NCBI GenBank assembly: GCA_030295235.1 | Contig: AP026136.1 | Location: forward strand, 1,054,001-1,118,000 | DNA length: 64,000 bases | Direction: 5' to 3' | Source: Fistulifera solaris | Taxonomy: Eukaryota | Shown: positions 1 to 64,000 of the stretch, in pieces | Numbering within the stretch: position 1 is the stretch's first letter | How the letters are laid out: every line of letters begins with the position of its first letter | Translations under genes and position numbers: made by a program | Notes under the pieces: generated by a model | Seen by the model: the letters and a program-made list of their open reading frames with translations, nothing else | What the model was told of the DNA's origin: nothing | The model's database searches: none

Positions 1-121
1 GGACGCCGGTAAGGTCCTGAAGCTCCTGTTTCCAATGCTTTACGCCAGCGGCTGGGGCACCGCTGTACTCCAAAGTTTCCTTGCCCCATTTGATTTCCAG
101 CGTTACATTATCCGCAGGCAT
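1..121 (-). CDS. N-terminal ubiquitin-like domain of a probable USP14/Ubp6 deubiquitinase (runs off the window)
   Basis: Own translation from ATG at 121: MPADNVTLEIKWGKETLEYSGAPAAGVKHWKQELQDLTGV. This matches the 'vKWGKE...K.ql..LTGVp' UBL pattern of USP14/Ubp6. Confidence 0.65.
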   Translation of the reverse strand, partial: MPADNVTLEIKWGKETLEYSGAPAAGVKHWKQELQDLTGV

Positions 122-2002
122 TCTTCAAAACGATTACTCACGAATGAATAGTTGTGTAGTGTTTCTTTATATAATCCGTAATCCGTTCCAATTCGTAAGT
201 ACAAGTATAGGTCGATTGTCGTCGCAGTCGCAACAGTCGCAATAACGGCCTGCTCGGAAACTCATCGATGTGCTGAGAAAACGGGACTCATATTCATCAT
301 TTCAGTTAGACACGAGCAGCCCACTTTTTGTATCATTGTATTCATTCAAAATATCTGAAAGAGAAATCAGCTAGTCCACCCCCATCGCTAAAAAGTCAAA
401 AACACCGATACGATTGATTCAATTGAATGAAAGACGCTGTTTCTAGAGAGACTAGCATTCAATTCAGAATTTTACTTCTAACTGTGTTCCATGGCATGGA
501 AAATCAATACATCGACACCAAACAGGACTCGATTCGGACACGAGTAAACCATTACGGAGTATTTCGAAAGAAATTCTCATGCGTGTTCCTGGCAGTCCAA
601 CAAATACTTTGCGGCTCGAAGACGAATGATCAAGTGGATGTAAGTCGCCATCTTGCAAATCTTTTTCATGTTTGAATTTATCTCATGAAATCTCCGTTAT
701 TGTTTTCTACTGAAGTACAGAACCATGTTTTTGAAAAAAGAACTTCAAGTGCCAGACTTGTCAAATAACACTTACGTAGTAATTCATTTCCATATTTGCC
801 AGGCATATCGATGCGTCAATGTATAAAAACGCACCATGCTTTGAAGTATATGCCGACGACCGCACCGTTGAAAGCCGAATCCGCTCGATGCAAGTATCTT
901 TCTTAAAAAGATAATCTATTATGCTTCATCAAGTTTACTTTTTAATAAAATCCTCTAATCAAACCATCATTTGTCATGTAGAATTATACTGGGTCTGATC
1001 ATAACTACCCAAAAAATCAGAGGAAAGCTCTAGTGTCCTTTTCGTTCCGCAAGTTGGCACGTACTTGATTGGATTCAATCCATCGTCGCGGTAAATTTTG
1101 CAGCAGCGTGTGGTTAACGATGGGACGGCGTGATTTTTTGAAATGATGGTGGGTAGGGGGTTTTAACTGGGGTTTGTTTAGGGGCCTGTTCCAATTGCTG
1201 GGCTGGGTATCAAAGTGGAATACTCTTCGACACAGCTCTTCGCCATGGTTGACTAGGTCAACCAATCTTCTCGCGGAGTCCTGCCTAGCTTAGAAATGTC
1301 ATCACAGGTGATATTGATTTCTTATTTGAGTTAGTCAAATAAGGACAGTACATATATAGAGATTCTATAAAAGTACAGTCATGCCTTTATAATTAAAGTG
1401 TTGCCAACGTCGAAGGGACGAGTCTTCAACCAATCAAGCGCAGCACGTAAATTATGTAAAATTATGTCTATTATCCTACAAATTGGTGTGCACTTCAAAT
1501 GCTTGGTTGCGCGTCTACGTAACAAACAATTTTTTAACGGGCGATGCAAGACAACTGGATTTTGGCAACCTTAGTCCTAAGTCCTAAGCATGACTTAGTA
1601 GATGCAGCCCCATGGCTCAAATCTAGCATCTAGCGGCTACCAATAACCACTTATCCATTGACCGGCTGATCAGCTTCATTAGTTCGACATCGACTATCAG
1701 CACCTTTGAATTCCTCTCTTCTTATCCGTCAGGTTGATCTTGAATTCACGCTGCTGTTAAAGCAAATCATTTAAATCCTTCCTTCCGATGAGTGGCGGCG
1801 AGTGGCAAGTACAGGGTAGGTTCCATGAAATGCCCATAGCTCTAGCTTGAGAGATGATTGTGCAAATTATGAACATTGTGGTATGGTAATGGCAGTGAAG
1901 CTAGATAAATTTCTATAATCCAGATTTGCAATAATTTCCTAAAACATCTGACAATCTATGAACAAACCATTTCTCATGTTTATTATCTACGCTTCCAATT
2001 AA

Positions 2003-3511
2003 CTAGCATGAACAGCACAGAAGCCATTTCCAGGAATCATAGCTGTTACATATAATCCCTCTGTCATCAACCAGACGTTCCGCACTTTCTTTCTCTTGCT
2101 CTGCCTTACGTGTTCGAAGTTCCTCTTGTAGCCAAGCTAAGGCATCCGATATGAATATGGCTTCTAGGTATACGACGGAATCGTGTGTCAAAGCGAGAGG
2201 CATCCGCTTGTATTGGCGGGGCCCGCATGTATACTGAGGCTGTAAACCGTCCAAAGGAATCCTTCGTGTTTTCACTAGTCTTCGTTGCTGGCGACGACGC
2301 CTTTCATAGAGCTTGACTTCTAATGTTGTAGGCGCTTGAGTACCTCTCAAATTGCCCGTCAAGCGCAAACCACGTTCTGCCGGGACAAAAGCTTTCCCGG
2401 ACGGTCTTAAAACGAAGTTTTCAAGACAATCCTCGTAGGCCAGTTGAATGATCCAAGTAGAGCGCGGATTCAAGCCAGATGCCGAAGCCACTCTCACCTC
2501 TATCGCACTAGCCGCAAAGACTGCTGGAGTGTGTACCAGAAATGGAGGTTGAAGAAGACTAGCTCTGATGCGGTCGCTCTGTCGAGAACCGGTCGATGGT
2601 GCCGAGCTTGTCGGATAAGACTGCGGAGAAGAAAGGGCCACTGGCTTGCGAGGAACAAACGAATCGTGACACATCTTCCGCAATACAACCATTGTTATTG
2701 TTGCTGTATTGGCTACGTCCCATCTTAAGAGGACGCCATATTGCATCGACAAGAATCCCATGCGCAACTCGACTAGTGAACGCGTTTCAACGAAGGTAGC
2801 GTTTCGTTCTGAAACTACAGCATTTCTGCGTTTCACGGAAGCCTTGCTAGTTTCACTAAGTGCATGTTGAGCCAGTAAACGCATCTTGGCACGAAGCTTT
2901 TCAAGACATGCCTCCCTCCCGAGTGCGCAAATTTTTGAACCCACCGGTTCGCCCAGCCCTTTGTCTTTTTGCATTCGACACTGGGGGTGAAAATACATTG
3001 CAGGGTCATTTAGCTGTTTCGTATCCAGCTCGGCAAAAGACACAGTAAAAACCGAAGCTTCTGTGTTACAAGTCGATATCCGACTGACGCGTGGAGGAGT
3101 GCGCCGGCGTGAAAGTTTTATGGGTCTCCTCCGCTTGCGCGAATCATCCTGGCTTTGATCGAAGCTTTCAACAGATTCAAGACCTAGACTTCCACTCGCA
3201 TCATCTTGAGAATCTCGATCCTTTTGCTGCTGCTTCAGTAGTTGAGACTGTTCGTGAAGGAGCGACTCAATGCAAGCATCATGCAATGATGAAAAATCAA
3301 CCGAATTCAAATCACCGTTTTGAAAGTCACGAAGATGAAGAGCCGAGCCAAACGCATCCCGTGAGCCTGTTGCGCAACTGTCGTCACAGCCGAGCAGTTC
3401 CAAGCCACAGCTATTCTCGATCAGATCTGAAAATAACGAGTTGCAACTGGCAGCGCCTCCGCTGTCCCGTGTTGTTTTTGCCGGCCATATTCGCTTTGGC
3501 TTGATAGCCAT
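2003..3511 (-). CDS. Hypothetical protein, possible C-terminal C2-like domain
   Basis: About 500-aa uninterrupted ORF with probable start MAIKPKR at 3511. C-terminal IEVRVASASGL...LEVKLYE...RIPLDGL is C2-like. Confidence 0.7.
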   Translation of the reverse strand: MAIKPKRIWPAKTTRDSGGAASCNSLFSDLIENSCGLELLGCDDSCATGSRDAFGSALHLRDFQNGDLNSVDFSSLHDACIESLLHEQSQLLKQQQKDRDSQDDASGSLGLESVESFDQSQDDSRKRRRPIKLSRRRTPPRVSRISTCNTEASVFTVSFAELDTKQLNDPAMYFHPQCRMQKDKGLGEPVGSKICALGREACLEKLRAKMRLLAQHALSETSKASVKRRNAVVSERNATFVETRSLVELRMGFLSMQYGVLLRWDVANTATITMVVLRKMCHDSFVPRKPVALSSPQSYPTSSAPSTGSRQSDRIRASLLQPPFLVHTPAVFAASAIEVRVASASGLNPRSTWIIQLAYEDCLENFVLRPSGKAFVPAERGLRLTGNLRGTQAPTTLEVKLYERRRRQQRRLVKTRRIPLDGLQPQYTCGPRQYKRMPLALTHDSVVYLEAIFISDALAWLQEELRTRKAEQEKESAERLVDDRGIICNSYDSWKWLLCCSC

Positions 3512-4127
3512 TTTTCGTAAAGCTTGTGCGCGGGAATTATTCACTGAAATATTCAACACAGATAAAAGAAGGTGCAATGATTAACTTCCAAATCACAATC
3601 ATATCAGTCTTTTCGATGCTGGCATCCATCCACCCCTGCGTTTAAAAGGCAAACAGCCAACACCGCAACAAGCAAACACGAACGACTGCTCCGTCAGAGT
3701 CTTGCTTTTAGTGTAGGGACCTTCCGGCGGCAAGAAAATGTACTTCTCCTGGTGCGGCGACTCTTGAAAATTTGATCCAACGCAAGCTAAATAGATTTGA
3801 ATCTTCACTAAGTGACAAACACGAAAATAGGTGTCATTATCCGTTGTAGAATTGTTCTTACGCCAAAGACTACTGCGTGACTTCGTTAGGAAATTAGGAA
3901 TAAATATTAGTATCAATTATTTGTTGAAAAAAAAGAATCACTGTACGATATACTGTAAAAGGGAGAAGGCCATAACCTTTAACCCTGATCATGTCCATGG
4001 ATATTGACTGTGCTAGAGGGCACGTTCATGCATCCAAAAATCACATCAATTATTTTGGCACGCACACTTTCGCCTCGGCTCGATTTCAGTTCTTTGAAAA
4101 CCATAGCGCAAAATCTTGAAAAGTTGC

Positions 4128-4967
4128 TCAAGACTCGGAAAGAATAGCGTCGTCAGCCTTCTGTAATCGCATGCTCGTTATGTACGATAATTCAGGGAAT
4201 TCTTGCAGTAGATAAGCGTTTCCTTTGTTTACAATCTGCCCTTGGTTTGGTCTCTCGCGATAATTCGAACTGATCTTATCAATATATTCCATTCCTTCTA
4301 TGACTTCTCCAATGGGAGCAAAGCCCTGTTGGTCGAGGGCTGCATTGTCGTTCAAATTGATAAACAGTTGTGTTGTTCGAGTGTTCTTCCCGGAAGTGGC
4401 AAAAGTGAGCGTCCCTCGTTTATTAGATTCTTTCACTGGATCATCTTGTAAAACTTTTGTTTTCCATTCCAACTGTATGCTTGGGTTGCCATTGATTCCA
4501 AATTGCACCACAAAATTCGGCAACACCCGAAAGAATCGACAATCGTCATAAAATTGTGCCTCGACGAGTTCCAACAAATGGGCTGCTCCGATCGGAGCCC
4601 AATCGGGACGAACTTCAATGATAACATTGTGCGGATCCGACTCACCGGTCAGACCTGCTAAAGTCATAACGAGACGCGGTGGGTGTTTTGTAACGACCGT
4701 GTCATCGGTTCCACCCGTGTCGTCTGTCTTTTCAGATGTGTGTCTCAAATGCTGTTCTTGTTGACGAAGTAATAATTTTTCCGGCGTACTGCCGCTTTTG
4801 ATACGGTACTGTCGTTTCGTACGAAAATGATCCATTTCAAAGAGTAATGCACAGAAAGCGAGCAGAGCCGTCATCCAAGCAATGACTTTTAACAATCGAA
4901 TGTACGAGCCACCCGTCGCTCGGGATCGCCGTATCCGTCGTTTCATTTGTTGAGGAGGCTTTTGCAT
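4128..4967 (-). CDS. Membrane-anchored cyclophilin-type peptidyl-prolyl isomerase
   Basis: Cyclophilin motifs FYDDCRFFRVLPNFVVQFG, SNKRGTLTFA..GKNTRTTQLFINL, GFAPIGEV; N-terminal TM helix. Confidence 0.93.
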   Translation of the reverse strand: MQKPPQQMKRRIRRSRATGGSYIRLLKVIAWMTALLAFCALLFEMDHFRTKRQYRIKSGSTPEKLLLRQQEQHLRHTSEKTDDTGGTDDTVVTKHPPRLVMTLAGLTGESDPHNVIIEVRPDWAPIGAAHLLELVEAQFYDDCRFFRVLPNFVVQFGINGNPSIQLEWKTKVLQDDPVKESNKRGTLTFATSGKNTRTTQLFINLNDNAALDQQGFAPIGEVIEGMEYIDKISSNYRERPNQGQIVNKGNAYLLQEFPELSYITSMRLQKADDAILSES

Positions 4968-5354
4968 TTTGATTATGAATTATTTTGCAAACGGATCTTG
5001 TGTATTATAGAGGCACAATGATCGACGAAAGAGGTCTTCTGCGAAAAAGACATGAAAGTGAAAAAAGGTCGGGACAGACACAAACAGCGGTGCGCGCGAT
5101 GCGGGGGGAACTAAATAAATAATTGCGACAGTCATGACGACGTATTACTCGTGACTGGTTAGTTCATTTTGCTCTTTTCGGTCCCCGTCCCCCTCGACTC
5201 AAATACTAAAAAGAGTAAGGTTTTGAAAATACGAAAGGAGATAGCTACAAAAAGAGAACAAGTAATCCTTACCAGTATGCTTGCATTTTGACTTGCTTTA
5301 AACCTACGTTCTTCATCCTTCTTAACCCCATGACAACCACACTCTGCTTTCGTC

Positions 5355-8300
5355 ATGGCGCGCAAAAAGGCCAAGGCTAAAGGCCCCGACACGCGGGGAT
5401 ACAATCAACAAAACAACCAGGATCAAGCTCCTCCCAAACGTAGCACACCGTCACATGAAGCCGAATTGTATGACGTCTCGAAACCCCGAATGTACACGCT
5501 TCATCTTACCAAAGCCATGGAAACTCAATTGCGAGAATTTCTGGGTGAATTTCCTTTGCCACAAACGGAGGCGCTTCCTTCGGATCGCTTTGGAAAACGG
5601 ATTACCAACATTTACGATCGACTGATCGATCTCGGTTTTGCCTTCCAAGATATCCAGCAAGCTGTGTTGCAGTTGCGTTATCACATCACTTTAGACCTAG
5701 CGCTAGACTGGTTGTGCTGGCATGTCGATGTTCTACCACCTCGATTCACGGACGAACGATTTGATGTATCAACAAACTCGTCCTCGGTCTGGGTGGAGCC
5801 GATGACTAAAGCAGTAAGGAGTGCAGAGAACAGTTCAACCGTGGAGACACGTTCTGTCGCTCCATTCGAGTTTGCTTCGCCTGGGACTCCTTACAAGAAA
5901 ATGCAAGGAGAGGATCGAAGTGATGAAAATGATACTTCCATGTCGGATGCACATAAGCAGTGGCTGCTCTCGCAGTATCAATACGAGGAGGAAGACGAAG
6001 AGACAGAAGCTGAAAATGACCTAAGCATGCCGCTAGACGATTCTTTATCGGGCACTATACTACGCGAAGATGATGAATTGCACCGGGATAGATTGAAACT
6101 GAAGCAACTCAAGGTGGAATTGGAGCCCCTTGAATCGCAATTGAATGACGAGGCGTCGTGTTATATGATGAGTAAGCACGAACTTAAGGCAATGCGCGGT
6201 CGTGTAAAGCCTCTCAAACGTCAAATTAAAGTGCTAGAAGAGAAAATTGCGGGTCGAGAAAGGAAGCTTGCACTCCAAAGTCCCGTTCATGAGCTGTCAG
6301 TAGACGAGGATTGCGAAGAGGACAGTCTGCTAGATATTTTTAGTATGAGCATCGAAGACATCAATCCTAGCATTGATAAGTCCATGTCCTCGCAAATGAA
6401 ACAAGGTGCCGGAGACGAAGACACGCAAACTATTCCTAGAGATTCCGTACCAAAATCGTGGACGGGGATGAAACCCAAAGCTCTTCTCGAAGATTTTTGT
6501 CGACGACAAAAGCTTCCTCAGCCATCATTTCAGCGTATGACGAAAACCTCGTGTATACTAAGAATGAAGGGTTCGACGGGTGAAGGAAAAGTGGCAGTGA
6601 TTCATCAGGATGGCCCAACTCTTGCTGACGCGCAACATTTCGCTGCAGCAAAAGCATTGTTTCAATTAGATTCTAAGGCAAATATTCAACACCTTCTGCC
6701 TCCTTTTCATCGCCAAGTTTGGTCAGAATGGAAGAGCTCGGCGAAATTGACGGAAAATAGAATTAAACTAGATGAGGGGGGCGAAACGTAGAAACGAAAT
6801 CGACCAGCTTTTGAACCAGTTAGCGAAAAATGACGAGATTGGTCGCCAAAAGTATGCCTTCAAGAAGGAAGAACATGGACTAGATGACTTAGTAGATATG
6901 AAGGAACAAAGAGAACATTCATGGGAGGAAGTGAAAGAATCGAGCTTGAGCAGTTCAGCTCGTTTATGTCAAGAGAACATTCAGCTTAAGAACGAATTCG
7001 AGACCATAGTTAAGTCCGAGAAGTATCAGAGGCATCTAGAACTGAGAGAGAAACTTCCCGTTTACGGTTTTCGAGAATCAATCCTAGAAGCAATCGAGAA
7101 TAATCCGGTCACGATCATATCCGCAGAGACGGGAGCGGGAAAGACTACTCAGGTTTGTTAATGTATTTTCTGTCCCAGTACGTGTTGTAATTGAGTCTAA
7201 GGTCTTTTGCAGGTACCACAGTTTCTCTTATCGACTGCTTTATTGCAAGGAAAAGGTGGTCACACATCAATAATATGCACACAGCCTCGAAGGGTTGCCG
7301 CTACATCTGTCGCTGAGCGTGTTGCGGAAGAGGTTGGAGAGCGGTCTGTTGGCGGGTTGGTCGGCTATCAGATTCGAATGGAAAGTTCCAAATCGAGTCG
7401 AACAAAGCTTCTCTTTTGTACAACAGGTGTTATCCTGCGTCGACTAATCGAAGACCCTTTGCTGAACGGTGTATCTCACCTGGTAGTTGATGAAGTTCAC
7501 GAACGCCAGTGGCAAATTGACGTTCTCCTCATGTCGCTTAAAACACTCATGCAAGGGAGACGACCGGATTTGAAAGTAATTTTGGTAAGTTGTTCCAGGC
7601 TTTGTCTTCATTGATTATCAACTTAATACTCACAACAACACTAAGATGTCAGCCACACTTGACTCCGGTCTTTTCTCGTCTTACTTTTGGTCTGCCCCTG
7701 TGTTGAGCGTCCCAGGGCGGACCTTTCCAGTGAAGAATTACTTCTTGGAAGATCTGCTCGAAAAGACAGGGCACATCATCGAAGAAGATTCTCGATACGC
7801 TCAGAGAAGCTTTGCACGAATGGATACGGTTGATTTACGGGTAACGGAACGTAGGGGGCGAAAGAGACGCGATGTCGCCTACGTGCAATCGCAGACAGAT
7901 ATAGAAGTTTCAAATGAGTTTATGGGTTACTCGGTGTCTACGCGAAGGTGAGTTCCTTGAATTTATATTGCGCAATACGTTATCGCTGTACTAACTCGTT
8001 TGTTGTCAAGATCGATGGATAGAGTCGATGAGACGATCCTCAACTATGACTTGATTGAAGATGTCTTGGAGCTTCTCTTCTTCCATTCAAACACATTCAC
8101 AACAACGGAAAATGCCGAAGTAAAAAATGGAGCTGTACTAATTTTTCTTCCTGGCTTGCGAGAAATTCGAACTTTAATGGATCGACTATTAGGAAGTACG
8201 ATCTGCGGCAAAAACGAGAAGTTAGAGGTGATACCATTGCATTCATCGTTGTCATCAAAAGATCAACGGCGAGCATTCAAGCCAACAAGCAAAGGGTACC

Positions 8301-9634
8301 GAAAAATCATCATTTCAACAAATATTGCGGAAACTAGCGTTACAATTCCGGACGTAACATGTATCATTGATAGCGGGCTGGTACGAGAAATTCAGCGCGA
8401 CCAACGGACTGGCACGCAAAAGCTCGTAACGACATGGTGTTCGAAGGCAAATACAAAGCAGAGGTGTGGACGAGCAGGTAGGGTACAACCAGGGATATCG
8501 TTAAGACTCTTTTCGTCAAAGACTGATGCTCTGATGAAAGGCGTCACTGAACCAGAATTGAAGCGAATACCCTTGGAAGAAGTTTGTTTAACAATTTTAG
8601 CATCAGGTCTGTCAACTTCGTGCAAGTCCTTTCTTGCAAATGCTCCTGAACCTCCTTTGGCATCCGCCATCGAGCTTTCATTAGAAGATTTAAGATGCAT
8701 TGGTGCTATATCGATTGAAAAACGTGACGGAATTAGCTCCGACGGCCCTCGCGAAGAGTTGACCGCGTTGGGTGAGCACCTTGCAAAGATACCGATCGAT
8801 GCAAGATTGGGGAAAATGCTTATATATGGAAGCATGTTTCAATGCCTCGATCCAGCGCTAACTCTAGCTGCGTGTCTCTCTGCATCCCAATCACCTTTCG
8901 TTTCGTCATTTTTGGAGGGTGATGAGGTTAAGGCTGCGCATTCTTCATTTCTTGATACTTCATCGGACTTCGTTACTTTGCTCAATGTGTGGGAAGCTTT
9001 TGTGTCTGCCGGGTCCGCAGCACGCCAATTTTGCCGTGAAAAGTATTTAAATTACGATGCTTTTCTTGAAATTGCAGATGCACGTGACCAATTCTTAGCT
9101 CATCTGTGCAAAATCGGGTTTGTCAATCGAAAAGGTTTTGATGACGGCCAAGGAAATTACAACTCTCAGAGCAAATCACCTGATGCGATTCATTTTGTCA
9201 TATGTGCCGGACTTTATCCAAACGTGGCCATGATAGAATCTGACTTGGGGCTTGTCCACAAGACGGAAAAGGTTGCTATACACAACAGTTCAGTTAACGC
9301 GAAATCACTGAAAGATCGTCCATCAGACTGGGTCGCATTCCATGAGAAACTAGGAACGGGGCGCCAGATCGCAATATCAACCACATGCTTTGTACATCCT
9401 TTCTCATTATTTCTACTTGGACCAATGGTTCACATTGATCATAATTTAGGAAAAGTCGAGATAGACCATTGGATCAAACTTACTTTGTCTGGAAAAACGG
9501 CGGTGCTGTTAAAAGGACTGAAACATCGGCTAGAATGGTCTTTGAAAAATTGCATTCAACAAGTGAACGCTGAAAGCAATGTTTCTGATTTAGACGTGAT
9601 TGACAAAATCATCTCTATTTTATGTCAAGTCTAG
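5355..9634 (+). CDS. DEAH-box RNA helicase, DHX29/DHX57-like (UBA-like, dsRBD-like, helicase, HA2, OB); introns 7153-7212, 7585-7645, 7948-8010; apparent frameshift at G6 6776-6781
   Basis: [44 protein letters not shown]. The GT..AG introns restore frame; removing one G joins the 478-aa and 129-aa ORFs. Confidence 0.92.
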
Positions 9635-9730
9635 AAAATCATTGCCAAATTGTTTTGCAAGATAGGAATATGAGTGAAGTGTTCAGACCATCAGAAAAGA
9701 TTCTGCGTTCCGTAGTATGATCGTCTGAAT

Positions 9731-12391
9731 TTACATCGCAGCATTCGGCAGTTTACTACCTCTTTGAGTTTCAATAAGGCTGACAATATTGTCGTAGCCC
9801 GCTTTGGACAGCGCCTTCTCTACTTCGTCAAAGAAGCTCGATTCTGGCTTCTCTTGAATTCGTCCCTCATTGTACATGGTCCAAAGATCAAGCAAGATGT
9901 GACCGGCTTGGGAAACGGCCCCAATCTTTATTTCTGCTCTCGCCCAAAATTCAAAAGAGGTGCAATTTGGAAACACATTCTTAATACCCCTTGCGTCCAG
10001 CGCTTTCATCTCTTCGACAAGTCCTTGTATCCTGGCTGTCGCGTCAACATTATCGGACGTTAAGCACGAATAGATAAGACTGTTGAAAGCATCGGCATCT
10101 GGCACCAGCCCAAAGCCTGACATATTTCGAAGTAACGCCTCAACTTTTTCTACTCGACAGTCATCTTCCGAATGAGCGATTTGCCTCATGACTGATTTAT
10201 ACCTTCCGATCCCGGGTACGACGGCTGAACGCTTTCTCAGAAAATCTTCGTGCATTATCAAGAGGAGGTCGTATGCGTAGTCAGCGCGATGCTGGCGTTG
10301 GAACAGGTTTAATACCCGATCACACAAAATACCGCTCAAATCAGGCGATTTGCATTGCCTTAGTCGATGTGTTCGCATGCTCGTCACCAAGGAATATGCT
10401 CGTTCTACTGCCGTAGGAAGGGACGATCTTGCCCAACAAGAAAGAACGGCGTCATAAATCTGAGCATCTGGAGGAGGAGCAAGACCTGCTCTGTACAAAT
10501 CTAGCAACATCTGCACGAGTTCGTCAGCTTTCAGCGCAGCGTCGCGTGCATAAGATCTATCCCAAGCGGAGAAGACGAGTCCAAAAAGGTCGATCCGAAC
10601 TCTTCCTAAATGTTTTTCCTTGGCTAACGTACATAATCTCATTAAGACATCATGCGCAACTTGCGGCTGGTCAGCTTTAGCAAATGCCAATAGAATTGCT
10701 TTCAGTTGCATATGCTCGGGCTGCTGCCCAAATGCATTCTCCCGACAAAACTCCATTGCTTCCCATACGAGCTCAGTGGCTCGATGTAATCCATCGTTTT
10801 GCAGCAAGAAAATCTGAATAAGCATTGTGTAAGAGTAGAAATCTGGTGGAGATTTCGTGCTCCTCTTCATTTCTTGAAACAAGGAATCGGCTTCCTCTCT
10901 AGCATTGACTGCCCTGTTGTTTGCGTAAAACAAAGATGCCAGCATAACGTTGTAGGTTGCCGTATCTGGACCCGAGTCCAGAAATCCGAAATGGTATAGA
11001 TCCTTTATCCGTTGAAATAACAGGCGTGTTCGGTCTACATTTCCTGCCCTCGACCATGCGTCCATTAAAGTGGTTAAAAGCGTAAGAGAAGGCTTCAAGT
11101 CTTTACGACCGTTTATAAACAACGAGTACACCTCGTCAACTAGGTCTTGAGCCTTCTCAGGCTGTGATGCTTTAGCAAAAGCGTTGGTGACAGTAGCATA
11201 AGAGAATAGATCAGGTGGAGACTCTAGCTGTCCTCCGCTGTGTAGTTCCTTCATCTCTTGCAGCAAAGTTAGACAACGATCTGCTTGACCAGCTCGAGCC
11301 CAGCAAGATAAAACGGTGTTAAATGTTTTAACATCAGCTTGAACAGGCGGAAAGGTCTTTGGGTCATACATGCGTGCTAGGAGAGATTGAACGCGTTCGG
11401 CGGCGTTACCGCCGTGTGACCTCGCCCAAGCCGAGATGACAGTGTTCCAACTAACGACGTCCGGCTTGGGTGCACTTCCCTTCCAATCCAGTAACGGATA
11501 TCCTTCCTGAAGTTGCCATTGCTCACACATGTCTTTCAGCAACTGTTCCGCAGCCTCCCCGTTTCCAACTTTGGCGTAAGCCGCCAACAAGCAATTATAA
11601 GACCGAATGTCCAATGGGATGACGTGTTGCGCTCGTTCCAACAGTGCCCGCGCCCGATCCGGTCGTGCACAAGCCGTCCAAGACGACAATACCTTATTTA
11701 ACGCTTTCGTTCGTGGATGAAACGACCCAAGAGACGATGCATTTGGCTGATTTAATTCGGTCATCCGATCCAGCACTGTCTCGGCAAATGCAGCCTCTGT
11801 GACAGATTTCAATCGCTTTGCCCTTCTTGAGGCTACACCCAAGATGACCTGCAAAGAGGAGCCCGAAAGTTCAAGTGTTGGACTTTCATTACACCACCGG
11901 TCGACTGTTGCGAGGAGCTGTGCCGGCAAGATGACACGCTCGCCATTGTTTTCTTTGATTGAATCATGCACACTTTCCCAGTTTTCCACAAGACGATCAA
12001 TGATTTGCCAATCCAGAAAATCTGAGGAAATAGTAGTGTTTCCTATCTTCTGTTCATCTACCAGTCTCGAAAGGAGAAGAATTGACATTTGCACAGATAA
12101 CGGTGTCTTTTGATAGGTCCACCATTCGAGTTGATCTTCAGCGCTATTCCAGATGCTAGAATCGTTCGTACCCGAAGGAGTCTCTAGCAAGAACCTCTTT
12201 GTCCTTTCTAAGATATCACGATCTTCCGTATAGGTTTGTGAAGCGTATGAACGATGTTTCTTCCAGGAAAGTGTAGAAGATCTGGGGGGTTGCAAAAATT
12301 GACACGTCCGAGCGGATGGGACTGCAATCGTATTGTAGTGCGCGCATGTCTTCTTTACAATATTCGACGCCGCCAGCCGTTGTCGAAGCAT
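9731..12391 (-). CDS. Pentatricopeptide-repeat protein, probably mitochondrial
   Basis: Multiple 35-aa PPR motifs (PDVVSWNTVISAWARS, DVKTFNTVLSCWARAG, PDLFSYATVTNAFAKA); Arg/Ser-rich N-terminus from MLRQRLAAS. Confidence 0.9.
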   Translation of the reverse strand: MLRQRLAASNIVKKTCAHYNTIAVPSARTCQFLQPPRSSTLSWKKHRSYASQTYTEDRDILERTKRFLLETPSGTNDSSIWNSAEDQLEWWTYQKTPLSVQMSILLLSRLVDEQKIGNTTISSDFLDWQIIDRLVENWESVHDSIKENNGERVILPAQLLATVDRWCNESPTLELSGSSLQVILGVASRRAKRLKSVTEAAFAETVLDRMTELNQPNASSLGSFHPRTKALNKVLSSWTACARPDRARALLERAQHVIPLDIRSYNCLLAAYAKVGNGEAAEQLLKDMCEQWQLQEGYPLLDWKGSAPKPDVVSWNTVISAWARSHGGNAAERVQSLLARMYDPKTFPPVQADVKTFNTVLSCWARAGQADRCLTLLQEMKELHSGGQLESPPDLFSYATVTNAFAKASQPEKAQDLVDEVYSLFINGRKDLKPSLTLLTTLMDAWSRAGNVDRTRLLFQRIKDLYHFGFLDSGPDTATYNVMLASLFYANNRAVNAREEADSLFQEMKRSTKSPPDFYSYTMLIQIFLLQNDGLHRATELVWEAMEFCRENAFGQQPEHMQLKAILLAFAKADQPQVAHDVLMRLCTLAKEKHLGRVRIDLFGLVFSAWDRSYARDAALKADELVQMLLDLYRAGLAPPPDAQIYDAVLSCWARSSLPTAVERAYSLVTSMRTHRLRQCKSPDLSGILCDRVLNLFQRQHRADYAYDLLLIMHEDFLRKRSAVVPGIGRYKSVMRQIAHSEDDCRVEKVEALLRNMSGFGLVPDADAFNSLIYSCLTSDNVDATARIQGLVEEMKALDARGIKNVFPNCTSFEFWARAEIKIGAVSQAGHILLDLWTMYNEGRIQEKPESSFFDEVEKALSKAGYDNIVSLIETQRGSKLPNAAM

Positions 12392-12861
12392 CTTCTTCTT
12401 GTATTCTTTACTTGCAACGGAGTTGATTATTGCCGTCAAAATTCATGATCATAATGCTTTCTCTGTCTTATTGCAAATGATGCCCATGGAACCTTTTGCT
12501 GGTTGTGGTGGGGCATTTCAGTTTTTTTAGGTCGGCGGAGCATCTGCATCCGGTTTCTGATGCTGTACTCTGCTTTAAATTTGTTCTTAATATGAAAACA
12601 AGTGGATGTCGTAGCGTATTGCGTAGAAGGATCGACGCCAGATGAGCCTGAGGTGCTCCAAGCAAGCAAAAAACATCATCGCGCAATCACTTTTTTTGAA
12701 AAAACGTTCGACCGTTGGGAAAGAAAAACAAAAGGAAAGTGTTTCTATTATGATCTCACTCTTTCTTATTCAGATTGCATAAGAAGTTGCTTTGCACTTC
12801 ACCGAAACACTTTTCAATCCTGTAACACACCATTCGTGACAGTTAATCGTTAACAGCAAAC

Positions 12862-13371
12862 ATGACCTATCGTGCCATATCGCCACGAAGGGGGTACTGC
12901 CCCGAAGTGATTGATGTCAGTGCCCGCGAGGAAAATGCTCGCCTGCATTATCAGGAACATAATCGGGGATACTCTCCTAGAAGAGATCGTCTTGTTGACA
13001 GCGCATCGTCGGTCTCTGTGGCTAATTTCGTCGCTAGAGTTCGAAATGATATTCACTCGGAGAAGGTCCGCGTTCGAAGCAAGATCCAAGACATTCGTTA
13101 CAATCGACTGATTCATGACAAAACCCAAAACGACATTCACAAAATTGTATTCGAACAGCACGATGAAATGCTAGCTAGACTCAGAACACTTGAGGACGAG
13201 TTGGAGTTTAACGTCAACGAATGCATTCGTCTTCAGACCGAACTGGATCGCATTCACCGAAAGGAAGAATGGAACAGCCTGCAGTCCGAGTCTCGAAGAT
13301 CTGTGTCCAAGAACAGGTCCAAACGCTCGCGTATGAAACGCGGCACTCGGAAACTTCCGATCAGTGTTTGA
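12862..13371 (+). CDS. Hypothetical coiled-coil protein with basic tail
   Basis: 169-aa ATG ORF with heptad segment LARLRTLEDELEFNVNECIRLQTELDRI. Confidence 0.6.
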   Translation: MTYRAISPRRGYCPEVIDVSAREENARLHYQEHNRGYSPRRDRLVDSASSVSVANFVARVRNDIHSEKVRVRSKIQDIRYNRLIHDKTQNDIHKIVFEQHDEMLARLRTLEDELEFNVNECIRLQTELDRIHRKEEWNSLQSESRRSVSKNRSKRSRMKRGTRKLPISV

Positions 13372-13486
13372 AGTGCAGGCGTCTGTCCGTTTCAACTAAT
13401 TTCAACAATACATGTTCTACACAAAGTCTTTTACAATAAGAATAACGTTACTAGTCAGATAGTCACATTCAGTTCAAATAGAGTCA

Positions 13487-14696
13487 TCAATGAGCTAATA
13501 ATTGGCGAATTTCACTCCAGCTGACATCGACGGTCTTCTCCTTTTTGTTTTCTTTCACCGTTTCTTCTAAATCGGTCATCGAACCCATGTTTCTGATCGT
13601 TTGTTCCAAAGCCTTTAGAATTTCCTCATCAGCTTTCGTACGTTTTCCCTTTCCTCGTTTCTTTTTTCGGCTTGTCAGTCTCCTCCTTTTCTTTCGTATC
13701 GACAACTGGTTGTTCCGATGCGTCGCTGTTATGGTTGTCCGTGTCAGTCTTTTCCGAAATCTCGTACACAACGTTTGTTTCGTTGGCACTAGACATCTTC
13801 TCTGAAGTAGAGCAACTGTTATCATCGACAATTGTCTTTTCGGAGGATTCTGTTACTTTTGTTTTGGTCACGCTGACGGGCTTTTCCGAAGTATTACTGC
13901 CTTCCATTGTTTCTTCCGTGTTTTCGGTCACCAGAGTGGCGCCATCTTGCTCGTATTCTTCCAAGATGTTGCACACCTCTTTATCATTCAAAAATGCCGA
14001 TGCATATTCGCGCAAGCAAGCCAGTTTTTCGCATCGCTCAATTTCCTTTGTTAACATTTGTACGTGGGCCGTCATGATGGCATGATCCATTCTGTAGGCG
14101 CGGAGTTCCTCAACATGTATCGGTTCGTCGTTTCCTTTGCGATGGGATAAGAAAAAACCTCTTTTGCTCGGACGAATTGCATTGTCAACGTCTTCATGGG
14201 AAGGCAAATCTTCATATTGATCGACCGTGTCGTTCAATTGCTCCAAAAAATGAAACCAAGGGAGAGTTTCTTTTTGAAGAGTTTGCACTTTGTCGGCGTA
14301 CTCTATCTGCTGGGAAAGCTCTACATGAGTAGCCCGCTGCACTCGCTTTTCTGTCCGGATATTTTTTTTGAAACGACTCTTCCGATTTCACCAACGACGT
14401 GCGAATAAACTCTCGTTGCTCTCTCAGCTCTCCTTCCAACTTTTCTTTGTACGCCACAATTTCCTTCGCTTCCGCTTGGAGGTTATCGATACAGCATTCT
14501 CTCTTTCCTTTCGGTAGCTTTTCAATTGATTGTTGAAATACGTACTCTTTCCATGCTTCTTCAAATTTCTTCAAGAAAGCAACGTTCTCTTCGTTGCCCT
14601 TGAATGGCTCATCCAAATCATCAGCGGTGACTGGAGCCGCGATCAGATCGTAAAGCATCGACGGATGCGCGGATTGGGCCTTCACCTGCTCCATGC
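13487..14696 (-). CDS. Hypothetical coiled-coil protein split by two homopolymer frameshifts (near 14362-14369 and about 13662)
   Basis: Three overlapping ORFs (14212-14763, 13629-14342, 13487-13831) join at A-runs into one coherent protein. Confidence 0.65.
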
Positions 14697-15158
14697 TGTC
14701 ACGAATGAATAACAATTTAAGGATTGAGCAAAACTTTGTTGATAAGCCTCCGTCAATGGTCAAGTTGGACTTTCTCGATTGTCTCGCATGAAATTCGTAT
14801 GCGTTCTTATTCGTGGTAGAATCGCGCCTCGCGTTACCGTCGCCAACAGAAAGTTATACTCCGGTACTATTCATTCTGAATTAGGACGAGGCTGTCATTT
14901 CGGTATTGAAACCAAAAGGCAAGTACTAATGTCTTGTGAATTATGGCCTATAGAAAGGCGAAAAAGATACGAAATCATGCACAGAAAGGGGCGCACTATG
15001 AATATTTGAGTACTTTCTAGCGAGACGTGCTTCACTTTTTGTCGCCAAACAAGGTCGAAGTTTCCAAATGAGAACAAATAATGCAATCCTTGCTCGATGG
15101 AGACCTGAAGGAGCACATCACGTACTTTGCCCCTTCTTTGCTTCCGAAAGACACAGAA

Positions 15159-17580
15159 ATGGGTAACTCACATTCATTTGACGATGACACAACGTACGGA
15201 AAGGATAGCCTTTTCGCTGAGACCGACGATAGTTCCTTGCTTGTGAACGAAAACGGTAGTAAAGCTCATCGCTTCCGGAAGAACAAGAACAGTCCGGCTG
15301 TTTCGAGAACACCGGTAGTCCCAGGAGTGTTCCGGGGGAGTCGTCATCAAAGCGACTTCGGTCGAGATTACGACTACGAGCGAAGAGAACAGCTAAATAG
15401 TGATCATGTTGAAGTGTATTCCCCTGATGAATTAACGGATCGCGACGAGCTAAGCGCGATGACGGATATGGCATGGAAGCACTTGTCAAAGCACATGCGA
15501 TCGCCATCCGATACTATTGAGTTGATTAACGCTGATGAAGAATTTTCGCTTCGGCAGAGCAGAGACGATGATGGTTGCGACAGAAAAAATGGATTCTCGT
15601 CTAGAGTGGGTCATCCGATGATTTCGTCGTCGTTAAGAGAAACGGAAGTCAATGAAATAGTTCTCGGGTCCGAGCAATCGCGCCTTTGGAGGAAAAGTCG
15701 ACAATCTGGTAGTGTTAGAAAGAATTCTGATCAGGACAAATACAACGTACGCACGAATAGCGCTGAAGAGACCTGTACGAGATCATACAGCAAAGATATC
15801 ATGATGGAACCCACACCATCACCTGAGAGTTTCTTCGGGCTTGGCGACATATGGAGGAATGATAGCCAGCAATCAACTAAATCTGATCAAAGCCCAGTTT
15901 ACTCTCCTCGATCCCCTGTTTCTCCCTCATCGCCTCGGAGAAACGGAAGCAAGCATGATGTTGCGATCAGAATGGAAAATATCACGTCGCGTCTTGACGC
16001 GATGACAGAAAAGTCAGCAGTCACCGTCAGTCCAGCATGAGAAAGTATGGGAGCACGACACTTTTCAAGAAAGTCTCAATACATTGTTGTTGCAATCTCC
16101 TCAGCAAGCCAACGAAGATTGGAATCTCAATGAAATTTACGCTCGTTTGGATGAGTTGAGTAAGAAGGAGTTGGCGGATCATGACGAGACCACCATTAGT
16201 CTCACAGAAGCAATTACTCAAGAAACTATTATCCACGACGACGAAATAAATATTGAAAGTGATAGTGTCATTGAGGTCCAGAAAGTCGATAGAAATGCGT
16301 TCCCATTCCAAAAGGAGGCGATTAAAAGCGAACCTACGCCAAGGTTGATACAAGCAATAAGTAAGAATGAGGTGCTGACAGTTGAGATCAATACCAACGA
16401 TCGGGAGAAGATTACCGACTCTCAAGAACAGAGCGACTCCCGTATTGAGACATCCGTTTCGCCGTACCATGTCGTACATAAGCAAGTAAATGATGACAAT
16501 GTAACAGCGGGTGATGATGCTAGCGCACCTCATGCCAACGTCAATATGGTACCTCAATTCCCCAAAACTGCAGTGGCCAACGATGCGGTTGGCCTTCTTA
16601 TTACGGAGGACTTCCTTGATCAATGCGGAAACTTTGTTACAAAGTTAGTTGAGACTCCATTGATTAGTCCTTGTAATCGGTGCGCCATTCAAGCTCATGA
16701 AACCAGTAGAATCGCGGAGCACAATTGTCATGACACATCGCAGCACATACAGAGTACAACAGCCGAGGACAGTCGTCAAAAGGAAACAGATGGGCTCAAC
16801 GTGAAGTCGAACAGTATCAAAGCTCGGGATGAGTCTCTTCAAGAGATGCCAACTTCACCTGTTGGCTCTTCTGGTTCACAGTCAGCCATTTCAGATGAAG
16901 TGGACGTTGAATTCGTACAAAAGTATGCTAGTTTGTTTGAAGCCTTCCTAACGGAGAACATGGACCTGATGGATCAGAATTCTGATATGATATCTTTCTT
17001 GTACGTTGCCAAACTCACCAAGATAATGGCGGCGTCAGAGAAACTGGAGTCCGCTTTCAAGAAACGTATCGTAACGCTTCGGAGCGATAAGGAATCGGTT
17101 TTATCCAAGTACAGAGAAGATTTGATCACAGCTGCAAAAGAGAAAGTTGTCAAGGGTATTCAGCACGAACAAGAGTTGAAGACTCTTCAAGAAACAGGTC
17201 AAATTATGGAGGGAAAATTGAAATGGAAGCTTCTGATGGAAAATGCACACCGAGCTCGGAGCGAATCAATGCTATTGCAGACTTTGTGGAAGACAACAAT
17301 GGACATGGATGCACCATTGGAGTCGCTTCCCGCTGGTCAGGAAATAGAAGTTATACGACAAGCAGCTATCGCTGCCTCGTCCACCACTTCACCAGCATCG
17401 GAGGACGTTTTGCTGAAAGATATACGACGATTCCAAATGGAAAACAACTTTTTAAACGCTGAGATATCTGTTTTGGAGGGCAAATTGAATCAGCGAAGGC
17501 AAACCGCCAACACTCATTTGTGGGTCGACTCAGTCTTTCGCCGTCTTGGAGCCAAACCGAAGAAGCCATTGAAAGATTAG
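15159..17580 (+). CDS. Large hypothetical protein (MGNS.. possible N-myristoylation, C-terminal coiled coil); frameshift near 16010
   Basis: The 319-aa and 498-aa ORFs join by a one-A change at 16009-16012. Confidence 0.7.
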
Positions 17581-17690
17581 AGGTCAACGTGAATTTTACT
17601 GTTTTATTATAATCAAAACTAAACAATTAAAGGGTTGTGTATCGAATTGATAAGAAAGTTAACACTTCAAGGCAGAAATGCAATTGTATT

Positions 17691-18791
17691 CTAGATAATA
17701 CTCTTCCCCATCAAAGATGTGATAATTTGAAGAGTTAATTCCGCTGTTTCATCCGCACCTGCGTCATTCGTAAGAGTCGGATTGAATTCTACAATATCCG
17801 CACTGGCTAAGTTTCCGGTTTGTGCGATTGCCTCCGCAACAAAGTGAGCTTCACGGAATGTCAAGCCGCCACGAACTGTTGTGCCGGTTGCCGGAGCCAA
17901 CACTGGATCTACAGCATCAATATCATAGCTCAAATGCAAAGGCCGATTCGGGTCTTTCTCTAGTAAGTGACCGATGGCCATCTCCATAACATTGCCGATG
18001 CCATACCGATCGATTTCGTGCATCGTAAAAGCCGAAATTCCTAAATCTCGAATGAGTTCTCGTTCAGCAGGGTCGACATCACGAAGACCAACATAAACGA
18101 TGGAATCCGGGGGAAGACGGTTACGAAAGGTCTGATACAGCCAATCAAAGCCCGGAACTGGTTCCGAGGGCGCGACCCCTTCCATGAGCAACCCAACCGG
18201 CATACCATGCATATTCCCTGACTCTGACATGGCGGGAGTATTCAAATCAGCGTGCGCATCAACCCATATAATACCGGTGTGTGGTCGAGCACTTAACACG
18301 CCTGCTAAACTGCCGATTCCGATGGAATGATCACCACCAAGAATCAAAGGGAACCGTCCTTTTTTGATGGTATCTGAAACGAGCTTGGCTAGTTTCTCCG
18401 TTCCTTTACCAACAAGCCACGGGTTTCGTACGTTACCGATTCCTGCGGTCGGCTTGTGAGTTGTTGCATCATCGAAATCGAGATCCGGCAAATCTTCGAC
18501 TCTCCATCCCAGAGCCGTCAACATGGATCGCAAACCACGTTGACGAAGAATCTCGGGTCCGTGATCGGTCCCTACAAATGGCTGACCGTACGTCATGGGA
18601 GCTCCAATAACTGTGCAAGTATGAGGATGAGCCACAGGACGATACAATTCCTCCCGCTTGACTGTAGGTAAGATGCGGTTTCGAACAATACCGGGCCCTG
18701 TTGTCTTGATGGCCTGGTCGGCGGAGTAGAAACGCACGGATCGGCAGCCGACGCGGCTTTGACGCCAATAGGAGATGGCGGAAGAAATCAT
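17691..18791 (-). CDS. ARG: Arginase (urea cycle), probably mitochondrial
   Basis: GGDHS, WVDAHADLNTP, SGNMHGMP, SYDIDAVDP..APATGT Mn-binding signatures; presequence-like N-terminus. Confidence 0.96.
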   Translation of the reverse strand: MISSAISYWRQSRVGCRSVRFYSADQAIKTTGPGIVRNRILPTVKREELYRPVAHPHTCTVIGAPMTYGQPFVGTDHGPEILRQRGLRSMLTALGWRVEDLPDLDFDDATTHKPTAGIGNVRNPWLVGKGTEKLAKLVSDTIKKGRFPLILGGDHSIGIGSLAGVLSARPHTGIIWVDAHADLNTPAMSESGNMHGMPVGLLMEGVAPSEPVPGFDWLYQTFRNRLPPDSIVYVGLRDVDPAERELIRDLGISAFTMHEIDRYGIGNVMEMAIGHLLEKDPNRPLHLSYDIDAVDPVLAPATGTTVRGGLTFREAHFVAEAIAQTGNLASADIVEFNPTLTNDAGADETAELTLQIITSLMGKSII

Positions 18792-19093
18792 TATTACTCT
18801 TCAAGCGAATGATAGCTCGGCACGTACTTTGGGAAAAGAAGAAACTGATAAAGACACTTGGCCTTGATTGCGTGTACTGGCGGTGATGGTGATGGAGGTT
18901 GGTTTCCAAAAATGGGCAGGTTGCGGCACCACGTACCCAGATTTTCTGGAAGTTTAAATTCTTCGATCTTTTTGACACATCACTCCAGAATTTCCGTCTG
19001 CCTAGAAAGAACGATAACTGTCTCGACTACTTGTACCGGTACCGGTACCGGTATACAAAGGACGGAGTAGTCGAAAGTGCATGGTCGACTTTT

Positions 19094-19135
19094 CCACGAC
19101 TGCACTTCAGTCATGAATCACTGTTCTTCCGAGCG
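19094..19135 (+). promoter_or_regulatory. Recurrent intergenic element CCACGACTGCANNTCAGTCATGAAT..TTCCGAGCG (other copies at 47125, 47349, 58435, 58659, 58990)
   Basis: 34/42 ungapped identity to 58659-58700; the core is found six times, always between divergent genes. Confidence 0.6.
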
Positions 19136-19372
19136 ACAAGGCTGCCTTAACTTTGTTTGTTCCGCTAAATATCTTGAGTTATATTTTTTATTGTTGCAAT
19201 GCACAAGGCTTTAGCAGCGCTTGCATTACACGTTATTTTATCTTACGTCGAAGAGTCTTGCGCAACGTTGTCTTCCGCATTTACTATGGACCCAAAGTGA
19301 TGGTTCTGGGAGACCACGACTGCAGTCTGTTCGTCGCCCCATGATAAACAACGGCATCGGAACCTCTACACA

Positions 19373-20386
19373 TTGGCAAATAGTCGGCAGAAAAGTCCCA
19401 GCAGCAAACGTTCGGGGGCTGGAGGGGGGTTGTCCTTCCGATCTTTATTATGCCAGCAAAACACAAGAATGAAATCCACCGAGAGAACTCCACAAACACA
19501 AAACGAATCATCAAATAATCAACCAATCACCAAAGCGCCGCTGATTCGACTCGAGAGGATGTCTGGTAATAGAGAACGCATCAACACGGGCGGAAGCATG
19601 ACTTCCCCACATCGGCGTACGCACCGAGAACGCCGACCGCGAACGTTTTCGAACAGCAGCGTCGACAGTGGCATATCCAAGCAACACGCACCCAGCACGA
19701 CGGACACGAACTTCTCTCTTAGAGAACGAACAAACACCTTAGAGGTTATTGCACTCACAGCGGATCATGAGGATGATCACGACTTGGATTCGCGCGGTGG
19801 ACAAAAACACAACCATCACCTCACGACTCGGCGGCGAAAAATCGTCAAGTGGATCGAACGTCAAACGGTGCCGATACCGCGACGTCTCAAGAAAAATGCA
19901 GAACCCGTTCATTTCATCTCTGGCCTTGAAATGGTTCTCTACGGCCCGTCCGCGGCGGCAGACACAGTTCTACTCATGGGGTTGAAGCCGCCGCGCTATC
20001 TGTGGTACATGTGGAGCGGATCGTTTTGCGATGTCATTCAGCTCGGTTTCGATTTTATGCTGCACAAAGTTATGAACGTGCAGGATCCGACGATCTGCTG
20101 GACTGTAAGCTTCATTATGAGTGTCGTCTTTCGCCACACATCGCATCGATACATGGTGTTTGGTGACTATGTGGGAGGATACTGGGTTAGTTTACTTCGA
20201 ATGTATGCTGGATATTCGTTCATTATTGTTTTGAGTACCTTGGTTAATCTGTGTCTTACTCGATTGACCGAACTGAGCCACTATTTGGCTTGGTTCATCA
20301 CGATCTTTTGGAGTGGCATTGCGAATTACTTTATTCTAAAGCGCCTTTGGGGACTAGGAGGTCCGTCGGTGAACACCACCTCATAA
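19373..20386 (+). CDS. GtrA-like 4-TM membrane protein with disordered N-terminus (start uncertain)
   Basis: Four C-terminal hydrophobic helices with HRYMVF and NYFILKRLW, typical of GtrA. Confidence 0.75.
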   Translation: MANSRQKSPSSKRSGAGGGLSFRSLLCQQNTRMKSTERTPQTQNESSNNQPITKAPLIRLERMSGNRERINTGGSMTSPHRRTHRERRPRTFSNSSVDSGISKQHAPSTTDTNFSLRERTNTLEVIALTADHEDDHDLDSRGGQKHNHHLTTRRRKIVKWIERQTVPIPRRLKKNAEPVHFISGLEMVLYGPSAAADTVLLMGLKPPRYLWYMWSGSFCDVIQLGFDFMLHKVMNVQDPTICWTVSFIMSVVFRHTSHRYMVFGDYVGGYWVSLLRMYAGYSFIIVLSTLVNLCLTRLTELSHYLAWFITIFWSGIANYFILKRLWGLGGPSVNTTS

Positions 20387-21115
20387 TGGGTTAACGTAAT
20401 CAAGGAAAATTGATTATTATATTCATAAATTTGCTTGATGGCGAAGTGATGCTCTTTCATGATGCCTATTTTGTTCGTTTCGTAGAATACAAGACGCAGA
20501 GCGGCTTGTGCATTGCGAGACCAGAGAAAAAGTCGCTTAGTTTGAATAAGTTGAATCACAGAATGCACAGTTCTATGGAATCATTCTATGTTAACCATGG
20601 ACCGTGGCCTCCTTCGTTCTCCTTAGTTTTCCTAGGAAACGCACATGGAGAAGTCTTGTGTGAATTTCGTTTTGCCGTCATTGAAAAAGGAACTTGGGTC
20701 ACATTCACATAGGGCGAAAAATTTAACTATTTTAAGTACACAAAATCCTCCAATCAATTAGCGTGACATAAAAAAGTTTCGGCGCGAAGTGGTTTCGTCA
20801 CCTAAGTAATCTTATTTGATGGTTTGTTACTTAAGCCACTCAATGGCGCGAAGAAAAATATTGTATAAAATGATGATTATACATATGAAGTTTCAAGCGC
20901 GCCGCGCCATTCGCCAATATTTGCTCACAAGACATGAGTTCACCACCAAAGACGATTATTTATCATCATCGACGGAAAAAACACACTACATTCGAATTAA
21001 AGATGAGCCGAGGAAGACCCCGTCAACCCGTATCTGAGGACAAGCTGATTCGCAAACGCTTGGCTGCTAAGCTGCGCCAACGACGATGCCGTGAACGCAA
21101 AAAGGAATTGTAAAG

Positions 21116-21774
21116 ATGGAGACCAACCAAAAGAATGTTTCTCATACAACGACAGATGGTTTGGTTACAAAGGACAACCATTCAGTTCCTCCTTCACCTC
21201 CATGTAAATTGAAGATAGTCCATGTTCCTGTGCCAACATATTTCGGTCTTCCCCGTACCAACGTCACCCCATGTACATGCCTCATCCCATCAGCATCCCA
21301 GGGAGTCATCATCCCCATCATCACCCCTTGCACCCACGAGCTCATCCTGGATACGCCGTTCATGCTCCTTATTACCATCCGGTCTATCCGATGATGCCAT
21401 ACCCTCACCACTCGACAGTTCGCAGTGGTCCCTATACTGCAGCGTCTACTTCTGCGCAGTCCGACACAATTCCGCGAACAGTTTCAAGATCTTCATCTGA
21501 CGCTTCAACCGACGATTCTGTCATTACTTCTGATATTCGTCTGAGTAAGCATGAGTTAAAGAAGCAAAAGAAATCTCTTGCATCTGAGGAGAAAACAGCC
21601 GTTGATGCCATCTTATCGCTCAAGTCGAATAGCTCCGACGAGGATTCATCCGACGAGACGATATCTACCACCGATGAGGGCCTTTCTCTCTCATCCAATA
21701 GTATGGATGAGCATTCAACTATCATTCAAGGCGTTGATAATGCACGGTCAGTATTTCGAGCGGTCTCCGTTTGA
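21116..21774 (+). CDS. Hypothetical His/Pro-rich disordered protein (possible intron about 21159-21220, frameshift about 21251)
   Basis: 167-aa ORF with HP-rich tract and EEKTAVDAILSL motif; upstream ATG at 21116. Confidence 0.55.
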
Positions 21775-22491
21775 GATGACCCACTTGAAACAGAACGAGG
21801 AGTCTGGTTATGACTGGCGGCGCTGGGCGAATTCTTCAATAATTTGGCATGTATCTAAACTACTTAAACTGGTTTATGTGCAAAATACAATGATGGACTC
21901 TGCTTCGTGTCATGTCATCTTTCGTATAACACGTACAGCGAGGCATAGTGTTTGTTTCTTTAGGAAGTTCGCACTTGACCTTTGACTGACCATTCGAATC
22001 CATGAAGCTTTGATTGCTTTTCTCGGAAAATCAATTCCTGACACGCTCCTTCGTTAAAGTATTAAGACTAGGTAGTGGTGTTGGTGTCCGCACTCATCGC
22101 CCTAGTTTTCCAATCCTGCCAACGGGCACGCTAGGCGAATTCAACGGAAAAATGAGCGCTACAAATTTTGTATCTGTCGGCTCGAGATTCTCCACTCCGG
22201 GTGACACTGAACGTTCGACTTGTCGAAGCGATGTCGTCATCATTCATCATTCGCGGGCTGCGCGGCGCGATAAAAGAAGTTCGAACGAACGACGATTGAT
22301 TGGTAGGTTCAAGCAAAGACATCTCGAACTTCTAGCTGTGAATGAGAGCGTTCTGAAGCATTCATTACTCGCACTAGAGCTCCAAAAACCAATTTACAAG
22401 TCAAGGGACGAGTGTGCGGCAAGTGATAGTTTGTTTATATTACTCGCGTTTGCCATCATCGTCATCGCTTCTGTATCTCAAATTATTCAGC

Positions 22492-23983
22492 ATGCGGAAA
22501 GCTTTCTTGGCAGCTGCCTTGCTTCTACGATGGTCTTCCGCTTTTTATCCTTGCCAAATTATTTACCGGGACATAACTTCGACAATCAGATTATCTTCTG
22601 CCGCGTCTGATGAGGGAACCGGAGATCTGGAAAAGGAAAACGAATCGTCATCGCGACGAAGCAACAGCAAAAAAGCCATCAAAGCGAAATCGAAATGTGT
22701 TATCGCCCGTCAACAATACTGATTTAAAAGAATCGACGGACTCGGTGAACGCTGAGATGCTCAGGAGAATAACACAGCTGGAAGAATTAGTCGCACGACA
22801 ATCCGTTCTCATAAAGAAATTAGAGAAAGAATGCATCGATCTGACTCATGCTGCCGAGTCGTTCGCAAAGGTGATTGAATTGCTCCGAGAAGCTGGCTTG
22901 CAGACCGCTACTGGCAACGAGATCAGACTCATGGGGAAGAATACTTCAAAGGAGGAGGCTTACGAAGTTGTCGAATCGTCCGATGTAGCAGAAATTTTTG
23001 GTTCGGCTCCGGCAAATGTAATCGAAGCAGCCGACGCCGCTGGTGCCAGCATTCTAGCCGGACTGCTAGGCGGAAAACAGCGAATGCTAGTTGACGTTCG
23101 TGATGCTGATTTGGCGAACGATATCAATACGCTGGTTCAGTTTCTTGAATTAGCTGTTTTACCGGTGGCAGCCGGTCTGGAAGGATTGAAGAGCAAGCGA
23201 AATCGTCTGAAGCTAGTCTTTCCAACAGTAGGGCAATTACTCCATTACCGAAAGACTATGGCCCTGGCAGCGCCTGAAGTTGTTGCTCTTTCAACGCTCG
23301 GTTTAGACCCGGTCGAAGACCGAGACAACCTGATCGTCATTATTGCGCCGAGTCCTGACGATATTGAAGGGTTAGAAGCCATGAATAACCTTTTGGAGGG
23401 AAAAAATTCCCCTCCCATCCCGAAGCCGGTGGTAGTAATAAATCATCACATGATACCCATTTCTGGACCCGCTGCTAAATTTGAAGTGGCGTACCACCTG
23501 CGGCTGCTTTCCGTTCAGTACATATCGGGTGACGTACCCAAGGAATTTCTGCCCTCACTAAATAGTACGGCTAGTGCTCAGGATAACACATCCGACGATG
23601 ATCTACTCGAAGCCGCAGTAAAACACGCACTCGGCAGGGCAACGCATAGCGGAATGACTCGGGCTATGGTGGTTAGAGCATATCCTAGACCGTGGCATGT
23701 CTTCGTTGATACATCACCTGATACGGACGCTGATTTTGAGGTGGCCGCCACGTTCGACATAGAACCCGCAATGGATGAAATCAATAAAGCTATAATAGAA
23801 TGTCTGGAAGGTAGTGAACAAGAAGATGAGCTTGTGGCAAAGCAGATGCAGGAAGCTCTCGAAGCAGGTCAACTGGATAGGGTGAATGACATGCTAGCAA
23901 GAATGGGGATCGATATAACGGACGATGATGACGATGAAGACGAAGACGACGAGTGGAAAATTTTCCGAACGGATAGTGTTTAA
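22492..23983 (+). CDS. DUF1995-like plastid-targeted protein; frameshift at A-run about 22669
   Basis: Signal peptide MRKAFLAAALLLRWSSA-F; motifs LVFPT, VVINH, YHLR, AMVVRAYPRPWHVF. Confidence 0.78.
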
Positions 23984-24171
23984 TTGTGCCTTGAGAGGCA
24001 GCAAATGGCAAATCCAGCCCCCCAAAACAATGGTCGGCAGTAGCGAGCATCGTTCGGGGTCAACTTTTCCACCTATGTTGACCATTAATCGCCGAAGGTC
24101 AACCCAATTAATAATGCGCAGCTTGACTGGCATCCTAGAGGATGTAATGCGTTATCTATGGTAGCTAAACG

Positions 24172-26223
24172 TTATTTAACGCTAAGTTTTTGGATTTTTT
24201 GTTCAAGCTCAGCAACTTGTCGCTTTGCTTGATCGCGTTCATCCTCGAGCGTTTTCTGACGCTCAAGTGCTTTCTGTAGGGCGATCATCATCTGGGCTTC
24301 GAGCATAGCGATTCCTTCGGTTATCTCTTTATTCTGCGACTGTAAAATATTGTTTTCAGCTTTTAACAGAAGCAGCTGTTTGTTTTCTTTTTTTAACTTT
24401 GCATGCTGCTCGAACACGTCCCGAAAAGGAGTGATGCGCTCCTCGTAATCATGTCGGAACTTTTGCAATCTTGATTTCAACGAAGTGTTTTCAACGGATA
24501 GCTGTTCCACTTGATCCCTCAGACGGTTGACTTCATCAAGATGATTCTGAGGTTCTTCGTCGATCGAGTGTAGGACCGTTCTGCCATTCAACTTCACTGG
24601 TTCACGATAGGCTTCAGCCAATTGTCGATTTAGTGAATGGTCCTTAAGTTCATCGCTTTCTGACGTATACGACTCATTGTACGAATCTCGGAGCGCGCTG
24701 TGGTCAGGTTTAGTTCCATGTTCGGCATCGACTTCTCTATGGTCAATAGCAATAGAACCGGACGGCCAGCCATCTGTAATATGAAGCGTGAAGTGCTCCA
24801 CAAGCACAGTTTCCTGTTCGGCAACTAGCGAAGTTTGCCACTTTGGAGAAGGATGAACAACTGAATCACATGGTTGACCATCTATTGGTTTTCTCACGTA
24901 AAAGGCGGAAGATTCAAGTGGAGTTGATTGTTCAGTCTCTAAATCCTCGTAGGCAGGCGCCAGCTGATTGTTGATGGCTGAACCTTCCTGGCTGAAAGTG
25001 AATTCCTCACGGAGCGACGGAATAGGTAAAAGAAGGGTAGGAGAATCATTTCTTCTGCCGCTGTTCATATCTCCTGTCGATCGTCTGGATTTATCCCGCC
25101 GCCTTCGCCGACTGTTACATTCGTCAAGGAAGTATGATGGCGTCGCCGTTGGCGCCAAGTCAGTCGAACTTGCACTTTCATTAGTTGACCCCAACGTGTC
25201 ACACGCTGGGGAAGCGTCATGGTCGGGTGGCGTTAGTGTATTGCGGAGTGACGGAATTGGAAGAAGCAAGCTAAGGGAATCCGTTCTTCGTCGTGCGCGA
25301 GGGATAGGAGGTGAAATGTCGCGGATCGTCCACTCTGTGATACAATTTTCCTCGTCAATGTCCATGAGTCGATCAGTTTTGGATTCCGTTGCGCTGTTAT
25401 GAGAAATGGCGTTATCGCTTTCTGGAGTTCTCAGAGTAGTGAGTCCGTCTGTTCTGGGATCCGTTGCGCTGTTCTCAAAGACAGTGCTATCGCTTTCGGG
25501 AGTAGTCAGCGTATTGAGTCGCTCTATTTCAAGATCCGTCGCTTTATTTGTATCAAGATTGCAGTTGCTTTCTGGAGTCGTCAGTGGTTGGAGTTTGCGG
25601 TCTAGCGACGTTTCGTGACAAGTCTTTCCAGTAGCCACCACTTTTTGTGCCGAAATGGGGTTCGCAGGCGATACATTTTCCTGATCGTGTCCGATAGCGG
25701 GGGAAGTGGTGGATTGGGCCATGTGCTCTCGTAACGATGGGATGGGCAGTAAGAGAGTAGACGAATCGGTCCGTCGACGACGCATGAATTTCGAATTGTC
25801 GCGAGATTCGGCGCCGCGAAAACTCGTCGATTGCCCTACGGACCCTTCACCGTAAGGTGACTTTTGGAAAATAGAGGTAAGTGGAGAAACCATGTCACTG
25901 TCAAAGGAGAATCAGCGTTTGTCGCTGTTGGGGCTTCAATATCTTGGACCGACAATGTCCGAGTGTGCACTCTTTGGTGTAATTTGGAGGGTTTCGAGTC
26001 AAGAGTCCGCGGAGCATTCAAGTTTTGTGTCATAAAAGGGCTTTTTTGTGCATTTTGTGACCGCGTTGCAGGGCCGGCGCCTATCAAAGATTTTCCAGAG
26101 GAGGAAGAAAAACAAGGAGACTTTTTTTGGGAGTCCATTTTGGCTTTTCTTCTCCTCCAATTTCTTTTCCTTCCACAACTTAAGCTGCTCTTCGCGCGAT
26201 AGATTAGACACGTTGCGAGACAT
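24172..26223 (-). CDS. Hypothetical protein with internal repeats and C-terminal coiled coil (5' part frameshifted)
   Basis: 573-aa ORF plus overlapping upstream ORFs starting MSRNVSNLSREEQLKLWKEKK. Confidence 0.7.
25370..25590 (-). repeat. Three 72-bp (24-aa) coding repeats L(T/R)TPES(N/D)......ATD/E
   Basis: LTTPESNCNLDTNKATD / LTTPESDSTVFENSATD / LRTPESDNAISHNSATE at a 24-aa period. Confidence 0.8.
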
Positions 26224-26651
26224 CTTAGATAGCTTTTCATGGAAGGATAATGAAGAAGTGAAACACAATGAAATGGATCTCATCGCCTCATTCATTATTT
26301 TGCGTGATGGTGCGCGCTCATCGCTAAAAACCACACGTTTCTCACATAAGCAAGTTTGTCCTGCTAAAGCTTGGATTTGGACAAAATAATTGACATAAAG
26401 CTATTAAGCGGCATTCATATAAAGTACTATACGAAAAAGTGTTGTTCGTTTTTCCCCACGACTAGCTTTTCAGTCACGAGTGAGTCACAACCAGAAGAAA
26501 AAAGCTCATTATTGCGATTGATTGCATGCGTTCATTACAAAGTATCTCGCTTGCTTATCATTGCAAACGCAAAAATAAGCTAAAAGTAGGACTGAAAAGC
26601 AGTTTTATTGCTAGCTGAGAGAAAGATATTCATAAAGCCGTATTTTTTGAA

Positions 26652-27567
26652 ATGGCCGCATCCGCACAACAAATTCGACGTCATGTTCTACAAACAATGG
26701 CCGGCGGTGCCGCCGTCATGTCCCTTCCCATCGGCGGATGGTGGTACTGGGCCAACAAGGAACGAAGTCGCGTTGCTGAAGCAAACCGGACGAAGATTCG
26801 GTTGCCCAATACACAAGATACGTATGATTATCTGATTGCTGAGAAGTGTCAACCAGGGGATGTTTTGCTATTCGATCGACGATGTGAGCATTGTGCGTCG
26901 GGACCTTGGGCAGCTTTGGCTTGCCTGGCCAGTAAACTCTTTCTTACAGGAAGCGAAAGTAGTTTCGATCATGCTGGATTGATCGTTCCGGGCTATGTCA
27001 AATCCAAAGCTGATTTATACGAAGCGACGAATTTATTACTTCTCGAAGCGACACCTCAAGGAATTGTCGCGCGACCTCTGAAAGATCGTTTGGAGCAATC
27101 TTTCTCGAAAACTATAGTCTTACTCCAGCTCAATTGTCCAGGTGAACGACGGAACGAAGAGAGTGATCCGGATGGCGCGCAGCGAGCGAGTGTCGAGCGA
27201 ACGCGCAAACACGTGGAACGAGCTACGTCTCTTCCGAGACCAATGGGTGGCACTCGGAAGTGGAGACGGTCAAAAGAAGTCCTATTATCCTTGGATACAT
27301 TCTACTATCAGTTTAGGAGGCGCTTTGCTATACGGAATGGGATTGCAAGATTATTCGTCGGGACCTGTGTCGCCTTCGGCATATCTTGTACTGATGGGAC
27401 TTATCAAGGCATCTGCCGCACAGAGTATTGACGATAAAGAGAACCGTAGCATCAAGCCCGAAGATCTGATGCGCAACTATCAGCTTTTAAACAAAGATGC
27501 TGTTCGATTGAGGCCGGGGTGGAGGTTCCTATCACCCATTACCATCAAAGAGGGACCACGATTGTAG
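26652..27567 (+). CDS. Permuted papain-like amidase (YiiX/YebB-type NlpC/P60) family protein; frameshift about 27225
   Basis: QPGDVLLF, FDHAGLIV, LLLEATPQGIVARPL motifs; two overlapping ORFs. Confidence 0.7.
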
Positions 27568-27903
27568 AATTTATTCATTAGTTAGTCGTAGATGCGCCTT
27601 TGTAAAGAAAAAGTAATCATGAATCATGACTTACAGGAGACTTCTTCGTTTTTCCCGCACTACGTACCTAGAGGTAAACGATGACTTCCATTGATTACCG
27701 TTACGACAAGGATCTTGCTCTACGGCGTCCGTTCGAAAACAATAAAACGGACGCGATAAACGGCACATAGCTCCATTGCTTCCATTGCGTCTTATAAAAA
27801 TTACTCCGTACAATTTCTTCGTCTTTTTGCAATACATATTTCCAAAAAACGCCGAAAAGGAACTAAGTAGTGATATCATCTGTATTTTTGAGAGCAAACG
27901 AGC

Positions 27904-28666
27904 ATGGATATCAAGAAACTGAAAGGTATGCGGAGACGGAGAACGTCGCAAAGTTTTGTCCCTCAATAAAGCGCGAGAAATCTCTTCACTGACCACCTCC
28001 TTTTGATGATCGAAAACATTAGTCGCTGAGCTACAGAATGAATTAAAACGAAGAGGATTAGCCACAGATGGTCTAAAGGCGGATTTAGTTAATCGATTAC
28101 AGACGCGCCTAGATGAGGAAGAGTTCGGGATGGTAGATCCTCCGCCGGACGAGCCTCCTGTGGAGATAGCTCCAACAGCAGCTATAACTACTACTGCTAC
28201 CGCTCCTTCACCTCCTAAATCTGCCGCTAAAAGCAGCCAGCAAAAAGCTGAGCCGAAAGTGGAAGAGAAGAACGAAAAACCAGCTCCGGCAGCCAAAGTG
28301 GAAGGTCCTGTGGTTGAGGTGAAGTCTGTGCCCGCGAAACCCATGCCTTCCGGCCTTTCTTTCGAAGAGCAAAAGAAGCTACGAGCTGCTAGATTCAACA
28401 TTCCAGTTCTAGAAGTAAAAGAAGAAAAGTCAAAGGAAAAAGGGGGTAAACGAGAGCCAAAAGACAAACGGGGCAAGCGTGACAAGAAGAATGATCCACC
28501 GAAGCATAGCAAACGCGCCAAGACAGAGCCAAAAAGGAGCGAAAAAGAGATTTTACCTAAGGAAGAGATCGAAAAGTTACTCGCGCGAGCCGAAAAGTAT
28601 GGCGGCGACCCCAAGCGGACGGAGGAACTCAGGGTTATGCTTCGTCACTACCGATTTAACCCCTAA
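27904..28666 (+). CDS. SAP-domain mRNA-export factor (THO1/SARNP/MOS11-like); intron 27926-28022
   Basis: Spliced MDIKKLK^VAELQNELKRRGLATDGLKADLVNRLQ (SAP domain) plus KKLRAARF and LLARAEKYG motifs. Confidence 0.85.
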
Positions 28667-28805
28667 TGCAACGTAGGACCCAAGATGCAGCCCACTTATA
28701 TTTTGCATTCTAAAGAGCAGTAGAAATCGAATTGAAACGGCACTAGGACAACAAAGATACAAGCAGATCTCTCTCGTTTCTTCAAAATGTATCTTTCTAT
28801 CTATC

Positions 28806-31251
28806 TTATTTCCAACATGGTCGAATTAAACTACAAGGGCCCGTCAACGATAGCAGAATATTTTTCAAAAGGGTATCCAAATCATCTCCGCTGGGTCCGA
28901 AATCAAAACCGCGTAAGCTTGTCGCTTTTCGTAGGGCAGCGGAACGACGATTAGAATCTGTTACTCGGGAGACTCCTGGGAGTGGCTCGATCACAGGAAG
29001 TGCCACCCTGCCCAGGAAATCTCTTTTGAAAATTTTCGTTCCGACGTAAATGCCTTCCTAGCAAAGTGCAATGACTGCGTCCTTTGTGGAGAGCTTCTGG
29101 GTTTCCGTTTGGTGAGCACTGGAGAACGATCGACTCGGGGACTGACTTTGCTTGGGCTTTTGTGGGTTACGTGTACGTCATCGCGGGGAGCCACAGGCCG
29201 AGCAGCTTCTCCATTCTGGTCTTTATAACCACCTTGAGTGGAAATGGAGCCTTCTTCAGAATTGGCGATCGAAGTTGTGGGTACAGCTGAGCTCTGAACA
29301 AGAGGAAGCGGTCTCATTAGTGCGAGGCTAGAGTTTCTCCGAGTTGGAGAAATCTTCTTCCAAGAAGACAGGAGAGAGCTGGTTCGACTTGGAGATGTGA
29401 TGTTATCAGTCGTTCGTCGCTCAGTAGTATTTCCAAATTTCTTGCTAGTGGTCTTTTTGAAAGGCGAATGAAATTTGTCTGAAAGAAAAGATCTGGAACG
29501 GTTCGGCGAAGCAAAACAATCTGCCTGGTTGGAGCTTCGCTCCTTTGCCTCGCCACTGACCCTCCATCTTCGGCAGACATGGTGTATCGTGCACTTCGAG
29601 CTTTCTGTAAGCCTAAGCCTGGACGGGAGGAAGACGTAAGGGTTCTCGTCGAAGCATCTGTCAAAACTTGCGGCCTTGCTTCTCCTCCAGTATCTTCCGC
29701 TCCGATGATTTTCTCATAAACAGCTAGGAGGTCCTCGTGCTTTGTATACATTTCACGTGCACTTTCAGCCTTGAGCATGGAAGGACGTGAAGCTGAAGAG
29801 TGATCCGATCTCGATAGAGCGCCCATACTACTCTGTCGTTTCTGATAAATATGCTCCGAGCGTGACAAAGAATCATGACATCCGGCAGCAGTCCGATTCG
29901 TATTCTGACCCATTAAACATCTTTCCGAACTTGTACCTCGATTCTTCGTTTTCTCCTGATGCACAAAGAAGCCACTGTTGCCTCTCACCACGCGTCTAGG
30001 ACTCCTTGGACTTAAATCATTGCTAGGACACTTTTCCAGGCCGAGTAACATCATAGCTTCTGCAAGTCTACTCGCCATATCTGCTTCTTGTTGTTTTCCT
30101 AGATCTCCGCTTCGTGTCCGTACTACACGCCTTGGATTTGTTGCGCTATTACAGGGACTGGACGAGGGCTTCGAGTCGGGATGCTCGTCCGCCTTATCAG
30201 CCTGCCGACCCAAGACCAGAGCTTGACTGTAGGAGCGTTCAGATACGTCTGTTGACCATACACCTCGCTCTCCTGCTTCTATAGATTTATCATCGTCGTC
30301 GCTAACATCGTTTGAGTCGGCAAAAGAAATGCACCCAAAGCTGTTCGTACTATTCGAACCCAGCAAGATTGCACCGCTGGATGCTACCTTTTCAACAAGC
30401 GACTGGCGCTCTAAAGAATTACGTGCTTGCGAAATATCACCGCTTTCTTCGTTGGGATCAAGATGAATGGGTGCAACAAACTCGTGCGCCGGGTGTTTCT
30501 CAATTACTCGCGCTAGAGGCTTGGTTACATGTTTCGGAGACAGCTGTCGTCGCGGAGAGCTAGTACCGTTAAAAAGAGAGTTGATGGGCGGCTGACGAGT
30601 ACAGTTCGACATGGACAACGCACGTGGTCCACGCATACCAGGTGCACCGAAAGTTCCTTTTCCAGCGAGATTATTCAAGGATTTTTGTTTGTGCGATAAG
30701 GAAGTCGCACGACCAGGTTTAATTTCCTGAGTCAAAACGCTATGCGAATCAGAGCTCGTCATTTTGTCGAAAGGCATAGAAGAAGATCGTGTGCGTGCTC
30801 TCGTTCCATTCTCTGCCTCGGGCATTGCATCGCCGTATCCATACACGGCACGGTCGCTGGGAGACGCTTCGTCTACGACTTTCAGATTGCTGATGGACAT
30901 GTCGCTCTCGGATACGTCGATTGCCTTTTCCACTGTAGTCTGCTTGATCGTTACGATCGAATGCGAACTCAACTGCGGGCTTTGATTGAGCGATATAGCG
31001 ATAGCAACGGGATCTCGTAGCTTGGTCCACCCGGAGGGGCGCCCGTCGATCTCGCCTTTTCCCTTCTTCATTACTGTAGAGGAACTTATGTCAGCAAGTA
31101 GTACAACATCTTGCTCGTCAGTCCTCGAGGAACATGTTTGATGATCCGTTTCACTGTTCCCATCCTCCATTTCGGTGTATGTCGGTTTCGCTGTTTCGCC
31201 TCGCTTCGTCGATCTCTTATTCTTCGAAATGAGAGCATTCAAGAACGTCAT
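28806..31251 (-). CDS. Large Ser/Arg-rich disordered hypothetical protein (3' part frameshifted)
   Basis: 644-aa ORF followed by abutting ORFs 28991-29317 and 28806-29006 of the same composition. Confidence 0.65.
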
Positions 31252-32146
31252 TTTGATCGCAAATCGATATCCAAAAGCGTGTCGAGCTGATTTCCAAATG
31301 AATGTAGCACGACTTTGTTTTGTTTGACCTGCTAAGCCACAGGCTCCTTCATTGGATTCCTCTCGAAGTTTGCAGACACTTCACAGTTGCCTTCATCTGT
31401 TTGGTGTTTTGTTTTCGGTTCATGCAAGAGGGAGGCGAAATTGATCCTTACGGATCGAGGTTCCCTTCCCAACGGGTCACTAATAATAAGTAATAACCGG
31501 ATGTATTGTGGAAAGTGTAAATAGGCGTCCGTCTTTCAGCAAAAAAAATCAGTCATTTCGGCTTCCTCGTTCACGATGCCCAGAGAACTACTACTGGAAA
31601 TGACCGCGTGTGTTCCGCTCTATCCGTTATCCTTCTTCAACGAGAACAGCGACGACTACTGAGGTGAAAGAAATCGCCGATGTCAATGAGTTTTTCGTCA
31701 GTATGCCTTGGTCACGGATCGTATTTTTGGCCTCAATTGCGCTTGAAAAGCTCCGTATGACGTCAGCCTTGTAGTACCTTTTTCTCGCTCTATTTCTCAC
31801 TCTCTCGTTGGAAGTAGGGTGTCGTACTGGTTGATACTTAGCCTGAACAGACTACATAACCCAAATACTCCGTAGTTATCACGTTCAGCTAATTTCAATT
31901 TGCTTGGTTATAGAGAGAAACTGTTTGTTTCTAGAGCAATAAAAATCCATTTTGATTGCGTTTTGGCTTAAATAAATGCATCCTGTGCTGAATACAGCTT
32001 TTGGTGAGCAAAGAAATCGAAACAATGTGAAATTGTCAGCAACATTTAGCTCGACCAGTTGTAGGTGTTATGAACAACGTAGGTCAAACATCGTAATGAA
32101 GTTATCAAGCTGAGTTGCAAAACCGTTGTGGACGTACTGCTGAGGT

Positions 32147-33364
32147 CTATTCGTTTGTATCAAACATGAGCCTCTCGTACTCTTGCAAAAGTTGGTTGAG
32201 CGTATCGTGACATGTGTAGCTTCTTGCAACAGGATTGCAAACATCCAATTCGTGTACCTTTTTTCGTACTGCAGGTTGTTTTTTAACGGATGATCCAGGT
32301 CCCAAAGCGGAGGTATGGCGAGTGCTTCTTTGTCCGACGGATGTCGAAATAGGTTGAAATAACGAAGTGGCCCCCGCCTCCGAAATCGCACGCCGGGGTG
32401 AACGACGATTACAGCCGACCCCCATCACGGCTTGTTGCGACGTTGGTCTTGTGATTACAGGTCCACGCAAAACGGTACTTTCTTTAAAGAAGGATTCTCT
32501 TGGGGATTGCCGACTCTGATCACTAACTAGTAAGGGCGATTTTACGTAGCCTTGTGGTTGAAATGGACAACTCTGGACTGCATGGTCACTTTTTGATAAA
32601 AAGAGTGCCCTATCACTCTGTTGCTGACGAGATGACGTTGCATGAGTTGGGAGCCTTTGTTCGGAGGTGTATCGCCTTGCGCCTCGAGTATTTGGCATTG
32701 ATCGGCAATCCGGTGGAAGATAGCCCATATTTGCCCTTGCAATACCTCTTCGTGATTGAGGTTGAAATATAGAAAAGGCCGTAGGATTGTTTGCGGCAAC
32801 AAGGGCTATATCTTGCTCAACATTAGTTTCGATCCCCGTAACGCTCGTAGGGGATCCTAATTTGCTCTCAGTATTTTTGTCGTTCACAATTGACTTTCTC
32901 AACGCCACATTGCCTTCGTTTTGGCAGATTTGCGAGTTGTAAATGTTGATTGTTTTCCGAATGGACTTAAAGTGTCTGCCAGTGGATTTAATGCCTATTC
33001 TTGCAGATTTAGAAGGGCTATCTACAGCAAACATCGATCGACATTCCGATGCCAGTGCCCTTCCATTGAGAGAATTCCATGACTCGTCACATTTCGTGGT
33101 AGACTCAGTGATGTCATCGTCGATATGAACTTTGTTTACTTTGCCAATTAGACCGGTAGACACACGAAGCGGGGGCGGCTTCAATATAGGTGTTGGTGAC
33201 GTCTTCATTGATGTGGATGTCGACTTAGCTCTATGCCGGCTGCCTAAAACTTTATTCAACAAGTTGTAAATGATTTTCTTTCGTTGTAATGAAAGATAGC
33301 ACCAAGCGCAAACAGCAAGCAGAATAAAAGGAACTAAATACTCCGTAATATTATTAACAAGCAA
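32147..33364 (-). CDS. Ser/Arg-rich disordered hypothetical protein (likely start MKTSPTP about 33208)
   Basis: 405-aa ORF ending in helix LNQLLQEYERLM. Confidence 0.6.
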   Translation of the reverse strand: MLVNNITEYLVPFILLAVCAWCYLSLQRKKIIYNLLNKVLGSRHRAKSTSTSMKTSPTPILKPPPLRVSTGLIGKVNKVHIDDDITESTTKCDESWNSLNGRALASECRSMFAVDSPSKSARIGIKSTGRHFKSIRKTINIYNSQICQNEGNVALRKSIVNDKNTESKLGSPTSVTGIETNVEQDIALVAANNPTAFSIFQPQSRRGIARANMGYLPPDCRSMPNTRGARRYTSEQRLPTHATSSRQQQSDRALFLSKSDHAVQSCPFQPQGYVKSPLLVSDQSRQSPRESFFKESTVLRGPVITRPTSQQAVMGVGCNRRSPRRAISEAGATSLFQPISTSVGQRSTRHTSALGPGSSVKKQPAVRKKVHELDVCNPVARSYTCHDTLNQLLQEYERLMFDTNE

Positions 33365-33986
33365 GGCGCCAAAGCGACAAACGCGACAAATGAGAAGAGC
33401 CGAGCGAGATCATTATAGATTTTCGTGTACTTTCGCTCGCATCACATTCGTCGAATGTTCACAGGAACAATTAAGCCAGACATCATATGCCCTACACTTT
33501 CTCATTGTTGAAGGGGATGGCTTAAATGAGAAAGGTACATACCATCCTACAAGACACAAGACACCGCCAAAATTCAAGGAGGCATCGGGCATCGATGCTC
33601 GGGATCGAATCGATGTGGATAAAGGATTGAGAATTGAGTTCAGTCGTCAGTCAATCGTCAGTCGTCACCTGTCTCGAATTCCGCTAGGGTTTTCAACCGA
33701 GAAAATGTTTGTTCCAAGCTCTTTTGCAGATCTACGAATGAAGATATCTACAAATATTCCAGCCAATAGTTCAACACAGAATAAGGAACAGAATGATTCG
33801 TTGCATGAGCGAACAAACGACTGGTCTAACTCGTGAAATAAAGCACACTTTTGACTCAGTACCAGGTAGGATAAAGACATATCAACCTGTTTTATAAAAT
33901 TACAGCACCTAAAGATATCTTTAATCACGGGAACGTCATATTTGTGAGCAAGCCATAGGACGTGGAGATGCATTTCCTGCGTTTCT

Positions 33987-34741
33987 TCAGTTAACTTCGA
34001 GTCCCTCGCCCGATATTTTATTGTATTCATCAATTATTTCCTGCACAGAAAGATCTCTGTGGCTATTTTGCATGAAGTTAGGAGCAACACGAGAAACTAC
34101 TCGTCGCGGCTGTGCAACGCCGGGAAGATTTATTTCTAACTGGAGCGACCGGCCGCTGCTATGGAGTAGACAAATTTTTCTTGACGGAGTCTGGTTGCAG
34201 GCTTTGCCTTGTAAAGATATGCAAGAGCTGGACTTTCTAACTGGTGTAAATGGAGGTTTGTTACTTCCGCTCTCTCCATTCCTTCTAGATCTGCTCGGTG
34301 TCGCAGCTCTTTGCTTCAGAGTTTGATTTGTTTCATCATCCGGCAATGTAGTAGAGGAGTCAACGCCCCCAGTCATCCCAAAAAGGAATTCCTACGAACT
34401 ACCATTCTGCGGCTTCCCTTCGACGGGGTCAGCGGTTGAGTTCGCCCTCCTGAATTGTTCTTGATTACCAACCGGGCACGGACAGTTTTGGATTCATTCT
34501 TGTCACGCCCCTCGTGCTTGTCTTGCAATGAGCAAGCTTGGATGGCGTCCTCAATTTGTCCAACCGGAACTCTGAGTGAGCGCGATTTTTGCAGGCGAAC
34601 GGCCTGTTGCTGCTGCTGCTGCTGCTCCTGTTGATTTGAATCGAGGGTCGAACAACTGCCTTGGAGGCAAAGGCTTTTCTTCGAAGAGTCGTCGACCTTC
34701 GCCGTCGACGAAGAATTGTTTGGCATTTGGATCAGTCGCAT
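33987..34741 (-). CDS. Disordered hypothetical protein with poly-Q (frameshift about 34376)
   Basis: Two abutting ORFs (122 and 129 aa); C-terminal helix SVQEIIDEYNKI. Confidence 0.55.
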
Positions 34742-35289
34742 GGCAATGAAGCAATCAAAGTAACAGAGATCACAGCATAAACAGTTGCTTGATAAGAGAA
34801 AGTGAGAGCTGAAAAGATGTCTTCTGTCGTCTTTTCACTGGTTCAATGAGCTGAATCTACTCGTATTTCTTTATTTTAGGAGTGAATAGCCGGGGTAATT
34901 ATTTTGTCGTAGACATGTTCTTTCGAATTATTTTGTCGCGTCATACGCCGAGCCCTCAACGAGAGACTATATGCTAATGTGTAGTATTCTACGGATAGCG
35001 GAGTATCTTTCATCTTTTACTATTGACCATTGACTAAGTAACGGTTTTATACCTTATGTTGTTCGAAAGAGTCTTTGTGTCTTTGTCCAAAAGCCAAAAG
35101 CGCCTTAAACCTTAAACCATAAACGTCCGGATGATGTTCTGTGTTCTCCAGTTCTCCACTTCAATGTGATGTGTATTGCTGTATTGCTCATTGCTCGGTT
35201 GTCGGTTGTGTCTTCTTCGCATCAAATAGGGTACCTGGTAGGGTAGGGGTAGGGGGTAGGCATACTTCACGCTTCTGCTCTTTACTCTT

Positions 35290-35429
35290 TACTTCTCTTC
35301 CAAGAACGAAGAATATAAAATACGTACACCTTACACAGTGCTGAAGTTCCCGTGACTATACTTCTCTTCCAAGAACGAAGAATATAAAATACGTACACCT
35401 TACACAGTGCTGAAGTTCCCGTGACTATA
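35290..35429. repeat. Perfect 69-bp tandem duplication
   Basis: TACTTCTCTTCCAAGAACG...CCCGTGACTA repeated at period 69. Confidence 0.95.
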
Positions 35430-35702
35430 ACGTGAGCAAAGATGACTAACCTGTAACCTTGATTAGAGTTGACGATGATTAGTTTGGCGATTGGCGATTG
35501 GTGACTGACTGTAAGGCGCACGTTATACCTGGGAGCTTGGCGGAAACTGCTCACTCCGAGCGGTTTCAGAATTTCGACCTTGTATGTCGTACCGTTATAC
35601 ACCCAATTAAAAAGGAACTTCTTTTCGGCGATAATTGTTTACTCTCAGCGCGCGGAACGGTTATATTACTTAGCAGTTGAAACGTGTTAAAAGTTTATTA
35701 GC

Positions 35703-35822
35703 TAGAGAGAGAAATCTCTCTATAGAGAGAGAAATCTCGCTTTAGAGAGATTTTTCTCACTATAGCGAGAGAAATCTCTCTATAGAGAGATTTTTCTCTC
35801 TATAGCGAGAAAAAATCTCTCT
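35703..35822. repeat. Left subterminal array: six 20-bp palindromic units TAG(A/C)GAGA-(GAAA/TTTT)-TCTC(T/G/A)CTA
   Basis: Exact 20-bp period from 35703; each unit is an 8-bp stem with a 4-nt loop. Confidence 0.93.
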
Positions 35823-35998
35823 TCTCGAAATGCACGTGTGTCCAAATAAATATTTCAATTAAGGTTAAACTTGATCCGTCAATTCATTTTTCTCCAATCA
35901 AGAATCATCCAATGAACAAACACAAAAACAAAAAGACTTCGGAGTTGTACACACTCTTCTATTTAATGAACTACAATTCGTCCTCGAATATCTACTCA

Positions 35999-37164
35999 TC
36001 AATCAACCTCTTCAACAGGCTCATCGGGGCTGAGCTTTGGAAAGACGAATAGCACGTTTGCAGGCCGAGTGCCATTCTTGGCTCTGTGTGCTGGTTTACG
36101 ACGATCCAATTTCAACTTCACTTTTGTTTTTACTGTTACAGGCCCGCTTTTGATCCGTGGCTCATCTTGGACAAAGTTTGTCGTCTCCATGCTGACTGAA
36201 GAGTCTGGCGAGTTTCCGCGGTCTGGGGCTGCTTCGTTTTCCATCAGCAATAATGTGCCGCTATTCTCAACAAGCCCGTCATCGTCTACTGGGGCCATTT
36301 CAAGCTGAAGCATCCGATTGCTTGCCCGTTCAAACTGTTGCATGTCATGATCCACTGCGCTCTCGAGCCGCAAGATGGCCTGTTGTTCGTCAGCGAGCTG
36401 TGACTGCAGAAGCCGTAATCGTTCACTAATCCAGCCTTGTTTAATCTCCAGTGCATCTCGGTTGCATCTCAGTTCATTGAAAGCGTGCTAGAAACATTCC
36501 ACTCATACTCGTCCAACATGGCTTTCTCTTCAAGCTTCAGGACCGCATGCTGTTGTCCAGCCGCATGTGCATGAAGCTGCTGCAGTTTTTCCCGGCCTTG
36601 TTTCAGCTGCATCTCTAATCCTTTCAGTCGCTCATTCTGCTCAAGAACTCGATTCTTTTGATTGTGAAGCTCGCGTTCATTGTAGTTGACGCTGTCTTGA
36701 GGGAGCAACACTGCACCTTGCTTGTCAGTCAGCTGTGCATTGAGAAGCTGCAATTCGCCTTGTTTGTTTGCTTTCTTGATTTCAAGAGCATTGACATCTT
36801 CAGTCAACACACGAAGGTGCTCGGCTTTTTCTCGCTTCTTCTGGTTGCTGAGAGTAACAAGTCGCTCGAGCAACATTTTCTCTTGCTCTTTCACTCGAAT
36901 CTGTTCTTCGACGGCTTGAAGATGCGCTTGATCTAGACGGAGGCTTTCCGTGGATTCAACGGAATATTGCTCGAGCTTGATACGGTCGTGCTCAACCTGC
37001 TGAAGGCTTTTCAGAATCTGATCGCGTTTGAGATGGACATCTTTGTCTTGGCACTGAACTTCTTCCAGTTTTGTGAACAAGCCCGACTTTGCCTGCTCCT
37101 GTTGTTTGAGGAGATGCCGTGGGTGGTCATCTTCTTCCTTAAGGTCCTGTGTGTTGCTTGCCAT
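35999..37164 (-). CDS. Transposon ORF-A: long coiled-coil protein of about 390 aa with basic tail (frameshift about 36480)
   Basis: Q/E/K/L heptads from MASNTQDLKEEDD. A single-base change joins ...NVSST to FNELRCNRDALEIKQGWISERLRLLQSQL and ORF 35999-36373. Confidence 0.7.
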
Positions 37165-37283
37165 GCTTGCCGCGAACGTCAAGAGTAGAAGGCGGATCAA
37201 TTCGCTTGTATGATCGAATTGATGCTCGATGATAGTATGATAAATCTGTAGTAACATAGACAAGTCAAAATTGAAGAATTAGC

Positions 37284-38678
37284 TTAGTTGGTAGACATAG
37301 TATCATCGCTGCTGTCGTCGTCTGAGTTACCTTCTTCGTCACTCAATTCCAAGTCTAATTCTTGCTCACGTTCCGCGTTCGACTTCAAAGTTTCTTCCGG
37401 CAAAGAGCTTCTTGTTCACCCAACAACTGGCCAGTAGTTTCTTCTCCGCCCGACTTGCGTGGCCGAGCGCTTCTTTTGCTTCGGGTCTTTGCTAGTGTTA
37501 TGGATTTTCATCATACGCTTCATCCGCTCTGCCAATTCATCTAGCTTATCCTTTTTAGCAGGAGTTGAAGTTTTCTCAAAAGAGTCATCAATCTGCACTC
37601 GCCACATCACGTAGATAACGGTCCACTTCATCTTCTTGAACTTGGTAGGCAACACGTGCTGAATCGCCGTCAGCTCGCTTCCATGGATCTTACTCTGCCC
37701 ATCTGAGGAACCGGCGATCATCAAACACACAGCACTTGTGATTCAAATTGAGCTGGACGGTGCGAGTTTGAAGTACGGGGGTTTCACGGCTTTGTGGCAA
37801 AGGTCTGTGTCATCGCCATAGCCTCGCCGAAGTACATGTCGGTCGCTTGCCCATACTTGTCCTCGTCCCGTTCAACGTCGGCCATGATATCAGGATTCAT
37901 GTAGAAATATGCCGGTGCCGTCGGAATGGTAAGGCTAATGCTCATACCATCCGGTGCCAGCCGTGCAGAATACTTCCCAATGTCGTTTGGATCGAGAACA
38001 GGCAAGCGCCAAATCAAACGCTTTCGCAACCCCCTTCTTCCGAGTCATGTGCACAAACGGAGTAGCTATCCCGAGGATGCTTTCCGGATACAAGCGGTTT
38101 TGGAACACATCGACCTCAATCTCAACTACGTCGTCAAAAAGCAATGACGCCATGTTCTCAGTCGCCTTTGCAAATGATCGAGGCAACGAGCTTGTTTTTC
38201 TGCGCTGCAGGTGAAGACTCCAATGCAATCAAAGTGTCTTGATCACTGGAGGAGGATGAAGACTGGCTTGAGGGACTGTCTGGACTGGTGTCTGAATTGT
38301 CTCGATCTGTAGAAGGGCGGATACCAGCTTTCTCTAGCACTGACTGGTAATCTTCAATCGAAAGTAATCTCCACTTGGCTGTAATGTGTTAGAAGGAGCT
38401 TTGAAAACAAGAAGAATAGTAGGAAACCATACCTTTTGAATTTTGTTTTCCACTTGGCGTTTTCCTCTTTCGCCTCACGCCGTAAAGTCGACTCTTGGAC
38501 TTGATGAGATTTCCCAACTTGAAGCGGGGCTCTCGGCTCAAATCTTTCGTAAAGCCTCCGGCTTGTTCGATGTCGCGAAGAAGCTCGTTGAGTATTGGCT
38601 CTGGAAGTCCGAACGAAGAGAGAGAGCGCTGGCTTGTTTTGTTGATGCAGATCTAGTTGCAGAGGATGATTTCTTCAT
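37284..38678 (-). pseudogene. Transposon ORF-B: putative Myb/SANT-like partner protein, several frameshifts, intron 38379-38432
   Basis: Fragments GLPEPILNELLRDIEQAGG..FKLGNLIKSKSRLYG..(RQVENKIQK in an alternate frame)^KWRLLSIEDYQSVLEKAG, Ser-rich linker, beta-rich C-terminal part, acidic tail; divergent from the transposase. Myb assignment is inference. Confidence 0.65.
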
Positions 38679-39240
38679 CTCCGCAAAAATAATGCGTTCT
38701 GAGTTCTGAATCTGGTTGATCTGGGCCTCTTTTGGACAACGATGTACGATGTATCATGTATCCTTGATGTTCAGGGTTTTCTGTTCTCTCAAACTTCGCA
38801 AGTCGCAAGAATCCTAAAAACGTCCGCTTTATTTTAATTTTGTATTGCCCTAATGCCTAGTTGCGTAAGAACAGAAGCCGCTATCGTATGAAGTGTAGCA
38901 AATTCGTTTTCTAGATATGCCAGGTTCCTAATATATCGAGTTACTGTTTCATCCTAAATCACGAATTCCTAAATGAGTGTCTTGGGGCAATAATAATTGC
39001 TCGGTAAAAAGTGACAAACGACAACGACAAAACACAAAACACACGTTGATCAAAAACCAAAAACATTATCATTGTTTAAGTTTCCTTCAAGCAACTTTCA
39101 CTTTTCAGCTTTTGTTGCATTGATTCTGATGATTCTGATCGAAGAAACTTTGAAGGCTGACAATCTGTGTGACTAAATCAACAAAACCTACCCGGGGCCC
39201 GCTTTGCTTCTTGTTCTTTCAACGCTCTTTTCTGGCTACA

Positions 39241-40261
39241 ATGGCCTTTCTCTTTACACCCAAGGAGATGATGGTGAAAGGCCTTCTCTTGATACCCAGC
39301 TATGATGTCAGTCGCATTAAAAAGCTCTGTCAAAACACCAAGCTGAAAGACTTTAAGCATTGGTATGGAGCAACGCCGGAAGTTAGCAGCGCAATTTGGA
39401 AAGATCTCCAAACGTGTGACAATGTCTCGAATCGAATCAATCCACGAAAGGTAAGTTCCTTGCACTCGATCACAATAAAAACACCATACCTCTAAACCTT
39501 TACATGGATAGGCTCGTGTGGAATACTTTTTCATGTCTTTACATTTCTTGAGAAAGTATCCCACAGGTGAAGAACAAGCGAAGTTGTTCAACATCAATCG
39601 AGAGACGGTGTCGACTTGGACATGGTTCTTTCTCGAAAAGATCGCAGTCTTGGAGAGCCAGAAGATTGTTTGGCCGAAAGAGTGGGAAAAAGAGCGGTAC
39701 GCTGCTGCAAGGAAGAAAGGGAAAGACCAGCAAGATGTCTATGCTGTTAGCTTCGGATGTTCGGTCGATGGAACTCATGGTCGTATCCACGAACCGTCAG
39801 TGGGAGAGCCGCAGTCAAAGAACCCAATCTACTTCTCGCACAAATCTCATGGACCTGCCTTTGCTTACGAATTTGCAATAGATATTTTCCAAGATCGTCT
39901 TGTTTGGATGAATGGGCCTTTTCCTGCGTCTACCCCCGATAGAGAAATCTTCAAAAATGGTTTGATGAAAATGATACCCGATGGTATGCGTGTTGTGGCA
40001 GATAGCGGATACTCGGGAGAGAAATTGAAGCATATTATTAGTGGCCCAAATCCCCGTGACAGCAAAAAGTTGCGTAAATTCAAGTCGCGAGCAAGGTCGC
40101 GTCAGGAAGATTTCAATGCGCGTCTCAAGAACTACAAGATTTGTGCCGAAACGTTTCGCCATGATCGATACCGTAAAAAGAGACACAAGGCATCGTGGAC
40201 AGCTGTAGCTATTATATGCCAGTATCGAATTGAGCATGAAAAAACGTTTTGGAGTGTTTAA
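39241..40261 (+). CDS. PIF/Harbinger-like DDE transposase (DDE_Tnp_4-type); intron 39451-39511
   Basis: Spliced 319-aa ORF with HTH (FLRKYPTGEEQAKLFNINRETVSTW) and catalytic SVDGTH, YFSHK, GPFPAS, VADSGY, RSRQEDFNARLKNY. Confidence 0.92.
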
Positions 40262-40327
40262 AGAAAGATAGAAGAACTAAAGTTTTCAATGCTGAACATT
40301 GAGCAAACCACTATTTATACATTGTAT

Positions 40328-40867
40328 CTACTTCTTAGATTTCTTACTCTTCTTCAACTTCTTTGATTTAAGATAAGCTATGAAGAGCTCGCGACGTTTC
40401 TCTTGCCCGATATGCTGGCGAAACGTACTGCGATCGAAAACTTGGTACGCCAAATTGCTCAGGTAAAGCTTCTTAAAACCCAACGATTCGTCAAGCTTGG
40501 CTCTCACATCACAACGAAGCAATCGTTGAGCTTCAGATCCATCCCAAACAGGCTTTCCACGCCTATCAATTACTTGCTTGGGGAACACGGTACGATCCCG
40601 ACGAAGAGCATCTTCGTCCGCGGCCGCAGAGGCATACAGTTCGAGATGCTCCTTCCGAAGTCTTTTGAGGTTGGGAGAGAAGTTCTTGAAAGCAAACTGC
40701 TGAAAAAGTTCCCGCCGATCAGAAAGATTGTAGACCTCTTCCGCTGACATTTTGGTTGAGTCAATAGGCACGTGGCCGCTCACAAGATCATTGACAAGCT
40801 GCTTCTTCGCTTTGGACTTTATCCAGAGGTTTCCTTCCTTATCCTTTGGTCCCTCCCTTTTGGCCAT
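40328..40867 (-). CDS. Transposon ORF-D: 179-aa basic protein with two homologous helical halves and an NLS-like tail
   Basis: Intact ORF convergent with the transposase; W..S.A...L..D repeated twice; tail KSKKLKKSKKSKK. Confidence 0.82.
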   Translation of the reverse strand: MAKREGPKDKEGNLWIKSKAKKQLVNDLVSGHVPIDSTKMSAEEVYNLSDRRELFQQFAFKNFSPNLKRLRKEHLELYASAAADEDALRRDRTVFPKQVIDRRGKPVWDGSEAQRLLRCDVRAKLDESLGFKKLYLSNLAYQVFDRSTFRQHIGQEKRRELFIAYLKSKKLKKSKKSKK

Positions 40868-41089
40868 TTTTCGATGCAGACCTTTTAAAAGAAATTCCGG
40901 CTGATATCAAATTACTCTTTGTTGAATGGAAACAATCTTCTTATTTCAATGGACTTGTCAAGAAGAACAAATACGGAGTATAATGTGTTTTGAGTGCGAC
41001 GAGTTTTCGTCGAGTTCGTTAAACATTGAAAAGCCTTAATTAAAAAGCGTCATATTTTCTGTTGAGGTTCGTGGCGTACTCATTTGCGC

Positions 41090-41147
41090 TAGAGAGAGAA
41101 ATCTCACTTTAGAGAGAGAAATCTCACTATAGAGAGAAATCTCTCTA
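41090..41147. repeat. Right subterminal array: three palindromic units of the same 20-bp motif
   Basis: TAGAGAGAGAAATCTCACTT, TAGAGAGAGAAATCTCACTA, TAGAGAGAAATCTCTCTA. Confidence 0.92.
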
Positions 41148-41417
41148 TGGCAACAAGCAAAATTACATAGGGAATAAGGTGATTTACTATTATTGTATAA
41201 AACGTGAACTAGAACCGGATGCTGGTTGATACAGTTGTGTACTAAATTGATTCTTTTGTGTGATGACATGTCATATAGACTAAAAGTGTAAAGATCTTGT
41301 CACGGAGAGACTTCCGACAAGCACCCTGGTACATTTTCATCATTCGATCTTGCTAAAAAACGCTTGTAATTACATTGTATGTTGGAAGGTAATAATTGTT
41401 GATTCATAAATAAAAAA

Positions 41418-43145
41418 ATGCAACAAGTTCGATCAAGGCACCGATTTCAATTTGAACAACTGCCTCAGACAGTGTCACCCGCGTCATCGAAACAGCCAAC
41501 CAGAAGGAGGAAACAGGCATTTTCGTACCAACCATGGCTTTTGGGTGCGACGCGACGGCACAGTGCCGTACTTGCAATGCTTGGGGCCTTCTTTTCCTGC
41601 TAGCTATGCTTTCGATGACCAGGGTATTATCAATAAGAAGACAATTGGGCGACGCTAACTACCAATCACGAACGACTATTGTGTTTCCTCTTCTGCAAAA
41701 TACAAGGGATTTTCACAAGCCCAGTTCAACCATGGATACCCATCGCTCGCCTAATTTCGGCGACGTGAAGGTTAATTTATATACAAGCGACGGTATGGAA
41801 AAGATTCGTCGAATTTACAGGGATATTAAAGCAGAAAGAGGAGAATCGCTCGACAGTAAGCACCCAGAAAGCGAGCGCTCGTTCTTTGATTATATTTACA
41901 ACTTCGATGACGACTATCTCCGAAATCCATTGTGGACATGGGAGGATGATAAGATTCAGGATGAAAAGACATGTCGTCGAAATGCTTGGCATCGAAAAAG
42001 TCCCATGGATTGCAACTCCATGCACGAGCTGGACTTGCAAGGTCTATTGACCGAAGGAAAAGTGAAGGCATTGGGGTAAGCAACTATTCTTCGACGTGTT
42101 CACAACGCTTTTCGATTTATCACTGATGCCTCGTACGTCCAGCAAAGGAGGTTTCCGGGACGTCTTCTTAGTTCGCCACGGTGATGGCAGAAAGTTCGAA
42201 GAAGTTGTTTTCAAACAATACCATTTTGACTCAAATTACGATCATGAAGACTTTGAATACATGCGAATCGACTCTCTAGTGACCGAACTCTTCACGAGCA
42301 GCTCCCTCTTTCTAAACATTTATAGGTACGTAATAAAGTTTGTCAGAAGGACTTCCTATCCCGACTTCGACTTACTTTTGTGCGCAGCAATTGCGGTTTA
42401 TCCACCATGGTAGAGGCTATGGGCGACGGTTGCGTCGAAGATTACGCAGTACCATTACAGAAAGAACGAGGCTATATTGAACTAGACGACAAAGATGATG
42501 TGGACCCGAAAAACAATCTGACCATCACGCAAAAGGTCAACTTTGCTCTGGACATGGCCGAGTCGCTCGCTATGATGCACAATTATCCGGGTGGGGTGAT
42601 CGTTCATGATGACGTGCATCTGGAACAGTTCCTCCTCACAAAAGATCATATGCATGTCAGAATTCAAGATTTTAATCGAGCCGAAATCATGTTGTGGAAC
42701 AGTGAAGATGAGGAATATTGTCGCTATCGAAATGGACCTGGACACGGCACCGTAAGTACAACAGACGAACCTCCTGACTTATTCATACTAAAGCGTTCTC
42801 ATACATTTCACAATTTAGTGGAGATCACCCGAGGAGTATAGAGACTTGCCATTGGACGAGAAAATTGACGTATGGAGTTTAGGATCCAATTTATATGCTA
42901 TGCTAACGGGTCTGAATCCATTTTACGAGATCGAGTCCGGAAAAGCCGTTAAGCAGAAAATAAAGGAAGGAAAGATACCTCCAATCGACCCCCGTTATCG
43001 CAAGCGAAGCTTTGGAGAACAAAAGTTGGTGGAAGCTATAGAACACTGCTGGGTAGCTGACCGCAATAAAAGGAGCAACATTTACGACGTGGTAAAAATT
43101 CTCCGCGAAGCCGCTACGAATCCAACTGGCAAAGCGACATTATAA
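41418..43145 (+). CDS. Type II membrane protein kinase (PKDCC/VLK-like secretory kinase); three introns (42076-42142, about 42327-42388, about 42752-42818); frameshift about 41592
   Basis: Spliced LG^KGGFRDV Gly loop, VVFK, VHDDVHLEQFLL, IQDFN, WRSPEEY, EKIDVWSLG; N-terminal TM. Confidence 0.85.
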
Positions 43146-43453
43146 CAGTTTTAGTAAATGGACATTCATTGAAATACCCGAACGAAGCAGTCGATGCACG
43201 CATTAGAATCCGTGAGGCACAACACGAAACACTTAAAAGTTAGAAAAGGCCTCTCCGACATCTTGCATGACATAACTGTAACCTTAATGCTAGAGCACCT
43301 CATCATTGCGCTTTCAAAAAGCGCATCATTTTTGCGCAGATTTTGCCTCTGGAGTTCCATGCATCATGTTTATATAGTAACTTTGAATCCGAAACTACAA
43401 AACAGGCAGATTGAATCATTTTGTATGCACTTCGTTACCGTACCTTGCAGAAA

Positions 43454-45331
43454 ATGAGTTCTGACGACGATAGCAGCGATGATCGACACCTCTGTTCCGG
43501 CGGACTGTCGAAGCTTTCGAGAGATAAGCAAAACGGAACAGTAATCCAACGACCACCTATACGAGCAAAATTAGCGTATGATTCCAGTGACAGCAATAAT
43601 GAAATTGTGGTGATGCCACCGATGAAGAGTGCGATATCATCAGTTTTAACTTCGGGCCCCAGACTCACTGCTACCGGCTCTAATACCCGCGATCCTGTCA
43701 ACATGGCAGATGATGAATCGTCGTCATCGTCATCGTCATCGTCTGATGACAGCACTTCTCCGTTTAAATCCACTTTAGCTCAGCGTCTAGCCCGTCGCAA
43801 CGAGGCAGAAAAACTTACATCGAATGCTGCGCAAAGTAATGTGAAGCTCAAGGATTCGGAAAAGTCAAACCCATCAAACAGAAGCAGCAACCCAGTGCGA
43901 AAAGAAAACGCACATTCGTCGCAAGAAACCACCTACTCTATCGAAAACAAAGTAGGTCGCCTTAATATGGCTAACAGTCGACCCGAAAATTTGCCATCGC
44001 CCGCAAGTTCTAGCGATGAAAGCATTCGTTTGATGACGATAAGTAATGGTCAGCGAGCCATTGAAAACACTACAAAGTACACCTCACTCAATAGTGATAG
44101 TGACAGCGACGACTCATTGCTTGCGTCCTCGCAACTGAGGAATAACAAACCAGCTTCACGAACAGCACCAAGAAAAAATCCCATCCTTGCCAAGAAACCA
44201 TCTGTGAAAGCCCAACAAAAGGAGTTAGCGAAAGAGATGAGAGAACAAGTCCGTCGGGACAAACAGTTGGCGAAAGAAATGGAAAAAGATCTACGACATC
44301 AACAGCGAATAGCCAAACAAGCTGCGGCTCAGGCAGAGAAAGATGATCGGAAGCGTCGACGCATCGAATCGGAACAGACACGTGGAAAACGCGCGATTGA
44401 CGAACTGGCTATTCTAATGGAGCATTCGCTCTGTCATCACCAAGAGCTTACGCTTCGAAACGATCTGCAGGAAACAGGCTTTCTTGTTGATAGTTATCCC
44501 AGCGGCTTGGGGGGTGATGTAGTTCAATTCATTCGATGTGATTACGTCTTTGGTGGAGGAGCACGAGCGGTCGAAATGCTCAAGCAAAGCAAACGAGAAG
44601 AGTACCAGCATCTCCCTATTGTTGGCGTTGTATTTCACGATCCGATGAATTTCATTTCGAAGATAGAACGGGATGCACACGACGAAGACGATGATTATCC
44701 AAAGCTGGAATCATTTCTGAAAGGTCTTGAAGTCGGATGGCGAGCAGCATGGCGAGTTGGTGCAGAGCAACGTCCACGATTCATTTTCTACCTGAACAAC
44801 GTACATGCGACGCTGGATCAACTTTGGGTGAAATCTCGGAGAAAGGACCAGTCCATGAAAGCTCCTCCAACTGGCGAAGAGCTTCAAGATGCCTTGATCT
44901 GGCTGTCCATTCAGTTCTGTGTCGACTGTATTCACTATCTTTGCCCCGAAGATCTGTCGACACAAATCACCAAAATGGCTGTGTGGTTGGCACGTGAACC
45001 GTACCAACGACAAATGACGGACCTGGAATGCGCCAAGAAGACAAAAATGCTGTGTTCTGACATGGATCCGCCTCTGGTTCGGTCGCAAGACTGCTGGAGA
45101 CGCCAGCTTTGTCAAGTTCCTGGAATTAGCGAAACCATGGCATCATCAGTTGTTAGCTATTTCCCTACCATGCGTTCCTTATATCTCCGTTACCAAGACA
45201 CTAGTCTGACGGAAGATCAAAAGATTCTTCTTCTTGCCGACTGTTTTGGACGTGAAGGACGGCGAGATGTAAAATGTTCAGATGCTGTCTATCGAATACT
45301 GACGAGCAAGAACCCGAACGAGCTGATCTGA
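43454..45331 (+). CDS. EME1: Crossover junction endonuclease regulatory subunit EME1/Mms4-like
   Basis: Disordered N-terminus, charged helix, ERCC4-like domain, C-terminal HhH WRRQLCQVPGISETMASSVVSYFPTMRSLY..LLLADC. Confidence 0.82.
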   Translation: MSSDDDSSDDRHLCSGGLSKLSRDKQNGTVIQRPPIRAKLAYDSSDSNNEIVVMPPMKSAISSVLTSGPRLTATGSNTRDPVNMADDESSSSSSSSSDDSTSPFKSTLAQRLARRNEAEKLTSNAAQSNVKLKDSEKSNPSNRSSNPVRKENAHSSQETTYSIENKVGRLNMANSRPENLPSPASSSDESIRLMTISNGQRAIENTTKYTSLNSDSDSDDSLLASSQLRNNKPASRTAPRKNPILAKKPSVKAQQKELAKEMREQVRRDKQLAKEMEKDLRHQQRIAKQAAAQAEKDDRKRRRIESEQTRGKRAIDELAILMEHSLCHHQELTLRNDLQETGFLVDSYPSGLGGDVVQFIRCDYVFGGGARAVEMLKQSKREEYQHLPIVGVVFHDPMNFISKIERDAHDEDDDYPKLESFLKGLEVGWRAAWRVGAEQRPRFIFYLNNVHATLDQLWVKSRRKDQSMKAPPTGEELQDALIWLSIQFCVDCIHYLCPEDLSTQITKMAVWLAREPYQRQMTDLECAKKTKMLCSDMDPPLVRSQDCWRRQLCQVPGISETMASSVVSYFPTMRSLYLRYQDTSLTEDQKILLLADCFGREGRRDVKCSDAVYRILTSKNPNELI

Positions 45332-45469
45332 TTCGACCAAAATGATTAATTTTTTTTCATGCTCAAAAATGCGCGAGGATTCAACCGATGATTTACCTGG
45401 TACCGTACGCGATCACATTCTGTTCCCCATACCCTAGTAATAGTAAAAGCGATATTGACATGCTGCGCT

Positions 45470-46834
45470 TTATCTATTACTTATGTCACTAGAAACTTCT
45501 ACGTCGTCGTCTTCCCGATCTTGATGAGAAGATGCCTCAACATCCTCCTGCGTTTGTGGTGGCTCTTCGTCATCACTTTCGTGAATTCCTAATCGCTCCT
45601 GCTCCCTTTCCACAAACTTGGCCAATCTTGGAGATAGGGCAGTCCCTATGAGGAGCTGCGTCGGATGCCATATGAGCAACGGCAGGGTATACAAGCCGAC
45701 CGAGGGATTATCTCCGTATATCGAGTTGATCAATGGTATTCCGATCGCTACAGTTTTGTGCGTGCATCCAAACAGTCCGAAGACGCGCAGTTTTGGCTGA
45801 TTTGGAAAAGCGAACGAGAGAAGAATCCAGGCGCTCGTCATGAGTGTAACGAGCGAAATGAACTGGAAAGTAACTGAAAAAATGGAATAAGATGTCAATA
45901 CGGCGGAGCTTGAAGCTGAGAACAGGAAGCCCAGACACTTACTCATAAGGAAGATATCGCCGATCGAGCTTTGGGATTCTTTATCAAAGGTTTTGCAGAA
46001 GACAGTGTACACAATAAAGACGAGACAGAACTGCTGTAATTTCGCAAAAAACTTTTTTTGTTTCTTGTAGAACTCCACAACGGGTGGTGCCGTCTTTTGC
46101 AACAATTGGCCGAAGAGAACGGGCACAACAACTCTCAGCGTCAGTTCATAAAAGACCTTGACCAAATCCACATCACCCGACACTCCCAAGTATCCCAATA
46201 TCAATAGAGGAGACAAAAGACTCCAATTAAATTGCCGAACGCTGAATTGAATACAGCAGAGGCTTCATCGCCGTTCGATGCCTTTGTTAAAATCTGACAC
46301 CTGAATAAGGAAAGAAGTTCGTCAGCGACGCTAAAGTGACCAACGAAAGTCAACACAATCCACCAAATGAACGTACATGTTGATTGTCATGGGTAAACTG
46401 GCACAAATGACCATCCCATTCGCTAAGTCCTCAGACAGAATCGAAGCAGCCTCTAAACCTCGAGATAGACCATACACCAAGGCAGAACAGACGCCAAAGC
46501 TATACAACTGAACCAGCACGTTAAATCGAATTTGTTTGAACGCATTCGAAAATTCACTCGTTTTGAGACCCAATCCTGCCATGACAAAAATGAAAATGAC
46601 GACGAGCCACGTCGCTGTAATATCGGGGGCCAAGTACGTTGCCCCGATGGGCGGATATGCCCGCGCCAAAAGAATCGCGACAAGAATATGTATCAGAAAT
46701 TCATTTTCCCAGTAAAAAGCCACAATACGGTCCCACAAAGTGGGTTTGGCTTGGTTTTGTTCTTCTTCTTTCGAGGCATTCTTATTCGAATCGTCGGAAA
46801 CATCCAGCGAAGAAGGTGTCTCTTGTGGACTCAT
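45470..46834 (-). CDS. Sodium/bile-acid symporter-like transporter (SLC10A7/BASS4 type), two introns
   Basis: [46 protein letters not shown] motifs. Confidence 0.9.
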
Positions 46835-47580
46835 TCTTATTAGAAAGCGGTTTATTAAGTGCGCAAACAGAGTTAACGAGGACTCCTCCGTAAAGTGACG
46901 AGATGCTACTTCTCTCAAGAGCTGGGCTCTTGGTTTGAATGCTTTCCTCGTAAAGACAAGGAGAAAATGAAACGATAGAAAACGAAAATAATACTGCAAA
47001 AGCTGACCACAGAATGAAAAGCACGTCATTCACTACAGGTACGGTACGGTACACCGTCTACTGTTTACCAGACTGCTCAAAAAAGAATTTTCAGTCCCAC
47101 GTCAGACGTGAGGCAATTATTCAAGACTGCATTTCAGTCATGAATCGAAACTGTTCCAAACCGGAATATGATTCCGTACTGTATTTTTCCCTTCTTCGAC
47201 TAGTTTTGTTCGCTTCAATTACACAATTCGAGATTTCATTGTCATTGAGAACATCTGCAATCCAAGTATGGATTGTTTACGCCGAAACTTACTTGCGAAT
47301 CGTTCTCTTCCACATTGAGTATAGTTCCAAAGTGTATGCGGATCACCACCACGACTGCTTCTGCATTTCAGTCATGAATAGCACCGCCGGCCTTTCAATG
47401 ATGAACTTATTCCCCGACGATGATGATGCCGACCGACAATGATGATTGTATAATTCAGCGCAATGGCACTTGTTGTGCTTCAGTTTAGAAGCGGTATTAT
47501 TTTTACCAATCAAAGTGAATACAATCCACTGCGCACTGCATTGCTATAACTGTTTTGAAAAATCATACCTGCGACACACA

Positions 47581-48904
47581 ATGGCAAAAACATTTCTCCA
47601 AAAGTCGGCTTTTGCGATGGTAGTGTTCTGTTTGCCTTCGGCACATGCGTTTCTCCCTCCCATCGGAAATCATCTTAAACACGTCTCTGCGGTTGCACAG
47701 TCGAAACAGTTACAACAACTATATTCTACCAGTGAGTGGCAGGAAAAGAGTTCCTCTCCGATGATGTCTCCGAAACTATCAGCTGCCGCACGATCATCGC
47801 TCACCAATAAGACGTCCACGGATCGACGAGGATCTCAAATGAAGACATTGCTTCGGGTCGGTGCTCCTAGTCTCATTATCGGTGCCGTCGCCTGTCTGAC
47901 GTTTCCCGCGCTTTCTATGATGATTGCTTCGCTAATACACGACGCTGGTGCATTTACCGTCCTTTCGCAAGATTCCAGTCAGTTTGTACAAAACTTTCTC
48001 AATGTAGCGGGTTTGCTCTTTAGCATTTTAGTGGGACAAACATGTAAGTACTGTTCCGTTCATTCATTCGTCTCAGCACAAAACTCTCATTTTTTGCCTT
48101 GCTTTTTTAGACTACTTTCTCTACCCACAGCAGGAAAGCATATTTTACGCTTTGTTTGAAGAAGTGACCGAAGCAAAGTCGTTGCTCGAACAAGTAGCAC
48201 TGGTATGCCAAGGGCGTTCCATGTACAATCGCTGTCTAGAAGCTATTTCTCGCTATGTTCAACAGGACTTGAAAAAGATTCAATCGGATCCAGCGGTGTT
48301 GTTGTCGGCTCGACCGGTGGATGACCCGCTCGAAGCCATCATGTACATGACCTCAGTAGGAGTTCCCGGTTCAGTCTACGATACCGTCAAGTCTCTCCGC
48401 GAGGCGCGTGCGAGGCGTTTGGGTGCCCTGCAACGAAAACTCCCTCCCATTCATATGCTCTTGCTGTGGGTATTGGCGGGTGTGCTTTTGGTGAGCTTCC
48501 CTCTGCTTGGAGCTGGGACGCAAACCATTGGGGGATTTAAGCTATTGACGGTGGAAGGCACCCTGTTTGGTGTAATGACATCTGGGATTATTTTGACCTT
48601 GCGAATTATTGGAGAGCTCTGGAGACCCGCTGGTGGAGCGTACAATGTGGATTCGGTCTTGTCTGTCATGGTCAGTGGCTTAGAGCAAGAACTCAAGGCG
48701 CGTCGGGATGGGCAGAAACTGTTCAAATCAAATCGTTTAGCACCATCAGGGCCGAACGAAGACTGGAGACAAGCTAGTCCTAGCAAGAAATCGGACGACA
48801 TGGAAGGTGAAGACTCGAACAAACCTTCCGTGCAGCAACAAGGGGCAGACATTGCGGTGGCGTTCAAACGAGTGAAAAGATGGGTTAAACGATGGACGCG
48901 TTGA
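47581..48904 (+). CDS. DUF4239/bestrophin-like membrane protein, plastid-targeted; intron 48044-48110
   Basis: Signal ..PSAHA-F; GLLFSILVGQT^YYFLY..Q..I..ALFEEV..A; LREARARRL; ELWRPAGGAYNV. Confidence 0.75.
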
Positions 48905-49042
48905 TTATAAATTGCTAGATTTACTGCTTCAAACGCATGCATCGCGGCATCGACAAGTATTTTCACCATAACGTATTGACATGACTACTCAATGTCCTGA
49001 GAAAAACAAAACAAAACTAGCGTTGGTTAAGATCCGCTTCTT

Positions 49043-50599
49043 TTAGTTTCGCATTATCTTCCGTACCAGTTCGTCTGGTAAGCGGTTGTCTTGCATGAAT
49101 GATCTCATGTAAAGAATAGACTCGGTTCCCCAATCAATGGCTGGCCGCCCTTGTATAGACTTGCCCTGTAATCTGACAGGTGGCAAATGTTGCTGTAGTT
49201 GTGATTGCACCGACGACGATGCAGGAGCTTGCAATACCATTTCTGCAACTTGCATCAAAGAATCTAGACTGTTCATCTTCATGAAAGGACAAGTCGCACA
49301 CCCTCCAGATGTGCTGCACCCCTCGCCTCCTGAAACACCAGGAACGAGCGGCATGTCCATATCACCCGTGCCAGTCATAGCCGCGGACGCTACCGGGAAA
49401 ATGATTTCCGCTTCAATGTTTGGATTAGGGGCATCGGCCAGAATGTTCTGTACGGATTGTACGATGGATGTGATCATGCCGGCTTCTGTTCCCAATATGA
49501 ATTTTAACCTTTTCGGGTCGAGTTTCCTTGAAGCGTCCTTCACCTTGCGCGAAACAAATTTCAGTATATCAGAAGTAGAACCAACCACACCTTCATCGGA
49601 TAGTGACTTTTCCATAGCCATCTGGAACATTTCTCCAGGAACTTCGAGGTGTGCTGTAATGAAGCAGTCATCGTAATACTTCGATCGAACTGTCTCGACA
49701 ACTGCATCGCCAAACATGTGGTGAACAATACAGTTACCGGAGGGAAATACTGCGATAGAATCTCGTAAGCCCCGTAACGTTTCTCGATTGTGATTTGGAT
49801 GTAAATCTTTGGCAATCTTCTGATCGTTCCACGCCGGATCTTGCAGCAGTGCCGTCAGCAAAGTGACAAGATTCTCTCCCATGTAAGTGTCCGGTCCGTA
49901 CAAAATTTTGATATCCGGAACTTGCGCATATGCTTGCAAAATGGTAGCGAGAACATTGGATGATGTGCATGTAATAGTAGGTACCAGACTACTGCTGATC
50001 GCCTTTGTTTCCAAGCTTGTGTTAATGTAGACAACATGCAGTGAATTGGCGGCTGCCGACTCTTTTTCCAACCAAGCTCGATAGACGGCACGTTCCGCCG
50101 ATTCGGCAAGCGAACATCCGATTTTATTAGCAGTAGCTCGATAGACAGGCACATGTTCAAATCCGTTCTTGTGCAATATCGATTGCACCGATTCTGACAT
50201 GAAATCAACGCCGAGACAAGCAATTTGTTCTACTCTTCCACTTTGCATCATTTCCACTGCCATATCACCCATTTTGAGCGAATCAGCAATCCCGATAGCT
50301 GGATGACTCTTTTGAACGGCTTGCAACACACCTTGTAATTCCACATCCATGTAATAATGTGCAACGACTCCCAATTTAGCTTTTTCTAAAAGTTCCGCCA
50401 ATTCCTTGACGGCCACCGGATCCGGATCAAGATAGAGAGCTTGCGCCTCTGCGAAAGATCCTACTGGCTGTATCGATCGACCAATAATAAGCGACGGAAA
50501 CTGATCGACGGACTGCTCAAAGGCTGTCGTAACGGAAGCAAAACATCGAAAGGGAAGAGTCGGCGTTCTGGATAGCTTGGAAAGCAGTGTTCGGTGCAT
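49043..50599 (-). CDS. nadA: Quinolinate synthase (NadA)
   Basis: VVAHYY, DSL, GVDFMSE, GCSLA, YINTS, CTSSN, PDTYMG, CIVH, AHLE, GST, GTE, CPFMKMN. Confidence 0.95.
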   Translation of the reverse strand: MHRTLLSKLSRTPTLPFRCFASVTTAFEQSVDQFPSLIIGRSIQPVGSFAEAQALYLDPDPVAVKELAELLEKAKLGVVAHYYMDVELQGVLQAVQKSHPAIGIADSLKMGDMAVEMMQSGRVEQIACLGVDFMSESVQSILHKNGFEHVPVYRATANKIGCSLAESAERAVYRAWLEKESAAANSLHVVYINTSLETKAISSSLVPTITCTSSNVLATILQAYAQVPDIKILYGPDTYMGENLVTLLTALLQDPAWNDQKIAKDLHPNHNRETLRGLRDSIAVFPSGNCIVHHMFGDAVVETVRSKYYDDCFITAHLEVPGEMFQMAMEKSLSDEGVVGSTSDILKFVSRKVKDASRKLDPKRLKFILGTEAGMITSIVQSVQNILADAPNPNIEAEIIFPVASAAMTGTGDMDMPLVPGVSGGEGCSTSGGCATCPFMKMNSLDSLMQVAEMVLQAPASSSVQSQLQQHLPPVRLQGKSIQGRPAIDWGTESILYMRSFMQDNRLPDELVRKIMRN

Positions 50600-50725
50600 T
50601 TTAACGGAGAAATTTCAAGCAAGTTCTTTAATGTTGCAATCCAGTGTTTCTAGTTGTTGAATAACTATCGACTCTGGTTTGTTCGGTCGGTAAAGGCAAA
50701 AGCGTTTGCACTTGTTTCTGGATCC

Positions 50726-50788
<63 letters not shown>

Positions 50789-50800
50789 AACGATGATGAT
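50726..50800. repeat. (GAT)21-AAC-(GAT)3 microsatellite
   Basis: Read directly from the sequence. Confidence 0.98.
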
Positions 50801-51333
50801 GGAGCAACGGCATTCGTGCGGCGAAAATGGTGAGTGGTGTGAACGTTGTTGTGCAAGCCCTTCGTCCGCTCTTGGTTGCTTGCCAGACGGCCAGACAGAC
50901 AACCCATGTCACATGTTGTGGGTCATCCGGTCATCTCAATAAACATCCTAAGACTTCACTTTCATTCTTGAAGTGCAGAATGCGGCATATTTCTTTTGTC
51001 AAGAGTCTTTAGATAGTATTCTTGTAGGCCAATGATTTGAGCAATGACTCCTACTACTGCGTTCCGTACGAGAAGCTGACACTAGAAAAGAAAGAAGGAA
51101 GATGGCTGACTTTTCGTTTTCTGGAGGATCTGTATAGCCCCTTTCTGTAGAAGGTAAGACTGCTTGCCCGAACGAGTTACGCGAAAACGGCCCATTCCGG
51201 CACCGTATTCGGCACCCGCACACGCGGATGAATTTTTTAGGTGAGGTCGATTTGGTGTTGCTCTGTTGTGCTTGGCCTCCATTTTGTTCAAAGCACGACC
51301 ATCCGTGTCGGCACAAAGATATCGATAGACATC

Positions 51334-52173
51334 ATGACGGTAGCAATCTGCATTCAACAGGAGCCGGAACTGGAAACCATCAAGAGTTCTTCCTCTGTAG
51401 GCGGAAGCGAGGGTAGCAAAAGCCTCAGCCTTGGAGGGCGAAAATCGGTCCGGTTTTCTTTGAAACGAAACGAAATATTCATTCTAAGTGATGACTATGA
51501 GGGAGTAGAAATCAGCGAGATTTGGTTTGGAGGTGACGAATTTATTCGCATCAAAGCTAAATCGCGGGAAGAATCGAGGCAATGGAGGCGTCTGGGTTAT
51601 AGCGTCCTCCTCAAGGAGTGCTTTCACCGAAGAGATCTGGATGTGCAGCATCAGCTGAATGCCTTCTGTCAGCTAGAAGATGAATTATGCCGTCGAGGAC
51701 TCGAGCGGCATCTATCGAAACAGCATGCCGAAGAGCGATCTGACTGCAAAGATATTTCGAGACAGGCTGTACTTTCTACTCAAAAGCGAATGAGAAATAA
51801 AGATGCTAACAGCGATGAAACAATCAGAATGGTTTCAGAAGCCTATGAACAGCAAACACGAAGCTCCAAGATGTTCGCACATCGTATGGGACTTGCTGAT
51901 GAATATACAGTGAAGAAAGGGTGCAATTCGAGCGCGGCAAGTAAATATCTTGAAGAGGAAGAATACGAATGTGGAGGCAGGCGAAGAATGCAACGACGTC
52001 TGAGTAATTACTCGGTGGTGTCAACAAATTCAATGGATTCACGCCGCAGATGGCTTGCGACAACAGAACGGCAAAACGCCGACCCACACCCGCTTCACCG
52101 GCTTCCGTATCAGATGATTTCTACGCAGCGATTGCGTAGCTTGAACGACTTTTATGTTTCATATTCAGACTAA
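51334..52173 (+). CDS. Diatom-type hypothetical protein of the 'KSVRF...W...RGLE...A...G..D' family
   Basis: KSVRF, IWF, CRRGLER, AVLSTQ, AHRMGLADE motifs. Confidence 0.75.
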   Translation: MTVAICIQQEPELETIKSSSSVGGSEGSKSLSLGGRKSVRFSLKRNEIFILSDDYEGVEISEIWFGGDEFIRIKAKSREESRQWRRLGYSVLLKECFHRRDLDVQHQLNAFCQLEDELCRRGLERHLSKQHAEERSDCKDISRQAVLSTQKRMRNKDANSDETIRMVSEAYEQQTRSSKMFAHRMGLADEYTVKKGCNSSAASKYLEEEEYECGGRRRMQRRLSNYSVVSTNSMDSRRRWLATTERQNADPHPLHRLPYQMISTQRLRSLNDFYVSYSD

Positions 52174-52424
52174 TGGTGCTATGTTTTAGAGGGGACATAT
52201 TTAAAGAATCATGATAATGATCATTTACGCTAGACTAATACTAAATTCATGCTCGCATGATTATAGTGAGGTGGCTAAATATTACCAGGTAGAAATCATC
52301 TAGACTGCTGTCTCTAGTAACTTAAACAAATCTATACAATCACACGAGATCATGGACGAACGATCTACAAGTACAGGCGCCGTATTCTTGGCCAGGCTAT
52401 TTGCAGTGCACGAATCTCGAAGCT

Positions 52425-53542
52425 CTACCGTCTTTTGCGTCGACTTCGGAAAGCACAACATGCAATAAATATCCCAAGGATACCGAATGAAAGGAGCACC
52501 CACGCCCATGGCTCCACTTTCTTCCCTTCCGATACACCCTTCACTTCAACGACAGGAGGCTTTGTTTCTGTTAGATTGGTATCAGGGCCTTCGCCATCTG
52601 CAAAGTCTACGACGTATGACACGTCTACGACGTCGGGGTGAACCGCGTTGAGCAGTCCTTTTTCCATCATTTCTTTTGCCGAGACCACTACAAAAGGTTC
52701 AGTCCAGCTCAAAGATAGCGAGTCGTCTTGAGACAATATCGTCAAGGCACCAGATACTACAAAACAGCGTCTTGCGTTTCCCAGTAGTGACGTTCTGCAT
52801 CTCACTTGAGAAAGAAAGAGCAAATGTGAGCTATAAAGACCTCCATATTGTCTAACTTTAACATTGCAAACAGTACGCCAATCTCACCTCCGTCTACTCC
52901 CGGAAGGACTGTATCCTTTGGATCAGATAGGAAACCTGATACAGTCGCCCCATCTATTGGTTGATCCACAGAAATGCGTGTCTCTACGACTGTGATATTC
53001 CCGGGCGAGCAGAGTGAGTCCACAAAGACGTTTGTTAGCAATTGCTGAGCGAGAGCTTTCTCCAACAAGAACAAAACCTCTTCTTCCATTCTCACGACGG
53101 TTTGATGTAGCGTGGTCTGAACCTGATAAAGAAAGGAAATCTGATGTGACTGCGTCCCTGTTCCGAAGGCACCGTCGTCATCGACATCGCACGACGAAGA
53201 TGATAACGTAGTGGGTGGTTTAGTTGCTTCGTCTTCCGGGGCAGGATCTTTTGTTGCAGAGGTTTCGTTACCAGTTATCGACGTTGTGGGTGGACTCGTT
53301 GCTTCATTTATTGGAGCAGGCATGTTGGTTGCGGAGGTTTCACTACCAGTTGGCGACGTGGTGGGTGCATTGGATGCTTCCACTTCCGTAGCAGGTTCAC
53401 TGGTTGTAGAGGTTTCGTTTCCAAGCACATCTTGCTCTACCGGTGTGGAACAATATCGAGAATCTAAACACAAGGCGTCCAAATTGAGTTGACGTGAGGG
53501 TTTCCGACGAAGCGACCGTCGCCCATTTTTTGTGTCGTCCAT
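52425..53542 (-). CDS. Single-pass membrane protein with three approximately 25-aa Thr/Pro-rich repeats; intron about 52802-52886
   Basis: GNETSTT..PT / GSETSAT..PT / GNETSAT..PT repeats; C-terminal TM WAWVLLSFGILGIFIACCAF followed by RSRRKRR. Confidence 0.7.
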
Positions 53543-54134
53543 GATGATTGCTACAGCGATTCCTTGTGTTTCAATTTACTCTCCCTTGATTGCCGTGCTG
53601 TTCTTATTGACAGAAAAGTGAGAATACCGAGTCGTTAAAAGGGATCGGGCGAGCATTCATTATTATTTGGTTTTATTTATGTTGTTTATTGTTGTCATGT
53701 TTTGCCAAGCAAGTCCAAGTGCCAATAGAGGCGAGCAGAAAAGAGAAAACGGAAAAAGAGGTGAGAAGAAAAAAGAACCCGCGTTGTGCCATACGATTCA
53801 TTCTGGAGAGGCCCTTTGCGGTACATCCTTTCTCCAAAAAAGTCATCAGCTACTATGAATTACGAAGTGGCCATATGCTGTTAATTTCAAAATGACCCAA
53901 GCGTCTCTCCGCTCTCCGCCTTGCGCCTCCGCCTTGCGCCTCCGACGCCGCGCGTCCACCTCTCTATCTCTGACGCTAATGGAGTTTAGTATGTAAACAG
54001 GGCTCATTCTTTCATCATCAATCCCTTGTTCCCTTATTTCATTATTTCTCATAGCAAAAACCAACAGCTCGAGTTCGGCTTAAAGGCTCTCTTGACATCA
54101 AAGCCAACGACATCTTGCTCTGTTCAATAATTGG

Positions 54135-55255
54135 ATGAAGGCTATGTCCATATTCTTCGCGACCGCCTTCGTGGCCGCCTCTAAGGCTTTTTTCTTTTCG
54201 TTCGTCGCGAACATCATCCTCTCGGTTGTATTTTTCTGTCAGCAAGGTCAGCGCTCCTCCAAGATATAGTGAAAAGGATGTTCAATTGATGAAAAACATC
54301 TTATACCGCGTCCGAGCAGTGAATCAAATGCCCGAAGAAGTGCGATCCAGATTAATTGAATTTCACATTGACGGCGTTTGTGTCGGAAAGGTAGATCCAT
54401 TTATTGCACAACTAGTTTGTTCGGCGGATACTGTTTTTACCAAAAATCAAGACAACATTTTGACGTTGACAGCAGATGCGGGAACAACATTTGCCTCTCG
54501 TACACAAGCTGTGGCTAGGGTCATGGAGAAATTACGAGACGATGGAATTGTGCAAGGATGGCGAAATGAGGATTATCCAGTGAGCACCGGCTTCTACGAT
54601 GAAACCTATTTCGTAATTGAACGGGCTGCTGCTGCCTTTCTTGGGATACTGGAATATGTACGTAGACACCGAACGGGCTAGTGTTGTTAATTGCAATGCG
54701 GTCCCACTCATCATTTGTCTTACTACAGGGAGTGCATATTAATGGCTTAGTTAGAAGCGATGACGGATCACAACCTCGTATGTGGATAGGTCGACGATCA
54801 CCTACCAAATCGAAGTATCCTGGCATGCTAGATCACATTGTAGCTGGTGGACAACCCGCAGGGCTTTCGTTGATGGAAAATGTGGTCAAAGAGTGCGTGG
54901 AGGAAGCAGGCATTCCGGAGCATTTGACTTTAGCGGGGTTCGACCCGCCGGAGCTATCAGCTACGAGACCTATTCAACAAAGCATAAAGCAGTCTCTCGT
55001 GTCGTTCTCTTCAATTATGATCTCTATCTACCAGCTGATTTTGTTCCAAAGCCGGTCGATGGTGAAGTGGACGAGTTCTTTCTCTGGACTATAGATCAAG
55101 TTCTTGAATCGATGGACCCCAATTACCCAGATCCAATCAAGCCGAATTGCTACAGCGTGATCATTGACTATTTGTTACGTGAAGGTCATATCTCTCCAGA
55201 AGTTCCCGGCTATCTCGATGTTTTAAAAGAACTCAGGAGCGGAGATTGTAGATAG
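54135..55255 (+). CDS. Nudix hydrolase of the NUDT20/DUF4743 type, plastid-targeted; intron about 54658-54728; frameshifts about 54190 and about 54935
   Basis: [64 protein letters not shown]; leader [19 protein letters not shown]. Confidence 0.88.
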
Positions 55256-55541
55256 GTAAGGACAGTTAGAGGGGTATGTTAGAGATTCTTACTCTAGCAA
55301 AGACTTCTAGTATTCGCGAGCTCCGCAAGGCTAGATTCTAGAAACCAATGTGAAATAGTAAACAAAGAATTTACTGTTATTAATGGCCAGAAAGGAAGAT
55401 TTGACTTTATCCACCCCATTTATTAAGATATCATTTTACCATACAACAGTAAATGACAACAACCAGATGAAAAAGAGACTTGATGAGATAATAGAACGCC
55501 GACTACTTCATAGAGATGTAGTGGCCAATGAGAGCAGGAAT

Positions 55542-56022
55542 TTATTCTCCCTTCTCATCCGCTGGCTCGGCGTCATCACCCTCGGCTTGATCGCTGGTCC
55601 ACAGCGTCAAGTTGTCTCGAAGAAGCTGCATGATCAGTGTTGAATCCTTGTATGACTCCTCGTTGAGGGTATCGAGCTCAGCGATGGCATCGTCGAACGC
55701 TTGCTTGGCAATCTGGCAAGCCTTATCTGGGGAATTTAGAATCTCGTAGTAGAATACGGAGAAGTTGAGGGCAAGACCCAATCGAATGGGGTGTGTCGGC
55801 GGGAGATCGGAGCTCGCGATGCCACTGGCGGCTTGGTAGGCGTCAAGAGCCGCGCTGGCGCTCTCCTTTCGGGTGTCTCCGACCTGGAATTCGGAAAGGT
55901 AGCGGTGGTAGTCTCCCTTCATCTTGTAGTAGAAAACCTTGGCCTCCTCAGAAGTAGAGTTGGGGATCAAAGAGTCTTCGATGATGCTGAGAATGTCGTT
56001 GCAGATCTCAACCAGCTCGGTT

Positions 56023-56053
<31 letters not shown>

Positions 56054-56276
56054 TCATCTTGTCCGGGTCTCCCTTTTGCTCAATGCTGGTGACAACACGC
56101 CACGACGCACGACGAGATCCAATCACGTTCTTGTAGGCAACCGACAGCAAGTTGCGCTCTTCGACGGTGAGTTCTTGCGGTTGACGAGCAACGTCCTTCA
56201 TGTCCGAGACCATCTCGTCGAAACGCTCGGCTTGCTCAGCGAGCTTGGCCTTGTAAACTAGAGCTTCACGATCCAT
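55542..56276 (-). CDS. 14-3-3 protein
   Basis: Canonical [57 protein letters not shown]. Confidence 0.99.
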
Positions 56277-57273
56277 TGTTATCCTATTTTATTATTGCCG
56301 AAGTTAGTTGATTCGAACGCAACTTTTTATGATCTAAATGGTTCTGCACGGTATGGCACTGCGAGAGACCGCATATACCGCTGCCTCACAGCGAATTAAT
56401 ACTTCGGTTCCGACAGCGTTTCGGAATTCCTACATCCTTATTGATAGTTACATGTCCGATGACTGCGACACTTGCAAGGTGACCCTCTTCAAAACGCTAT
56501 AGTCATCATAGTGCACCACTTTCTGGAAGATACAAGTCGCAGGCCGCTCCGCGCGCCTCCGCGATCGTACGTCGTCGAATTTTGGAAGGCGGAAGACGAA
56601 ACCCTCGGCAAAAAGAGAAAGAGAAGGATCTGGAGCAACAATCGTATTGACAGACAGACACCTTTCGTCAGGTCGTCGACCGTCGCTACGATTTACGTCC
56701 ACAAGCCGCACTTCCTTCAAAACTGCGAGGTCGAAGTGCATCCAAGACTGGTCATTGTTCTTGTATAGCTATGTGTGTACTATTTATTCTTGATCTGGGT
56801 TGCTGGTTGGCGTGAAAAGTCCGTCCGCTCCGAATTCTGAAGTTGGAGTGGAAGGAGAGGCGCAAAGATCGGACGGTTCAAGTAATCGCGGAAGTGTTCT
56901 TGCTTCTTGTTTCACTGTACATAGTCCGACTAAAAAACGGGATAAAAGAGCAAGTGATCTTGTTGGCAATTAAACATCTTATCACGGAATCCAGCTTGAA
57001 AATGGATGCCAGATGCCAAATCTCCACCCACCTATTACACGCCCATTTACTTTTCTACAATTTGCGAAGCGGGAAGAACATACATTTTAAAACGTTTTGT
57101 CGAGGTCGAATCAAACAAATTGACATATATCATCTAATATTACATCAAAGAATCATAGGAATGTCATCGACAATAATGAATTTCACGGCCGATACCTTCA
57201 CAGTCGAACAACTATCCTCGACAAAGCCATCAAAAGTCTTGACGATCACAGCTCAGCGACAAGTGTAACAGAA

Positions 57274-57597
57274 ATGGAAAACTCCACCAGCCAAAGTGAA
57301 GAATTGGGGTCATCATTGGATCTAGGGAGCGACGCTCGACATTGTAGAGGCTTAGCGGATTCTAGTGACTGGGATGACTCGTTTGCCGGGGAAGATTCTT
57401 TTGCTGTACATGAAGGAACTGGGCCGTACCGACCTGTGGCATTTCGCGAGCTAGTGACCGTTGGTGAACATGGAGAAGGAGAAGACGAGGAAGAAGAAGA
57501 CGACTACAAAAGCAACGGCGACAACAACTCCAGTCCATTACATTCAGAAAGAAAAACGGAAACGAAAATTATTACAACTAACGAACGGCTGTGCTAG
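57274..57597 (+). CDS. Small acidic hypothetical protein
   Basis: 107-aa ATG ORF with diatom-like DDSFAGEDSFA motif; overlaps the next gene's stop by 4 bp. Confidence 0.45.
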   Translation: MENSTSQSEELGSSLDLGSDARHCRGLADSSDWDDSFAGEDSFAVHEGTGPYRPVAFRELVTVGEHGEGEDEEEEDDYKSNGDNNSSPLHSERKTETKIITTNERLC

Positions 57598-58322
57598 CCG
57601 AAATCTGACAAAACTGGCGTCAAAACTGACTCTGGAACAATTGCACCTTCTTTAATAACTTTTGCATACCATCCGCGAAGCCCGGGTTTTGAAGCTAATA
57701 TACTTATAAATCCTTGGCATTCTTTGATACGCTCTTTGGGTGTCTTCGAATCATCATTGATGTATGGTAATTTGCACAGATTAGCGCAAGGAATTACGGG
57801 TTCGGTAATCTCCAGAACAACCTCGTTCTCCCTGCATTTCAAACGATACTGCTTACCAGGCTCAAAGAAAGAATAGCTGACTTTATCCAGCAAAATGTTT
57901 TCTCCTAGATCACCGTCCATCGCCTGATACCCATACGATCTCAAAAGGTCCATCGTATCGGTTGTCAGCAAAGAAACCGCTCGATCGGGTATTCCCTTCA
58001 AGGTAATGGTTCTGTAATGGTTGTAGTCCCCTCGAATGCCCGCTTTGCTAAGCCAGATTCCCTCTTTCTGTTCATCCTTTCGTGTCGTGTAGAATCGACT
58101 CGACGGTCGAGAATTCTCGTCATCGAATTTCCGCGCAGCTAGTCGACTAACGTAACCAGTAGGCAATGAATTATCACTGTCCTTTATAGAAGATTTGGAC
58201 GCCAGCAATTTACTATTGTCCCTTACTCCCATTGAAGCGCAACTGACCCACTCCCCAACGAGCATTACGAGAGGAAGAAAGGTACGCACAGTAAACATGC
58301 TGATTGAGAGACTATCCGCCAT
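57594..58322 (-). CDS. MOSC-domain protein (YiiM-like)
   Basis: GIRGD, RAVSL, GDLGENI, LEITEP..PC..L, RGWYAKVIKEGAI. Confidence 0.88.
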   Translation of the reverse strand: MADSLSISMFTVRTFLPLVMLVGEWVSCASMGVRDNSKLLASKSSIKDSDNSLPTGYVSRLAARKFDDENSRPSSRFYTTRKDEQKEGIWLSKAGIRGDYNHYRTITLKGIPDRAVSLLTTDTMDLLRSYGYQAMDGDLGENILLDKVSYSFFEPGKQYRLKCRENEVVLEITEPVIPCANLCKLPYINDDSKTPKERIKECQGFISILASKPGLRGWYAKVIKEGAIVPESVLTPVLSDFG

Positions 58323-59282
58323 ATATTGATGTAACTTCCATTAATCCACGCGCTTGAGAATTAAAGCGCTCCGAATTTTATGAGAGGGACGTGCGAGACA
58401 AAGGAGTATGTGCGAGAATTCAATGAATAATTAACATGACTGATTTCAGTCATGAGCGAAAGAGTAAGTTTTGACTTTTTATTGCAAGCCATAAAAACCG
58501 ATTTTGCGGATCATAAACTGCTGTTCGTTTTACCAAGTAAAAGATGTTCGTTTGTTCTTAAGACAATACATTGAACATAAGAGCATTCGCGCTATTGATT
58601 TTCATTTCGAGAAGAATACATCATGTTTGTGGAACGTTGTCGTCGTAATGGGCCAATCCCACGACTGCAAATCAGTGATGAATGATGATTTTTCCGAGCG
58701 TAACTGATAATTCATCTCTGCGTGCTAATGCAAGAATGGTAAGCTTGTATTGACGTTAGCCTTACGTAATATATTTCAGCAGCATTTGGAGTGCAAGTCT
58801 TGGGTTTTTCCGTGTCGAAAATAGTCAGGAATATTCGGAAGCCTTAGTATTGAGTATTGAACAAACAAATAGGGATGGTTACAACGAGCTTGGGGCCAAA
58901 TCCGAGCGCTGCCGGCGTCAATACCGATCAGACGCGAGGGAATATTGACTAAAATCTTATCGGCCAAAGTGTGCCTGAACGATGTCATAACGACTGCACT
59001 CCAGTCATGAATCATCATGAATTGTGCCGACGACGATGATTTTATTTATTTTATGAAAAGTTAATTGCTACGCAGTATAACACATTTTATTCGCTTTCTT
59101 GGGGCGATACTTTAATCCGTTCTCTCTCCTTGAGTTTGAAGAGACTATAGGAAGATTGGGATCTGGGTTTTATCGTATTTGTCCCACAGCGAAGAAAATT
59201 TGTGTTTTTGGGTCCGCGCATTATTGCTGGGTTGCGGGGAACGTAATAATTTCATGTTTCTTAGCTTTCTCAATTAAAGCCG

Positions 59283-59843
59283 ATGGTTTGGAGTATATTA
59301 TTGATTTGGTTGATAAATAGAGCGGTGAGTTGGAGCATTCCATTTCCGGGAGGAGGAAAAGTGTCCTATCAAGATGGTATACTTCGAATTCAGACTCGAG
59401 CAGTTCCGAACGCGACAATACCTCCGCCAGGTTCTTGCGCCTCGTCACAGACGCTGAAATCAATTGAAATTCGAGATACAGGGACGGTGAAAGGGTTCGG
59501 TGCGTACTGCCTAATCGATTTACCGCAATTCACATTTTTAGGATTTTATCCGGATGATTGTGTCATCACGGATCTAAAAAACTGTGCAAGCAGTGATTAC
59601 GTCTTGTCTCTGGACGGGGGAGCCACTTTCTTGGATGGGTATACCAGAGCGCAAAATCGCACCATCTTTTCGCCCGTCCATATGAATCATGCTGATTCAG
59701 ATACTCTCGAATGCAACTGTTTCCGATTACTTGACAATAGAACGGTAGCCTTCTTTACGTCTCGTGGGATAAGACAAGGTGAAGAGCTGTGTTTTGATTA
59801 CGGTCCAAACTATTGGCGAGGACGTGAGAATGAGAAAATATAA
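59283..59843 (+). CDS. Stand-alone SET-domain protein with N-terminal signal peptide
   Basis: KGFGAY, FLGFY, MNHAD, FFTSRGIRQGEELCFDYGPNYW. Confidence 0.88.
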   Translation: MVWSILLIWLINRAVSWSIPFPGGGKVSYQDGILRIQTRAVPNATIPPPGSCASSQTLKSIEIRDTGTVKGFGAYCLIDLPQFTFLGFYPDDCVITDLKNCASSDYVLSLDGGATFLDGYTRAQNRTIFSPVHMNHADSDTLECNCFRLLDNRTVAFFTSRGIRQGEELCFDYGPNYWRGRENEKI

Positions 59844-60155
59844 GTAAAAGTTTGCTCCGTGGGTTGCTCAACCGTGCTTGCTCCACCAGTACTTTCAATT
59901 TTTCCCAATCAACCTACGATATTGTGACAAGTAAAGAATATGTATCAATTCGCTGCTTTCTTTTGTGCTATGAGTCGCCTTCCGTATTTACCGTGTCGGA
60001 GACATTTCGAATGAGAAAAAAGTCTATCGGCGCACTTTAGAGGGTAATAATATGAGTCAAACTCGCTCACCCGATCCTCGAAAAACCAATCTAGCTGAGA
60101 AGTCTACTAAAGTCGGCCGAGGGACGTTGACCATTCGCAATCATAGGATTACGTA

Positions 60156-61223
60156 TTAAGATTCTTTGTCGTTTAACATCTCGTCTATTTCAGCAAAGAC
60201 AGCTGATGCTCGTGTCATCATGTTCTTTTGCTTGTTTTCTGGTAATTTTGCAAGTATATCCTGTTTCATCAACCAGATATCTCGTAAGATCAAAGTCTCA
60301 TATTGACCCGTCAACGGGACAAGCACGCGACGAAAAATGACTTCCGCTCCATCAAACATGGGCAGCGCTAAGTACAGCGTAGCAAAGACGCAAAGACTGT
60401 AAAACCCGCGAATATGACCGACAAAGTTTTCCAAATAGTCCATCGCAACAAAGAGTAACATGTAGGTTGCCCAATACGTCAACCATTTTGTAACCATCAA
60501 GCTCTCGGTAGTAACAGTCGCCAGCTTTCGAGTTTTACCAGCGATATTGTCCGCTTGCATGCCCAAGGCAACAATCGAGGCAGCCAAAGGATATGCTGTT
60601 CCGACGGCAATCACAATGAATCTTCGCTGCTCTTCGGGTAACCACGTAAACAAATACCAAACGGTCCAAAGATATGACGTATTGACTAAAGAAAGAAGTA
60701 GCTGAATCCAACCCTGCATTTTGATCGCCAGTTTTTGGGCAATTGGTGTCAGATACGGCTTGGTAATCGAGTCGTACACGACAGCTGCTCCATTGGTGAA
60801 GGGCAAAACAAGCCACAGAACCGTAAATAGTTCAAATTCATACCAGTGCTCTCCGGCTTGAGGGAGATACACCGTGATATTGTCCATGAACTCGGTCAAG
60901 AAGGAAAGACTACCCCAAGTGATCCAATATTGCAACCACACCTCGTCGTCTCTAAAACTGACTGTGCAGAGAGCCACAATACTATTGTATACGGGAAGAA
61001 TAGTACCAACAAGTAGAACCCCACCAGGAGAGAATAATTCATCTTGAATCCAGTCGGGAATCAGTAAACGACAAATGGCGGCAGTGATAGCTGCGTACAC
61101 GGGATGAACCCAAAGAGGTGGCTTCCTCCAACGAGGGATGCGTTGTAGAACGACGCTCAATAGCACAATCGTCACAAGCGCCGCGCCATAGAGAGCCCAT
61201 TTTTCCACAGAGAGTTCCTTCAT
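60156..61223 (-). CDS. TB2/DP1/HVA22 (REEP/Yop1) protein with two tandem domains
   Basis: VGTILPVYNS..WLQYW..WLVLPFTNGA..VY and VGTAYPLAAS..WLTYW..YLALPMFDGA..IF. Confidence 0.88.
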   Translation of the reverse strand: MKELSVEKWALYGAALVTIVLLSVVLQRIPRWRKPPLWVHPVYAAITAAICRLLIPDWIQDELFSPGGVLLVGTILPVYNSIVALCTVSFRDDEVWLQYWITWGSLSFLTEFMDNITVYLPQAGEHWYEFELFTVLWLVLPFTNGAAVVYDSITKPYLTPIAQKLAIKMQGWIQLLLSLVNTSYLWTVWYLFTWLPEEQRRFIVIAVGTAYPLAASIVALGMQADNIAGKTRKLATVTTESLMVTKWLTYWATYMLLFVAMDYLENFVGHIRGFYSLCVFATLYLALPMFDGAEVIFRRVLVPLTGQYETLILRDIWLMKQDILAKLPENKQKNMMTRASAVFAEIDEMLNDKES

Positions 61224-61641
61224 TGTACACACAATTAATTGAATGGATGGAATAAACACTAAATGAAATATTGCCCAAATAAACTGTTTTCTGTACGGGT
61301 GTGAAAGAAAAAAAGAAAAAGATTTGCGTTCACCAAAAGTTCATCTTTGCAAGAACACGTTTCGGGCGGCAGTTCACACCGGTACCAATCACGAACTTTT
61401 ACAATCAAAGTACGACACGAGACACGATCGTTGAGTTTCCTTCCAAATTTCCGGCTGCAACGCTCATCGGTTTCCGAAGACTATCTCGTAAACTGTAGAC
61501 GGGACGTTCCGCACCATTTTTTGAAAACAGAAACTGCACCGACTCGCATTTCTTGGCAATCCTTCGGTCAAAGCAGCCCCCTGTAAACCACTAACGGTGA
61601 ACCAAAGAAACAAACCTATCACTTTGTAAACGAAAGACACC

Positions 61642-63213
61642 ATGAGACAGTCTTGGCCAGAGCAACAGTCTTATTACGACGACCGGGATGGTCTCCACCG
61701 AACCGATGGAGGACTAGGACATCCTCCGTCGGCTTTTTCGGACATTCCCTCCCACATGAGCCAAGAGTTTGATCCATCGCCCTACCACGATGATCCCTAT
61801 ATGATGACTTCAACGAGTAGTCGACCTTTGCGCAGTAGACGAAGCATGTTATTGGTAGTCGGTGGAATCCTTCTTGTGGTGATTGTGATTATTATCGGCG
61901 TCAGCGCAGCTGGGCACGGACCAGGGGCACTCGCTCCTTTGAAGAGACACCACGAGAAGTCTGGTATGGAAGATCCAGACCAACCGGTGTATGGAACAAC
62001 AAAGAATGGCCCCAAACCCCCCAAAGTTGAAGTTTCGACAGAGGTGGTAAATGATAACCGTGACGAATTTGGAACGACGCTTGTTTCCCTCTACGACAAG
62101 TACGACTTGGATTGGGCTACTCTTTCCGACGCTGAATCCCCTCAAAGCAAATCGCTACTTTCTGTGACTGGTGCAGCGACATACGAAGGTATGGCGACTG
62201 CCAAGAAGGTTCAGCGTTACGCTCTGGGTGTTTTCTACTATTCGACATTCATGCGCGCACATGCCGAGTGGACCGACCCTACCGATTGGGTGTCTTCTCA
62301 TGGGTGGTTGACTTCCGCAGATGAGTGCGAATGGGAGGGTATTGTTTGCGATAGTGCAACTGGAAAAGTCACCGGTATTCTACTGTCCAAACATGCGCTC
62401 TCTGGTTATCTTCCTCTCGAGCTTGCTCTTTTGGACCAATTGCAGGAGCTCGATCTCGCAAGTAACTTTATTCATATGACTGAAAGTGAGCACCATGGAC
62501 TCCGTGTCTTTGGCATGCTCCCGAAGCTTGTCAAACTTCAAATGGACGACAACTACGTAATGACGGAAGGAACTGGTCTCCCCTCTAGCTTTTCGAAATT
62601 GACCAATCTGGAGCGCCTGTCTATGTCTTACAATCTTTTACAGGGAAACATCGATGGTGCTGTCGTGTCACAGATGCAAAAGTTGACTCATTTGGAGATT
62701 GAATCAAACTATCTTTCGGGAGAAATCCCTGTCGAGCTTGGTCAGCTTCCGAATCTCTTCTACCTTTACTTGCGCCGCAACGCACTCACTATCGACCTGA
62801 CTGAACTTTTTGTAAACCAGGTCGGTTCGTACAAGGAGATCTTCTCTCTCTGGCTTGATGACAACATCATTTCTGGCACTATTCCACCGGCCATCGGCCG
62901 CTTGACCGGACTAGCGAGTTTGAGCATTACGAACACGACACTTGGCGGTTCTATCCCTTCCGAGATCGGGAACCTCTTTGACTTGCAAAGGCTCTGGCTT
63001 TATTCGAATGATCTCACAGGCAAGCTTCCGGATACACTTTCAAGCTTGGTGAACCTTCAAGTCCTCGAGATCTATAACAATGAAATAACGGGAAAAGTAC
63101 CAGAAGCAGTCTGTAATGCCGTTCAAACCGCCGATTACGATTTCCGTTCGATGATGGTGGATTGCAGTATGATCGAGTGCCCCGTGGGTACTTGCTGTAC
63201 AGAGTGTTACTAA
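61642..63213 (+). CDS. Type II membrane leucine-rich-repeat protein
   Basis: TM helix, SPQ..A..QRYAL..FYYST..W..EC.W.GI.C cap, plant-type LxxLxLxxNxLxGxIP repeats, C-terminal CCTEC. Confidence 0.92.
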   Translation: MRQSWPEQQSYYDDRDGLHRTDGGLGHPPSAFSDIPSHMSQEFDPSPYHDDPYMMTSTSSRPLRSRRSMLLVVGGILLVVIVIIIGVSAAGHGPGALAPLKRHHEKSGMEDPDQPVYGTTKNGPKPPKVEVSTEVVNDNRDEFGTTLVSLYDKYDLDWATLSDAESPQSKSLLSVTGAATYEGMATAKKVQRYALGVFYYSTFMRAHAEWTDPTDWVSSHGWLTSADECEWEGIVCDSATGKVTGILLSKHALSGYLPLELALLDQLQELDLASNFIHMTESEHHGLRVFGMLPKLVKLQMDDNYVMTEGTGLPSSFSKLTNLERLSMSYNLLQGNIDGAVVSQMQKLTHLEIESNYLSGEIPVELGQLPNLFYLYLRRNALTIDLTELFVNQVGSYKEIFSLWLDDNIISGTIPPAIGRLTGLASLSITNTTLGGSIPSEIGNLFDLQRLWLYSNDLTGKLPDTLSSLVNLQVLEIYNNEITGKVPEAVCNAVQTADYDFRSMMVDCSMIECPVGTCCTECY

Positions 63214-63334
63214 ATCGGCTCTGTTTGAAAAGCATATCAAATTTTAGTTTTTCTTTATAAACAATAAACTAATTATCAGGAAACAGCTGCTTGCTTTTGT
63301 TAGCTAGCGTGGACAGCTATCTCTTTGTTGCGAG

Positions 63335-64000
63335 CTAGAAAATGTTGTGTGTTGGTGTATGCAAGAAACGTCTACAACCATGACGCATCTGGTACCGGTA
63401 CTTCCTCTGGTGGAATCTCTCCGCGCCGCTGACTCTGTCCTCCTTTTGACGCCGAACAATGGGATACAAAATGTCTTTTGCAAATCGCTGTAAAATATAC
63501 CCGGAAAGACCCCAAACGACATCCGGACCACCCGTAAATATAGGGGCAAATCCATCTCGGTGGATCCACAAAGATCGATCTAATAAATTTGAAAGAGGCA
63601 CTGTGAATACTTGCGCTACTTCCTCTGCATTTGGCAGTAAATGCTCGGGCAGCTCACCCCAATAGCATACCACCGGAGTGACCTGGAGGTACCATTAAAG
63701 TGTGAGAATCGCCTTTTCACACGTTGTTATCTTGTATGACGCACGATTAATACAGCAGTGAATACTCACCGCAATGTTCACAAGATGTTGTATATCGCCC
63801 CAGTTACACCGTAAAACACCCAATACATCGACAGGTTCATCCGGTAATCCATTGATTTCTTCTTTCATCTCACGTAGGCACGTACTCACAATACTCGGAT
63901 CTTGAACATCACACACCATTCCACCCGGCAGAGCAACTTCATCGGGATATGATCGTAAATGCGACGCCCGCTTCTCCAATAAAATACAAGGGACTCCATC
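63335..64000 (-). CDS. Nudix CoA pyrophosphatase (NUDT7/NUDT8/PCD1-like), 5' end outside window; intron 63683-63769
   Basis: LEKRASHLRSYPDEVALPGG, CLREMKEE, NAEEVAQVFTVPL, VVWGLSGYIL. Confidence 0.88.

Follow-up and report, generated by a model that had tools for sequence, protein, structure and literature searches.

Is the stretch at 35532-41325 of this locus a single mobile element, and do the genes beside its transposase belong to it? We analysed a window of 64,000 nucleotides from the diatom Fistulifera solaris (GCA_030295235.1, AP026136.1:1054001-1118000), to which all coordinates refer. The stretch is very probably one copy of a cut-and-paste DNA transposon of the PIF/Harbinger superfamily (PHIS) in a diatom host. 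It measures 5.8 kb and contains, besides the transposase, two or three genes of no known family on the opposite strand. To our knowledge, no large eukaryotic cut-and-paste group other than the Harbinger-type elements depends on a second, DNA-binding protein. How this partner can be replaced is a question on which the element bears.

The superfamily assignment begins with the transposase gene, which has the following parts.

39241..39450, + strand: transposase exon 1, 70 codons (sequence; homology to the P0156 N-terminus)
39451..39511, + strand: transposase intron, 61 nt, GTAAGT..ATAG, phase 0 (sequence)
39512..40261, + strand: transposase exon 2, 249 codons plus stop, DDE_Tnp_4 (Pfam and alignment of relatives)

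The spliced transposase comprises 319 codons. Exon 2 matches DDE_Tnp_4 (Pfam accession PF13359) at 6.6e-10 across profile positions 1-157 of 158, with a score of 39.3 bits (curated cut-off 24.8 bits). Residues D86, D164 and E199 (exon-2 numbering) are unchanged in 24 of 24 aligned sequences and, from their position within the Pfam domain, are the predicted catalytic residues. For exon 1, the N-terminus of the relative P0156 gives an alignment at E 1e-10. Searches returned 2041 transposase relatives at E<=0.001, the majority about 300 aa long, and the closest of these (P0006) is 63% identical; viral contigs scanned with the transposase alignment contained 0 relatives. An intact, spliced DDE transposase, as the original prediction described, is thus present, with a Pfam match over the whole profile, a conserved triad and a GT..AG intron.

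The ends of the element and the duplicated target were read as follows.

35529..35531, unstranded: left target-site duplication copy, CTG (direct reading; alternatively CCTGG at 35528-35532)
35532..35545, + strand: left terminal inverted repeat (TIR), GGAGCTTGGCGGAA (direct reading and shuffle test)
41312..41325, - strand: right TIR, reverse complement GGTGCTTGTCGGAA (direct reading and shuffle test)
41326..41328, unstranded: right target-site duplication copy, CTG (direct reading; 5-bp alternative CCTGG at 41325-41329)

The TIRs agree at 12 of their 14 positions, and both open with GG (GGA at one end and GGT at the other, or G/GGA and G/GGT when the duplication's G is included). Outside the CTG duplications lie TAC on the left and GTA on the right, which makes the target TAC-CTG-GTA near-palindromic. 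The predicted TIR coordinates and the CTG copies with their flanks all hold, and the direct repeat is open to two equally good readings, 3 bp (CTG) and 5 bp (CCTGG); the reconstructed empty site is TACCTGGTA either way. CWG duplications are reportedly also made by zebrafish Harbinger3_DR. For the present element, a single insertion underlies both the CWG target rule and the length of the duplication (3 or 5 bp), because only one full copy is readable at both ends.

Just inside the termini lie two palindrome arrays, about 170 bp from the left end of the element and 175 bp from the right.

35703..35822, unstranded: left subterminal array, 5.9 copies of a 20-bp unit (repeat finding and motif count)
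41090..41148, unstranded: right subterminal array, 3.0 copies of the left array's 20-bp unit (repeat finding and motif count)

Each 20-bp unit contains an imperfect palindrome of 14-16 bp, GAGAGA-WWWW-TCTCTC. The core GAGAGAWWWWTCTC (at most one mismatch) has 14 matches in the 64-kb window, and all 14 fall within the two arrays, where the original prediction had placed symmetric subterminal hairpins; 0.62 matches are expected by chance and none of 100 shuffles attains 14. In the window, 59 pairs of inverted repeats agree at 12 of 14 positions, have matching 3-bp flanks and lie 1-10 kb apart. The combination of TIR and target duplication is by itself within chance, and its significance rests on placement just outside the arrays. 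In the 400-nt zones immediately outside both arrays, the element's pair is the sole one, and 1 of 200 shuffles yields such a pair.

Contigs from a public short-read run (X1) cover the same boundaries. At the left terminus, X1 contigs align through 35565-35572 and then part ways, which points to other putative family members with a common left terminus. At the right end, the contigs change one base past the TIR: one of depth 40.8 runs to 41326, and a flank contig of depth 16.6 begins at 41299. The element interior contig has a depth of 37.4, versus 16.4-16.6 in the flanks; this roughly twofold excess means that at least one further copy exists. The X1 contig includes the 61-nt transposase intron unspliced and therefore behaves as DNA. 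Among the X1 joints, where an empty allele might have been expected from the original prediction, we found no precise empty site. One X1 joint (34871 to 41380) spans the element and skips 6508 nt; one of its sides is just 24 letters. That side is too short, and the joint was rejected as a derivative or empty site. Another (35813 to 41305, skipping 5491 nt) has a side of 22 letters and was rejected as a derivative or empty site.

The element's other genes, with the spacer between ORF-B and the transposase, are listed below.

36002..37164, - strand: ORF-A, a helical rod of about 300 residues plus a basic tail, with a window frameshift near 36482 (frames, X1 and P0160)
37246..37330, - strand: modelled intron joining ORF-B to ORF-A, 85 nt, GT..AG (NCBI model; splice sites read in the window)
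37286..38678, - strand: ORF-B, about 440 aa, no known family, with a modelled intron at about 38374-38432 and several window frameshifts (frames, X1 and P0160)
38679..39240, unstranded: divergent intergenic region between ORF-B and the transposase, 562 bp (coordinates)
40328..40867, - strand: ORF-D, 179 aa, intact, convergent with the transposase (frames and relatives)

The divergent region at 38679..39240 is presumed to be a common promoter region of ORF-B and the transposase.

An internal-deletion copy ties these genes to the termini. This copy (L001) is a 1015-nt metagenome contig and the sole locus from a scan with P0157. It aligns to window positions 41148-40748 (91.6%) and 36190-35605 (81%), and the two matches overlap by 3 nt where they meet; it stops short of both TIRs and keeps both the left and the right arrays. 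L001 joins the start of ORF-D to the end of ORF-A between the element's arrays, which indicates that the extra genes are part of the mobile unit. The same join of ORF-D start to ORF-A end is encoded in 4 cluster members from ENA and JGI, the fused ORFs P0005 and P0157-P0159. The records for ORF-D and for P0160, an NCBI model protein from Fistulifera solaris, each lie on a 5612-nt contig. On this sequence evidence the extra genes travel inside the mobile unit, in support of the proposal that further genes are packed within the element.

ORF-D has the placement and intact 179-aa frame that had been proposed. It is a basic protein (pI 10.1) with a C-terminal tail rich in lysine. We identified 4 ORF-D relatives besides itself, 3 of them full-length and 63-72% identical (BLASTP). 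An alignment of four sequences has 59 invariant columns, almost all in the C-terminal half. None of the 4 members compared with Pfam matches any family, Myb/SANT included, even at E 10, and the ORF-D profile finds nothing in the PDB by sequence at E 10. The ESM Atlas gives no usable feature match for ORF-D, and its structure rows all have TM <0.4 by query. ORF-D shows no similarity to P0160 by BLASTP (best E 0.58). The ORF-D alignment retrieved 229 pattern matches and 0 relatives in a metagenome scan, and 0 relatives in viral contigs. The AlphaFold model (4 sequences) has a pLDDT of 48, too poor for a fold test, and complex prediction of ORF-D with the two transposase exons yields no verdict (score 0.00).

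ORF-A and ORF-B are more complicated. P0160 is B spliced to A, an 849-aa protein that runs continuously through the 36482 site. The X1 contig carries one extra base at 36482, the ORF-A frameshift site, and its indels in ORF-B lie at 37398, 37406, 37461, 37714, 38009, 38206, 38380, 38463 and 38476. Applying the 11 listed X1 indels leaves ORF-A open for 421 codons (37264 to 36001) and ORF-B in pieces of 287 and 176 codons. The NCBI contig may derive from the same data as X1, so the two do not count as independent witnesses. The coiled coil proposed for ORF-A is matched by a predicted helical rod of about 300 residues, and its frame in the window is broken near 36482. ORF-B lies on the - strand and diverges from the transposase as described; it is open in P0160, and in the window its frame falls into at least five parts (five stop-to-stop stretches of 76-108 aa, with a start and a tail besides). 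The description of a complete four-gene element therefore holds for the transposase and ORF-D, both intact, and fails for ORF-A and ORF-B in the window copy because both are frameshifted; since the NCBI model fuses B and A into one protein, the gene count is three or four.

Database comparisons give ORF-A and ORF-B no family. Pfam has no match for ORF-A, ORF-B or P0160. Among the matches listed for P0160 residues 1-440, which are proteins of 466-1486 aa, we find only P0160 itself, and P0160 is likewise the only match of a 108-aa ORF-B piece among longer proteins. For the same residues the ESM Atlas offers no usable feature match, with structure rows all at TM <0.4 by query. The PDB searched by sequence with P0160 returns two FOXP3 rows at chance level (E 0.58 and 0.74), and viral contigs scanned with P0160 contain 0 relatives. 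In the AF2 model of P0160, helices occupy residues 455-751 with pLDDT 50-79; this single-sequence AlphaFold model has a pLDDT of 46 overall and exceeds 50 in the helical rod alone, too poor for a fold test.

The window frameshifts have two candidate causes, decay of the window copy or sequence errors limited to the repeat; public sequences contain an open version. If decay is the cause, the window copy is dead and non-autonomous and a functional copy lies elsewhere in the genome, a possibility that carries real weight and that we place below an even chance. Over 4962 nt, the comparison of the window with the X1 contig gives 8 substitutions and 28 gap letters; flank contigs show 0 other letters, with 0 gaps in two of three and 1 gap in the third, and the doubled depth implies at least one additional copy. 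Against decay, there are more indels than substitutions, and several of the indels are located at short runs such as G5 and C5. An indel excess at short runs is also typical of uncorrected long-read sequence inside repeats. Moreover, the transposase and ORF-D are undamaged, and the X1 contig is unbranched, has a single depth and contains no second version. The termini themselves are open to a different doubt, namely that a transposase gene and its neighbours merely occupy an intergenic region with no discrete unit ending at 35532/41325. This we consider very unlikely indeed: a 14-bp TIR with two mismatches is short, and the window offers 59 equally good pairs, but the chosen pair lies symmetrically outside two arrays found nowhere else in the 64 kb, position 41326 marks both a jump in depth and a break in the assembly graph, and L001 retains both subterminal regions.

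For the transposon so delimited, the transposase would cut at the inverted repeats and insert with a 3-bp stagger at CWG. We tentatively propose, short of an even chance, that the small basic ORF-D replaces the Myb/SANT helper, binds the subterminal palindromes and helps to recruit the transposase to the ends. The product of ORF-B/A, probably a single 849-aa protein containing a helical rod of about 300 residues, would serve as a dimerising end scaffold or travel as a passenger. A more elaborate version, which we regard as doubtful, is a diatom PHIS lineage in which ORF-D and ORF-B/A together replaced the Myb/SANT helper; ORF-B/A, which its coiled-coil rod of about 300 residues would make a dimer, would read the palindromic 16-bp array cores and bridge the ends, giving a three-protein transpososome of a kind undescribed for any Harbinger. 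It is also conceivable, if unlikely, that ORF-B/A and perhaps ORF-D are cargo (an anti-silencing or host-interaction factor) with no part in transposition chemistry. Such a passenger role has been proposed for published Harbinger lineages carrying SET or TET/JBP (PMC12730594, in part), and neither ORF-D nor ORF-B/A has a detectable DNA-binding family. No ORF-B/A relatives were detected beside other transposases, most of the looked-up transposase relatives being about 300 aa and on short contigs without context. However, we found no host homologue as a capture source for ORF-D or ORF-B/A, and nothing else in the element is a candidate for the DNA-binding helper encoded by most PHIS groups apart from Spy (PMC4482050, in part). 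Divergence is also alike for the closest transposase relative, P0006 (63%), and the ORF-D relatives (63-72%), which fits common descent and does not prove it.

The element combines intact ends and a compact 319-codon transposase with family-less putative helper genes, and offers a small natural test system for essential accessory functions. Its host belongs to a group of transformable, industrially used algae for which we know of no native transposon tool.

The features that define the superfamily are a DDE_Tnp_4-type catalytic domain, here the PF13359 match of transposase exon 2; a D-D-E triad, invariant here across the aligned sequences; short TIRs with a 3-bp target duplication, found in one copy in which a 5-bp CCTGG reading is also possible; and a second ORF with a Myb/SANT-like domain, for which Pfam gives no match in ORF-D, ORF-A, ORF-B or P0160. 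A PIF/Harbinger-type element with short TIRs, a CTG duplication and an intact spliced DDE transposase is present in the sequence as predicted. ISL2EU, with its 2-bp duplication and YqaJ-domain second protein, does not fit: the repeat here measures 3 bp (or 5 bp), and YqaJ has no match.

Among the matches listed, the Fistulifera literature on Harbinger or transposable elements contains no description of this element; those for a Harbinger with a coiled-coil third ORF include nothing relevant. The suggestion of a possibly undescribed multi-component system is nevertheless too strong as a claim about kind, since excerpts of published surveys describe both CWG-duplicating PHIS (NuwaI; PMC4482050) and three-protein PHIS without Myb/SANT (PHISTA; PMC12730594). 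PHISTA and HarbingerS resemble the diatom element in encoding more than two proteins, and in PHISTA the third protein likewise lacks Myb/SANT (PMC12730594, in part). PHISTA differs in its TA duplications and TET/JBP dioxygenase, and HarbingerS in its SET methyltransferase (PMC12730594, in part); the diatom element has CTG duplications and no Pfam match to TET/JBP or SET, and fits neither group.

NuwaI, a PHIS group with CWG duplications reported by Han et al. (2015) from 16 animal genomes only, shares with the diatom element a transposase that has no domain besides the DDE one, a 3-bp duplication of the CWG type (here CTG at both ends, from one insertion), short G-initial TIRs (12-61 bp in NuwaI, 14 bp here) and, reckoned as a likeness, total length (about 4.5 kb versus 5.8 kb) (PMC4482050, in part). 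The two differ in host, animal versus diatom, and in the second ORF, which has Myb/SANT in NuwaI, whereas none is detectable in the diatom element (PMC4482050, in part). NuwaI TIRs usually open with GGG; those of the diatom element read GGA and GGT, or G/GGA and G/GGT with the duplication's G. Diatom Harbingers are also known. Harbinger-like elements have been noted in Thalassiosira pseudonana (PMC2806351, in part), and its Harbinger families in Repbase include Harbinger4_TP, which, compared by description only, shares a diatom host and a PHIS transposase with the present element and is stated to have 3-bp duplications and to lie close to the Nuwa lineage (PMC12730594, in part). With diatom Harbingers and multi-gene Harbingers already known, the element adds to a known kind and introduces no new principle. 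If its transposase groups with Nuwa, the CWG-duplicating PHIS type would reach from animals to stramenopiles.

We identify the element as a real Harbinger-type transposon, with the intact-looking transposase, short terminal inverted repeats (TIRs), 3-bp CTG target-site duplication (TSD), and palindromic subterminal repeats of the PHIS type. The element family has probably been active recently.

Features of the element and of the host genes to its right (window coordinates)
35526–35545, left end, read from the sequence: TAC CTG then GGAGCTTGGCGGAA
35703–35822, left array, 5.9 copies of a 20-bp unit, ~170 bp inside the left end
39241–39450, + strand, transposase exon 1, 70 codons
39451–39511, + strand, transposase intron, 61 nt, phase 0, GTAAGT..AG
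39512–40261, + strand, transposase exon 2, 249 codons
40328–40867, - strand, ORF-D, intact frame of 179 codons
41090–41148, right array, 3.0 copies of a 20-bp unit, ~170 bp inside the right end
41312–41331, right end, read from the sequence: TTCCGACAAGCACC then CTG GTA
41456–43145, protein-kinase gene in four frame pieces, Pkinase match (6.8e-10) on the last piece
43415–45331, EME1/MUS81-like gene (PF21292, 4.6e-07)

The terminal 14-mers are inverted copies that match at 12 of 14 positions, and CTG lies outside each. As the ends start with G and finish with C, an alternative reading of the direct repeat is CCTGG (5 bp); the unoccupied site predicted under both the 3-bp and 5-bp readings is TACCTGGTA. 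Alignment of the two ends detected no likeness inward of the TIRs up to the arrays. Every 20-bp array unit contains an imperfect palindrome, GAGAGA-WWWW-TCTCTC. This core (at most one mismatch) has 14 occurrences in the 64-kb window, all of them within the two arrays, versus 0.62 expected by chance, and 14 was reached in none of 100 shuffles. The anatomy of the original prediction (12/14 TIRs, CTG on both sides, arrays, and a spliced DDE transposase) was largely right. To the left of the element, a 69-bp unit is perfectly duplicated in tandem at 35290–35429 (2.0 copies, 100% matches, ~100 bp away). TTGGCGA is repeated 2.6 times directly outside the left end (35484–35501), and its similarity to the left TIR core TTGGCGG may be coincidence.

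A scripted search found 59 window pairs 1–10 kb apart with an inverted match of at least 12/14 and matching 3-bp flanks, and the TIR and TSD signature alone is therefore not above chance. When the search is confined to the two 400-nt zones directly outside the arrays, the sole 12/14 pair is the element's TIRs (plus one-base shifts), which are also the only such pair with matching flanks. Comparable TIR and TSD pairs arose in 1 of 200 shuffles of these zones. Placed outside the arrays, the signature is more than chance.

Contigs from a public short-read run (X1) support a multi-member repeat with differing flanks, showing the pattern expected of one in an assembly graph. The element interior forms one 4962-nt contig at depth 37.4, while the unique flanks lie on contigs at depths 16.4 and 16.6 (X1 depths are rough, being taken from contigs rather than reads). 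A 219-nt contig (depth 40.8) stops at 41326, one base past the right TIR, and the low-depth right-flank contig starts at 41299. On the left side, contigs track the terminus to 35565–35572 and then continue into different sequence. X1 also holds a second right-flank version (window 41380–41541 and 41568–41917; rough depth 21.1 versus 16.6) with 10 differences from the window listed between 41410 and 41541, and another right-flank contig has 43 differences over 350 nt. The second version fits a second haplotype or a homeologous chromosome. It may lack the element, as a contig of this version connects 34871 with 41380, a joint with a match of just 24 letters on one side. In the first kinase frame piece, the first in-frame ATG is at ~41533, and the element lies ~200 bp upstream of it.

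Transposase exon 2 matches Pfam DDE_Tnp_4 (E 6.6e-10, profile positions 1–157 of 158), preceded by a weak, below-cut-off match to HTH_Tnp_4. Exon 1 aligns with residues 31–92 of a relative (P0156, E 1e-10), which supports the splice. An exhaustive search returned 2041 relatives at E<=0.001 and 78 at E<=1e-30, mostly ~300 aa long. D86, D164, and E199 (exon-2 numbering) are invariant in an alignment of the transposase with 23 relatives. Two of the 26 relatives looked up are organism-named, a Bacillariaceae MAG and Nitzschia inconspicua, both diatoms.

Membership of the extra genes in the mobile unit is addressed by a 1015-nt metagenome contig (L001), the one matching contig fetched. Its alignment with the window consists of two blocks, 41148–40748 (91.6% identity) and 36190–35605 (81% identity), which overlap by 3 nt at the junction (L001 418–420). 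Both arrays are present, and the contig, ending short of both TIRs, bears on the subterminal regions rather than the termini. By its sequence, L001 is an internal-deletion derivative of classic shape, and this structure places the ORF-D start and ORF-A end in one mobile unit in another sample. For these tested parts, sequence evidence shows that the extra genes are part of the element. The deletion leaves an open 109–115-aa frame fusing the ORF-D start to the ORF-A end. The same fusion, of the first ~40 residues of ORF-D to the last ~60 of ORF-A, recurs in P0005, a relative of ORF-D, and in P0157–P0159 of the same cluster (four members in all, from ENA and JGI, that differ slightly in sequence).

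The original prediction of four intact genes was overstated, as ORF-A and ORF-B are frameshifted in the window. The ORF-A frame shifts near 36482, and ORF-B is broken into a start, five stop-to-stop pieces of 76–108 aa, and a tail. Comparison of the window with the 4962-nt X1 interior contig shows 8 substitutions and 28 gap letters. The indels listed fall at eleven sites (36482, 37174, 37398, 37406, 37461, 37714, 38009, 38206, 38380, 38463, and 38476), and seven further sites exist. A script applying these eleven changes yields an open ORF-A of 421 codons and an ORF-B in two open pieces (287 and 176 codons). An ORF-B piece used as a query retrieved P0160, an 849-aa NCBI 'hypothetical protein FisN_UnNu086 [Fistulifera solaris]' from a 5612-nt contig, a model in which ORF-B and ORF-A are continuous, joined via an 85-nt GT..AG intron at 37246–37330. 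The record for ORF-D likewise gives a contig of 5612 nt, which we infer to be the same one. With B and A joined in this model, the element has three or four genes, and all of them exist in an open version in public data.

The window frameshifts are due either to genuine decay or to errors in the sequence that are limited to the repeat. Three X1 flank contigs show no other letters and 0–1 gaps relative to the window; the element differences fall at 36178–41125, and the compared flanks are 34800–35319 and 41299–41917. Given this excess inside the element, other repeats in the window may also hold frame-breaking indels. The NCBI contig and X1 may derive from one and the same data set.

Pfam gave no family match for ORF-D, ORF-A, ORF-B, or P0160; for ORF-D and P0160, a PDB sequence search returned nothing meaningful and the Atlas no cluster match. 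A search of 5.8 billion clusters yielded, apart from ORF-D itself, four relatives, of which three are full-length (63–72% identity). Alignment of ORF-D with these three leaves 59 invariant columns, concentrated in residues 74–164. ORF-D is strongly basic (pI 10.1), with a lysine-rich C-terminal tail; its AlphaFold model (pLDDT 48) has a helix run after W108, at a confidence below calling a fold. The P0160 model (pLDDT 46) reaches pLDDT 50–79 only in four long helices at residues 455–751. As this stretch is nearly proline-free and rich in charged residues, a helical rod of ~300 residues is a fair reading of the model.

In Harbinger elements, the second protein is described as binding DNA (PMC4482050), and by analogy some element-encoded protein would bind near the ends. 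Being basic, conserved, and intact, ORF-D is a tentative first candidate. A second candidate is the ORF-B N-terminal helices carried on a dimerising rod; a dimer would suit palindromic sites.

In the article text searched, we found no description of a gene set that combines ORF-D with an ORF-B/A rod protein and lacks Myb/SANT. The claim of an undescribed system was nonetheless too strong. NuwaI is defined by a CWG TSD and TIRs of 12–61 bp, usually starting with GGG, has two ORFs (transposase and Myb/SANT protein) in ~4.5 kb, and is reported from 16 animal genomes only (Han et al., 2015, PMC4482050). The diatom family Harbinger4_TP has a 3-bp TSD and is placed beside the Nuwa lineage, PHISTA is described with three proteins, none with Myb/SANT, and HarbingerS carries a SET gene (Kojima, 2025, PMC12730594). 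Harbinger-like elements have also been noted in Thalassiosira (Maumus et al., 2009, PMC2806351). Thus the superfamily, CWG as a type of target, diatoms as hosts, and extra genes as a concept have each already been published.

Follow-up and report, generated by a model that had tools for sequence, protein, structure and literature searches.

A two-module candidate accessory protein of a Harbinger/PHIS-type transposon in diatoms

ORF-D, a small gene in the 64-kb stretch of DNA that we analysed (hereafter the window), encodes a protein with an internal duplication, belongs to a very large protein family, recurs beside a DDE_Tnp_4 transposase in related elements and lies between the inverted ends of a transposon. 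We consider it likely, though by no means settled, that ORF-D serves a cut-and-paste transposon of diatoms, a member of the Harbinger/PHIS superfamily, as its accessory (helper) protein, acting through the mechanism proposed below. In that role ORF-D probably takes the place of the usual Myb-like protein as transposase helper, and our verdict is that it represents a new accessory-protein family within a known transposon superfamily.

The ORF-D reading frame is intact, since translation of the window revealed no stop codon within it, and its product contains 43 lysine and arginine residues versus 24 aspartate and glutamate residues. A Pfam scan of ORF-D returned no family at E≤1, Myb, SANT and MADF included. 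When 67 relatives were scanned at E≤0.01, no common family and no Myb, SANT, MADF or FF domain appeared, and three of the 67 had stray single matches. The family profile likewise found nothing among PDB sequences at E≤10. An earlier reading of this DNA, made from the sequence only, had described ORF-D as an intact, small, basic and unrecognised protein ending in a Lys-rich, NLS-like stretch, and both descriptions held. The C-terminus is KSKKLKKSKKSKK, and K/R-rich tails are frequent in the family: 79 of 130 relatives with tails of at least 12 residues carry at least five K/R in some 10-residue window. The tail may be regarded as a candidate nuclear localisation or import signal. A pI above 8.5 was found in 89% of 152 family members. 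Two small sequencing runs contained contigs spanning ORF-D only (40404-40906 and 40413-40728), which we did not count as evidence of expression.

The two halves of ORF-D are homologous, and this is visible from family profiles, not from the single sequence. Local alignment of one half with the other, using ORF-D alone, scored 26, a value reached by 1110 of 2000 shuffles (mean 26.9, sd 4.8). In the consensus of 67 relatives each half reads W..S.A..LL..D...G...M.P..(V/L)Y..R.E(F/Y)..(F/Y)..F, and W15 and A113 are invariant across the 67 sequences. Alignment by hhalign of the profile of residues 10-78 with that of residues 100-172 gave a probability of 98.1% (E 1.2e-13, 51 columns), whereas a control in which the columns of half 2 were shuffled 30 times gave 15.1% at best (E 0.0018) and at most 2% otherwise. 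The alignment pairs W15 with W108, S18 with S111, A20 with A113, L24 with L117 and D27 with D120. This is the register drawn in the sequence-only reading, whose claim of an internal duplication was borne out. Some relatives contain more than two modules, from three to five; an exhaustive search recovered members of 430-443 aa with additional copies of module 1. A search with the family alignment for longer, fused forms found none at E≤0.001, a result of little weight, as the list of candidates fills up with long proteins.

AlphaFold2 modelled ORF-D with a mean pLDDT of 96.5 and a pTM of 0.74. In the model the same elements follow each other in both halves: two bridge residues six positions apart (8/14 and 100/106) precede an 11-12-residue helix, after which come short helices and then a long one of 33-35 residues. 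The helices of module 1 span residues 19-30, 42-46 and 52-55 and lead into the start of a long helix (60-94), and module 2 ends in a long helix at 146-178. Each module is predicted to form a three-helix bundle that weakly resembles homeodomain, SANT and FF domains (Z about 5); the best match reached Z 5.6, the search tool's stated level for meaningful structural matches being about 8. Most of the best matches were DNA-bound homeodomains and SANT/Myb domains (Z 4.1-5.6); homeodomain and SANT/Myb matches made up 21 of the 50 listed in one structural comparison. The single module matched best to DUX4 (Z 5.3, rmsd 3.5 over 62 residues), followed by engrailed, CRX, PBX1 and TGIF1 (Z 4.9-5.0). SANT/Myb chains aligned over 51-74 residues (Z 4.1-5.0, rmsd 2.5-3.5), among them the DNAJC2 SANT domain (Z 4.9), Chd1 (Z 4.8-5.0), Myb R1 (Z 4.3) and TRF1 (Z 4.2-4.5), and homeodomain and FF chains were no worse. 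The FF matches (Z 4.3-5.1) were 4fqg, 2e71 and 2dof for half 1 and 2kis, 2k85 and 3hfh for half 2; chain 3hfh_B aligned over 70 residues (Z 5.1, rmsd 3.1). Structure prediction thus gave a confident model, but Foldseek found no match in the PDB at E≤0.001 for either the whole model or module 2 alone. In a protein atlas, ORF-D had no usable feature matches, and its structure matches all had a TM below 0.4, with a poor atlas model (pLDDT 0.44). As for the proposal of a two-fold pseudo-symmetric DNA-binding protein, both halves have one order of elements in the model; the fold matches are weak and include protein-binding FF domains. ORF-D may bind DNA, and any fit to palindromic sites is likewise putative.

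At E≤0.001 ORF-D matched 1363 cluster representatives, a count that falls to 412 at E≤1e-10, and most matches cover residues ~8-175. Its family is therefore very large; it is unnamed, similar over its full length and defined by two W..S.A...L..D modules and the A..D..AL..DR helix. Between diverged copies with measurable dS, dN/dS was 0.15-0.41 (0.19 for L011/L013), and among near-identical copies it was about 1 or undefined. The comparison across copies thus showed purifying selection on the family. A literature search on Harbinger-type and diatom transposons found no description of the ORF-D family or of these diatom elements.

ORF-D sits within a transposon 5.8 kb long (35532-41325; Table 1), which has inverted ends, a target duplication of CTG and subterminal arrays of a 20-bp unit. 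Its 14-bp ends agree at 12 of 14 positions and begin GGA and GGT. A TA or TTA duplication was considered and rejected: the flanks, TAC-CTG on the left and CTG-GTA on the right, are consistent with CTG having been duplicated within a palindromic target, and the related element L019 confirms CWG. The window contains 8 copies of the 20-bp unit against 0.02 expected, all of them within the two arrays. The transposase gene lies tail-to-tail with ORF-D, 67 bp apart; its product matches PF13359 with 39.3 bits against a cutoff of 24.8, and a search with the transposase HMM recovered its two exons (E 8e-85 and 5.5e-15). The third gene, ORF-X, carries a small helical domain of ~70 residues that was found in all lineages examined. 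This domain is unrelated to the ORF-D module (hhalign probability 0.25%), it gave no usable match in the protein atlas, and the ORF-X profile matched only fibrinogen among PDB sequences (E 1.7). An internally deleted copy, P0005, fuses the N-terminus of ORF-D to the C-terminus of ORF-X. The huge family, the conserved third gene and a CWG instead of a TWA duplication are three points absent from the sequence-only reading.

Table 1. Positions in the window of ORF-D, its parts and the transposon that encloses it
Feature	Position	Strand	Details
Left target-site duplication CTG	35529..35531	.	Read from sequence; point of divergence in contigs from further copies, 35528
Left terminal inverted repeat GGAGCTTGGCGGAA	35532..35545	+	Local score 32, against 17.6 on average and 30 at most in shuffles
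Left subterminal array, 20-bp palindromic unit TAGAGAGAGAAATCTCTCTA	35703..35818	.	5 units with ≤2 mismatches, then degenerate remainder
ORF-X, third gene, in pieces in this assembly	35999..38652	minus	Indels relative to a sequencing run's contig
ORF-X C-terminal piece	35999..36373	minus	ORF listing
ORF-X coiled-coil piece	36469..37263	minus	ORF listing
ORF-X N-terminal domain, conserved (LP..I...LL.DIE.AGG)	38392..38652	minus	Lineage comparison
Transposase exon 1	39241..39450	+	Gene model from first ATG; N-terminal region, HMM positions 4-76 of diatom transposase profile
Transposase intron, 61 nt, GT..AG	39451..39511	+	Splice read by eye; agrees with uninterrupted L005 gene
Transposase exon 2, including stop codon	39512..40261	+	DDE_Tnp_4 domain, E 6.4e-10
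ORF-D CDS, including stop codon	40328..40867	minus	179 aa, pI 10.08
Lys-rich C-terminal tail, candidate NLS	40331..40372	minus	Residues 166-179; sequence and family tally
Module 2	40352..40579	minus	Residues 97-172; RG.P.W108.GS.A...L..D, then predicted three-helix bundle
Conserved inter-module helix	40586..40642	minus	Residues 76-94, motif A..D..AL..DR
Module 1	40634..40840	minus	Residues 10-78; W15..S18.A20...L24..D27; family consensus, profile alignment, model
Right subterminal array, 3 units	41090..41147	.	223 bp upstream of ORF-D start codon
Right terminal inverted repeat, reverse complement GGTGCTTGTCGGAA	41312..41325	minus	Inverted-repeat alignment
Right target-site duplication CTG	41326..41328	.	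Read from sequence; point of divergence in three contigs from further copies, after 41328

The neighbourhood of ORF-D homologues does contain DDE_Tnp_4 genes. Related loci were gathered with an 11-sequence alignment and the pattern RG[EKV]P[RV]W[ED]GS, a sample biased towards one part of the family, and a transposase profile search found a homologue of the transposase on 12 of the 34 metagenome contigs encoding ORF-D relatives. Nine of these homologues are full length; in the remaining three, an N-terminal piece lies immediately upstream of ORF-D. Among the 15 contigs of at least 3 kb, 9 carry a full transposase; four others (L003, L015, L025 and L032) are near-identical to carriers and interrupted by the contig end, and the last two are L027 and L033. 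Of the 22 contigs that show no transposase, most are too short for a judgement. At least seven diverged lineages have the pairing, which is kept while gene order varies between them. Pairwise identities of ORF-D and of the transposase in seven elements were correlated (Mantel r 0.83, a value reached in 17 of 5040 permutations), one close pair driving much of the correlation. Pfam scanning of 59 ORFs, six from the window and 53 from the flanks (part of 225 of at least 100 aa listed from 14 loci), detected DDE_Tnp_4 and a few host genes and no Myb, SANT or MADF domain. The short derivatives L001, L009 and L012 have kept ORF-D and lost ORF-X, and three short derivatives retain the N-terminal region of the transposase alongside ORF-D. 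Organism names were attached to 4 of the 120 transposase relatives listed, all of them diatoms: Fragilaria crotonensis (twice), Mayamaea pseudoterrestris and Seminavis robusta.

Ends were also recognised in other elements. In L019 an 85-bp inverted repeat, whose ends start GGT, is flanked on both sides by CAG and encloses an ORF-D relative. A duplication could be read at a single end in six contigs, as CAG in L006, L028, L029, L030 and L032 and as CTG in L008. Searches for terminal inverted repeats in L018, L029 and L030 gave weak scores only (17-22). The L015 and L025 copies diverge inside a repeat unit at the right end, and thus offer no usable end there. Short subterminal arrays are present in many contigs, and their unit sequence varies between lineages: it is TGGAGCCAAA in L015, L018, L024 and L025 and GTGTCAGAGA at both ends of L019, and the element of L006, L007 and L008 has 12-bp units in inverted orientation at its two ends. 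The repeats of related elements are mostly plain, non-palindromic units of 10-12 bp.

We examined the predicted contact between ORF-D and the transposase by co-folding a related intact pair, that of L005 (transposase of 305 aa, ORF-D relative of 180 aa), whose proteins are 40% and 45% identical to those of the window. The pair scored 0.68, a measure of model confidence, whereas the best of three controls scored 0.01. At least 77% of contacts agreed between runs, and the pLDDT of the partner was at least 76. Of 78 solved complexes 51 had attained the pass mark, as had 2 of 108 mismatched pairs; in a eukaryote calibration the figures were 39 of 65 for solved pairs with no similar complex in older structures and 2 of 126 for unrelated pairs. 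When the tool was tried on 44 neighbour pairs drawn blindly, 7 passed as well. The predicted interface joins residues 66-84 of the L005 ORF-D relative to transposase residues 139-143 and 221-249. These residues are the stretch most conserved outside the modules and correspond to residues 76-94 of ORF-D (offset 10, from invariant columns), so that the inter-module helix of ORF-D is predicted to sit on the transposase. The idea that ORF-D is a non-canonical partner of a Harbinger transposase is well supported because ORF-D lies inside the ends, its linkage to the transposase is recurrent, Myb/SANT domains are lacking from the flanking ORFs scanned and the co-fold of a related pair passes. The accompanying suggestion that it suits palindromic repeats fared less well, since the repeats of relatives are mostly plain.

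In the mechanism that we propose, modelled on the Myb-like protein of Harbinger3_DR, the mobile unit would be a three-gene element comprising the DDE_Tnp_4 transposase, ORF-D and the larger ORF-X. The A..D..AL..DR helix would dock on the transposase at its catalytic domain. Both modules would read the ~10-bp repeated units near both ends of the element, a reading that would bring the transposase to those ends, and the basic tail would take the ORF-D/transposase pair into the nucleus.

Two counterpoints touch on the DNA-binding part of this scheme: given the weak FF-like matches, the modules may not touch DNA, and DNA might instead be bound by ORF-X, which has a small helical domain of its own. 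FF domains bind proteins (phosphopeptides), and ORF-D might accordingly bind the transposase as an FF-like regulator, chaperone or recruiter of host factors, with ORF-X or the transposase N-terminus reading the repeats. We hold this to be unlikely. FF domains are indeed among the best structural matches to both halves, the helix order of the modules fits that of FF, and tandem FF domains are likewise joined by one long helix; homeodomain and SANT/Myb matches, however, are equal or better and more numerous, and an FF Pfam match was found in none of the 67 members. The strongly basic character of ORF-D and of most of its family also argues against such a role. With respect to the other candidate readers of the repeats, the ORF-X domain is conserved across all lineages and the transposase N-terminal region stays with ORF-D in three short derivatives, but L001, L009 and L012 lost ORF-X and yet keep ORF-D. 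A less probable alternative still is that ORF-D is a canonical two-repeat Myb/SANT-like Harbinger partner diverged in sequence beyond recognition, with no new module. The absence of Myb, SANT and MADF matches in Pfam, and of any PDB sequence match, speaks against it. A Myb repeat is recognised by three spaced aromatic residues, one per helix, whereas each ORF-D module has a single conserved Trp before helix 1. The tandem pair does recall an R2R3 layout and the three-helix bundles do give weak SANT/Myb matches, but the Z scores fail to separate SANT from homeodomain or FF. NuwaI elements, which make CWG duplications, have been described with a Myb/SANT partner (PMC4482050). According to PMC9710019, Myb-like partners evolve fast and are hard to detect by BLAST, which would accommodate such divergence, but they measure 300-400 aa, against 179 aa for ORF-D.

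The size of the family (1363 representatives) and the 22 contigs without a transposase could also be expected if ORF-D belonged to a family of host genes and this one transposon copy had captured it or just happened to adjoin it. This explanation is close to refuted and we give it very little credence: the pairing with the transposase recurs across at least seven diverged lineages with differing gene orders, ORF-D lies inside inverted ends both in the window element and in L019, the P0005 deletion joins ORF-D to ORF-X, and many copies with neutral decay among near-identical ones are the pattern of a transposon gene. The DNA-binding helper remains our preferred reading of ORF-D. A bolder version of it is conceivable, although we would not count on it: the family may be an unrecognised class of transposase-recruiting DNA binders, widespread in diatoms, whose three-helix module would be new and have no relation to Myb/SANT. 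With ORF-X, the family might define a distinct CWG-targeting, three-gene Harbinger/PHIS group, in which module number (two to five) and subterminal repeat sequence would co-vary as a lineage-specific protein-DNA code.

These findings provide a context for hundreds of hypothetical diatom proteins and extend CWG-targeting PHIS elements beyond animals. The confident model and the predicted interface make the mechanism directly testable, and transposase, helper and repeat array form a compact system that might be tried out as a genetic tool for diatoms.

By definition, Harbinger-type transposons require a transposase and a second, partner protein, and the pair has host derivatives in NAIF1 and HARBI1. 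For all PHIS groups described in PMC4482050 this partner is Myb/SANT-like, except in ISL2EU, where it is YqaJ-like. Myb-like partners include SANT, trihelix and MADF types. In zebrafish Harbinger3_DR, the Myb-like protein binds both a 9-bp subterminal motif and the transposase, and nuclear co-localisation of the two proteins depends on it (PMC9710019). Like that partner, ORF-D is the second gene beside a DDE_Tnp_4 transposase within the element; it is small, basic, helical and a predicted transposase binder, and short subterminal motifs are its candidate sites. It differs in having no Myb/SANT/MADF Pfam signature, about half the usual size, a repeated W..S.A...L..D module and the company of a third conserved gene.

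The element shares with the PIF/Harbinger (PHIS) superfamily its DDE_Tnp_4 / IS5-type transposase, inverted ends and 3-bp target duplication. TWA duplication is a defining feature of PIF/Harbinger proper (PMC4482050), whereas here the duplication is CTG or CAG, and the second ORF is not Myb/SANT by sequence. NuwaI, reported from 16 animal genomes only, makes CWG duplications and has inverted ends usually starting GGG and a Myb/SANT partner (Han et al. 2015, PMC4482050); the main text of that paper contains no occurrence of diatom, Phaeodactylum, Thalassiosira or stramenopile. The window element resembles NuwaI in its CWG duplication (CTG; CAG in L019) and in a DDE transposase without other Pfam domains, and its ends begin GG (GGA and GGT; GGT in L019). 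Unlike NuwaI, it has a diatom-like source and carries ORF-D and ORF-X in place of the Myb/SANT partner.

With the tandem FF domains of Prp40 and TCERG1/CA150, ORF-D shares repeated helical modules of ~60 residues, a continuous joining helix and the order helix, helix, short helix, long helix, with weak structural matches to both halves; unlike them it has no FF sequence match, and Z reaches only 4.3-5.1. No transposon is known to carry FF domains. Homeodomains differ from ORF-D in their conserved positions, ORF-D has no homeobox Pfam match, and its Z scores lie far below the level of relatives. Like homeodomain-type three-helix domains, the single module has a long last helix with conserved R/H/Q, and its helix 1 is preceded by a basic arm (R-G-.-P-.-W) that is also conserved.

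ORF-D is open over 179 codons and encodes a small basic protein (pI 10.08; 43 Lys and Arg against 24 Asp and Glu residues) with a Lys/Ser run at its C-terminal end, and it matched no Pfam family even at E ≤ 1, as the sequence-only reading had anticipated in describing an intact protein built from an unrecognised module. The internal duplication also proposed there could not be seen from ORF-D itself: in a single-sequence local alignment its halves scored 26; shuffled sequences averaged 26.9, and 1110 of the 2000 scored at least 26. Family profiles made it visible. When the profile of residues 10-78 was compared with that of residues 100-172, hhalign gave a probability of 98.1% (E 1.2e-13, 51 columns), in exactly the register that had been proposed, while the best of 30 column shuffles of the second half reached 15.1% and the rest at most 2%. 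The internal duplication is thus both real and ancient. The consensus common to both halves in the 67-member family alignment is W..S.A..LL..D...G...M.P..(V/L)Y..R.E(F/Y)..(F/Y)..F.

ORF-D is no orphan protein. Searched exhaustively with HMMER, 1.84 billion cluster representatives yielded 1363 relatives at E ≤ 0.001, 412 of them also at E ≤ 1e-10, mostly of 160-300 residues and matching over almost their entire length; a Pfam scan of 67 members found no shared family. In some relatives, such as P0007, P0008, P0039 and P0135, two to four module 1 copies precede a single module 2; the module thus acts as a repeat unit. The suggested comparison of dN/dS across copies gave 0.15-0.41 between diverged copies and values near 1 or undefined between near-identical ones, a pattern that is usual for a gene that a transposon lineage needs.

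With the 67-sequence alignment as input, AlphaFold2 yielded a model of very high confidence (mean pLDDT 96.5, pTM 0.74) in which the order of elements is identical in both halves: two bridge residues six positions apart are followed by an 11-12-residue helix, short helices and a long helix of 33-35 residues, which in module 1 (residues 60-94) continues into the linker. Module 2 modelled alone showed the same order (pLDDT 91.0). Likeness of the halves was judged by this order and the 98% profile match, in lieu of superposition.

The gene lies within a complete 5.8-kb transposon that carries three genes. The window contains 8 copies of a palindromic unit of 20 bp, TAGAGAGAGAAATCTCTCTA, where chance would give 0.02. 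The inverted ends align with a local score of 32 (shuffle mean 17.6, maximum 30), and both are flanked by CTG within a palindromic target, TAC-CTG-GTA. Contigs of other copies, from a public run containing 97% of the sampled words, part from the window sequence at 35528 and 41328, and depth over the element ends is two to three times that of the interior, as expected if shorter copies share these ends. The splice read in the transposase gene agrees with the uninterrupted homologue on metagenome contig L005.

Features of the element and its surroundings in the window
Feature	Position	Strand	Remark
Tandem 69-bp unit	35287-35424		two copies, 99% identical, ~100 bp outside the left end
Left inverted end	35532-35545		GGAGCTTGGCGGAA; outside left array
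Left array	35703-35802		TAGAGAGAGAAATCTCTCTA; the two arrays hold all 8 copies
Third gene	38652 down to 35999	-	set of ORF pieces
ORF-X domain	38392-38652	-	weak match, E 3.5e-4
Transposase intron	39451-39511		61 nt, GT..AG; gene matches DDE_Tnp_4, E 6.4e-10
ORF-D	40328-40867	-	tail-to-tail with transposase, 67 bp apart
Right array	41090-41147		TAGAGAGAGAAATCTCTCTA
Right inverted end	41312-41325		near-complement of GGAGCTTGGCGGAA; outside right array
ORF of 636 aa	43421-45331	+	EME1/MUS81 C-terminal domain, E 4.5e-07

Several observations were made alongside. A contig of the public run X1 passes from 35813, which directly follows the left array, straight to 41305, which is 21 bases short of the right end; this junction, whose shorter side has 22 letters only, omits 5491 bases and is possibly a miniature, MITE-like derivative. 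The database protein P0005 (109 aa) is encoded by a copy of this element family that lies elsewhere and has lost its interior: its N-terminal part is 82% identical to the ORF-D N-terminus over 39 residues (40748-40864) and its C-terminal part 69% identical to that of the 35999-36373 ORF over 75 residues (36002-36226). The EME1/MUS81 ORF is a host gene directly right of the element; both this gene and the short GT..AG intron are in keeping with the window coming from a eukaryotic nucleus.

Linkage to the transposase, put forward as a check on the partnership, was borne out in related loci. A scan of JGI metagenome contigs, made with an 11-sequence alignment and a search pattern within module 2, turned up ORF-D relatives, 24-45% identical, at 34 loci. 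Using a profile of 70 diatom-type transposases, we detected a transposase homologue on 12 of them, full-length on nine (L005, L007, which is frameshifted, L018, L019, L024, L028, L029, L030 and L031); L001, L009 and L012 hold its first 105-123 residues only, directly upstream of ORF-D. Among loci of at least 3 kb, 9 of 15 carry the full gene. Of the remaining six, four are nearly identical to a carrier and stop short of where its transposase lies (L003 to L005, L015 and L025 to L018, L032 to L029), leaving L027 and L033. Transposase and ORF-D are convergent and adjacent in the window and L005, convergent but 5 kb apart in L029 and L031, and on the same strand with the transposase 2-4 kb upstream in L007, L018, L019, L024, L028 and L030. 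Across seven elements, the pairwise identities of ORF-D correlate with those of the transposase (Mantel r 0.83, a value matched or exceeded in 17 of 5040 permutations), much of this being due to the close pair L028/L029. The element in L019 is complete and 10.3 kb long, with an inverted repeat of 85 bp and CAG on both flanks, and single-end divergence points show CAG or CTG at the right end of L006 and L008 and the left end of L028, L029, L030 and L032. The named transposase relatives (4 of 120 rows listed) come from Fragilaria crotonensis, Mayamaea pseudoterrestris and Seminavis robusta, all diatoms.

The L019 element (511-10825) has several further large ORFs without Pfam match between ORF-D and its right end, so cargo is variable in this group. 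On the short diverged contigs L001 (2-1007), L009 (26-1045) and L012 (21-870) the transposase piece is followed ~10-135 bp on by ORF-D on the same strand; these may be a short-element lineage that keeps the transposase N-terminal domain and ORF-D. L001 against L009 gave a dN/dS of 0.23.

Co-folding, also suggested beforehand, was run with the L005 transposase (305 aa) and ORF-D relative (180 aa), both uninterrupted genes, because the window's transposase is spliced. The pair scored 0.68 (median of three runs) against 0.01 for the best of 3 controls, with at least 77% contact agreement among runs and partner pLDDT of at least 76. Among solved complexes 51 of 78 reach the mark for such scores, and among mismatched pairs 2 of 108; in eukaryotes it is reached by 39 of 65 solved pairs for which older structures offer no like complex, and by 2 of 126 unrelated pairs. 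Of blindly drawn neighbouring genes, 7 of 44 reach it. The confident interface comprises residues 66-84 of the relative, equivalent to ORF-D residues 76-94, and catalytic-domain residues 139-143 and 221-249 of the transposase. This stretch is the A..D..AL..DR of the linker helix, with nearly invariant D84, D91 and R92, and the predicted docking of the linker on the catalytic domain would explain its conservation. From this model we consider it likely that ORF-D binds the transposase.

Whether ORF-D also reads DNA, and whether it derives from known DNA-binding partners, was weighed against repeats and fold. Short tandem arrays recur near the element ends of related loci with unit sequences that differ by lineage. 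Downstream of ORF-D, 12-bp units number thirteen in L006 and eight in L008, inverted relative to three units at L007's other end; TGGAGCCAAA occurs in either orientation, in L018 and L024 upstream of the transposase and in L015 and L025 downstream of ORF-D; GTGTCAGAGA lies at both L019 ends, about 170-280 bp inward; and units are palindromic in L012, L020, L029 and L032. The common denominator is a unit of ~10-12 bp, two of which, as half-sites, make up the 20-bp palindrome of the window. The proposed fit of a pseudo-symmetric protein to palindromes is therefore not general, and a role of ORF-D as reader of subterminal repeats is put forward tentatively, at a little under even chances. The structural searches called for earlier brought weak matches only, and Foldseek gave no PDB match at E ≤ 0.001 for the whole model or module 2. 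In VIA-align against 48,161 chains, Z peaked at 5.6 for the whole model and at 5.3 for module 2; the 50 rows for module 2 include 14 homeodomains and 7 SANT/Myb-type domains, many DNA-bound, and similar Z values were obtained for FF domains (tandem FF 3hfh, Z 5.1 over 70 residues) and for the HTH domains of the IstA, Tc3 and P-element transposases. Judged by the tool's own guidance, these values indicate only a common three-helix arrangement. Descent of ORF-D from Myb/SANT partners appears unlikely.

ORF-X, which travels with the transposase and ORF-D in the window and loci L002-L034, is a larger low-complexity protein in which a conserved N-terminal domain of ~70 residues (LP..I.KQLL.DIE..GG...R.KV.NKV..WK) precedes Ser/Pro/Thr-rich sequence. 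At E ≤ 1e-6 it was detected in 21 ORFs of the loci, and it stands head-to-head with ORF-D in 11 loci. The domain is not related to the module of ORF-D (0.25% probability in hhalign) and had no Pfam, PDB or protein atlas matches. A 4962-bp X1 contig covering 36178-41125 differs from the window by 8 bases and 28 gap letters. With 12 of 18 indels listed, all 11 within its span fall at 36482-38476, in the ORF-X region, the twelfth (41130) lies outside the span, and the transposase and ORF-D contain none of these 12. The frameshifts of ORF-A and ORF-B, the interrupted ORFs described previously, may therefore be assembly errors or come from another copy, and the organism may carry an intact ORF-X.

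All in all, ORF-D is almost certainly an element-encoded factor and probably the helper protein of a diatom Harbinger/PHIS-superfamily transposon. As a non-canonical partner of a Harbinger transposase it stands in being element-encoded, linked and without a Myb/SANT match in Pfam; the binding itself is a co-fold prediction. Passages of PMC9710019 and PMC4482050 describe a transposase with a Myb/SANT protein in PIF/Harbinger, Pangu, NuwaI and NuwaII elements, a YqaJ protein in ISL2EU and neither in Spy; in PMC9710019 the Myb-like protein of Harbinger3_DR is reported to bind a 9-bp subterminal motif and the transposase, and to be required for nuclear co-localisation of both. We found no Pfam match to a Myb/SANT/MADF domain in 59 ORFs from the window and 14 related loci (6 window ORFs and the 53 longest of 225 flank ORFs of at least 100 aa). 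Whereas Harbinger3_DR and its like pair their transposase with a Myb/SANT protein, the window element has ORF-D and ORF-X, two unnamed genes that recur in its stead. The literature searched on Harbinger-type elements and diatoms contained no description of such a helper system. The CWG target duplication is common to the window element and NuwaI, a group known so far, according to PMC4482050, from animals only, and the Harbinger-type system with its probable ORF-D helper is a new form of a known kind of transposon.
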